Positions 1 through 64,000 of a stretch of DNA of 64,000 nucleotides are shown in pieces. The stretch spans positions 413,664,001 to 413,728,000 of the forward strand of contig OZ024740.1 in the NCBI GenBank assembly GCA_964016885.1, in the 5' to 3' direction. This stretch comes from Eledone cirrhosa (taxonomy: Eukaryota). Position 1 is the first letter of the stretch. Each line of letters starts with the position of its first letter. The notes below the pieces were generated by a model that saw nothing but the letters and a program-made list of their open reading frames with translations, made no database searches and was not told the DNA's origin. The translations under genes were made by a program, and so were the position numbers.

Positions 1-135
1 AAAATAAATATGGTTTTATAAATATAGTTTCCATTTGTTAATATATTGTATATTTATCCACACACTGTTGAGTGCTTTATATCAGTTATAAAAATGTGTA
101 TGTTTGTTGAATCCCAACAAATTAAATATAACCTC

Positions 136-259
<124 letters not shown>

Positions 260-633
260 GAGAGATTGATATAGATATATAAATAGTAGATATATATATA
301 TATATATATAGATATATTTCTTTTATTTGCCACAAGGGCATCAAAAGTGGGACAAGTACAATGGGGGGAGTTTACAAAACAAGGCGTCCTCAATAGGGAG
401 GAGGCAATAACAATATATAAAAATAAAATAAAATATAACAAAAAATAGAATTATAACAAAATCCTCAATAGAGGACTTTGTTATAAAATATAACAAAAAA
501 TAAAATTTATAACCAAATCCTCAATAGAGAGGAGGCACCTTGGGGGGTCGCACACACCCCCGAAAAAAGTGTGCAACCCTTTTCCTCAGGAGCACAGAGA
601 GGGGGTGCTCCCTCGTTCCTTCCTCTTTTCCAC

Positions 634-3600
634 CTACAGGCTCATGTAAAGAGAAGGCCCATTCACACGGGCCATTCTCGCCACTTTCACCCACCTTTCA
701 TAAAAACGACTGGGGTGCAGCACCTCTCTCTCCATCCTGATCCTTCTTCCGAAATGATATCGGAAGAAACGGACCAGTTGTTGGCCAGAGAGAAAGGTGC
801 CTGACCTCAGTCCTTTCAGACGCGTCCACCATACAACCTCTTTCGCCATGGCTATTACGCACAGAAACACCGCCTCTGCTTCATCTTTGAAGGGGGGAGG
901 CGGCTTGATCATTACAATAGACTCGGTGGTCAACCGGATCGGTCCCACCCTTGACAGCAGTTGTTCGACATAGCCCCACAGATCGGCTACGCCCGAGCAG
1001 TGTACCAATGCGTGTGCAACGGTTTCCTCGTCGCACACGCATCTGGGACAGATCTTTTTGGCGGGGTCCCTACCCGGGCGCCCGTGTCTGTAGAGCCTTT
1101 CTCGAACGGGTAAAGCTCCTCGGTAGCACTGCCAGGCCAGGGACTTCTGGAAGTTGTCCATAGGTCCCGGGCTGAATGTCCTACCGAACAGGCCGGCCAG
1201 TTCGTCCTCCTCCATGTCTAGGGCTTCTCCGAGGGCGTCGTCGCACCTGCTGCGTACCAGCCCTCTATAGAATGTTGCGGTGGAGTCTCCACTGATAACC
1301 GGATCCGCCTGCCAGAGGGTGGTGAGCGCCTGGGCACACTCAGTATGCCAGGCGCCCAGTTTTCTCGGTCTTTGCTTGACCCAGGATTGCAGCTCGGTGA
1401 ATGAGACGAGTCTGGGAAAGGTTCGTCTCACAAACGAGGCCCACACCGGTTGTCCGGTGAGGAATACGTAGAGGTGCCGTAGCCTTAATGCGTGTTTACG
1501 CATCATTAGCCACGGCATCCCCAGCCCTCCTTTCGAAGGGTGTTGACAGCAGATGGATCTCCTCACCATAGGAGCCCGCCTCTTCCAAAGGAATTGGAAG
1601 AGCGCGCGCTCCATCTTAGTGAGGGTTTCCCTTGGGCAGGGCACTACGGTCAGGCGGTAGTAGATGACGGACGCTATGTAGGTGCTCGCCACCTCCGCCC
1701 GACCTTTCAGGGATAGTTTGCAACTGGCCCACTTCTGGGTCAGTGCAAACACCCTGTTCGTAACCTCCGCCCAGTTTTTCTCCACCTGGAGGTCCGGTCC
1801 GAACCAGACCCGAGCAACTTCACCGGGCCCTCCGTCCAGCGTCCGACGACGCCATCGGAGGGCATCGGTCTGCCCCTCCACGTGCCGAGTTGCAAACCGA
1901 TCGACTTGTCCCGGTTCAGCTTAGCCCCTGTGAACTTTTCGTACTCCTCCAGTAAGGTGCCGACCGCCTCGATTTCGGAGGCCGTCGACACCATTACTGT
2001 CACGTCATCGGCGTAGGCCGACACCGCTTTCCGCAATCCCGGTTCCAAAGGGGTGCCCTGCAACAACTCCAACTTCCGCAGTAGTGGTTCGAGAGTCAAC
2101 ACATACAGAAGGGAGGAGAGAGGGTACCCTTGTCGGATGGACCGCGCGATTTTGAACGGCTCCGAGAGGTAGCCGTTCACCTTGACCCTAGAGCAGATGC
2201 GGCTGCTGTGCATAGCAGTGATCCAGCCCCTGAAAACGGGTCCGAAGCCTGCCGCCGCTAGCACCGCATCCAGGTAACCATGGTCGACCCTATCGAACGC
2301 CTTAGATTGATCCAAGTTGATCAGAGCCCCACCAAAGCCGGGTTCGTTCCCAACCCTCTCTATGATGTATCGCATGAGGTGGAGATTGTCATGGATGGAC
2401 CTGGACGGGATAGCGCATGTCTGCGCATCTCCCACCAGGTTGCCCACGACAAGCGCCAACCTCTTTGCTAGCACCTTGGCCAAAATCTGTAACTCTGTAT
2501 TTAGCAGAGTTATGGGCCTGAAGTTACTTATTTCGTCCCCCTTGTTCTCGTCCTTCCTCACTAGCGTGACTACGCCCTTGGTCACAGTACAGGGAATTCT
2601 CCCGTTCTGTTGCCAGTTGCAGTAGACCGCCTCGAGGAGATCGGGGAACAAGTCCGGCATAGCTAGATATAATTCGTAATGAAAACCATCGAGACCCGGG
2701 GATTTTCGTTTGCCGCATTGGCTCAGCACGTCCTCTATCTCAGCGGCCGAAATCGGCTCCTCGCAGGACTTCGCCTCCCTGTCCGAGAGGCGCGGCAGGC
2801 CGTCGAGGTATGGACCGAAGTCCACGTTCCCAATCGGCTCCCCGCCTCTCCCGAACAGTCGGGCAAAGTGCCTTTGAAAGGCCTCACACATCTGCTTAGG
2901 CTCAAGAATCGCCCGTCCATCCAGGTCTCGCAAAGACTGGATGGTGGATTTAGTTCCACTGTTGGCCTCTGTCACGCGGGCCCAGCTAACAGCTTTGGTC
3001 CCCTCGTTCCCTAGAGCACGTATTTTACTTCGGACAACGCAGCCTTCGTGCTTCGCGTCGAAAAACTGGCTCAAAGCCGTTCTCGACGCTAGCACTCTGG
3101 CCACGTCGCCGCTTCTAATTGCCTCTTCTACTCTATCTATTAGCTCCCTTTCCTTCCTATTCCTATCCGCAGCTAGAACCTTACTAAATTCTATCGAGAC
3201 TACTCTAATCTCTCTCTTTAGAGATACCCACCACCTGCTGTTGACGATCGCTCCAGTCAACCGTTCCTTAACTAACGTACTAATCCGATTCCTGTAAGCT
3301 CTACTTGCCGGCAAGGACAAGTTGAGCTTCCAGTAACCGGGGCCCTGTCTATGAGTTCTGTCAAGGTTGACCATGCAGGTCACTAATTTGTGGTCTGAAT
3401 AGCCAACCATGCGCATTTTTGGACAACTTAAAAAGTCCTTATCCTTAATTCTAACTAAGAACCTATCTAGGTACGACCTAGATGATCCGCTACGATTTGC
3501 CCAAGTCCAGGTTGGCGCAGTCGGAAAATCTAGTCGATATCTATCGGCCAGGTCAAATCGACCGATTAACCCTTTGAGGCTATTACACCCCTCTCTATCG

Positions 3601-4062
3601 GGGCAGGCCCCTACGTAGTCCCAGCGTGCATCTAGGATACCATTCCAGTCCCCCACTAATAGCAAGGAGCGGGACGTCCCTAGAAAAGTCTCCAGACGAT
3701 GGAAGAAGTCCGGCCGCATTGACCCGAAAGGGCCGTAGGCGGCTACCAACCTAAACTTTACCACTACCAAGGTCCAGAACCACTAGTCGACCCTCCGGGT
3801 CCAAATGTACCATCTGTGTTGCGAGACCCAGATGTTTTTGCAGCAGAACAACAACTCCACCCCCACCTCCTGGCTGACAGAGAGATGCGTGCATCTCAAA
3901 GTCATCAAAGGTGGGGGCCAGCTGTCGCACGTTGCTGATCCGGGCCTCGCAAATAACCATCACATCTATACGTTGTGACCTGAGGTCATTTAGAAGCATT
4001 GCTTGCTTCCAAGTTGAGCCCAGGCCACGCGCATTTAAACAGCCTACTCTTAGCATAGCCAT
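634..4062 (-). pseudogene. Tx1-like ORF2 (APE endonuclease + reverse transcriptase + zf-RVT), two frameshifts
   Basis: Pieces 3751..4086, 1740..3770 and 634..1881; motifs LNARGL, GDWNG, YSDH, SPGLDG, FRPITLLN, LDQSKAFDRVDH, RQGYPLS, AYADD, CPRC...HALVHC. Confidence 0.92.
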
Positions 4063-4086
4063 GTTGGTGGTGAAGAGAAAAGGCAC

Positions 4087-5801
4087 TTACCTCTCTGCGT
4101 CCCGGGTATCGGGCTGCACAATTTCCATTAGGGTGGGGGATGGGTTGTTGGCTGGGGTGGTGGTTTGTGGAAGTGTGGGGGCATCAGTGTGTTGTGTGGT
4201 TGGGGAGCTTGGAGTTGTGTGGGTGTTTGGGGGGGGATAGTTTTTTAGGAGGACGCGGTTAATGGGCCCGACGCAGGGGGGACCCACGTCCTCTTTAAAA
4301 TTGTTTTTTAAAGTTTTATAGGTGTCCTGTGGGGCCTTAATCATTTTGAGGTGGGGGAAATCCCCTGCCTGGGTGAAGTTAGGCCCTTGTGTTTTTATTA
4401 GATTGTTGTTGTACACAATGTTTAACAGTTTTTTGTTTCTTGTATTTATGTATGTGTATGCATGTTTTTGTTTTTGTGTGGTGTTTTTTGTTTGCTGTTG
4501 TTGTGAGCTCTTTTGTGTTGGTGTCAGTGTTATGTTTTGGGGAGGGTTTTTTTTCATTTGTGTGTCTGAGGTGTGTTTTCTTTTTTTTCTTTTGATTGTG
4601 TGGAAGTGCTCCTCCTCGTCTGACGACAAACTAGGGTCATCTTCCGCGTTGGAGGGGAGGGGTATATTTTCGGGTTGTGTTTGCTGTACGGGTGTTTTGG
4701 AAATTGTTTTTGTTTTTTGAGTGGAGGGGATGGGTTGGACATTGTTTTGTTTTGGTTTGAGCTGTGGTGGTTGTTTTTGTAGTGGTAGTTGTGGTGATTG
4801 TGCTGGTTGTGCAGTTGTTGGTGGTGTAGGCAGGATTGGGGTTTTCTTATTAAGTTGGGGACAGACAGCCCTCAGGTGACCTCTGGTTCCGCAGAGGTAA
4901 CACGAGGGCCGTCTACCCTCAACGGTAATGTTGATGAAGGTTAGATCATCCAGTATGACGCGTTCAGGGATCTGGGCGATCCTTTCGGGCCTCATTTGAA
5001 CTACAAGTTCGAGGCTCGTTCCACTGAACGCGTCACCCGATGCCTTTCCCATGGACACCAGCATGTCATCCTCCAGGTCCAGAAAACCTGTCAAAACCCA
5101 CCATATGTCCATAATCGGCAGGATGGTGTGGATTTTTATTTTTTGTGTTCTTCTACCCATGTACGTAGGGTAGAAGGTGTATGCGGTGGATGTGATTGGT
5201 TTGATGGACAGTTTCACTGCTGTGTCCCTGTCCTTCATGAGAATGGATAGACACCCGTAGAGTCTATCCTTCTGAATGAAGGTGATGTCCTTCATGACGT
5301 CTTTTAAAACCAGCTCTATCTCGCTCTGTGATGGTTGGGCTGGTTTTTTACTTTTGTTCGAGATTGTCCTAAACATGACCGTGTTTAGGAGTCTCTGGCT
5401 TTTTAGTTCTGGGGGGGAATGGATTGTGAATGAACCATTTTTTCCGTACACTATATATTTTTTCGCATCCGCCAGTAGCTCCTTCGCTTTTGGCAGATAG
5501 TCGAGGGTTTTCCTTGTCGTCTCGGCGAAGGAGAATTTTGTTTGTTTGTGTTGTTGTTGTCGTTGGTGGTGTTGTTGTTGTCACCGTTATTGGTCTTGTT
5601 GTTGTTGTTATTTTTATTGTTATTGGTCTTGTTTTCGTCCGTCGCATTGTTGTTGTTGTTGCTGTTGCTGCTGGTTCTTTGGGTTGTTGCCATGGCAACG
5701 TCAAGTTGTCGGTTAACAGGTGGAGAGAATTCTTCCTCTGGCTGACCTTTCTTCTTGACCTCTGCTACTGTGACAGTGGCAGGGGGAAGCTGTAAGTTCA
5801 T
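4087..5801 (-). pseudogene. Tx1-like ORF1 (Asn-rich N-terminus, CCHC zinc knuckle, Pro/Thr/Gln-rich tail), frameshift near 5451
   Basis: EGRRPSCYLCGTRGHLRAVCPQ in 4087..5451; Asn-rich 5451..5801 piece parallels the N-termini of the other ORF1s. Confidence 0.85.
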
Positions 5802-5808
5802 CTTCCCC

Positions 5809-5843
<35 letters not shown>

Positions 5844-6876
5844 GTATGGATAGATAGCATAGACTCTAATAAAAGTTTGAAAATATTGTAATATCATATT
5901 CACATCTTATCGTAATCATCCGACTTTTTTGTTTAAAGTTAAATTAATTTTGCTATTTCATCTCAATTTAAATTAAGTAAACAAACGCATTTACAATAAC
6001 TTACGAACAGAACATTTTTTAGTTTATTATATTAGTGATTTTAATGTAATTTGTTTGGACATATAAACGTAAATATGGCAAATATCAATTACTACTGGAA
6101 CTTTCCAAGTTATAAGAACTGAATTGATCGAATCAATTTTTTATGCTTGACTTCATATTGGAAGGTTTTATAGAGCTAGTATTAAACAATAAATCATCGA
6201 TAACAATATTTCAAATCTATGAAATATAAATTTGGCATTATTCCGTTGAAAAGTCAAATAAAAGTGTTTCTTTAGATCAATTTATTATTTCTTAAAATAA
6301 ATTCCAGATGGTGGTCTTCTAGAATGTCAATAGTGGAAGAATAAAGATTTCTTATTTGGGAGAAATATCAAGTTCCGTTTCATTGGATACAATATCAATA
6401 ATACACCGATTAGTACTGAAACAATAACCTTCGTTAATCAAATTATATTTTAATCTGTAAGCTCCCACTGGGTGGTGAAAAACATAATGGGTAGAGCATC
6501 CCACAAACTTTCTGACAATATTTAACTGCGTTTTCTTTTTACATTAATTTTTCGAATCCCATTGAGACTTTTTACCCCTTTTGGTATCGTTAGTAAGTAC
6601 AGACTCAGTATAATTGATTATATACGTTTCACGGCAAAGCAGTTGTTATTTGTTCTTGTTTTCCACTTCAAACCACTGCTGTTTGTGGTTAAGCCGCAAT
6701 AAACAAAGGAAAAATTAAAAGGAAATAGGAACAATTCACATGCACACGACTAAGAAGCCGCTACCCGTGTATGAACAGAATATTTAATGATCCTGACCTC
6801 CTTCCGCTTTCACTAGTTACGTCGAGTCAGACATCTCTACATATGTCGTAAACGTTTTTTCTGTGGATTCGCTAAT

Positions 6877-6950
6877 AATTGTTTCTACTTTAGGCACAAG
6901 GCCAGCAATTATCCCAGTGTATTACTGGTACTTTATTTTATCGACCCCGT
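6877..6950. mobile_element. Short SINE/LINE-tail fragment (cephalopod-type)
   Basis: ...gcacaaggccagcaatt...ctggtactttattttatcgacccc resembles the abundant octopus SINE 3' motif as I recall it; not verified by search. Confidence 0.45.
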
Positions 6951-7349
6951 AACATATTCTTTTAAATATTTCATTTCTGATAAAAGTAAAATTCTATCTG
7001 CAGTGGGCTTTCAGAACTCCGACATTTCCTGGTTCAAGTAAGATTGTTTGAGTTTGTCTCTTACACGGATCACTGTTGTTAGTTCTTTAGAAGCTTTCTA
7101 ACAGAGCTGCTTTTGTTATTTTATATTTTATTTGAGTTCTTCTCATGCGAGGATGTGTTATGCATTGCTGTCCTGGTCCCTGCGTTGCCCCCGAAAGTCG
7201 GGGAGTGGTTCTTTAGACTTTTCCCATTTTCTATACCTTAATATGTATTAACATTTCAGCCACTTATATTTGCGATCGTATTATTTCCGTCATTACCCAA
7301 GATTCATGACAATAGGTAACGGTTGGTACGAATACCGAATTGAAGATAG

Positions 7350-7870
7350 CAAGTTTGTCATTTACACATACGCCCTTCTTCTGTTTACCGAATGCTGAAG
7401 CTGGTGCGTTGCTGCACAAGCTCCTAGAATTATTGCACTTAATTCAGCGTCCTGCCTTCTATCACTCGTGAACACGGCCCCGAGATACTTGAACTTCTCC
7501 ACCTGCTTCAGTAGAACTCCATTTACATGTAAAGTGCATTACGCAGGCTTCCTTGAGAGGACGTGTGTCTCAGTCTTCATTGCAACCATGCAGTACTCGG
7601 CGTCAAACCTATCTAGTGCAAGTCGGAAACCATCTTCTGTCGAGTTAAGTAACATAATGTCGTCTGCAAATACCAGCCGACTGATTCTACAGTTGCCACT
7701 CGTGATACCACTTCCAACCCGGCTGCGCATCCTATTCATGAAAGTAATGAACAGTAAAGGTGACAGTACACACCCTCGGCGAAGTCCGACTCCCACATTG
7801 AACAGTTTCGATTTAGCACCATTCATCGGAACACAATACTTGGGCATTCATATAGAGACATCAGGGTGAC
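7350..7870 (-). mobile_element. RTE-clade LINE RT fragment
   Basis: 7539..7847 encodes VGVGLRRGCVLSPLLF...LVFADDIMLL, continuing to KQVEKFKYLGAVF. Confidence 0.8.
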
Positions 7871-9128
7871 AAAAAGCTGTCTATTGATCCCATACTCTTG
7901 CAGAAACGTCTACAGCTGCTCCCGTGGATCGGATATATGTCTTTTCGAGGTCTGTTCCAAAAATCTAGTGTAATATTATAAGAGATAAGAAGGTTGTTGC
8001 TTCTAAAGTAAGAAGCAGACAATGTAGTCGCATACTCAGCTATAATGTACACAGTTAATATTAATAACACTTGCACAACCACGAATTATTATTTAGTAGT
8101 AAGATGACATTCCATTGCAACACTACAAATATCTATGTAATTGCTCGCAGCAGTGTCATTCGAATTTAACGAAGCCTTCTCTGTTTTCTAAATCCAGTAT
8201 TTGATGTGCTATTAATATGCCGTTCTCTGATAAAGTATAATGAGAGAATATAGAAATGCTATGAAATATAAATATTGTTCTCAGAAATAAGCAAAATTTC
8301 TGTTAATCAACATCTTTTACAGGTGTAAAAAAAATGTAAGGTTTTAAAAGCATTAACGACGTAACTGACGTCAAATACTAACAACCAAGAAACGAAATGT
8401 GTTGTTCAAGAAGTTGCCCTTGTCTGTGCGGGGATATATCGCAAGGAATGTAAATTAAAGGAATATAACATTTTCAGCAGTTAAGACTTCTCTGTCGCAA
8501 AGGTTAAGACTTCTCTGTCGCAAGAAATTTTAATACTTATGAATGTCATTTTACGTAATATTTCCATCATTCTTCGACGCTAGAGAAATGATATATCTAT
8601 TCATGATTCCCTTGCTCTTGAAAACCCCCAACATAACTTTATTCCTCCCGAATTCCTTTATATCTACAGCTTTAGCTATTTGAATTTATGTCTGTATATT
8701 ATTTCTGAAAGCGAATGCTTTCCACAACATCAGATTCACTTTCTTTAACAACGAATGCCCTGATATTCATTCCAGTGGTGACAGGGATTGATTCCTGAAT
8801 ATTTAATAAATCAAGCTATATTCGGGAGAAAATGTAATGTTTTCTTATCCGTAAACAGAAAATATTGTCTGTCGCCAAAGGAAATGTTGACTACAATGAC
8901 TGAGAATTTCATAAATGACATTGTAGAAAAATACATTTGATATATACAGAAGGTACTGGCAGATTAAGCTCTAAATCATAGAGTGTGGTCGGTCATTAAT
9001 GTCATACAGTATTAATGTGTGGATATATAGATAAGTGACATAAATTACATATTGAACAATTAATTAGGAAAGCAACGAATATTTAGATTAAAAGAGACAT
9101 TTGATTGACGCTACTACTTTACCTGACA

Positions 9129-9164
<36 letters not shown>

Positions 9165-9324
9165 TTAAGGATACTATTTATGGTTATGTATATACTAAAA
9201 CCTTTTATAGTTATATATATTTTATACCCTAAATAGTGAAAGACAGTAATTTATTACTATCTTATTACCAGTGAGATAAATAGCTGAATGTAACAACATC
9301 AGTTGTTTTACAGAGCAGTTATAT

Positions 9325-10060
9325 AGAGATTACATGAATCAAAGTTCTGTTTAAATCATTTATTTGCTTACAATTGTTTCTTGCAAACCGAGGTTTGGAG
9401 TCTTCGGAGCAATTATTCAGTGATTTTTAACATACTTGACCTCCTTTTCAACACAAGAGACATATAGAAACATATGTATATATTGACCCACAGTGGGTTG
9501 ACATCCATTATAATAATATAGCATGGTAATTTACATACAAAGATTACAGTCATATTAAAGGACAAAATTAAAGTTAAAATTAAAATTAAAATTAAAATTA
9601 ACAGATTTTACATGTAACCATCTGCCGCACTATAATCTTGTATAAATAGGACACGCGTGCATGCCACACGTGTGACTGTTGCATACACTGGCTACTCCAA
9701 ACTTTCCCCTTGCTTTATCTTAGTAAACTGCCAATGTTTTATTTTAATTTTAATTTTAATTTTAATTTTAATTTTAATTTTAATTTTAATTTTAATTTTA
9801 ATTTTAATTTTAACTTTAATTGCGTCCTTTAATATGACTGTAATCTTTGTATGTAAATTACCATGCTATATTATTATAATGGATGCCAACCCACTGTGGG
9901 TCAATATATACATGTTTCTATATGTCTCTTGTGTTGAAAAGGAGGTCAAGTATGTTAAAAATCACTGAATAATTGCTCCGAAGGCTCGAAACCTCGGTTT
10001 GGAAGAAACAATTGTAAGCAAATAAATGATTTAAACAGAACTTTGATTCATGTAATCTCT
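9325..10060. repeat. Foldback element: ~275-bp inverted arms with (TTAAAA)n inner ends and a ~140-bp spacer; variant HHR in each arm
   Basis: 9325..9600 is the reverse complement of ~9785..10060 with few mismatches. Confidence 0.92.
9364..9412 (-). ncRNA. Type I hammerhead ribozyme variant (core CCGAAGA)
   Basis: UUGCU-CCGAAGA-(CAAACC/GGUUUG stem II)-GAAAC-AAUU-GUA-AGCAA; mirror copy at 9973..10021 (+) has CCGAAGG. Confidence 0.6.
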
Positions 10061-10063
10061 CTC

Positions 10064-10149
<86 letters not shown>

Positions 10150-11073
10150 CATACCCCTATGTAGGTATGTAAATATGTGTGTATGTGCATGGGTGTGTAT
10201 ACGTATGATTATGTATGCGTGTGCTTGTGAGTATATAGGATTGTTTGTACGTGTGTGGACAAGATTATGTGTGCGTGCGTGGGTGGCATTAAGACAACAT
10301 CACATCTCGTCTAAGTGAACTTTAACTCTCTAGAAGCGAGAGAGAAGAGTTTTGATGTGAAGAAATATCGTAGACAAATATAGATGAAAGGAAAAGTAAA
10401 AAAAGAGTAGACCGTAGATAGAGGGGAGGGTGAAATAGAAAGTAGTATTGATGGAAGGAGAAATGAGATAGAGAAGCGTGTTGATGGGAAATGAGGTAGA
10501 AGAATTAGAGTGACATCTACTCACACAAAGCTACGCGGCTGAATGAAGAGGTAACAATCATCAAATATTATTTTACGCACACGCTTTAGTGAAATTAATT
10601 GTTATCTGCTAGATTGAAGACTTCACAAAGAAATCAGTTTCCAGTTAAATTCGCTAATTCAATGCCATTTAATAACTCACTGGGTCACATTTTTATTACA
10701 TACGATTTATCTTGCAAAACCGGCGTCTCTTTAGAGCAGGTAATACCAATAAGCAAAGAAAAGGGCATGGAAAAAGCAAATCAGTGTATAGTACATGATA
10801 AATAAAAGATATAAAAATTACTATGATTCAAAATGTACAATGATGAAGTATCAAATATATGTCAGAGTGATTGTGTCTCAGTTTACAGTAACCGTGGTAT
10901 TTCTACGGGGTCAGCTAGTAGTAGTTTTAAATCCAGAGTGTAGCGTAAATCAGGAGTCAAGAAAACAGGAAGAACAATGAAACTATCAAGACTACTATCT
11001 CAGATATTCTTTCGCAACAAATTTGTTTTAATTCTTCCCTTGAGCAATGTCTAAATGACGACGGTTGCTTTTT

Positions 11074-11104
<31 letters not shown>

Positions 11105-11108
<4 letters not shown>

Positions 11109-11292
11109 GTTTATCCTGAGTTGAATCGGGGGTAACCATAGTAAGTAAAGTACTCAATACTTAGCAGAGTATGAATATTTAATATAAAAATGGCTTCTAC
11201 AGCACTTGAACTGTTTCAGTTGAGAGAAATCATCAGGAAGCCTCCTGATGATTTTTTCCGAATGTAACAGTTCTGGTCCCGTAGAAACCATT
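11105..11292 (-). mobile_element. PLE-type terminal repeat fragment with degenerate HHR and short inverted copy
   Basis: CTGATGA...GAAACAGTTC on the minus strand, folded at aatcatcagga-agcc-tcctgatgatt; homologous to 17122..17400 and 23280..23600. Confidence 0.55.
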
Positions 11293-13696
11293 TCTATATT
11301 ATATATATATATATATATATATTATATAAAGTGAAGATGGGCATTGTTTGGTGTTCCCAACTTGCATGCTACACCGTTCATCCAATTTTCATGAAACCTC
11401 ACACATATATAAAACTCAACGCGTAGAGTGGAATAGGCTACTTAAAAATTTCCTAAAATCGATAATGGGGACCCCAGAAGCCAAAAATCGATATTTTCAA
11501 AAATCGATGAAACTCGACGCAAGTATGTATTTTGATTCGTGGATAAACGTGCGCTACATTAAATTTTCGAAAAATCGGTAATTGGTTCACCAGAGGCAAA
11601 AATCGATATTTACGAAATTTGTCCGATTCCAATGAAATTTGACGTAGGTATGTATTTTGATGCGGGGATTAACGTGGGATACTTGAAATTGTAAAAAGAA
11701 AATCGATAATCGGACCCCCAGAGGCAAAAATCCGGCAACCGAAAAACGCCATTCTTCTTGCTTACATTTGTCGCGACTCCCGCCATGCAAAAATGTTCAA
11801 TCTATCAGGATTATCTACCGTAAGTCTATTTAAATTAACGCTCACCATATTCAGCAAACCTTTTATGCCGATTCTTCCATTTCTTATATAAGGAATATCA
11901 ACACTATACCGCCGCGCATCATTCTGTATTGCACCCAGTCTTCTCAAGCGATCATCGAGCCTCCATGCGCTCCCTTCATTCCCGTGGTCCCACTACCGTA
12001 CCATAATGAGGCATCCGTCAAACTCTGCCCTCTCCCATCCCTGCACGCCGTCGACCTACTGCATCGTTGTGCATCAGCATGCGCATCTCTGCATTGTCAG
12101 CTGCAATTCATTCCTCGGCCCTTTCCATTGCTTGCCCTCCGTGGTCCCTAAGGACTGCCACGGCTCAACATGCCGAATCCCTGCCACCGTCCACCCCTGC
12201 TCATTTCCATTGCCTACTCTCCGGGAGAGCTCAAGACTTCCAGGCCTCACCAAGCCGCATCCCTGCCACCGTCAACCCCTGCCCTCTCCCTTCCCTACAC
12301 GCCGTCGTCCCACTGCATCGTCATGCTTCACCATGCCGCATTACTGCCCTGTCGGTCACCTCCCCTCCTCAGCCATTTTTTTGGCCTGCTCGCCGTGCTC
12401 ATTCAATACTGCCTTGACTAACTAATCCGCATCCCTGCCACCATCAAGTCCTTCCTTCTCCCTTCCCTGCACGCTGTCGTCCCACTGCATCGTCATGCCT
12501 CGCCATGCCGCATCCATGCTCTGTCAGCCACCATGCCCTCCCCTTTCCTCTCCCTTACCCGCACGACTTGGTCCTTCACGAGTGCCATGGTTCACCATGC
12601 GGAATCCCTGCAACCGTCAATCCCGGCCATCTCCCTTCCCTGCACGCCGTCGTCCCACTGCATCGTCATGCATCACCATGCCGCATCAATGCTCTGTCAG
12701 CCGCCATCCCCTCCTTGGCCCTTTCTTTTTCTGCACGCAGTGCTCCTTCAAGACTGCCATGGCTCACTATGCGGCATCCTTGCCACCGTCCACCCATGCC
12801 CTCTTCCTTGCCTGCTGGCCGTCGCCCCACTACATCTTCATGCCTCAGGATGCCGCCTCCATGCACCTTCAGCCACCATCCCCTCCTCGGCCCTTTCTTT
12901 TGCCTGACCGACGTGCTCCTTCAAGACTCCCATGGCTATCTATGCCGCATCAATTCCTTGCCACCCGCTTAAATGTCATCAGTATGGCTTATTGTTGCCT
13001 CATTTGATCACCGATTTTCGCAGGCTAAACACAATACCAACGTACACGATAGTCCATGGTAAATCTTTTTAATTACATGTTCTTGAGGCTGTTGCAAAGG
13101 GCAATAACCCTGGACGCAATTTTGATCAACTTTTTTTCACATATAGCAAATTTACCGGGACAGGTCTTTAGCTACTCAAATCTACTTCAGAGGTCACGCA
13201 TTCATGTAAAAAATCAATAAAACTGAAGCGGGGGTTCGACTTTGCGCAAAAAACAAGGCAAAGTTGCAGATGGGATAATTTTTTACAGTCCGATTTTCGT
13301 GAAAACTGTCGCAAATAATTCGTCCATTATGCCGCGATTCAGATAAAGTCCCTTTTATTTCTTGTTCTGCACATGTGAGCGCCAAAATTGTAAAAAAAAT
13401 ATAAAAAATTGAAAAAATCGACTTTTTCACCCTGCTTTAAAAATCAACTGAAATTTCAATTTCAAGTTAATTTGACTTCCGTCAGTCTTGCAAGGAACAA
13501 TTTCAACGATACACTCTGAACCTACAATTGATCCATTATTTATGCTCAATTACACACCTGCGTATACTAACCACTATTTTTTCCCTTGAGGTTCGAAGGT
13601 TTTTGCACCTGTGATGCGCGGGAAGTAATTTCAAACATTTTAACAACAGACCAAAGGTCGACTTACACCCCGGCAACGCCGGGTACTTCTGATAGT
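11293..13696 (+). mobile_element. Non-autonomous Helitron-like element
   Basis: 3' GC hairpin CCCGGC-AAC-GCCGGG (13669..13683) followed by GATAG|T (degenerate CTAG|T); 5' TC...TATATAAAG start; internal tandem repeats; no Rep/helicase ORF. Confidence 0.6.
12005..12965. repeat. C-rich ~175-bp tandem repeat, about 5 diverged units
   Basis: cgccgtcgtcccactgcatcgtcatgc-like motif at ~12046, 12300, 12472, 12645 and 12820. Confidence 0.85.
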
Positions 13697-13835
13697 ATAT
13701 ATATATATAAATAGATAGATAGATAGATATATATACACTCACACACACACACTAGCACGCACACATATACACACATTTACACATATATATACATATATAT
13801 ATACAAATATATATATATATACCTATATCTATACA

Positions 13836-13903
<68 letters not shown>

Positions 13904-13936
13904 GACACACACACACAAACACACACACACAAACAT

Positions 13937-14024
<88 letters not shown>

Positions 14025-14032
<8 letters not shown>

Positions 14033-14491
14033 ATACTTGGGGAGGGTCATATTTGTGTAATATTGCCAGAATTAATAACAGAACACACTCAGTTTGGTTG
14101 GTTTTTGCTTTTCGCTTCAAATAAATATATAGACAGACTAAATAAAAATGGCGTAGACATACAATGCAACGGGAGGAAACAATAGCACCACTGACGTCGT
14201 TGCAGAAGTGCAACGAAAGATTTATGATAAACTATATATATGTGTTTGTGTCTATATTGTATCTGTATTATTTTTAACCGTTGGTCAGTCAATGGCAACA
14301 TTGAGGACCGAGTAAATTAGATTACCGATATAAAAGACACAGAAGCGAAAAGCAAAAACCAACCAAACAGTGAGTGTGTTCTGTTATTAATTCTGGCAAT
14401 ATTACACAAATATGACCCTCCCCAAGTATAACAATATTTGTTTCGACACACGATTTCATATAAAAAACCTCGCAAAACTAATTCATCGCCG

Positions 14492-14492
<1 letters not shown>
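14025..14492 (+). mobile_element. PLE pseudo-LTR with inverted 5' copy (foldback) and degenerate HHR
   Basis: 14025..14118 is inverted at 14342..14436; shares atgaccctccc(c/a)aagtataacaatat with the PLE at 20305..22182; CTGACGT-GTTGCA/TGCAAC-GAAA at ~14190..14228. Confidence 0.75.
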
Positions 14493-14521
<29 letters not shown>

Positions 14522-14526
<5 letters not shown>

Positions 14527-14637
14527 TTGGAAAAAAATGAAAACGAAATTTCATTTCTCACTCTTAGTATGGCACTTACTTAAATGTAAGTATGTATGTA
14601 TACGTACATACATATATGTATACAGACGTACAGTAGC

Positions 14638-14686
<49 letters not shown>

Positions 14687-15135
14687 TATACACATATGCA
14701 TACAGGTACACATACATATATGCACGCATCAGTTTAGCCGACGTTTATTATAACGCCTGCTTTGTTCGTTTGTTTGTCAACAAATCGAACAGCCTGAATT
14801 TATGCCATACGGTGTTAAGGCAACCACGTCACCTTTTTGTTCAACACTGACACAGGAACGATGTACTTGTTTCAAGCTTGTTAGCTATCATCAGCACCGT
14901 TTACCCATCTGCCAGATAGTTGAACGTTCGAAAGTATATATATCCTTATCAAAATTAACGGCTGAGCAGCCTAATTTGCATATTGAGTGAGTTAAATCGG
15001 TCAGGCATACCGAAAACGATAAGTTGAAAAAAAATGAAAACGAAATTTCATTTCTCACTCTTAGTATGGCACTTACTTAAATGTAAGTATGTATGTATAC
15101 GTCCATACATATATGTATACAGACGTACAGTAGCA

Positions 15136-15221
<86 letters not shown>

Positions 15222-16171
15222 TATACACATATGCATACAGGTACACATACATATATGCACGCATCAGTTTAGCCGACGTTTATTATAACGCCTGCTTTGT
15301 TCGTTTGTTTGTCAACAAATCGAACAGCCTGAATTTATGCCATACGGTGTTAAGGCAACCTTCGGTATGCCTGACCGATTTAACTCACTCAATATGCAAA
15401 TTAGGCTGCTCAGCCGTTAATTTTCATAAGGAAAGTATATACTTTCGAACGTTCAACTATCTGGCAGATGGGTAAACGGTGCTGATGATAGCTAACAAGC
15501 TTGAAACTACTACATCGTTCCTGTATCAGTGTTGAACAAAAAGGTGACGTAGTTGCCTTAACACCGTATGGCATAAATTCAGGCTGTTCGATCTGTTGAC
15601 AAACAAACGAACAAAGCAGGCGTTATAATAAACGTCGGCTAAACTGATGCGTGCATATATGTATGTGTACCTGTATGCATATGTGTATATATATATGTAT
15701 ATATATATATATATATATGCATGCTACTGTACGTCTGTATACATATATGTATGTACGTATACATACATACTTACATTTAAGTAAGTGCCATACTAAGAGT
15801 GAGAAATGAAATTTCGTTTTCATTTTTTTTCAACTTATCGTTTTCGGTATGCCTGACCGATTTAACTCACTCAATATGCAAATTAGGCTGCTCAGCCGTT
15901 AATTTTCATAAGGAAAGTATATACTTTCGAACGTTCAACTATCTGGCAGATGGGTAAACGGTGCTGATGATAGCTAACAAGCTTGAAACTAGTACATCGT
16001 TCCTGTGTCAGTGTTGAACAAAAAGGTGACGTGGTTGCCTTAACACCGTATGGCATAAATACAGGCTGTTCGATTTGTTGACAAACAAACGAACAAAGCA
16101 GGCGTTATAATAAACGTCGGCTAAACTGATGCGTGCATATATGTATGTGTACCTGTATGCATATGTGTATA

Positions 16172-16202
<31 letters not shown>

Positions 16203-16255
16203 GCATGCTACTGTACGTATGTATACATATATGTATGTACGTATACATACATACT

Positions 16256-16262
<7 letters not shown>
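14522..16262. repeat. Retrozyme-like HHR tandem array, family R1 (~480-bp monomer): ~1.7 minus-oriented then ~1.9 plus-oriented monomers
   Basis: Orientation flips at 15360/15361; HHRs at 14859..14899 (-), 15477..15517 (+) and 15959..15999 (+); period 482; flanked by (TA)n. Confidence 0.88.
15959..15999 (+). ncRNA. Minimal type I hammerhead ribozyme, intact
   Basis: CGGUG-CUGAUGA-U-AGCU(AACA)AGCU-U-GAAA-CUAG-UA-CAUCG; GUA cleavage triplet. Confidence 0.88.
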
Positions 16263-16290
<28 letters not shown>

Positions 16291-16295
<5 letters not shown>

Positions 16296-16403
16296 AATAA
16301 AATGAAAACGAAATTTCATTTCTCACTCTTAGTACGGCACTTACTTAAATGTAAATATGTATGTATACGTACATACATATATGTATACAGACGTACAGTA
16401 GCA

Positions 16404-16447
<44 letters not shown>

Positions 16448-16856
16448 CAGGTACACATACATATATGTACGCATCAGTTTAGCGGACGCTTATTATAGCG
16501 CCCGCTTTGTTCGTTTGTAAACAAGCCGTTAATTTTGATAAGGAAAGTATATGCTTTCGAACGTTCAACTATCTGGCAGATGGGTATACGGTGCTGATGA
16601 TAGCTAACAAGCTTGAAACTAGTACATCGTTCCTGTGTCAGTGTTGAACAAAAAGGTGACGTGGTTGCCTTAACACCGTGCGTCATAAATTCAGGCTGTT
16701 CAGTTTGTTTACAAACGAACAAAGCGGGCGTTATAATAAGCGTCCGCCAAACTGATGCGTACATATATGTATGTGTACCTGTATGTATATATATATGCAT
16801 GCTACTGTACGTCTGTATACATATATGTATGTACGTATACATACATACTTACATAT
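16291..16856. repeat. Second R1 insertion (inverted 5' part plus plus-oriented partial monomer)
   Basis: Minus segment 16291..~16524, plus segment to 16856; intact HHR 16589..16629; diagnostic substitutions differ from the neighbouring array. Confidence 0.85.
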
Positions 16857-16864
16857 ATATATAT

Positions 16865-17104
16865 AGAATTAGTATATTTACCAACATATGCGTACAGATA
16901 TATACTAATGCTTGCAAATACATAAGTTATGTTATAGTACCTAGGTGGTTCTATGCAGGGGGATGCAGAACAATTATATGAAAGACGTAAAATAAGAAAA
17001 TTTTAAAAATTAAAAATTAACTTACTTACTAAAATTGGAGTGAAAATTTTAGTAAATAAGTTAATTTTTAATTTTTAAAATTTTCTTATTTTACGTCTTT
17101 CATA
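16865..17104. repeat. PLE-type repeat fragment with short foldback
   Basis: 16976..17036 is inverted at 17045..17104; homologous to 27097..27370. Confidence 0.7.
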
Positions 17105-17121
17105 TATATATATATATATAT

Positions 17122-17400
17122 AGATGAGATTCTACAAGAGTAGAACTGTTTCATTCTTTACAAATCATCAGGAATCTGGGTATCAAAAAATAAATATGGT
17201 ATTTATAGGTCTCTGCAGGTGGTAGGAGAGGGTGGGGAGTTGGGATGGGTAGAGGTCATTGGTTGATAGAAAAGGGAATTCATTAAAAGCTAATTCTTTA
17301 AAGCTATAATTTATATTTAGAGTAACAAAGGCAGAAAAAATTCTATAAACAAATTCAGAATGGGGTGCCACTCCTTATTTTTAAGTTTCTCTTAAGCTAT
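17122..17400 (-). mobile_element. PLE-type terminal repeat with HHR core
   Basis: CTGATGA-TTTGTAAAGAAT-GAAACAGTTC on the minus strand; near-identical inverted copy at 23280..23525. Confidence 0.6.
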
Positions 17401-17429
17401 ATTCCAAGTGTCAACAGACACATTCACAA

Positions 17430-17460
<31 letters not shown>

Positions 17461-17487
17461 ATACCCCCCCCACCCCACCCCACCTCA

Positions 17488-17542
<55 letters not shown>

Positions 17543-17545
<3 letters not shown>

Positions 17546-17868
17546 CACAAAAACAAGATGGCGTAGGACAGAACAACGGAGAGGCACAAAAAACAAAGAA
17601 AAGAATCCCCAGTCACTGAAGAGGTCACAGAATGTGTGACGAAAGAACTTTGACAATATATAAACAACCATCTGCTTGTGGAACCAACCAACCACCGGAA
17701 ATTTATAAATTCCTAAATTTATAAATGTATCATAATAAATTGAAGTGAAAGCACTGGTGCGTGTTTTTCTTATTGGCAACATGACCCTCCCAAAGTATAA
17801 CAATATCGGTTTCAACACACGATTTCAGATAAAGAATCTTGCTAAACAAATTCGGAAACGAAATGTTA
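17543..17868 (+). mobile_element. Solo Penelope pseudo-LTR
   Basis: Near-identical to the reverse complement of 20305..20615; flanked by TA microsatellites; includes putative ORF start MTLPKYNNI. Confidence 0.85.
17612..17654 (+). ncRNA. Minimal type I hammerhead ribozyme in PLE pLTR
   Basis: GUCA-CUGAAGA-G-GUCACA(GAAUG)UGUGAC-GAAA-GAAC-UU-UGAC. Confidence 0.75.
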
Positions 17869-18142
17869 TATACATACACATATATATATACATACACATA
17901 TATATATATATACACATACATATATACATACACACACACATACATATATATACACACACACACATATACACACATACACATATATATACATACATATACA
18001 TATATACATACATATATACATATATATATATACATATATATATGTATATATACATATATATATGTATATATACATATATACGTATATATATACATATATA
18101 CGTATATATATATGTATATATATGTATATATATATGTATATA

Positions 18143-18183
<41 letters not shown>

Positions 18184-18188
18184 ATTTA

Positions 18189-19013
18189 TACAGGTTAATA
18201 TAAATTAATATATTTGATAAACACAAATACCGACATATTCATGTTTGTATTGTAAATGACCAAGTTAGCTAGATTGAAATATACTAATAATAATATTACA
18301 GTTTGCCTATCTTGACTTAAGATAATAAATCAACAAAAACAAATTGTATTGGCAATGGCCGTAGTGCTTGGACAAATTTAAATTTCAAAATCAAACCTGT
18401 TCCGTAGACAGGTTTAAACCTTAAAATCCAAATATGTTTCGAATAATAAAAAAGTGGAAGAAATACCGCATTTTGATCTCCTCAGCAAGCACTATAAAAA
18501 TTGGTATGTTCCACTTCAAAATATTTAGAAAGACTGTTTAGCGCACGAGGTAATTTCACGCGGTTATCCAGTGTCTAGCTAGTCACATACTCGTGCTGCT
18601 AGAAATAACAGGCGTTTGTATTGGGCTAAAATCAGCTCAACGAAGGAGCAGTGATAAATCTATAATAATGAGTTCAAATCTCAGGCAGTCTTTTACAATG
18701 AAATAGCTCAAAGAAAGAGTATTTCTGAGCCGTGTAATACAGGTTAATATAAATTAATATATTTGATAAACACAAATACCAACATATTCATGTTTGTATT
18801 GTAAATGACCAAGTTAGCTAGATTGAAATATACTAATAATAATAGTACAGTTTTCCTATATTGACTTAAGATAATAAATCAACAAAAACAAATTGTATTG
18901 GCAATGGCCGTAGTGCTTGGACAAATTTAAATTTCAAAATCAAACCTGTTCCGTAGACAGGTTTAAACCTTAAAATCCAAATATGTTTCGAAGAATGAAA
19001 AAGTGGAAGAAAT
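18189..19013. repeat. 1.5-copy tandem repeat, 549-bp period, between TA microsatellites
   Basis: tacaggttaatataaattaat... at 18189 and 18738; second copy ends at ...gtggaagaaata. Confidence 0.88.
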
Positions 19014-19086
19014 ATGTATATATATACATATATATACATATATATATATATATGTATATATATGTATATATATACATATATATACA

Positions 19087-19118
<32 letters not shown>

Positions 19119-19119
19119 C

Positions 19120-19205
<86 letters not shown>

Positions 19206-20043
19206 GTATATATACACACACACATACATCCACGCATACATATACATACATATACACACACATATATACATATACGCACATATACACACACATATATATA
19301 TATATAAATATATATAAATGAAAAGTATAGAAATTGTTGTAGCGAGAAGCTAACAGTATTCCATAACATATATGTGGCTATAGCGTCAAAATGGGAAAAT
19401 AGTTAACATAAGATATGGGAAAAATAATTCAGTCTCAATTCAAAAGGAATCAGGATATAGATTTATCCAACAGAATTTAGAGAAATCCAGGGAAAAATCA
19501 ATAGAGCCTTAACTCATGATAAAACAAAGACTAAAGTACTCAACCTTCAATTTGGGACAACCTCAAATGCTCTGTATAGTCTTGAAAAGACTATTTCATA
19601 AAAACTTTCAGTGGAGATGGTCACGTTTGGATTTCGTTTGTCAGCAGAGCTCAACATGGTAACCATGGTCTCACTGGTAATATGCCAAAAAGGGAATTTA
19701 AAAGCAGGTTAGTTTAACATCATGCGTGGTTATTAAATTAAACGCACATGTGGAAAAACGGGGCTGGTGACGTCAGAATGAGACACATGTTTGTTTACAT
19801 GAAACAACAATCAAAAACATTCCGAAAGAAAACTCTACAAAAGAAGTTCAGCAAAAAGCAATATGATCGCGGTCTTTTTTTTTTAAATATATATATGAGC
19901 TCAGCCGTCGGGGTCTTACTTACTCCTATTACCCACTCTACTACCCTAAGTATTGAGTACTTTGGTGCGTTATGGTTCACCTGGTTCCTTACCACTTTTC
20001 CTTCGCTATATATATATATATACAGACATACATATACATATAT

Positions 20044-20120
<77 letters not shown>

Positions 20121-20241
20121 CACACATATACACATATACACATACACACACATATACACACATACACATACACATACATATATATACAAACATATACACA
20201 TACACATACACATACATATATATACAAACATATACACACAT

Positions 20242-20304
<63 letters not shown>

Positions 20305-22176
20305 TTTCGTTTCTGAATTTGTTTAGCAAGAATCTTTATCTAAAAACGTGTGTTGAAACCGATATTGTTATACTTTGGGAGGGTCATGTTGCCAATAAGA
20401 AACACACGCACCAGATGCTTTCACTTCAATTTATTATAAATTAAATTTATAAATTTAGGAATTTATAAATGTCCGGTTGGTTGGTTGGTTCCACAACCAG
20501 ACGATTGTTCATATATTGTCAAAGTTCTTTCGTCACACATTCTGTGACCTTTAGTAACTGGGGATTCTTTTTTTTGTGCCTTTCCTTTGTTCTGTCCTAC
20601 GCCATCTTGTTTTGTGTGTGTTGTATGCTTTGTTTGCGCATGTGTTACATCCGGGTGTCTGTGTGTGTTTATATATGTTTATTTATTTGTTTATTTACAT
20701 GTTACTGGTTGGTAGTTTGTTCTATGTGTGTGTGTTTTCATGTTGTCCTTAATTGTAAGTTGTGATGTTGCTATTCCATTCATGCCTTCTATTTAATCTT
20801 GGTTCGAGTTCATTTATGTTTATTGCCTCTGTGATTTGTCTAAACATTGCCTCTTTTCTGTGAGTAGATTCTATTTTTATTTATATGTTTTTTTAATTTA
20901 CCCTTATGTTCTATTTTAGCATGTTTATAGAGTACAGATGATTCTTTACTATCTTGAATACTCGCCAGTGTTCATTTATCCCTTCTCCTATACTACGAGC
21001 TGTCTCACCTATGTACACTATATTCTTATCTCTACATTGTCCTTCAGTACATCTTATGCTATATACTACATTTCTAGTTTTACAGTTAACATGGGGGCTT
21101 AGTTTACAGATTATACATTTCTTATCTATACAGGGAGGTCTTTGAAAAGGGTATGTATTGCTAATAAGTGTTTTTATGGAGGTACCTTGTCTTTCTACTA
21201 TCTTAATATTGAGTTTATGTTTATCTAGGGCCCTTCTGAATTTGTAAGCTAATTCACCTCTAGAGGTTGTATTGATACACATTACACTCTGGTATTTATT
21301 GCTATCATACCATGAGTTTATTCTATTAACCTTATTCCTAATTCGTTCTATTCTATTCCAAAATTTGCTCCTATACAAGGGGCAGGTCCCATTTGTATCA
21401 TTATTTACCATTTTTCCCATTTGGTTCTGGGTCCTCTATATTCTCTGATTTTATCTCGCTGATTGTAACCAGAGAACTGCATACGGTGGATGAAGTGTTG
21501 TATGTGTCTCTCTAGTTCTTCGGGGTTGCACATGCGGGACACATTTCTCATCACCCGTACCAAATCCGCAATCAGTATGTTGATTTTGGTGTGGTCCGAA
21601 ACAGCTGAGTTTCGGTGAATCAGATATTTAGAAGTCATGGGTTTAGCATAATGGGAATGGAGGATTTGTTTTTTGTTATTGGTAGTATCTAACCAGAGCT
21701 CTATGTCTAGTACAGGTAATCGATGGTTGGGGTGTTCGCTTGGGTAGTCTATAGTAATTCTAATACTCTGGTGGATGGAGTTAGCTATTTGCTGGATACT
21801 TTCCATGGTGGTTTTCTCTAATCCCTGACTGTTCTCTCGTTGGGGGCGTTTTACTACGATGTTTATATCATCAACGTAGCGGGAGTACATTATCAGGGTT
21901 AAGACGTAGCTGTCTTCTAATTGTTCTTTAAGTTTAAGTTTAAGTCTATTGTCCCACCATACCATGAATAGGTTAGCTATATCACCGGCAATGCTAAACC
22001 AATGGCTGCTCCCTCCTCTTGGGCATATGTTTTTCCATTAAATTTGAATATATGTTAAATTTGAACCAACCGGAAATTTATAAATTCCTAAATTTATAAA
22101 TTTAATTTATAATAAATTGAAGTGAAACAAATAGGTGCGTGTGTTTCTTATTGGCAACATGACCCTCCCAAAGTAT

Positions 22177-22182
<6 letters not shown>
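20305..22182 (-). mobile_element. Penelope-like element, 5'-truncated, with 3' pLTR and inverted pLTR piece at the 5' end
   Basis: RT and GIY-YIG ORF pieces; pLTR 20305..~20760 (-); inverted pLTR piece 22060..22182 (+); (TA)n both sides. Confidence 0.9.
20790..22040 (-). pseudogene. PLE reverse transcriptase + GIY-YIG endonuclease, frameshifted
   Basis: YSRYVDDI, LPVLDIEL, YAKPM (21405..21965); CIDKKCIIC, VVYSIRC...VYIGETARS (20911..21420). Confidence 0.9.
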
Positions 22183-22271
<89 letters not shown>

Positions 22272-22432
22272 TATATATATATATGTATATATCTATGTAT
22301 ATATGTATATGTATGTATATATATGTGTGTGTATGTTTTGTGTGTATATGTGTGGGTGTGTATATATATGTATGAGTGTGTGTGTGTATGTATGTATATA
22401 TGTATGTGTATATATATAAGTGTATGTATATA

Positions 22433-22485
<53 letters not shown>

Positions 22486-22564
22486 GTATGTATATATATA
22501 TATGTGTGTGTGTATATATATATGTATATGTGTGCATATATATATATATGTATGTATGTGTATG

Positions 22565-22597
<33 letters not shown>

Positions 22598-22847
22598 ATA
22601 TATATATGTATGGGTGTGTGTATGTATATATATATATATGTGTGTATATATATATATATATTTATATGTATATATGTATGTATATATATGTATATATGTA
22701 TATGTGTGTATATATGTATATGTGTATATGTATATGTGTGTATATATATGTGTATGTGTGTGTATGTACGTATGTATGTATATATATGTATAGGTGTATG
22801 TACGTGTGTATGTATATGTATACGTATGTATATGTATATGTATGTGT

Positions 22848-22891
<44 letters not shown>

Positions 22892-22933
22892 ACACATACA
22901 TATACATACACATACATATACATACACATATTC

Positions 22934-23041
<108 letters not shown>

Positions 23042-23074
23042 CGTGTGCGTGTGTGTGTGTGGGTGTGGGTGTGG

Positions 23075-23114
<40 letters not shown>

Positions 23115-23118
23115 GTGT

Positions 23119-23192
<74 letters not shown>

Positions 23193-23279
23193 GTGTGCGC
23201 GTGTGTGTGCGCGTGAATGTGTCTGATGACACTTGATATATAGTTTAAGAGAAACTTGAAGATAATAGTATGATAGGCA

Positions 23280-23600
23280 CCCCATTCTGAATTTGTTTAT
23301 ACAATTGTTTCTGCCTTTGTTACTCTAAATATAAATTATAGCTTTAAAGAATTAGGTTTTAATGAATTCCCTTTTCTATCAACCAATGACCTCTACCCAT
23401 CCCACACCCCACCCTCTCCTACCACCTGAAGAGACCTATAAATACCATATTTATTTGTTGATACCCAGATTCCAGATGATTTCTAAAGAATGAAACAGTT
23501 CTAGTCCTGTAGAATCTCATCTATATTAAAACTTTTATACTCTGCTATGTATTGAGTACCTTGCTTACTGTGGTTACCTCTGACTCCCTTTTGCCTCCCG
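23280..23600 (+). mobile_element. PLE-type terminal repeat (HHR core mutated to CAGATGA)
   Basis: Homologous to 17122..17400 and 11105..11240. Confidence 0.55.
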
Positions 23601-23935
23601 TTAGACCTGTGCGAAATTCCTTCCTTGCTCACATTTCAACCAGGTTTGATGGTCTTTATTCTCTCGTTCACGATTCCACCGAATTTATATTCATAGAAAT
23701 CTGGGACTTGTTTCCTTCCTCCTCTCTTTCTGCTGCTTAAACCATTTTGTTTGTTTACCCTAGCGTCCCCTTTATTTACGTGTCCCAACGACTTTTTTTT
23801 TAGCCGTTGCTCGCACCAACCTGAGGTATATGGCCTTTAATGCGACGAAATGCCTACGACGGTTGGATGGCCACTGATGAGGACAAACTTTTTCATATGT
23901 AACCCATTTGCAGCGCCGCAGCTCCATTATTATCA

Positions 23936-24010
<75 letters not shown>

Positions 24011-24127
24011 GATATCCAATGATTAAAAAGCCTCCAAAATGCATAACAAGAAATTAGGCTTTTTAAAGAATTGAAATAATTATATTATCACAAAGCGTTG
24101 GGAAAATGCCTTAGAACACAATTTATA

Positions 24128-24670
24128 TACGAGGTGTGTCAGAAAAGGAACAGGACTGGCTGCGCAAAAGAAATAAAAAGTATTTCAAAACAAAAATAAA
24201 AAACTACAAGTTTTCCCCTTCAAAATATCCCCCTAGAGTCTAATACACTTTCCCATCCCTCTCCTCCACGCCTCCGTACCCTCCCGGGATGACTCTCTTT
24301 TGGTTCTCCACAACTGCCTTATCACGGACCTCATGTTGATTTCCAAATCTGGAAAACAGTTGAAACTCGAAGATCTATGACTCTTCCTGCATGCCTGGTT
24401 CAGTTTCAAGTTACTCGAGGATGCCCTGACACACCACCTGCATGCCGCACTCTATCTGCCATCGGCACCATCTTTACTCAGATCTGCTTGTCCAATTATT
24501 TAGTGATAATCTTCCAAACACTGTCACTGTTAATACACACCGCACTTACAATCAATCGAACAGTCAGCTGATGATCCCCACGCATTACTTACCTTACACA
24601 CCCAACTTTGATCTTAGGCCTGCTCGTTGAAAGTCTTCTGGTCCTGGAGTCGTCTTCCACCTATGTGAAT
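24128..24670 (-). mobile_element. Tc1/mariner relic
   Basis: TA-CGAGGTGTGTCAGAAAAG terminus; minus strand gives WE.CI.L.G.YFEG-like transposase C-terminus. Confidence 0.55.
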
Positions 24671-24827
24671 ATGTTAAGGATAAGACTCTTTTTGGTCAGG
24701 AATGACCATAGGATTTCCAGTATAAAGTTTCCCTCCTTGCCACAAGTCCGACAAGGTTGTTTGTGGAGGACCATCAGTCGCCCATGCATACCTGACTCCC
24801 TCCCCTCCTCTCCACCGATGTTGTCCC

Positions 24828-24962
24828 AACACAGCTGAGTGAACTGGAGCAACGTGAAATAAAGTGTCTTGCTCAAGAACACAAAGTAAAGCCCAGTCCG
24901 GGAATCAAACTCACGAACTCACGATTTTAAGCCCGACGCTCTAATTACTAAACCATGCGACT
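24828..24962 (-). mobile_element. tRNA-derived SINE fragment
   Basis: Minus strand reads tggtttagtaattag (A box), gtttgattccc (B box), then core cttgagcaagacactttatttcacgttgctccagttcactcagctg. Confidence 0.75.
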
Positions 24963-24963
24963 T

Positions 24964-25072
<109 letters not shown>

Positions 25073-25191
25073 CTCCCCCTACACTCATACTAACACTTTG
25101 TGCTGCACTCTTCGTCATTGTTTTTGTTTTCTGTTTTAACTTACATATATATATATGTGTGTGTGTGTGTGGGCGCGCATGTGTGTGTTAA

Positions 25192-25440
25192 AGAGCGTGG
25201 CTTAGTGGTTAGGGAGTTGTTTTCCCTATTTTAAGATTATGTGTTCGATTCCCTGACGGGCGGATGCGTTGTCACCTTGAGCAGCACTTTATTTCACGTT
25301 GCTCCAGTTCATTCAACTTCAGAAATGAATTGCGACGTCATTGGGGTCAAGCTGTATCGTTCATTGCCTTTCCCTTGGACAACATCACTGCGATGGAGAA
25401 GGGAGAGTATATATGCGGATATATTTGTGTAAATGTATAT
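25192..25440 (+). mobile_element. tRNA-derived SINE
   Basis: tggcttagtggttag (A box), gttcgattccc (B box), same core as the 24828..24962 copy. Confidence 0.8.
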
Positions 25441-26469
25441 GAATGTGCATTTCTGATATAATAATAAATGAATTATACTTCTTGCAAATGATAAGTATGT
25501 GCCAGACCCAGAAATACAATACTCTGAGATGAAGATGGAGACACAACCCTCTATTCTATACCCATTAAGCTGAATATCAATCCATATCTGGGAATTTAAA
25601 CCGGGGAATATGCAACACACCTTCAGCAGCCTTCGAACGTATCAAATTCGGTGTCTTATAAATGGCAGGCTTGATTTTAGTTATTATATATTTATATGTC
25701 TTCCAATGTAATCTCAAGTAAAAAATATTAATTTCAATGAGTAAATTCAACCACCTAAGAAGTTGAGATAAGAGAATATCTTTATTTCACCTAAACCATC
25801 TTCCATATATATTTCTTATATTCATTAAGTTAGTTTTCTACCTATATTCGCCTATAAATTCTCATAAATGGAAGGAAATATATTTAATACACAGCAGCTG
25901 TTTTTCTTTTTCCAATAATTCACGAATTCATTCAATTAGAAGTGATAATGAAAATATACCGTTAAGAAAATCTATTAAATTTAAATTTGAATTTTACATC
26001 CTGAAAAATATAATGCAGAGGAAAAAATTCCCCAAGGTTTGTAAATATTTGGTTGAAAAATAAAATTCATATATTAACGATGATAGTTTTAACACTGTCA
26101 ACAATATACAGTGCTGCTATAGACATATACAAAAGCAATACTATTCAGAAGAAAGAATGAACTTCTACCAAAGGAATACCTAGGGAAAATTATTGGAATG
26201 TGTTGGTGAAATACGAGAAATATCGTCAAAGTATGTGCGTGTGAGAGCGCATGCGTGAGTATACGTATGTATACGCATGTATATATCTGGAAGTTCCCCA
26301 AATAGTACGGGAAAATAAGGTGGAAGAAAAAACAGACAATTGCACAGCGTGGGAAGTAAAGTACAGTACACAAGAGATTAAAATCGAAGACATGTGGTGT
26401 GCAAAAATATTTCAGATTGTGTACAATGAAAATGTTTACACTGCAAGAATATACAAAGAAAGGATTGCC

Positions 26470-26540
<71 letters not shown>

Positions 26541-26699
26541 TCTCTCTCACTATATATATATATATATATATGTGTGTGTATGGGTGTGTGTGTGGGTGGG
26601 TGTGAGTGTGTGTCTGATGGTAGCTAAGATGATTACATAGGTGGTATGCCGGTTGAGCACTCTATGCTCTTACAGAGCAGAGTATGATATAATAGAAAA

Positions 26700-27037
26700 C
26701 GAAAAATCAGTGATGCATCTGAACTCAATTTATTGTGTGTTACAATTGTTTCGGCGGCGGACAGCTCGAGACACGACCATTATGTGGATCTGTGTGATTC
26801 TGGACCCGCAGGTTCGACGGACACGTCTAATGATTTCGGAGCATATTGTCTCACTGGACACGCGAAGAAGGTGAGGTTTTTTACGGTACTGGCCCAGAGG
26901 GTCAGATACCCCAGTGAGAGTGAGAGAATATGCTCCGAAATCATTAGATCCACACAATGATCACGTCTCCAGCTGTCCGCCGGCGAAACAATTGTAACAC
27001 CCAATAAATTGAGTTCAAATGCATCACTGATTTTTCG
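26700..27037. repeat. Foldback element with interrupted inverted arms ending in GAAACAATTGTA...AATAAA
   Basis: 26700..26790 and 26826..26856 are inverted at 26912..27037. Confidence 0.85.
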
Positions 27038-27044
27038 ATTTATA

Positions 27045-27096
<52 letters not shown>

Positions 27097-27100
<4 letters not shown>

Positions 27101-27370
27101 AATTAGTATATCTACTAACATATATATACAGATGCATACCTATGCCAGCAAATATATAGGTTTTGTCTCAGTAACTTTGTGGTTCAATGCATGGGGATGC
27201 AGAACAATAATATGAAAGACGTAACATAATAAAATTATAAAAATGAATTTACTTACTAAAATTTCACTCCAACTAATTAGTTTCTGAAAGGGAATAAACA
27301 TGGTTTCCGAAGAAACGTACGGAGAAGTCCTTTCGTCATCAGGGAAGTCTATTCTCAGCTAAGTTTCCAG
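27097..27370 (-). mobile_element. PLE-type terminal repeat with degenerate long-stem-II HHR
   Basis: Minus: CTGATGA-CGAAAGG...CCTTTCA-GAAACTAATT; homologous to 16865..17045. Confidence 0.5.
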
Positions 27371-27371
27371 G

Positions 27372-28046
<675 letters not shown>

Positions 28047-28051
<5 letters not shown>

Positions 28052-28927
28052 ACACCTGTCTAGTGGGTCCGGGTATGATTTTACATTCATTTAAATTGTT
28101 GACGTATTGTTTTATTGATATTTTTTATCTGTTTGTCCCGAATCTTCCTCTATCGATTTTAAATCGTATGGTTGATTGTAGACTTGTTCTATATGTGACG
28201 GTATTTTAACGATAGTTATAGCTCTGATTCATCTGAATTATTGAGCCCTCTGCCGCTCATGTCGAATCTCGTTTATCGTGAACTCGTGCGCCGATTTTTC
28301 GATACTCGATCTTTCTAATATATTTAGCTCTGGACATAGCTATCCACCAGTTAATTTTATTGCTCATTTTTTGTCGATTCTATTGAGTGATGAATAGCTT
28401 TTGTTTTATTTTAACATGTCTATTGAGCACTCTAATTCGATATGTGTATTTCCACATTCACTCGAATTGTTTTCGCGGATATAGGGGTTATCTCCCTTGT
28501 CTAATGCCATCTGCGTTTTTCACTGGTAGTTGGCTCCTCTACCGCCAGGAAAAAACTCGTTGAGAAAGTAAAACTCCGTTCCGCTTACTCTAGTAGGCTT
28601 TTATATTTATATGTGAGCTGATAGAGTACAGTCTAAGGATTTACAGAAACCCATGAAGCTAGATTTAACACCTGTCTAGTGGGTCCGGGTATGATTTTAC
28701 ATTCATTTAAATTATTGACGTATTGTTTTATTGATATTTTTTATCTGTTTCTCCCGAATCTTCCTCTATCGATTTTAAATCGTATGGTTGATTGTAGACT
28801 TGTTCTATATGTGACGGTATTTTAACGATAGTTATAGCTCTGATTCATCTGAATTATTGAGCCCTCTGCCGCTCATGTCGAATCTCGTTTATCGTGAACT
28901 CGTGCGCCGATTTTTCGATACTCGATC

Positions 28928-28938
<11 letters not shown>
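28047..28938. repeat. 1.45-copy tandem repeat, 616-bp period, between (TA)n tracts
   Basis: aacacctgtctagtgggtccggg at 28051 and 28667; near-identical copies. Confidence 0.9.
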
Positions 28939-32086
<3,148 letters not shown>

Positions 32087-32148
32087 ATATATATATACAT
32101 ATATATACACATACACATAAATACATACACACACACATACATACACAC

Positions 32149-35100
32149 GTTCTGCTGCCAGTTGCAGTAGAGTGCTTCGAGGAGTTCGGAGAACAAGTCT
32201 GGCATATTTACGTAAAGCTCGTAGGGCAGGCCATCCAAACCGGGTTACTTGCGCCTCATGCACCCGACAAGGGCGTCCTGAATTTCGGCTGAAGTAATCG
32301 GCCTTTCACAGCGCTCAGCGTCGACCGTCGAGATGCGCGGCAAGCCGTCAAGGTAGGGACTGAAATCCGCTACTCTCTCTGACTCGCCACTCTCCCTGAA
32401 CAACCGAGCAAAGTGCTGGCGAAAGGCCTCACACATCCGCTTGGAATCGCTTATCTCGTGTCCGTCTCGGTCCGCCAAAGACCGAATTGTGGTTTATTAC
32501 CATGCTGCGCCTCCGCCACGCGGGCCCATCGAACAGCTTTAGTTCCCTCGTTTCTCAGCGCACGCGCCTTAGCTCTGACAATGCAACCTTCGTGTTTGGC
32601 ATTGAAGAAATGGTCTAATGTCATTCTCGCCGCTAGCACGTCAGTTGCGATGCCTCTACAAATAGCCTCGTCTAACTTATCTACCAGCTCTCCCTCCTTT
32701 TTATTTTTCTCTAACGCTAGTTTTTTGCTGAACTCTATCGAAGTTACTCTAATCTCTCTTTTGAGAGCCCCCCACCATCTGTTGTTGATGATCCCCCCTG
32801 TCAACTTTTGCTTAACTAAATTGTTGACTCATTCCCTGTAAGCCTTACGTACCGAAAATGACATGTTCAGCTTCCAGTAACCCGGTCCTAACCTACGCGT
32901 TTTATTTAGGTCGACCGTACAGATCACAAATTTGTGATCTGAATAGGCGACTGTTTTAAAAAGTGGACAGCCCACACTATTTCTATCTATTTTCCTAATG
33001 AAGATCCTGTCTATATACGATCTAGATGACCCCATTCGATTGGTCCATGTCCATACTGGCACATTGTGGAAATCTAGTCGATACCTGTCAGACAGTTGGA
33101 ACTGGCTGAGTAGGTGCTTGAGGCTTTTGCACCCCCCGCTCCTATCGGCTACTCCCACACAATCCCAGCGTGCGTCTAAGATGCCATTCCAGTCCCCCGC
33201 TAACAGTAAAGGGCGAGACGTACCCAGAAAGGTCTCCAGGCGCCTAAAGAAGTCAGGTCGTCCGGCCCCTGTAGGGGCGTAGACGGCCAGCAGTCTAAAG
33301 GCACCACCTTCGCTACTGCTCACATCCAAGACCACCAACTTACCGTCCGGGTCCCGGAAGATCGACCTTACCTCGAGATCCAGTCCTTTCCTAAACAGCA
33401 CGGCCACTCCACCCCCATTCCCGGCCTGCTAACAGATGCGAAGATCTGATAGTCGTCGAAAATGGGGGCTAGTGCGCGCGTGTCGGAAATTCTGGTCTCG
33501 CTTACGGCAATCACATCCATTTCCAGCGACCGGAGGTCGTTGAGCAGGCGACCCTGCTTCCAGGGTGACCCCAGGCCGCGAACATTTAAACTTCCTACTC
33601 TTAATATGGCCATATTGTTAAACTAAGAGAGAGAGAGGGAAGGTTTACTTACCTCCCGGGTCTTGTGAAGGTCGGGTGGTTCGACCTCCATGGTTGGTGG
33701 GGTTTCTTTTGGGAACCCCTTTAAAAGTCTTGATGTGGGTTTCACATTCGGGGTTCCCACGTCTTGAGGAAAGCTCTCTCGAATTTCTTTGAAGGAATTG
33801 AGTGACATTCGGACCAGAAGCAAATCTTCTGGCAAAATGTGCTCATTTCAAAAATCACCCCCTCTGTTTGAATGTCCTCGCTTCGCGCTAAGAGGGCCAT
33901 CAGTTTATCGTTGGCCCTTCTGACAAGCACGAAGTTTTTAACATTTTGTTGGTGTGGTTTTATTTGTTTTCGTTTTGGTGAAGGTGGTGGCGATGGTTTT
34001 GGTGGTGTTGTTTCGGGTATGTCTATGTTTGTTGTAGGTGTGGTGTCTGCAATTTCAGGTATTTGTGTGTTTATTTGTACTTGTGTTTGTTTAGGTTGTT
34101 TGCGTTTCGGGGATTGTGGAGGTGGTGTCGATGTTGCTGTTGGTGATGATGTTATTGGGGAAGTGTTTGCGTTAGTGGTGTCTGTATTTTTTGTTGTGTG
34201 TGTTTTGTTGGGGCATCTTTTCTTTTGTGAGTTTTCTCTGTTTTTTTGCACTTTGGGGTTTTCCTTCATCTTCGCTGCTGGAAGTCAAAGGGTCTGTGTC
34301 TGTGAGTGTCTCTGTGTCTGTGTGTGCGTTTATTGTTTTGTCTACGTGTATAATTGGGGGGTAGGGGAGTGGGAGAGCTTTCCTCGTTTTCTCCTTGGAT
34401 TGGTTTTGGTGTTGGTGGTGATCCGGCTGCTTTTGATGTTGGTGTCCGTGATTTTGTTGATGTTGTTTTTGGTGGTGGTGGTGGTGCAGCTTTCCGTGCT
34501 GACACTGGCGTTGGCAACAAAGGAGGTTTGCGACCCCTTGCATTTTTGCGCTGAGGGCAGAAGGCTTGAAGATGCGTTGCTTCCCCGCAGACGAAGCAGC
34601 GTGGCCTTCTTCCGTCAATCATTAGTTGGATTGTTGTCCCGTCCTGCAGGCGGGCAAAATCCGGGATGTTATTCATATCCTCCGGTTTCATTTGGAGAAG
34701 AATCTCCAAATCCATTCCGGACCAGTCCTCTATCTCTGTCCTTTTGATGTCCAGGAGGGTAGTGTCTGTCCCCTCCTCGATTACGCATGCCAGTAGCCAC
34801 CATATGTTCATTCCTGGTGGGATGCTGGGAATGTGTACCTTCACTGTCCTTTTACCCATATAGGACGGATGCATGATAATGCGTTCCGTTCTACAGGGGT
34901 CACCGAGTGCTTAATAGCGAGGGCCTCGGTTTTGAACAGTACCGAGATGGTACCGAACTGTTTTCCTCTTGCTTTGTACTCTATGTTACTTCCGATGTAC
35001 TCCAAAGCAGCCTCTACCTCTGCTTGGGTCTCAAGTTCCACTTTTCGTGTCTCCACCGAAATACATCGAAAGAGCACCGTCCTCCTTTGCATGGCCGCTA

Positions 35101-35686
35101 TTGCCTCGTCCGGGATGGTCAGGTTTGCCCAGGACTTCTCCCGTTTAATTAGCCTCCACGCTTTGGCTAACTGTTCGTCTTTATCGCTAATATCAATATC
35201 GATATTCAGTAAGCGCTTTGTTTTTTGCTGCTGCTGCAGCAAATGTGGTGTTTCTGATGCTCTTGTTGTTGTTGTCATTCTTGCTGTTGCCACCGCCATC
35301 CTTGTTTCCATTGAAGCTGTCGGTGTTATTGTCGTTATTGCTCTGAGTTGTTGTTGTTGTGGTGGTGGTGGTGGTGGCGGTGGTGGTGATGTCGTTTACA
35401 GATGATACTGCTGCTATGGCAGAAGGTTGTGATGGTAGCTTTTGAATTTTGCCTTCACAATCAGTAGAGTGGATGACAGGCATGAGTGTAGCCGTCGTAG
35501 TCGTGGTGAAATCTGCAGTGGCTGCCTTTAAACTTTTGACCTGAAAGTTGTTTACCGTTTCAAGGTCGAAAATTTCCATAATTTTCTTTTGGTGGGGAAG
35601 CGATTTTTTTCGACGTTTTTAAAAATAAATCTGAATATTCGGGCTTAAAGCCCGAATATTGAGAGGTATCCTTCTCTTTAAATCAA
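32149..35686 (-). mobile_element. Tx1/L1-clade element, family B, 3'-truncated copy
   Basis: ORF1 33623..35579 (CFVCGEATHLQAFC) and ORF2 33613 down to 32149 (endonuclease to start of RT); near-identical to the 48050..53875 copy. Confidence 0.92.
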
Positions 35687-38600
35687 TGATTTCTTTATTC
35701 TCCACAAGGGCTGACATCAAGAAAAACATCACAGACGGAACAGGACGGTACGATGTGGGTTTTGTGCGTGTAAATATTTTTATTATTTATATAAGAAAAG
35801 AAAAAAGACATAAAACATATATATATAAACAATAAAATGAAAATTGAAACAATGAAAAATTCCCCAATAGGGGGGAAACTTCCGAGGGTTACTCGTGGCG
35901 AAAACCACACAAAAGACCACGGCCACCCTGACTACCAGGGCAAGCGCCCTCTCTCAATTTTTCCATCTCTCAAACTACAGACGTATATTCAGAGTGGTCC
36001 CGTTCACTCGGACCATTCTCGCTACATTCACCCACCTTTCAACAAACTTGCTAGAAAGCAGCACTTGCCTCTCCACCCTGATTTTCTTCTTCAAGTGAAA
36101 CTTGAGAAAATTAATTAGGGATTCGCCGAAGAGGAAAGTGTTTGTCTTTAATCCTTTTAACCTTGTCCACCACACAATCTCTTTCGCCATGGCCACCAGG
36201 CAGATGAAAACCGCCTGCCCTTCCTCTTCAAAGGAAGACGACGAGACCATCTGCACAATGGACTCAGTCGACAACCGGATCAGTCCCACACGTGACAGCA
36301 ACTGTTCGACATAGCTCCACAAATCAGCAATGCTCGGGCACTGAACGAGTGCGTGCACAACGGTTTCGTCGCTATGCGCGCATCTCGGACAGGCTCGACT
36401 GACGGCACTTCCGTGCCTGTAGAGCTTATCTCGAACCGGCAACGCTCCCCGGTAGCATTGACAGGCCAGGGATTTTTGGAAGTTATCCATAGGCCCCGGG
36501 TTGAAAGTTCTCCGGAAGAGAGCAAACAGCTGATCTGCTTCGATGCCCAGGATCTCTCCGAGAACGTCGTCGCTCTTCCCCTCCACTAGTCCTCTATAGA
36601 ACGCCGAGGTGGATGTTCCACCGATACTGGTGCTTAACTGGGAGAGGGCAGTGAGCGCCTGGAGACATTCCAGTTTCCAAGCGCTATCCCTCGGTCTTTT
36701 TCTGACCCAGGACTGCAGCTCCGTCAAGGAGACGAGCTGTGGGAAAATGTGCCTGGCGAACGGCGACCACACCTGTTCACCATCAAGGAAGCACCAGAGA
36801 TGTCGCAGCCTCAGCGCATGTTTGCGCATCATCAGCCATGGCGTGCCCAGTTCTCCACGCAACGGGTGTTGACAGCAGATGGATCGTCTGACCATGGGAG
36901 CGCGTCCCTTCCACAAAAAGCGGAAGAGGAGGCGCTCCATTTTGGTGAGAGTTGGGCTGGAGCAAGGGACGACGGTGAGGCGCTAGCAGATGACGAATGC
37001 GATGTACGCATTCGCTACTTCCGCCCGTCCTTTCAGGGACAGCTTCCTCTCAGCCCATTTTTGGGTGAGGGAGGCCACCCTGCTCGTCATCTCGTTCCAG
37101 TTTTTCTCCATCTGGAGGTCCGGTCCGAACCAGACCCTGAGCAATTTAACCGGTCCGTCCGTCCAACGCCCCACGACGCTGTCGGACGCCATGGACTTGC
37201 CTCTCCAGGTCCCTAGCTGCAAGCCCACCGACTTTTCCTGGTTTAATTTTGCTCCTGTCATCGCTTCGTATTCCTTGAGAGCGGTGCCGAGCATCTGGAC
37301 GTGTGTGGTTCTCGACACCACCACGGTGACGTCGTCAGCGTAAGTCGACTCGGATTTCCCGCATCCTAGTTCGCGTGGGACGCCCCTTATCGCCCCCAGT
37401 TTGTGCAGTAACGGCTCGAGAGCCAATACGTACAAGAGGGACGAGAGGGGACAACCCTGGCGGACTGAGCGCATGATGCTGAATGGCTGCGACAGGTGAC
37501 CGTTCACCCTCACAACTGAGAAGATGTCGCTGTACATTGCTGCGATCCAACACCTGAAAACGGGCCCGAAACCGGCTGCCTCGAGGACCGCCGCCAGGTA
37601 CCGATGGTCAACCCTATCTAATGCTTTGGATTGATCCGAGTTGATCAGGGCCCCACCCTTGCCAGGTTCCTTAACTACCCTCTCTATGATGTATCGCATG
37701 AGGTGGAGGTTGTCGTGTATGGATCTGTCCGGAATGGCGCATGTCTGCACCTCTCCCACCAGACCCTTGACGACAAGCGCCAACCTCGTTGCTAACACCT
37801 TGGCCAAAATCTTGAACTCTGCGTTTAGCAGGGTTATGGGCCTGAAATTATCAATAACATCCCCCTTGTTCGGGTCTTTTCTCAGCAGCGCCACTGCTCC
37901 CCGGCTCACAAAACTGGGAATGCTCCCGTTCTGCTGCCAATTGCAGTAGACGTCTGCCAAGAGGTCACCGAACAAGTCTGGCATTTACCTCTTGTGCAGT
38001 TAGCCATCGCTTCCCGTATTTCCCGTTAGCCATCGCTTCCCGTATTTCACCGGCTGTTATTGGCTTTTCGCAACACTGTGCTGCAGTCGTCGAGAGCCGA
38101 GGCAGTCCGTCGAGGTATGCACTGAAGTTCATGCCCCGATCCGGGCCGCCGCCGCTCCCGAACAGTTCAGCAAAGTGCTGCTGAAAAGCTTCATATATCC
38201 GCTCGGGTTCGAGCATCACGCACCCGTTTTGGTCAGACAAAGACCGAATTATTGCCACGTCGCGACTCTGCCACCCGGGCCCATTGGACGGCTTTTGTCC
38301 CCTCGTGTTTCAGAGCACGCGCTCTAGCTCTGACAACGCAGCCTTCGTGTTTTGCATTGAAGAATTGGTCGAGTACCAATCTCGCCGCAAGCACGTCGGT
38401 TGCGATGCCTGTCCTAAACGCTTCTTCTAGCTTTCTGACTAGCTCTCCCTCTACTCTATTTTCCTCTATCACTACTCCTTTGCTAAACCTAATCGACTCT
38501 ACTTTAATTGCCCTTTTCAGGGCGAACACCCACCTATTGTTGACGACCGCTCCCGTCAACGCCCGCTTAACTAATTCGCTAATCCGGTCTCTGTAGGCCT

Positions 38601-41600
38601 TGCGCGCCGGGAAAGACGCGTTCAGCTTCCAGTAACCAGGCTCTTGTCTATGAAGTCTGTCGATGTCGATCTCACAGATCACAAATTTGTGGTCTGTGTA
38701 GTCGACTATTTTAAATTGTGGACAACTTATACTAGCCTTATCTAGTTCCCTGCAGAATACCCTATCTAGATACGATCTGGATGACCCGACGCGGTTTGTC
38801 CATGTCCACATTGGCACATTCGGGTGATCCAGTCGATACCTGTCAGACAGTTCAAAACGTCTGAGCAGGTTGGTGAGGCTCTTGCACCCTCCTCCCCTAT
38901 CCACTAGCCCCACACGATCCCAGCGTGCATCCAAGATACCGTTCCAGTCGCCCACTAACACTAAAGAGCGGGACGTTCCAAGAAAGGTCTCTAGACGTCT
39001 GAAGAAATCTGGCCGTCATGTCCCTGTTGGGGCGTAGACGGCTACTAGCCTGAAAGCATTGCCTTCGCTGCCGGTCACGTCCAGCACCACCGACTTACCT
39101 TCTGGGTCCAGGAAGATGGCCCGTATCGCGAGATCCAAGCCTCTCCGAAAAACGGACGGCAACCCCTCCACCCGATCCTGGACGGCTGGGAGATGCGTAT
39201 ACATCGTAGCCGCCGAAGATCGGTGCGAAGGCCCGTGCCTCGGAGATTCTGGTTTCACTGATGGCCACCACATCTATGTTTAATGACCTGAGGTCATTGA
39301 GCAGGTGACCCTGCTTGCAAGATGACCCCAGGCCACGTGCATTTATACTGCCTATTCTGAGTACAGCCATGTTGGATGAGAAACTGGGCAAATGAGAAAG
39401 GGTCACTTACATTGTTCGTGTGGTGAAGGGACAGTAGAACCGTCCCTTTCGCTGGTCATGGGTGTTTCCAAGAGGATGTCAGTGTATATCCCCTTGGTAA
39501 CCGTCCCTCTGAAGTCTCCAACTGCGTTGGGGAATTTTTGTTTTAAAGGTTTGTATTGTTCTATTGAGATTTCGATGATGCTTATGTTTGTCGGGAGAGT
39601 TCTTTGTGTTGTTGGGGTGTAGTCATTTTTTTCCGTGATGTCTGTGTGCTGCTTTATATATTTTATGAGTTCTTTTTTTGCTATGTTTATGGCTGTGTAC
39701 TTTTGGGGGGGAGGGGTGATTTTGTTGCTGTTTTCTTCTTGTTGCTGTTTGGTGTGTGTGTCTTGTTGTGTTTGCGTTGTTGGTGTCTGTGGTGGTGTTG
39801 CTGCAAGTTTCCCTGCTTTCTTTACCCCTCTTTGTATGCCTTCGCTTTTGGAGGGTGAATCTAAGGGGTTTTTTCTTTTTTCTTTTTTGTGGCAGACTGT
39901 TTGCCACGTCACTCCCGTCTCAAACTCCATGTCGGATTCTGTGGCGTCTGGGAGGGGTATGTGCTCCACGGCTGTTGGTGGTGGTAGTGGAGCCCTCTTC
40001 GGCAATTTTGTTGCTGGTGTAGCTATTTCAAATGTAGCTATTGGTGTTGCCGCTACTGATGCTGCTGCTTTAGTTATCCGTGGCCTTGGTACGGGTGCTA
40101 CGGACGTTGTCCTCCTACACACCGTGGAAGGGGCTTCTTTGTTTGTTGCCTGTCCTGCTCTTGGTAGCAGCGGACCAGGTATTGGAAGGAGAGGGGCCCT
40201 CTTCGGTGTCTTCTGCGGGCAAAAGGCCCTGAGGTGACCTTTCGACCCACAGAGATAACATTTTGGCCGTCTTCCTTCTACACTTATAGGGAGTTGGAGT
40301 CCTTCCTCAAAGTCTATGATATCGGGGATAGCCTCGATACATTCCTGGTCAGTTTGTATAAGCATTTGCATGCCTATACCTGACCAGTTCTCTCTCCCTA
40401 TTTTTTTCTACTTGCAGCATGGTCGCCCTGTTCTCAATTCCAGCAAGGACAGACGCGGCCAGCCAAGGTATGGGCACGTCGGGTGGGACCTGGGTCACTT
40501 TGACCCTCACAATTTTCTTCCCGCAGTAGGAGGGCACCAAGACTAACTCCTCACTCTTTAGGGTTTCCAACGAGTGAGACTTTGCTTCCTGGGGTGTGGC
40601 GAAAAGTACGTCTACTGTGGCGTACTTTCTGCCTCGGGTGATGTGGGTTTTGCGTGCCCAGACGCACCCCAAGGCCTTTTGGATTTGAGCCTCCGTGGCT
40701 CTCTCCACTCGATGTGAGATTTTGCTTACGGTGCGGTAAGTCACCGTCCGTAGCTGCTGGTCCTTGAAAAAATCGGGTGGAGGTTCAGGGAAACTCTATT
40801 TGCGCTTCTTGTCACCATGGCCCTTGCGACTGCCATCTCCTCCTCTGTGACTAACACTCTCTCGATATTTCGGGCGACACCTGCAAAAGAAGTGGTCCCT
40901 TTTTCAGCAGCACCACTATTGCTGCCGCTACTGGTCTTACTGGTGGTGATGAGGTCGCTATTACAGGTATCGGTGTCATTGTTGTTCTTTTCGCTGGTAC
41001 AGTTGTTGGTGTTGTTTTCGTTGATACTATTGCTGCTGTTACTGTTATTGTGACTGTTGTTATTATTGTTGTTTTTGGTGATACTGTTCCTACTATTATT
41101 GTTGTTGTGGCTGTTGTTATCGTCATTGTTATTGTCGTTCTCGACCTTACCGCTGTTATTTTTGTTATTGTCGTTCTCAACCTTACCGCTGTTATTTTTG
41201 TTATTGTCGTTCTCGACCTTACCGCTGTTATTTTTGTTATTGTCGTTCTCGATTTTACCGCTGTTATTTTTGGTGATGTTGTTGGTGTTATTGTTGGTGT
41301 TGTTTGTGTAGAAATATTTGTTAATTTTAAATCTGTAACAATCTTGTAACAATCTTTTTTTCGTTTGTAATATTTTCGTTTATATTTACCTCCGCTGGAA
41401 CGCTGTCTTGTTGACATGCTGATAAAGTCTCCCTCTCTCTGTGTTGTCTGACAGTGCTCTCTCTCTTTGTGTTATCCATGTTGAAATTTTTCAAAAAAAA
41501 TATTTTTACACAAATACGAATACGACACCCCGTAAAGGGGTGCCGTATTATTTACTAGTGAACCCCTGTATTAGGTGGGTCACTTCTAAACATTTATCAA

Positions 41601-41692
41601 ATTTAAAACTTGAATAAAATGTTTAGAACGGTTGAAAAAGAGGTAAAACGTTGAAAAAGATTGGAGGCGATAAGAAGCGTGGCTTCACCAAC
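35687..41692 (-). mobile_element. Tx1/L1-clade element, family C, full length, decayed
   Basis: ORF1 ~39403..41479 (CYLCGSKGHLRAFC), ORF2 35975..39370 in several frames, 3' CCCTTGTGGAGAATAAAGAAATC; 5' end abuts (ATT)n. Confidence 0.93.
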
Positions 41693-41757
41693 AATAATAA
41701 TAATAATAATAAATGACCAAACGCACGTGGTAAGCAAATGCACAAAAAAAACTAAAT

Positions 41758-41856
<99 letters not shown>

Positions 41857-41965
41857 TATACACATACACACAGACATATATATATACACACACACATAAG
41901 CATACATAAAATATACAAGCACACCCCATACATATAAACACAGCAGAGACACAAAAGAGTAATAT
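41693..41965 (-). repeat. Repeat ending in (ATT)n, flanking the 5' end of Tx1-C; inverted copy at 47737..48048
   Basis: ttagttttttttgtgcatttgcttaccacgtgcgtttggt-atttattatt shared by both copies. Confidence 0.85.
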
Positions 41966-41974
41966 ACACTAATC

Positions 41975-42370
41975 AAAGGTGTTACTTTGGCCTCATATAC
42001 AACGGATTTGGTGTTACATTTGCTCTGTAATGGGCATTCATCCGGCTTTTTTCAACTGCATCCTGGATTTAGTCTCGTACGATTAGGGTTGGTGATTTTA
42101 GACTTCATAGATGGACAGCAAGAGTAACTAATTTTAACTACATTTCTATTAAATATCTTATCATATCTATGATTAGAGGCAAAATGGTTACCTAGGAGGT
42201 CAAGGAATTTTCTTCCTACATTAGATTTGACAGTTAGAGAGAAGGGGTGTGTAAACCAAATAATTTTCCCTTTCCTATTATTGTGATTAGTATTTATACC
42301 TTTATATTTTTTATTTGTCGTATGCCCTACTAGTTGAATACCCCTTCCTTCCTTTTATTTTTATTTTGTG
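41975..42370 (-). mobile_element. PLE fragment (RT thumb/linker)
   Basis: Minus translation KIIWFTHPFSLTVKSNVGRKFLDLLGNHF...KIFNRNVVKISYSC. Confidence 0.75.
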
Positions 42371-42378
42371 TGAGTATG

Positions 42379-42424
<46 letters not shown>

Positions 42425-42572
42425 CATATGTATATATGTGTATATGTATATATATATATATATATATAAGTATACATAAAATTGAAAATACATTTTTATG
42501 TATTTCTTTTATATATATATATATGTGTGTGTGTGTGTATGTTGTCGTGTATATGTGTATATAAGTGTATGC

Positions 42573-42604
<32 letters not shown>

Positions 42605-42982
42605 TTATATGTGTGCGTGTGTGTATTTATTTATGTGGTGTTGTAAACCTTTGTACTTATGTGTGTGTGTGTATATATTAGTGTGTGTGTATATATATAC
42701 ATATATGTATATATATGTGTATATATATATGTATATATATATATATATATGTATATATATTTGTATGTAGTTGGTTGTGAGTGTGTGTGTGTATGTATGG
42801 TTTTGTATGTATATGCATAATTACATACAGAGTTTTTTAATGCTTACTTTTATTGATTATTTGCGCCAGGAACTGTTGAGTGCTCTTAATCAGCTATAAA
42901 CATTTATACATTTATATTTTTTATTTGTCGTATGCCGTACTATTTGAATACCACTTCCTTCCCATTATTTTTATATTGTGTG

Positions 42983-43045
<63 letters not shown>

Positions 43046-43207
43046 GTATATGTATATATGTGTATATGTATGTATATATATATATGTATATATATGTATA
43101 CATAAAATTGAAAATAATTTTTTATGTATTTCTTTTATATATATATATGTGTGTATATGTGTGTATGTATGTATATAATTATGTATATGTGTGCATGTAT
43201 ATATATT

Positions 43208-46200
43208 TCATCATCATCATCATCATCATCAACGTTTAACGTCCGTGTTCCACGCTTGCATGGGTTTGGACGGGGGTAGTCCCACTTGAGGCAAGAGTGA
43301 TTTTCTTGCTCGCATAGGACTGTCTGGCAGGTTTTCTACAGTTGGATGCCCTTCCTAACACCAACCACATTTACAGTGTGGGTCTGGGAGGTTTTTACCG
43401 TGTTGCCTACACGGCCACATTACAGCGTGGACTGTGTGTTTTTTTGTCGTGACACCTACACGATCTCATTTGTTTCGGCCTGGATGGCGCGGCACCAACA
43501 TAACTTTACATAGAACGGGGTGGTGTGGATGGGGTGGGGGTGGTGGGACGGGCTGTATTTTGTTAGAGATGCCTACTGGCAAGGCGGGTCTTCTCTATTA
43601 CTGAGTACCGCCAAAGGTCTCGGTCCAGTGACATTGTCTTGGTGAGGTGTAAGTGTGTGAGGTCGGAGTTTATCAGCTCGTCCCAGGTTTTTCTGGGTCT
43701 GCCTATTCCGTGGCTACCGTCTATCTTTATTGCCCTGCACTTTGTTATACAGCTATCATCCTTCATGCGCATCACGTGACCATACCAACGTAGCCTTCTC
43801 TCTAGTAAACAACATCTGATCCCTCTTATTTCTAATTTTTTCCTTAGTTCGTTTATGCCTTGTCGTTCACGTATATTACTATTACACATCCAGCGGAGCA
43901 TGCAAGCTTCGTGTCTCTCTAGTCTGCGTATATCCTCTGCACACAATGCCCAGGTCTCACTGCCATGCAACATTGCTGTTCGTATGCAGGCATCGTACAG
44001 CCTGCCTTTCATTTTTAGGGAGAACCCTTTAGCGGCTAATAGTGGTATAAGCTCTCTGAACTTTTTCCACCCAGTTCTGACTCTAGCTACTGTACTTTCA
44101 GAGCACCCTCCCCCACTGCTGATTTTGTCACCCAGGTAACGGAAGCTGTCCACTATTTCTATAGAACCCTCTGCGCAGTTGAAAGAGCTAGTATTTTGTG
44201 GGCACTTGCTGCTACTTATATCCCCAGAACACCGGCCACATGTAAAATCTATGTTCTTAGTTAGCTTACCTGTGATCCCACTACATCTTTTATACACCCA
44301 AACTTTGCATTTGGGACACAAAATGGAATTTCTACCTACGCCTTTCCTACACTCTGCGCATGGCCACTTCCCGGAGGGGACCGCCGCCTTATTTTCTTTC
44401 TTACAAACTAGAACTTTAGTCTTAGCTAGGTTAATTTTAAGGCCTTTTGATTCTAGGCCGTGCTTCCATGTTTGGAATTTCTTCTCTAGCTCGGCCATTG
44501 ATTCAGCTATGAGCGTTAGATCATCTGCGTATAGGAGTTCCCATGGGCAGCCGGTCTTGAACTCCACTGTTATAGCCTGAAGGGCAATAATAAATAGTAG
44601 GGGGCTAAGAACAGAGCCCTGATGGACACCAACTTTTACGCTAAACTCTTCACTATATTCGTTGTTAATTCTAACCTTGCTGACTGTTTTTTTATACATG
44701 GCTTGTATAGCTCTCACAAGCCATTCATCAACACCTAGTTTTCTAAAAGCCCACCAGATAATGGAACGGGGGACTCTGTCGAAGGCCTTCTACAAGTCGA
44801 CGAAAGCTAAGTATAGGGGTTTACTTTTAGCTAGGTACTTCTCCTGTAGTTGTCGTACAATGAAAAGAGCGTCTGTGGTACTTTTTCCTGACACAAACCC
44901 GAACTGCATTTCATCTAGATCAATTCGCTCTCTGATTAGTTGCGCTATAACTTTTTCCGTGACCTTCATGACCTGGTCGATTAATTTAATGCCTCTATAG
45001 TTACTCCTATCTAGGGCATCTCCTTTACCCTTATAACAGTTAACGATAATGCTGCTGCGCCAGTCCTTCGGAACAACCCCATTCTGTATGACTTGGTTGA
45101 CTATCCGGGTGACTATGGTGTGTCCCACCGTACCAGATGCCTTCAGCATCTCGGCAACTATTTCCGAAGGCCCAGCCGCCTTGCCTGTCTTCATATCTTT
45201 GATTGCCTTACTTATTATACTACCCTCGACTAACACTGCTGGTCCCTCTATTGGGTCGATGTGGGGGAGACTGTCTTTCTCCCATTTATTCTCCTCATTT
45301 AGTAGCCTTTCATAGTGACACTTCCAAGCTACCTTCTTATCGGCGTCGGTGATGGCAAGTATGCCGTCATCGTTAAGTACACACTTCTCCCCGACAATAT
45401 CACTGTTTTCCTTGACACATTGCCTAGCAATCCTGAACACCTCACGTTTTTGGTCATCGCGTTGTAGAACATGCTTGAACTTTCTTTCCTCTGCTTCCCT
45501 TCTTGCGAAGTACACTTGTCTCCTAGCTTCCCTCCTGACCACTTGATAGTCTTCTCTGCTTCCCCCATCCCGCCATACTTTCCAAGCCTGCTTTTTGGCC
45601 TTAATTGACCCCTCCACCTTACTGTTCCACCACCATGTTACTCTCCTCCTGCCTACAGGCCTGCTCCAGCCACAGACTTCGTCTGCCGCCGTCAGCAGGT
45701 TTGCTTTCAGGAATTCCCACTGTTCCTCTACCTTATACGTCTCTAATTGCTCTTCCTCACTGTCGAAAGCATCAAGTAATATGCTTTGGAATTTATATTT
45801 TCCTGTGGGGTCCTTTAGCTTCCATATTTTTCTCCTGAGGATAGTCCTCTTCTGTTGTCTAGTACGTCTCGTCCTGACTATTAGGTCGCTAATTATCAGT
45901 CTATGTTGGGAAGTGCATTCTTCATGGGGGAGGGATTTAGTGTTTACGACAGTCACTTTGTCACGTCTTCTGGTAAGGATATAATCTACCTGGCTAGTAT
46001 GTTCCCCTGATCTGTAGGTGATCAAGTGATTGTCTCGTTTTTTGAAGTTAGTGTTGCAGATAGTTAGGTTATTTGCGTCGCAGAATTCCAGGATTCTGGA
46101 GCCTTCCTCATTTCTAGTACCAAACCCATAGCCTCCATGGATTTCGTCGTAGCCGTCACAATGTTGTCCAACGTGACCGTATAGGTCGCCTGCAATAATT

Positions 46201-46950
46201 ATATAGTCACTGTCGGTTATTTGGGAGGTAGTGAGCATCAGTGTCTCATAGAATCTGTCTTTTATAGTGCCGGGCAGTCCGGATTGGGGTGCGTACGCGG
46301 ATATTACTGTCACCGTAGTTCTATTGAGGACAAGTCTTATTTTAATTATTCTGTCGTTCACTCTATTTACGTCTATTATCTTATCTGCCCACTTTTCTGC
46401 TACCATGATTCCTACTCCACCCAGCCCATTGTCGTTTCCCACCCAGAAAAGCTTATAGCATCGTTTTCTACCCACAATGTATCTAGCAGATCCACCCCTC
46501 CACCTGGTCTCTTGGATACAACAAACATCGACCTCCTTACGTTCAAGCATTTCTACAACCTCGTTAGAGCGACCCTTTAAGGTGCCTACATTCAAGGTAC
46601 CAAATCTGAAGTTTTGGATTGCGTTTGGGGGGTTGGAAAGGTGGGGGCGGGGGGAGATGGGGTTATGTTAGCCATCCGCGGCCGAAACAAAGAGGCATGC
46701 TCGCATTTTCGTCCTCGAGGTGTGATTGTCTTTAACTTTGGCATTGTCGCTGAGCGTCCAGATTTTTCTCTCTTCAACTCTCCGGAACTCCGTAGTCCTT
46801 CCATCCTACATATCGAAGGCGACCAGGTAAACGATAGTATAGGCCTCTGGCTTATGATTGGTCCACGTAATAATAATGGTGGTGTGTGGGGGCGGGAGGG
46901 AGGGGTGTTGAGTTGTGAGCGAGCGAGAAGATAGGTTTTAAGTGAGAACC
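43208..46950 (-). mobile_element. RTE-clade LINE, near full length
   Basis: Single long EN-RT ORF; 3' end ...ggacgttaaacgtt(GAT)n. Confidence 0.93.
43563..46595 (-). pseudogene. RTE ORF (APE endonuclease + RT + PHD-like insertion), one in-frame stop at ~44790
   Basis: NVGTL, CCIQETRW, SAYAPQ, VDYIL, SQHR, YRGIKL, AFVDL*KAFD, HQGSVLSP, LLYADD, FRYLG, RRLRWYGHV, GRPRKTW; the two listed ORFs share one frame. Confidence 0.92.
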
Positions 46951-47455
46951 CCGTATTAACGAACAAAAATACAAGATTTGTTTAGTAAATATACGACAAA
47001 AACTCCGTATTTTTACAATCATGACAGAAATACAAGAGATTTGTTTTGGAAAATACATGGAGAATGGAAAGAGGATAGAAAAAATGCTGTTGGAAGGGCT
47101 GACTACGGAGTTAGGCGTATGTTAGAAGAGGTGGGAAAATGAGTACATTACATTTTAACCATGAATGGATGAAGTTACAGCCACAAGTTTGGTGAAAGTG
47201 AATTACTTTGTCTTATATATGTATCTGGGTTGGGTAGAGAGAGAGAGAGAGGGGTGGGTGGTGGTGGTGGTGATTTGACCGCATGTTGTAGAGTGTGGTG
47301 GATGGGAAGGAGATATTAAGGAGCGGGAATAAGAGTTTGAAATAGTAACATATATTGAAATATTGTTAAGAGTTTGAAGTAACAAATATATTTAAAATAT
47401 TTGTATATGAGAAGATAGGTTTTAAGTGAGAATATTTATATATACATATATATAT

Positions 47456-47508
47456 ATAAACTATAAAGTTTCATACACACGTACGCATAAGTACATACAC
47501 ACGCACGC

Positions 47509-47595
<87 letters not shown>

Positions 47596-47647
47596 CGTGC
47601 GTGTGTACGTACTTATGCGTATGTGTGTATGAAACTTTATAGTTTAT
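47456..47647. repeat. Short inverted repeat (~40 bp arms) around a (TA)n tract
   Basis: ataaactataaagtttcatacacac...cgcataagtac is inverted at ~47609..47647. Confidence 0.8.
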
Positions 47648-47813
47648 ATTTATGTTTTTATCTTTAAGAAATGTTTACTGTATATGTGTATGTGGTTGGA
47701 TACATTTATGTGTGCTTGTATATGTATTTGTATATATATTATCCTTTTGTGTCTGTGCTGTGTTTATTTGTATGTGGAGTGCTTGTATGTTTTATGTATG
47801 CGTATGTGTGTGC

Positions 47814-47865
<52 letters not shown>

Positions 47866-48008
47866 ATGTGTGTGTGTGTATGTACACATGTGTATATATA
47901 TATATATATATATATGTATATGTGTGTGTGTATATGTATATATATTTATATATATATATACATATATATTTAGTTTTTTTTGTGCATTTGCTTACCACGT
48001 GCGTTTGG

Positions 48009-48049
<41 letters not shown>

Positions 48050-48051
<2 letters not shown>

Positions 48052-51000
48052 GGCCGCACATGTGTGAAGACAGACAAGTCTGCGGGGGAAACGGTTCGTA
48101 GCTTTAAGCTGTTTTAAAGTGTCTTTTTTTTGTATTTTCTTGTCATTAACGAAACTTAAGGTACACATCTTGATTTAAAGAGAGGGATACCTCTCAATAT
48201 TCGGATACCTCTCAATATTCGGGCTTTAAGCCCGAATATTCAGATTTATTTTTAAAATCTTCGAAAAAAATCGCTTCCCCACCAAAAGAAAATTATGGAA
48301 ATTTTCGACCTTGAAACGGTAAACAACGTTCAGGTCAAAAGTTTAAAGGCAGCCACTGCAGATTTCACCACGACTACGACGGCTACAGTCATGCCTGTCA
48401 TCCACTCTACTGAATGTGAAGGCAAAACTAAGAAGCTACCATCACAACCTTCTGGCATAGCAGCAGTATCATCTGAAAACGACATCACCACCACCGCCAC
48501 CACCACCACCACCACAACAACAACAACTCAGAGCAATAACGACAAAAACACCGACAGCTTCAATGTAAACAAGGATGGCGGTGGCAACAGCAAGAATGAC
48601 AACAACAACAATAAGAGCATCAGAAACACCACATTTGCTGCAGCAGCAGCAGCAAAAACAAAGCGCTTACTGAATATCGATATTGATATTAGCGATAAAG
48701 ACGAACAGTTAGCCAAAGCGTGGAGGCTAATTAAACGGGAGAAGTCCTGGGCAAACCTGACCATCCCGGACGAGGCAATAGCGGCCATGCAAAGGAGGAC
48801 GGTGCTCTTTCGATGTATTTCGGTGCAGACACGAAAAGTGGAACTTGCGAGCCAACTGCGTTGGAGTACATCGGAAGTAACATAGAGTACAAAGCAAGAG
48901 GAAAACAGTTCGGTACCATCTCGGTACTGTTCAAATCCGAGGCCCTCGCTATTAGGCACTCGCTGATCCCCTGCAGAACGGAACGCATTATCATGCATCC
49001 GTCCTATATGGGTAAAAGGACAGTGAAGGTACGCATTCCCAGCATCCCACCAGGAACGAACATATGGTGGCTGCTGGGATGCGTAATCGAGGAGGGGACA
49101 GACACCACCCTCCTGGACATCAAAAGGACAGAGAGAGAAGACTGGTCCGGAATGGATTTGGAGATTCTTCTCCAAATGAAACCGGAGGATATAAATAACA
49201 TCCCAGATTTTGCCCGCCTGCAGGACGGGACAACAATCCAACTAATGATTGACGGAAGAAGGCCACGCTGCTTCGTTTGCGGGGAAGCCACGCATCTTCA
49301 AGCCTTCTGCCCTCAGCGCAAAAATGCAGGGGGTCGCAAACCTCCTTTGTTGCCAACGCCAGTGTCAGCACGGAAAGCTGCACCACCACCACCACCAAAA
49401 ACAACATCAACAAAAACACGGACACCAACATCAAAAGCAGCCGGATCACCACCAACACCAAAACCAATCCAAGGAGAAAACGAGGAAAGCTCTCCCACTC
49501 AGAGACACTCACAGACACAGACCCTTTGTCTTCCAGCAGCGAAGATGAAGGAAAACCCAAAAGTGCAAAAAAACAGAGAAAACTCACACAAAAAAAAAAG
49601 CCCCTACAAAACACAAAAACACACACAACAAAAAATACAGACACCACTAACGCAGACACTTCCCCAATAACATCAGCACCATCAGCAACATCGACACCAC
49701 CTCCACAATCCCCGAAACGCAAACAACCTAAACAAACACAAGTACAAATAAACACACAAATACCTGAAATTGCAGACACCACACCTACAACAAACATAGA
49801 CATACCCGAAACAACACCGCCAAAACCATCGCCACCACCTTCACCAAAACGAAAACAAATAAAACCACACCAACAAAATGTTAAAAACTTCGTGCTTGTC
49901 AGAAGGGCCAACGATAAACTGATGGCCCTCTTAGCGCGAAGCGAGGACATTCAAACAGAGGGGAAGATTTTTGAAATGAGCACATTTTGCGTGCCAGAAG
50001 ATTTGCTTCTGGTCCGAATGTCACTCAATTCTTTCAAAGAAATTCGAGAGAGCTTTCCTCAAGACGTGGGAAACCCGAATGTGAAACCCACATCAAGACT
50101 TTTAAAGGGGTTCCCAAAAGAAACCCCACCAACCATGGAGGTCGAACCACCCGACCTTCACAAGACCCGGGAGGTAAGTAAACCTTCCCTCTCTCTCTCT
50201 TAGTTTACCAATATGGCAATATGGCCATATTAAGAGTAGGAAGTTTAAATGTTCGCGGCCTGGGGTCACCCTGGAAGCAGGGTCGCCTGCTCAACGACCT
50301 CCGGTCGCTGGAAATGGATGTGATTGCCGTAAGCGAGACCAGAATTTCCGACACGCGTGCACTAGCCCCCATTTTCGACGACTATCAGATCTTCGCATCT
50401 GTTAGCGGGCCGGGAATGGGGGGTGGGGTGGCAGTGCTGTTTAGGAAAGGACTGGATCTCGAGGTAAGGTCGATCTTCCGGGACCCGGACGGTAAGTTGG
50501 TGATCTTGGATGTGAGCAGTAGCGAAGGTGGTGCCTTTAGACTGCTGGCCGCCTACGCCCCTACAGGGGCCGGACGACCTGACTTCTTTAGGCGCCTGGA
50601 GACCTTTCTGGGTACGTCTCGCCCTTTACTGTTAGCGGGGGACTGGAATGGCATCTTAGACGCACGCTGGGATTGTGTGGGAGTAGCCGATAGGAGCGGG
50701 GGGTGCAAAAGCCTCAAGCACCTACTCAGCCAGTTCCAACTGTCTGACAGGTATCGACTAGATTTCTCCAATGTGCCAGTATGGACATGGACCAACCGAA
50801 TGGGGTCATCTAGATCGTATATAGACAGAATCTTCATTAGGAAAATAGATAGAAATAGTGTGGGCTGTCCACTTTTTAAAACGGTCGCCTATTCAGATCA
50901 TAAATTTGTGATCTGTACGGTCGACCTAAATAAAACGCGTAGGTTAGGACCGGGTTACTGGAAGCTGAACATGTCATTTCCGGCACGTAAGACTTACAGG

Positions 51001-53873
51001 GACCGAGTCAATAACTTAGTTAAGCAAAAGTTGACAGGGGGGATCATCAACAACAGATGGTGGGGGGCTCTCAAAAGAGAGATTAGAGTAACTTCGATAG
51101 AGTTCAGCAAAGAACTAGCGTTAGAGAAAAATAGAAAGGAGGGGGAGCTTGTAGATAAGTTAGACGAGGCTATTTGTAGTGGCATGGCAACTGACGTGCT
51201 AGCGGCGAGAATGGCATTAGACCATTTCTTCAATGCCAAACACGAAGGTTGCATTGTCAGAGCTAAGGCGCGTGCGCTGAGAAACGAGGGAACTAAAGCT
51301 GTTCGATGGGCCCGCGTGGCGGAGGCGCAGCGTAGTAATAAAACCACAATTCGGTCTTTGGCGGGCCGAGACGGACACGAGATAAGCGATTGTTCGGGGA
51401 GAGTGGCGGGTCAGAGAGAGTAGCGGATTTCAGTCCCTACCTTGACCGCTTGCCGCGCATCTCGACGGTCGACGCTGAGCGCTGCGAAAGGCCGATTACT
51501 TCAGTCGAAATTCAGGACGCCCTTGTCGGCTGCATGAGGCGCAAGTCACCAGGCTTGGATGGCCTGCCCTACGAGCTTTACGTAAATATGCCAGACTTGT
51601 TCTCCGAACTCCTTGAAGCACTCTACTGTAACTGGCAGCAGAATGGGAGTATTCCCAGTTCTGTGAGCAGGGAGTGGTGACGCTGATAAGGAAAGACGAG
51701 AACAAGAGGGATACATTAGACAACTTCAGGCCCATAACTCTTCTCAACACAGAGTTTAAGATTTTGGCCAAGGTGTTAGCAAAGAGATTGGCGCTTGTCG
51801 TCGAGGATTTGGTTGGGGAGGCGCAAACTTGCGCAATCCCAGCCAGGTCCATACACGACAATCTCCACCTCATGCGATACATCATAGAGAGGGTAGGGTG
51901 TAAACCTGGCTTCGGTGGGGCACTGATCAATTTAGATCAATCGAAAGCATTCGATAGGGTCGACCATCGGTATCTGGAGTTTGTCCTCAAAGCAGCTGGC
52001 TTCGGCCCTGTCTTTAGAAGCTGGATCGTTGCAATGCACAGCGGCACACGCTCGGTGGTCAAAGTTAATGGCCACCTCTCGGAACCATTTCGGCTCTCCC
52101 GATCGGTCCGTCAAGGGTGCCCTCTCTCTTCCCTTCTGTACGTATTGACTCTCGAGCCTTTACTGCGGAAGCTGGAGCTGTTGCAGGGCATCCCGCTCGA
52201 ACCGGGACGTGGAAAGGCGGTGTCGGCTTATGCGGACGACATCACCGTGATGGTGTCGAACACCTCAGAAATCGAGGTGGTCGGCACCTTATTGAAAGAA
52301 TATGAAAGGTTGACAGGAGCCAGACTTAACCCGGAAAAGTCGGTGGGCTTGCAGCTCGGAACCTGGAGAGGCAAGCCCATGCCGTCCAACAGCGTCGTGG
52401 GGCGCTGGACGGACGGACCAGTAAAGTTGCTCGGGGTTTGGTTCGGACCAGACCTCCAGGTGGAAAAGAATTGGGACGAGGTAACGAGCAGAGTAGCCAG
52501 TCTCACCCAAAAATGGGCTGGGAGGAAGCTATCACTGAAAGGTCGCGCGGAGGTGGCGAATGCGTACATCGCGTCCGTCATCTATTACCGCCTAACCGTC
52601 GTGCCTTGCCTCCGTCCGCGCCTCGTCAAGTTGGAACGGCTCCTCTTCAAATTCTTGTGGAGGGGACAAGTTCCGTTGGTGAGGCGGTCCATCTGCTGCC
52701 AGCACCCTCTACACGGAGGGCTGGGCATGCCGTGGCTAAAGATGCGCAGACATGTGTTGAGGCTGCGACATCTCCAGATATTCTGCCTTAATGGTGAACA
52801 GGTGTGGTCGCCGTTTATCAGACGGGCCTTTCCGCAGCTCATTTCTTTGACTGAGCTGCAGTCCTGGGTCAAGAAGAGACCGAGACTGGGTGACTGGCAC
52901 CTGGAATGTTGCCAGGTACTCACTGCCCTCTACCAAGCGGGCAATGCGATCAGTGGAACTTCCACTCTCGAGTTTTATAAAGGATTAGTGGTGGGCAAGT
53001 GCGATGACGCACTCGGAGAAGCTTTGGGCCTCGACGAAGTCGAACTGACCAGTCTGTACCGGAGGACTTTTGAGCCGGGGACGATGGACAATTTCCAGAA
53101 ATCCTTCGCTTGGCAGTGCTACCGGGGGGCACTGCCGGTTCGGGATAAACTCTACAGGCACGGAAGTGCTGTCAGACGGACCTGCCCAAGATGCGCACAG
53201 AACGACGAAACCGTTCTGCACGCACTTGTCCAATGTCCATGCATTACTGACTTGTGGAGTTATGTCGAACAGCTACTGTCGCGTGTGGAACGAATCCAGT
53301 TATCGGCCGAGTCCATAGTGAAGATCGAGCCGCCACCTTCCTTAGGTCAGGAAGAGCAGGACATTTTCCTCTGTCTGGTGGCAGTTGCGAAAGAGATTAT
53401 ATGGTGGACCAGGTTGAAAGGACTAAAGACAGACACTTTTCTCTTCGGCCAATCCCTCATCAACTTCTTCAAGTTTCACCTGGAAAGGAGGGTGAGGGTG
53501 GAGAGAGAAGTGCTGCCCCCCAGTACATTTGCTAAAAGGTGGGTGAATGTGGCAAGAATGGCTCGTGTGAATGGGCCTACTCTGACCATGCGCCTATAGG
53601 CTAGCTAACTTGAGGAGAGGGGTGCTCTCCTGGGTGCCCTAGAAGCGCAGGGTGGTTCAGAATTGGTGGGGTACCCGAATCACCCCAGGGTCGTCCACCC
53701 CCTATCGGGGAATTTATTTTGTTATATTTTGCATAGTTTATTTTATATTTTATATTTTCATTGTTAAATTAGTCTTGCCATTGTGCACTTTTACTCGACC
53801 TTATTGTAAACCCCCACTGTCCCTGTCTTTGTATTGTCCCCTACATGTCGGCCCTTGTGGCTAATAAATGAAA

Positions 53874-53875
<2 letters not shown>
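48050..53875 (+). mobile_element. Tx1/L1-clade element, family B, full length with small internal deletions
   Basis: ORF1 48295..50203, ORF2 50221..53599; 3' CCCTTGTGGCTAATAAATGAAATC then (ATT)n. Confidence 0.94.
50221..53599 (+). pseudogene. Tx1-like ORF2 (EN + RT + zf-RVT), frameshifts near 51390 and 51674
   Basis: ORFs 50221..51423, 51390..51680 and 51674..53599 with AYADD and CPRC...HALVQC. Confidence 0.92.
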
Positions 53876-53925
<50 letters not shown>

Positions 53926-53926
<1 letters not shown>

Positions 53927-56900
53927 GGCGACCTACGTAGTAAATCGTATCATCGTGAGCTCCACAAAGTTTTGTTATTTTCAGTTGTTTAAAATTACCA
54001 TTCATGGAAAATTGTTATTGTTAACTGTATATAAGTGCACATACATTGTTATCTGAAAACGACACCCAAAAAGATTGGGCCTTGAGCCCAAAATTTAAAC
54101 TTGTATAATTATCAAACAAAACTTTTTCTTTGAAAAAATTATGGATGACTCAGTCACTCCTTCCTCACAAACTAACACCTCACACCGACACCACCATTGT
54201 AAATATTACTACGTTTGCCAACAATAAAAATATAAGCAGTAGCAATATTTTAAATTTGTCTCAGGCAGACATTCATTTCCCGCCATTACCAATGACTGCA
54301 GGTGTTAAAGCCGCCACCACCACCACCGCGACAACCACCACCCCCACCTCCACCGCGACAACAGAATCAAAAGAAAAAAATAAATTAACTGGTGATATCG
54401 AAATGAAATCAACCAAAATGAACTCTTCCACACCTAACACCACTGACACCACCACCACCACAACTGAAACTAAAGTTAATAATAACAAAAATAACGATAA
54501 CAACAACAGCAACAATGAAATTAAGAAAACCACCCTGAGTTTTGCCAGAGTAGCAAAACAGTGCGAAGCATTTCAGGTAACTCAGGGGGAATTAGACGAA
54601 GCCAAAAGATGGTAAAGAAAGATGGGTACAGGGTCAGCCCCCCCTCCACCCACCTAATAAAATGGACCATCGGCGCCTATGCACCATGTCTTATCGAACA
54701 ATTAATATAAAATTGCGCCGAGTGGAACGGGCATCCGAGTCCCAAATCCCAAAAGCTTTGGGACATGTGTGGGCAAAAAAAACCTACACCGGACGTGGGC
54801 AGAAATATGGAACCGTGGACGTGTTTTTTGAAACACCACAGGAGGCTAGAGAACACCCCATGGCCCCATTAAGAAGTGACGACTTCACACTCGTCCCAAG
54901 CTATTGTGGCCAGAGACTCGTAAAGATCAAGGGGACCCACGTTCCACCGGCCATCGAAATTCCCTGGCTAATGGCTGCCGTCCTCACCGGCATTGAAGCC
55001 AACACCAAGATAATCTAAATAACGAAAGAAAAGCAGAACTGGTCCGGATCAGGGATGCAGCTCCTGATCCAAGCGGACCAAAAAAGCATTGAGGAGATCC
55101 CAGAGGTAATAGACCTCACTGACGGCAGCCACCGTAATCGTCGAGGGCTGAAGGCCTAGCTGTGTCGTTTGTGGAGAAGGAACCCACCTAAGGGTTTTCT
55201 GCCCTCAGGCTAAAAGGTTGAGGCCACCTCTCTTACCCACCCCAGTGACTCAACCATCAACACCACCAGCAACAGAAATGGCAGCAACAACTGTAGCAGC
55301 AACAACAGAAGCAACTGTAATAGCAACAACCCCAGCAACAGTAGCAAAACCAACACCACCACCGCCCAACGCGCCAGAACTATCACCAGCGCCTACACCA
55401 TCCACCACGCCACAACCAAAACCAACGCCTGTGGAGGATTTTCCACTCCCCGGCCTATCACAACTGGAGACAGATTGTGACGACGAGGAGTGGGAAACGG
55501 TATCAGGAAAAAAGAAAAAAAGAAACCAAAAAAGAAAAACATTCTCTTCCCTTCCCCTCCAAAAACAAAAAACAGAGGGAAACAAATAAACTATCAAACA
55601 AAAAATTTAGGACAGATATGCCATCATCCACACCAGCATCACCAACCCCATCACCACAAACACCAACACCATCACCATCATTAACCCCAACACCACCAAC
55701 ACCACAAAAGTCACCAAAAAGCGAAACAGAAACAAACCCACAACAAACGCAAACAAAAGAAAACAACCAAAACGATACACACTACACAGCATTAAATTTG
55801 AACAACAACCAATTATTACACTACATCCAACACAACACCAGCATCACAGAAAAAGACTACGCAACAACCCAAAAGTTCACACCACCTCCACACATACAAA
55901 TCACTCGCATCACACAGAAAACGTACACGACACTAAAACAAAAATTCCCCAAAGACATCGGAGACTTCCGACAAACATTCTCCAGGAGGATTTATAAGGA
56001 CATCCTTCCGGAGGAGGCCACAAGCAGTGAGAAGGATGGAGAAACCATCCTTCCTCAACTAGAAGTAAGGTAAGTGGTCTTTCCCATCTTTTCCACCCCA
56101 TTTCAACATGACCTTACTCAGAATAGGCAGCATAAATGTGCGTGGCTTGGGGTCGTCATGGAAGCAGGGCCACCTGCTCAACGACCTCAGGTCACTGAAC
56201 ATAGATGTAGTGGCCATCAGCGAGACCAGAATCTCCAAAGCACGGGCCTTCGCACCGATCTTCGGCGGCTACGATGTGTACGCATCTCCCAGCCGTCCGG
56301 CATCGGGGGGAAGAATTGCTGTGCTTTTTCGGAGAGGTTTGGATCTCGCCATACAGGCCATCTTCCTGGACCTAGAAGGTAAGTTGGTGGTGCTAGACGT
56401 GACCAGCGGAGACGGGCAAGCTTTCAGGCTAGTGGCCGTCTATGCCCCGACAGGAGTAGGGCGGCCTAATTTCTTCCGGCGTCTGGAGACCTTTCTTGGA
56501 ACGTCCCTCTCTTTAGTGTTGGTGGGCGACTGGAACGGGATCTTAGATGCACGCTGGGACTGTGTGGGATCAGCGGATAGGGGAGGAGGGTGCAAAAGCC
56601 TCACCAACCTGCTCAGGCGTTTTGAACTGTCTGACAGGTATCGATTGGATTTCCCGAATGTGCCAATGTGGACTTGGACAAATCGCATGGGGTCATCCAG
56701 ATCATATCAAGATAGAGTATTTTGTAGGGAAATAGATAGGTCTAGCATAGGCTGTCCACAGTTCAAGATAGTCTGCTACACGAACCGCAAATTCGTGATC
56801 TGTGTGCTTGACTTAGATAGGCTTCATAGACGAGGACCCGGCTACTGGAACCTAAACGCTTCCTTACCAGCGCGCAAGGCCTACAGAGACCGGATTAGTG

Positions 56901-59766
56901 AACTAGTTAAGCGGGCGTTGACGGGGGCCATCGTCAACAACAAGTGGTGGTTTGCTCTGAAAAGAGCGATTAGAATAGAGTCCATTAGGTTTAGTAAGGC
57001 TTTAGCAATAGAGAAAAATAGAGCAGAGGGAGAATTAGTTAGAAAATTAGACGAGGCGCTTAGCAAAGGCATCGCGACCGACATACTTGCGGCGAAATTG
57101 GCCCTTGACCAATTCTTCAATGCAAAGCACGAAGGCTGCGTTGTCAGAGCTAGGGTGCGTGCTCTCAGACACGAGGGGACGAAAGCCGTTCAGTTGGCCC
57201 GAGTGGCGGAGGCGCGTCGTGGCATCAAAGCCACGATCTGGTCTTTGGTGGACCACGACGGGTGCACGCTACTCGATCCCGGGCAAATGTGTGAAGCTTT
57301 TCAGCGACACTTCGCACAGCTGTTCCGCGGCAGCGGCGGGCCGGATCGAGGGATGGACTTTAGTGTCTTCCTCGACGGGCTGCCGCGGCTCTCGGCCACT
57401 GAGGCGGAGTGTTGCGAAAAGCCGATAACAGCCGCTGAAGTACGGGAGGCAATGACTGGCTGCACAAGAGGTAAATCGCCTGGTTTGGATGGTCTGCCCT
57501 ATGAAATTTATGTAAAGATGCCAGACTTGTTCCGAGGCCTCTTGGCGTTCGTGTACTGCAACTGGCAACAGAACGGGAGAATTCCCAGCTCTGTAAGCCG
57601 AGGAGTTGTGGCGCTGCTGAGAAAGGATCCGAACAAGGGGGATAACATAGATAATCTCAGACTCATAACTCTGCTAAACACAGAGTTCAAGATTTTGGCC
57701 AAGGTGCTAGCAAAGAGGATGGCGCTTGTCGTTGGTGGTCTGGTGGGAGAGGCGCAGACATGCGCCATTCCTGACAGGTCCATCCACGACAACCTCCACC
57801 TCATGCGATACATCATAGAGAGGGTAGCTAGGGAACCTGGCACGGGTGGGTCCTTCATCAATTTAGATCAGTCGAAAGCTTTCGATAGGGTCGACCATCG
57901 TTACCTGGCGGCAGTCCTGAGGGCGTCTGGCTTTGGCCCATCTTCAGAGGCTGGATCGCTGCCATGCACAGCAACATCTGCTCTGTGGTGAGAGTGAACA
58001 GTCAACTTTCGGAACCGTTCAACATCATTCGCTCGGTCCGCCAAGGATGTCCCCTCTCGTCCCTCTTGTAAGTATTGACTCTCGAGCCATTACTGCACAA
58101 ATTGGAGACGTTGGGGGGGGGGGGGGATTCTCGCGCAAACTAGGATGCGGAAGATCCGTGTCAGCATATGCGGACGATGTCACCGTAGTGGTGTCGAACG
58201 TCAAACACATCGAGGCAATCGGCACTACATTAAGAGAATACGAAGCAGTGACAGGTGCAATGCTCAACCAGGAAAAGTCAGTGGGCTTGCAGCTCGGCAC
58301 CTGGAGAGGCAGGTCCATGCCGTCCAACAGCGTCGTCGGGCGCTGGACAGATGGAGCGGTCAAATTTCTAGGGTTCTGGTTCGGTCCGGACCTCCAGACA
58401 GACAAATACTGGAACGAGGTGACGAGCAGGGTGGCTCTCTCACCCAGAAATGGGCGGAGAAGAAGCTATCCCTGAAAGGTCGAGCGGAGGTGGCTACATC
58501 GCGTCCGTCATCTACAATCGCCTGACCGTCGTACCTTGTCCTAAGCCCCGCCTGACTACGCTGGAGCGTTTGCTCTTTCGCTTTTTGTGGAAGGGACGCG
58601 CTCCGATGGTCAGGCGGTCCATCTGCTGTCAACACCCGCTACGTGGAGGGCTGGGCATGCCGTGGCTGATGATGCGCAGACACGCGCTCAGGCTACATCT
58701 CCACCTCTTCCTCGACGGTGATCAGGTGTGGTCGCCGTTTGCTAGACACGTCTTTCCTCAGCTCGTCTCCTTGACGGAGGTGTAGTACTGGGTCAAGCGA
58801 AGACCGAGAGGGAGCGCTTGGAGACTGGAATGTCTTCAGGCGCTCACAACCCTCGACCAATCGGCAATGTGATCGGTGGAAACTCCACCTTGGCGTTCTA
58901 TAGACGATTAGTGGAGGGGAAAAGCGACGACGTACTTGGAGAAACTCTAGGCGTCGACGAAAATCAACTAGCCAATCTCTTCGGAAGGACTTTCGGGCCG
59001 GGGCCTATGGACAACTTCCAGAAATCCCTGGCCTTGCAGTGCTACCGAGGAGCTTTGCCAGTTCGGGATAAACTCTACAGGCATGGAGGTGCCGTCAGCC
59101 GGGCATGTCCGAGATGCACGCAGGGCGACGAAATCGTCCTGCACGCACTCGTCCAGTGTCCGAGCATTGCTGACTTGTGGGTTTATGTCGAACACCTGCT
59201 GTCACGTGTAGGACGGATCCAGCTATCATCTGAGTCCATCGTGAGGATTGCCCCGCCCTCTTCCTTTAGCCGGGAAGGGCAGGCAGTTTGTATCTGTCTG
59301 GTGGCCATGGCGAAAGAGATAGTATGGTGGACACGTTTGAAAGGGCTGAAGACGAGCACTTACCTCTTCGGTGATGCCCTGAATAACTTTTTCAAATTTC
59401 ATTTGAAAAGGAAAATCAGGGTAGAGAGGGAAGTGCTCTCTTCCCAGCATTTTATTGAAAGATGGGTGAGAGAAACAAGTATGGCCCGAGTGAATGGGCC
59501 TACTCTGAGTATGTGTCTGTAAATTAAAGGTGGAAAACTGGGAGAGGGTACTTGCCCTGGTGGTCAGAGTCACTGTGGCCTTTTAATGGGCTTTCTCCAC
59601 AAATATGCCTCGGAAGTCTCCCCCCTATTGGGGAATTTTTCATTGTTATTTTTATTACATCCTCTGTTTTTTTACACGCAGAAATGCCCATTTGTACCGT
59701 CCTGTATTGTCCTGTACTGTCCTTAATGTCTACTTTATGTAAACCCTTGTGGTTAATGAAGAAAGC
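53926..59766 (+). mobile_element. Tx1/L1-clade element, family D, full length, decayed
   Basis: ORF1 ~54141..56073 (CVVCGEGTHLRVFC), ORF2 56108..59522 with several frameshifts and stops; (ATT)n on both sides; 3' UTR related to family C. Confidence 0.93.
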
Positions 59767-60074
59767 ATTATTATTATTATTATTATTTTTCATTTTTTTA
59801 TTTTAAATTTTGCTGTCTTGTATCGCTGTCAACTTAATAATATTTTTTTCTTTTTTTTCTTTTCTTAATCCTTATTTTTTATGTTACGGCCTATTATGAT
59901 TATTTATTCTTATTTGTGTGTGTGTGCATATGTATCCTTTTATATGTGAGTACGTATGCATGTGTGTGTGTATATATATATATGTGTGTGTGTATATATA
60001 TATATGTGTGTATGTGTGTGTGTGTGTATGTATGTATGTGTATATATATGTATATATGTATATATATGTATATA

Positions 60075-60137
<63 letters not shown>

Positions 60138-60408
60138 TTTGGTGTATTTATGTATGGATATATATATATGTGTGTGTGTGTGTGTATGTGCCACTTCGTA
60201 TATTTGTGTGTATGTGTGCGTGTATATATTTATATATATGTATATATGTGTGTTTATGTGAGTGTGTGTGCGTGTGTGTGTCTGTGTACGTGTGTGTTGT
60301 TATATATTCTTCTTTATTATCCCCCCCCCCCTTTTTCCTCTAGCCTCGCTTTCATATCTGATATATTTTTGTTTTTCAAATCCACTGTCAGTAAAGACAC
60401 TGGGATTT

Positions 60409-60468
60409 TTTCATTCTGATGAATGAAAGCAATTTTGGTTGCTTTCAAGAAACCACTGGTAAATGAAA
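60409..60468 (+). ncRNA. Type I hammerhead ribozyme, canonical core
   Basis: UUUCAUU-CUGAUGA-A-UGAAAGCAAU(UUUG)GUUGCUUUCA-A-GAAACC(ACU)GGUA-AAUGAAA; 7-bp stem I, 10-bp stem II, 3-bp stem III. Confidence 0.85.
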
Positions 60469-60494
60469 TAATTATCTTATTTTTGTTTATTACA

Positions 60495-60613
<119 letters not shown>

Positions 60614-60678
60614 AGTGGTAGAACACTGGAAGGTAATATCCGTAGTGGTAGATCACTCCGTCCATGGGACGAGTTAGG

Positions 60679-60822
60679 TAGAAGTGGTTACACAACAGTT
60701 AGTTCACCATACCGAGAACAATTGTTTCACCTTAGCGGATCCTCAGCTCGTATTACGAGCAGAGGATCCGGCAAGGTGAAACAATTGTTCTCGGTATGGT
60801 GAACTAACTGTTGTGTAACCAC

Positions 60823-60827
<5 letters not shown>
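60679..60827. repeat. Near-perfect 149-bp palindrome with back-to-back HHRs
   Basis: Arms of ~73 bp; HHR 60713..60750 (-) core CUGAGGA, 60756..60793 (+) core CAGAGGA. Confidence 0.9.
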
Positions 60828-60907
<80 letters not shown>

Positions 60908-61029
60908 ATATATATATATATATTGTATATATATATATCTGTTTCTCTCTCTCGAACGCACACATATAAATATATACCCACGTGCATTCAGAAACACATA
61001 CCCACCCACCCCCCTATATATATATATAT

Positions 61030-61545
61030 TGGTTTTAGTCATGACAATGTTCTTGAACTTATGAGCCATAAAAGGGGCCATGGCCTCGATAGCTTTAGGA
61101 AACAACGTATAGCTGTATTCAAAAGCCTGAGGTTTAAAATTACCTTAACTACCAATCTTACAAGTGTTGAATTCCTAGCCATCACCTTCGATCTAATACA
61201 TACATATAAACTTTACCACAAATACATCCTGCAGCTTAGATACATCAACAGAAGATCCTGTCACGCACCCATAGACTTCGAGAATGTAATTGCTATCATA
61301 AATTATAGAATCTCTATCGATTCTTCAAATAAGGATTGTTAGAACAGCCTCCTACTACAATAACACCTTGGCTAAAAACAACATTAAAGAAACAATCATA
61401 TACTCCGACCGACACACTCGGTTTAGAAATAAAAGAAATAGAACTAAAATGAGTATATGGCTTACACCCCACTTTTCACTAAATGTTAAGGTCAATGTAG
61501 GAAAACATCTTTAGTAGGAAGATTCTTAGCAGACATATTGTTAAA
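61030..61545 (+). mobile_element. Degenerate PLE RT fragment
   Basis: VEFLAITFDL...YKLYHK...LRYINRRSCH and IWLTPHFSLNVKVNVGK. Confidence 0.7.
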
Positions 61546-62504
61546 TACCATACGTTTATTGAGGTGTGACGCGCGTTTCGCGTTTGATTAGCTCAAGGCT
61601 CGATCTCTATCGATCTAGCCCGACCCTGGAATCGTATATATATATATATATGCGCGTGTGTGTGTGTGTATGTGAGTGTGTGTGTGCGTGTGTGTGTGTG
61701 TGCTTCTATGTATGTGCGCATGTATGTTTGCATATAAGCATGGATGGATGAGTTGTATACTAGTAAATATACTGTTATATCAAACATCAAACGTAGACAA
61801 AACTTTCAATATATACATTAATTAATTTTCTAATGATGTTAGTAAATTATAGTTGTATTTTGTGTATTTGAATCAGCTTACTTTAAACCAGCTGCAGCCA
61901 AACATTTAAAATCTACCCTAATGAAATGAAATTACTAGTATTCTTTGATGCTATTGATAAACCCATTGCACAAGAATCTGTAAGCCAGATATATGATGAG
62001 CATTCTTCAATGAATACACAACACTCTCATGTATTTCAACTAGAATGTATTCTTTCCTGGAGTATTGTTGAAGCAAATACCTGACGTGCATGGAATCGAT
62101 TCACAACCTATATATAAAATAATCAATTTTGTTACTACATCAAATATCTTATCACAGCTACTTTTTCTCACTCAGAACACACTTAGAAAACTGCATCTTG
62201 TTAAAATAACTTTCACTACTTCAGAATAATATACACTTTAAATGTTCGTGTAAATATTAATAAGTCATATATAATATCATCTGAAGCATAACGGTTCGAA
62301 AACTGTCTCGTTAAAAGAAAATTATTTACTTTTCTAAAATACTAAAACATTAAGTATTTATACAAGTATTAGTAATACATTTATAATATATTTATAGCAA
62401 CATTATTCTTGAAGAATGAATTAATTTGCTACATATTACTGTCTGATACGAGTTCCTGATAACAGTTCCTACTCCATAACTATTGCCTATGTATATATAT
62501 ATAT

Positions 62505-62595
<91 letters not shown>

Positions 62596-62640
62596 CGAAA
62601 CATAAGTCAATTGCATGAACTCATAATCCTATATTTACTG

Positions 62641-62691
62641 CTATATATATTTCGATGATAGCCATTCAAAGGCTATGACCTCATCAGTTAG
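62641..62691 (-). ncRNA. Minimal HHR, core intact, stem I eroded
   Basis: CUGAUGA-GGUCAUAGCC(UUUGAAU)GGCUAUCAUC-GAAA-UAUA-UA. Confidence 0.55.
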
Positions 62692-62774
62692 TTAGTCAAT
62701 TCTTAGATATGCAAACGCTGTGTTTATAGTGTTGATAGTTTTAGAGCCTTGGGACATATGTATATACATATATA

Positions 62775-63096
62775 TTGGGAGGGTCATATGAACACATGTA
62801 CCTGATGAATTTCGCTTCAATTTCCGGTTGGCTGATTGGTTTGATAACCAGATGATTGTTTTTATATTGTCAAAGCTGTTTCGTCACACAATCTGTGACC
62901 TCTACAGTGACTAGAGTTTCATTTTGTGTCTCTCCTTTGTTCTGTCCTACTCCATCTTGATTTTGTGCGTTGTGTGTTGTGTGCTTAGTTTGCATATGCG
63001 TAACTCCGGGTATGTGTGTGTATTCTTATTTATTTATGTGTTTATTTACTTGTTACTAGCTGGTTGTTTGTTTTATTTGTCTGAGTTGAAAACGAA

Positions 63097-63097
<1 letters not shown>
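62775..63097 (-). mobile_element. Diverged solo pLTR of the 20305..22182 PLE family
   Basis: ttgggagggtcat...tttcgtcacaca atctgtgacc...; HHR core mutated to CTGTAGA. Confidence 0.75.
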
Positions 63098-63160
<63 letters not shown>

Positions 63161-64000
63161 TAATAAAAATATTGAATAAAAACAAAGAAATAGTTCCTTA
63201 TATTAAAAAATTCATCATTTTACGATCGTTTCTATGATATATATGTGTGAGTTGGTATGTATATCATATGTAAAATTTTTACAAACGATCAGAGGGAATA
63301 TACATACCTACACATATATATGCTGTCTTCAGAAATAATGATATTTGTTTATTGAAAAAAACCAACAAAGATTTAATATAATAGGTCTGTTTGGGAACAG
63401 GTTTTGAATTGACCAATAGAAAGGTAGTAAGTGGTCAAGATGGTAGAATAGTAGTAATGGAACTTTAATTTAGGGGTAGAGGAAGGCAGATTTCAGTTTT
63501 GAATGGAAAGAGTATAATGAATGAAAAGATTATTTTGGGGATGAAAATAGGTCAAGTCGGTAAATGGTACACGAAAATTTGAAGTTATAAAAGAATAATG
63601 CTAATGTAAATATCTAAGGAAAATAAAATTTTACGATAAATGTGTTAGTGAAAAATATCAATCTTATTTAAAACATAAGGAATTTACATCTATAAAAAGA
63701 AAATAAATTAATTAAATTGATAGGTATATTTATATTGATAAATTTATATTAATTCATATAGATATGATAAATAAGAGTTAGATGTAATTGAAGAATGCTG
63801 TTAAAAACGAAGGGAAAATAAAAAAAAAATTATTATTATTATTATTATTATTATTGGGAGGGGGGGGGGTAAATTTATTAGTGAGAAATAACAAATTTAT
63901 ATAGATTATAAGGAATATAGATTCATAACCTGAAATTAAAATAGTTTATATGTATACTTATTGGTATAAATTTTAGGAAAAGATAGCTGTAAAAGGGAAA

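Follow-up and report, generated by a model that had tools for sequence, protein, structure and literature searches.

Tail and inversion anatomy of a hammerhead retrozyme in Eledone cirrhosa suggests insertion by a Penelope-like enzyme

The locus examined here raises the question of how a repeat that encodes no protein of its own comes to lie in short arrays within (TA)n and whose enzyme copies it there. The window, i.e., the whole stretch of DNA that was analyzed, comprises 64,000 nucleotides of Eledone cirrhosa (assembly GCA_964016885.1, contig OZ024740.1, positions 413,664,001 to 413,728,000) and comes from a 3.0-Gb genome rich in (TA)n.

Hammerhead repeats in paired arms

Monomers at the locus recur with a period of 479-482 nt and belong to a ~480-nt repeat family whose members measure 466 to ~500 nt, being longer where an internal (TA)n has grown. 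The monomer has a GC content of 35.5% and is non-coding, the longest ATG frame on the circle having 78 aa; an ORF check of the circle found no reverse transcriptase (RT) plus GIY-YIG ORF, making the element non-autonomous. A hammerhead scan of the window recovered the motif CGGUG-CUGAUGA-UAGCUAACAAGCUU-GAAACUAGUA-CAUCG at 15964(+) and 16594(+), along with CGUUG-CUGACGA-...-CAGCG in a 422-nt family. A type I hammerhead motif is present in each repeat unit, two of the four at this locus (14894(-) and 15482) being damaged in stem III. In the copy at 15959..15999, stem II consists of a U·U plus 4 bp and stem III is the palindrome ACUAGU, while loop II is variable (AACA/AAUA) in other subfamilies. 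Genome-wide, 28,556 sites match the core pattern, compared with 6 for a reversed-pattern control, placing the motif far above chance. Rfam at its gathering threshold returned no match anywhere in the window, so the hammerhead call rests on our own motif scan. The predicted circular monomer is highly self-paired (z=-7.7 against 30 shuffles), a value owed in part to (TA)-rich palindromes. The type I hammerhead, the non-coding unit and the high copy number bear out the retrozyme identity given to the repeat in an earlier, sequence-only reading of this DNA; on sequence grounds, it belongs to the non-LTR retrozymes.

With the animal non-LTR retrozymes described by Cervera and de la Pena (2020, PMC7229834), the repeat shares non-coding tandem monomers with a type I hammerhead per unit, a GC content below 50%, a self-paired predicted circle and coexistence with Penelope-like elements (PLEs), but its monomer exceeds the 150-450 bp quoted there. 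Its palindromic, tetraloop-bearing stem III is that of axolotl HHR_Amex1, and its stem II has the U·U base found in HHR_Amex2; unlike in those ribozymes, both weak features sit in one ribozyme here. The main text of that paper does not use the word "inverted," and we saw no description of fixed ends in it.

That two separate insertions lie side by side, as the sequence-only reading proposed, is confirmed (14522-16262 and 16287-16857); what it missed is that each consists of two inverted arms and is not a plain tandem array (Table 1). All three retrozyme insertions of the window, including that of the sister 422-nt family, have the identical plan, with two arms facing outward into (TA)n. The two families are, as had been noted, diverged but alignable (73-75% identity). 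Insertion 1 is probably a dead copy because the damaged copy belongs to its only hammerhead pair; insertion 2 is 92-94% identical to the young subfamily.

Table 1. Features of the retrozyme locus and of related elements in the window
Feature	Position	Strand	Remarks
Inverted terminal-repeat-only PLE insertion	14029..14492	.	S + L ends; directly left of insertion 1
(TA)n target flank	14493..14521	.	More (TA)n at 16261-16290 and past 16857
Insertion 1, left arm	14522..15360	-	1.7 monomers; 3' end leftward; stops at long end (L) in (TA)n
Insertion 1, 58-nt tail	14522..14580	-	Between short (S) and long (L) ends; at left end only
Hammerhead motif, stem I present, palindrome of stem III broken	14859..14899	-	Scan (14894 minus)
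Insertion 1, right arm	15361..16262	+	1.9 monomers, period 482; stops at short end (S) in (TA)n
Damaged hammerhead	15477..15517	+	Cleavage triplet CUA, palindrome broken (15482)
Intact type I hammerhead motif	15959..15999	+	Stem I CGGUG/CAUCG, core CUGAUGA; predicted cleavage after 15994
Insertion 2, left arm	16287..16518	-	L end and tail; without hammerhead
Insertion 2, right arm	16524..16857	+	S end; intact hammerhead
Intact hammerhead, insertion 2 right arm	16589-16629	+	Motif scan (16594)
PLE-1 terminal-repeat copy	17545-17866		Own hammerhead-like motif, L end; between (TA)n tracts
5'-truncated PLE (PLE-1)	20304..22180	-	RT and GIY-YIG remnants; inverted short arm; L + S ends, 61-nt tail, in (TA)n
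Sister 422-nt insertion	28966..31980	.	L end on minus arm, S end on plus arm (5.3 monomers); flanked on both sides by (TA)n

Fixed 3' ends and variable 5' ends of the arms

Arm 3' ends fall either ~263 nt (S) or ~321 nt (L) past the cleavage site, the two sites being 58 nt apart (tail of 56-58 nt). Both ends could be classified in 22 two-armed insertions from a first set of 37 (13 had an unclassified end, and two S+S rows that were pure-microsatellite matches were dropped); these combine S with L in 21 cases and L with L in one (p=1e-5), or S with L in 21/24 if the dropped rows are kept. A held-out set was made from the first 45 L-ends among the matches listed, of which five had already been seen and were skipped. 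Among the remaining 40 insertions, 23 have an S partner, none has an L partner, 5 have an inverted arm with an unclassified end and 12 are one-armed; an inverted, 5'-truncated copy thus stands at the 5' end of 28. Coordinates suggest a second L+L pair among the L junctions listed. Exact junctions with (TA)n number 424 genome-wide for L (control, 0) and 1,639 for S (control, 1). Outward arm order is seen in 11 of the 12 close opposite-strand motif pairs among the matches listed, the twelfth pair having arisen by duplication within another PLE. A retrozyme family of 310 nt, distinct from these and discussed below, combines S with L in all three of its two-ended insertions.

The arms of an insertion are unequal in length, and their 5' truncation points vary. 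Both derive from the same subfamily in 30 of 31 assigned insertions (4/35 were unassigned). In 28 of 29 testable cases, an arm is more similar to its partner than to the median other arm. Of 86 arm 5' ends, not one falls within 3 nt of the cleavage site, which excludes a pile-up at that site and nothing more, since only 1.7 are expected by chance. Where the arms meet (n=24), an overlap of 1-15 nt is seen at 14 junctions and filler at 8, and the other 2 are blunt. Fold-back priming was considered and rejected, as the 5' ends of paired arms are unrelated. Monomers of one array share private variants, and in two arrays (L117; L047-L051) two variants of the monomer alternate, a pattern that either a dimer template or the duplication of a dimer could give.

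For the target-site duplication, which in non-LTR retrozymes exceeds 4 bp, there is a single 9-bp case, read by eye; (TA)n sites hide any duplication. It flanks an old retrozyme copy with an A-U stem I pair (L114, 3473-6596) that lies in a non-repetitive site inside a member of a third PLE family and was later partly duplicated in inverted form together with its host. A chimeric PLE/retrozyme insertion was considered for this stretch and rejected in favor of that sequence of events. Because the retrozyme merely sits in this PLE and was duplicated with it, the case cannot name the partner.

A Penelope-like enzyme as the probable source of mobility

We were able to identify several PLE families in the same genome. 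PLE-1, with 20,226 first-look candidates, has full ORFs of ~1,230 aa between hammerhead-bearing repeats; the order within its terminal repeat is hammerhead, S, L, and 12 of its 13 two-ended insertions combine S with L, with a ~61-nt tail. In PLE-2 (37,090 candidates), the ORF has 709 aa and about 88 nt separate the two ends; the third family is that of stretch L114. Their identification is based on motifs read by eye and on Atlas neighbors with HTH_animal, GIY-YIG and RVT_1; Pfam gave no match for the PLE fragments or full ORFs, and there is a weak match to an intron endonuclease (E=0.26). One 1,407-aa open frame (L161, 7132-2912, minus strand) has a piece of PLE-2 RT fused in frame to the PLE-1 ORF. 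Comparison of the monomer with PLE-1 ends revealed no significant homology (best E=0.32, a 14/15 match near the L end that we set aside as chance), nor did comparison with PLE-2 ends, where the matches are mostly (TA)-rich. As neither tested family is homologous to the monomer, PLE-1 is closest in tail length only, and the element at 20304..22180 represents a candidate partner family.

Published accounts of PLEs describe an inverted copy, a one-ended tail and a bias toward (TA)n (Craig et al. 2021, 10.1101/2021.04.23.441226). Further, a PLE protein studied in vitro cleaves AT-rich DNA on both strands and extends each of them; reverse transcription begins at two neighboring positions within the RNA, which delimit the tail. 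Hammerhead cleavage is dispensable for this protein, whose dominant substrate is unprocessed RNA (Frangieh et al. 2024, PMC11167929). The retrozyme insertions share with PLEs the inverted 5'-truncated arm, the one-ended tail and the microsatellite or AT-rich target (Craig et al. 2021; PMC11167929), as well as internal start sites unrelated to the hammerhead cut (PMC11167929). They differ from PLEs in having no ORF, a tail of 56-58 nt versus 30-40 nt and arms that are multimers of a short unit. The tail-and-inversion anatomy, which active PLEs of this genome also display, is a PLE signature, and the insertions match published PLE behavior in every feature that could be examined. We put at about 80% the probability that this non-LTR retrozyme is copied into (TA)n by a PLE enzyme from a predicted circular or uncleaved multimeric RNA.

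A mechanism can be conceived along these lines. Tandem copies would be transcribed, and their hammerheads would cut as dimers via the palindromic stem III, while the long stem I would keep the ends together for circularization. A PLE RT-endonuclease would then nick both (TA)n strands, and cDNA would begin at two internal sites 58 nt apart, S on one strand and L on the other. Each cDNA would extend for a variable distance, often beyond the cleavage site and over several monomers, before both truncated ends become linked to each other, in most cases through short microhomologies. We infer that each strand has one start site, that both arms come from one RNA and that the template is circular, although the genomic data look alike for a circle and an uncleaved linear multimer and cannot separate the two. 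More tentatively, and with slightly less than even odds, animal retrozymes in general may owe their insertion to a PLE dimer. It would prime the two target strands at a pair of fixed sites within a single ribozyme-made RNA circle and copy this circle in rolling-circle fashion in both directions. If so, arrays would be born at insertion, a structured RNA without homology to its helper would suffice for recognition, and the insertions would document, in the genome, the use of a single start site on each strand.

The units might instead be terminal-repeat (pLTR) pieces of an autonomous PLE not found here rather than an independent retrozyme. Such pieces would bear the same tail, inversion and (TA)n signature, the hammerhead-S-L order is that of the PLE-1 terminal repeat, and Xenopus retrozymes are reported to be homologous to pLTRs (bioRxiv 10.64898/2026.07.22.740005). 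We nevertheless regard this as unlikely, given head-to-tail runs of up to 11-12 monomers with no ORF between them; moreover, in 112 stretches searched with two PLE query proteins, PLE matches near the repeat are separated from it by (TA)n or are hosts into which it has inserted.

Mobilization of the RNA by a LINE, with inversions arising through L1-type twin priming, is a still less probable account. The window does hold several LINE-like ORFs, endonuclease and RT frames that, from their motifs, we take to represent at least two families (634-3782, 35975-39015, 43563-46667, 50182-53599 and 56069-59522). Twin priming, however, has a variable second site and yields arms copied from different portions of one RNA, whereas in the present insertions each of the two ends is fixed, the arms share sequence and poly(A) is absent; LINEs are nonetheless named as a candidate in PMC7229834. 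We give similarly little credence to a DNA element, either a MITE (terminal inverted repeats, TA target) or a satellite spread by rolling-circle replication, in which the ribozyme-like motif would be a neutral passenger and arrays would grow by unequal crossover. Inverted ends in TA fit such an element, and local duplication could yield the two arrays with alternating monomer variants; but its ends would not be expected to belong to arms that differ in length, in 5' truncation and by 58 nt at the 3' end, and it sits poorly with RNA-level covariation that includes G-U pairs and with the 310-nt family, otherwise unrelated, in which the same hammerhead persists with altered stems II and III (see below).

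Non-LTR retrozymes are already known, and their mobilization by PLEs has been proposed (PMC7229834; Li et al. 2026, 10.64898/2026.07.22.740005). Working on vertebrate retrozymes, Li et al. reach the same conclusion as we do for PLE insertion, on the evidence of co-occurrence and pLTR homology, and propose that arrays grow locally; our own case is built on insertion anatomy, and comparison with the ends of two PLE families gave no significant pLTR homology. The word "tail" is absent from their main text. The Chlamys elements differ in other respects: their non-autonomous members, such as MRC1, resemble the autonomous partner at the 3' end, and most lack hammerheads (Craig et al. 2021), in both of which they are unlike the present retrozyme. 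We found no report of retrozymes with the tail-and-inversion signature among titles and abstracts, a search in which subscription papers, Repbase and supplements are largely uncovered. Insertion anatomy is a line of evidence for the PLE role separate from co-occurrence and from sequence homology in frogs, and it is strong in three repeat families (480, 422 and 310 nt). Since it predicts two exact RNA positions for the start of reverse transcription, and candidate enzymes with intact ORFs occur in the same genome, the question is testable by the existing in vitro PLE assay.

Stem I and selection on the ribozyme fold

The sequence-only reading had drawn attention to a flip of the middle stem I pair, which is indeed G-U here and U-G in the 422-nt sister, and had correctly placed the sole core change at N7, the one difference in the 31-nt core between young copies. 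Scoring the stem I pair in the first 100 motifs on contig C1, which represent 58 insertions, gave 49 U-G, 36 G-U, 11 A-U, 2 C-G and 2 U·U. In a FastTree phylogeny built from 54 copies, rooted at the midpoint and with no clade test applied, A-U copies are placed close to the root and the two U·U copies diverge ahead of the U-G clade; the flip was therefore probably a single two-step change through an unpaired U·U state that still inserted. Genome-wide marginals (5' G, as in the ~480-nt subfamily here, 13,001; 5' U, 8,090; 3' G, 7,833) fit about 3% U·U. Taken alone, the wobble flip is weak and minor evidence.

Selection on the fold, which that reading had derived from the flip, finds better support elsewhere. 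Between the young subfamilies, the hammerhead is more conserved than the remainder of the monomer (3/41 substitutions versus 62/290; Fisher p=0.035), as is the 31-nt core by itself (1/31; p=0.015). Once near-identical young copies and any with a damaged motif had been set aside, 38 of the 54 tree copies remained. In these, 98% of cells pair and both sides have changed in 12 of 80 pairs, a number matched in 3 of 500 shuffles (slid controls, 1-5). The wobble flip is only one of these 12, and nine fall outside stem I and its extension. Covariation across the monomer thus appears to favor selection on the fold, but since the structure was derived from the same alignment and the copies are related, it offers support and not a probability. 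As for the "function" claimed earlier, it stands as selfish propagation of the element; nothing indicates a host function.

The best sign of such selection is the 310-nt family (13,744 motif matches genome-wide, control 0; e.g., L062-L090). Sequence comparison detected no homology between its monomers and the ~480-nt ones outside the ribozyme, yet the core and loop are kept, while stem II has become UUCU/AGAA and stem III another palindrome, ACGCGU; it too forms head-to-head arrays, with a ~26-nt tail. The retained palindrome points to dimeric cleavage under the energy model, in which a double hammerhead reaches -17.8 kcal/mol versus -1.0 for two active monomers. This double hammerhead is the lowest-energy predicted cofold in the 310-nt family but not in the ~480-nt family, and for the A-type monomer and dimer, the lowest-energy predicted folds are inactive ones. 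In axolotl ribozymes with such weak stems, dimers cleave far better (PMC7229834).

Several other palindromic or repetitive features were also observed. A hammerhead-like motif of a different family, whose stem II has 10 bp and whose stem III is longer, occurs at 60411-60470 (+), with (TA)n ~40 nt later. At 60680-60826, a near-perfect palindrome ending in (TA)n contains a minimal hammerhead-like motif on the minus strand (60746), with a palindromic stem III and a plus-strand mirror that lacks the core. Elsewhere in the genome, a perfect 192-bp palindrome lies between (TA)n tracts (L179, 724-915), 17/19 of its bases resembling the retrozyme L end (E=0.28). Upstream of the locus, a GC-rich tandem repeat of 172 bp (4.2 copies, 78% identity) occupies 12231-12951, and 13660-13700 holds a GC hairpin followed by a CTGATAG end and then (TA)n, an arrangement that resembles a Helitron-type 3' end.
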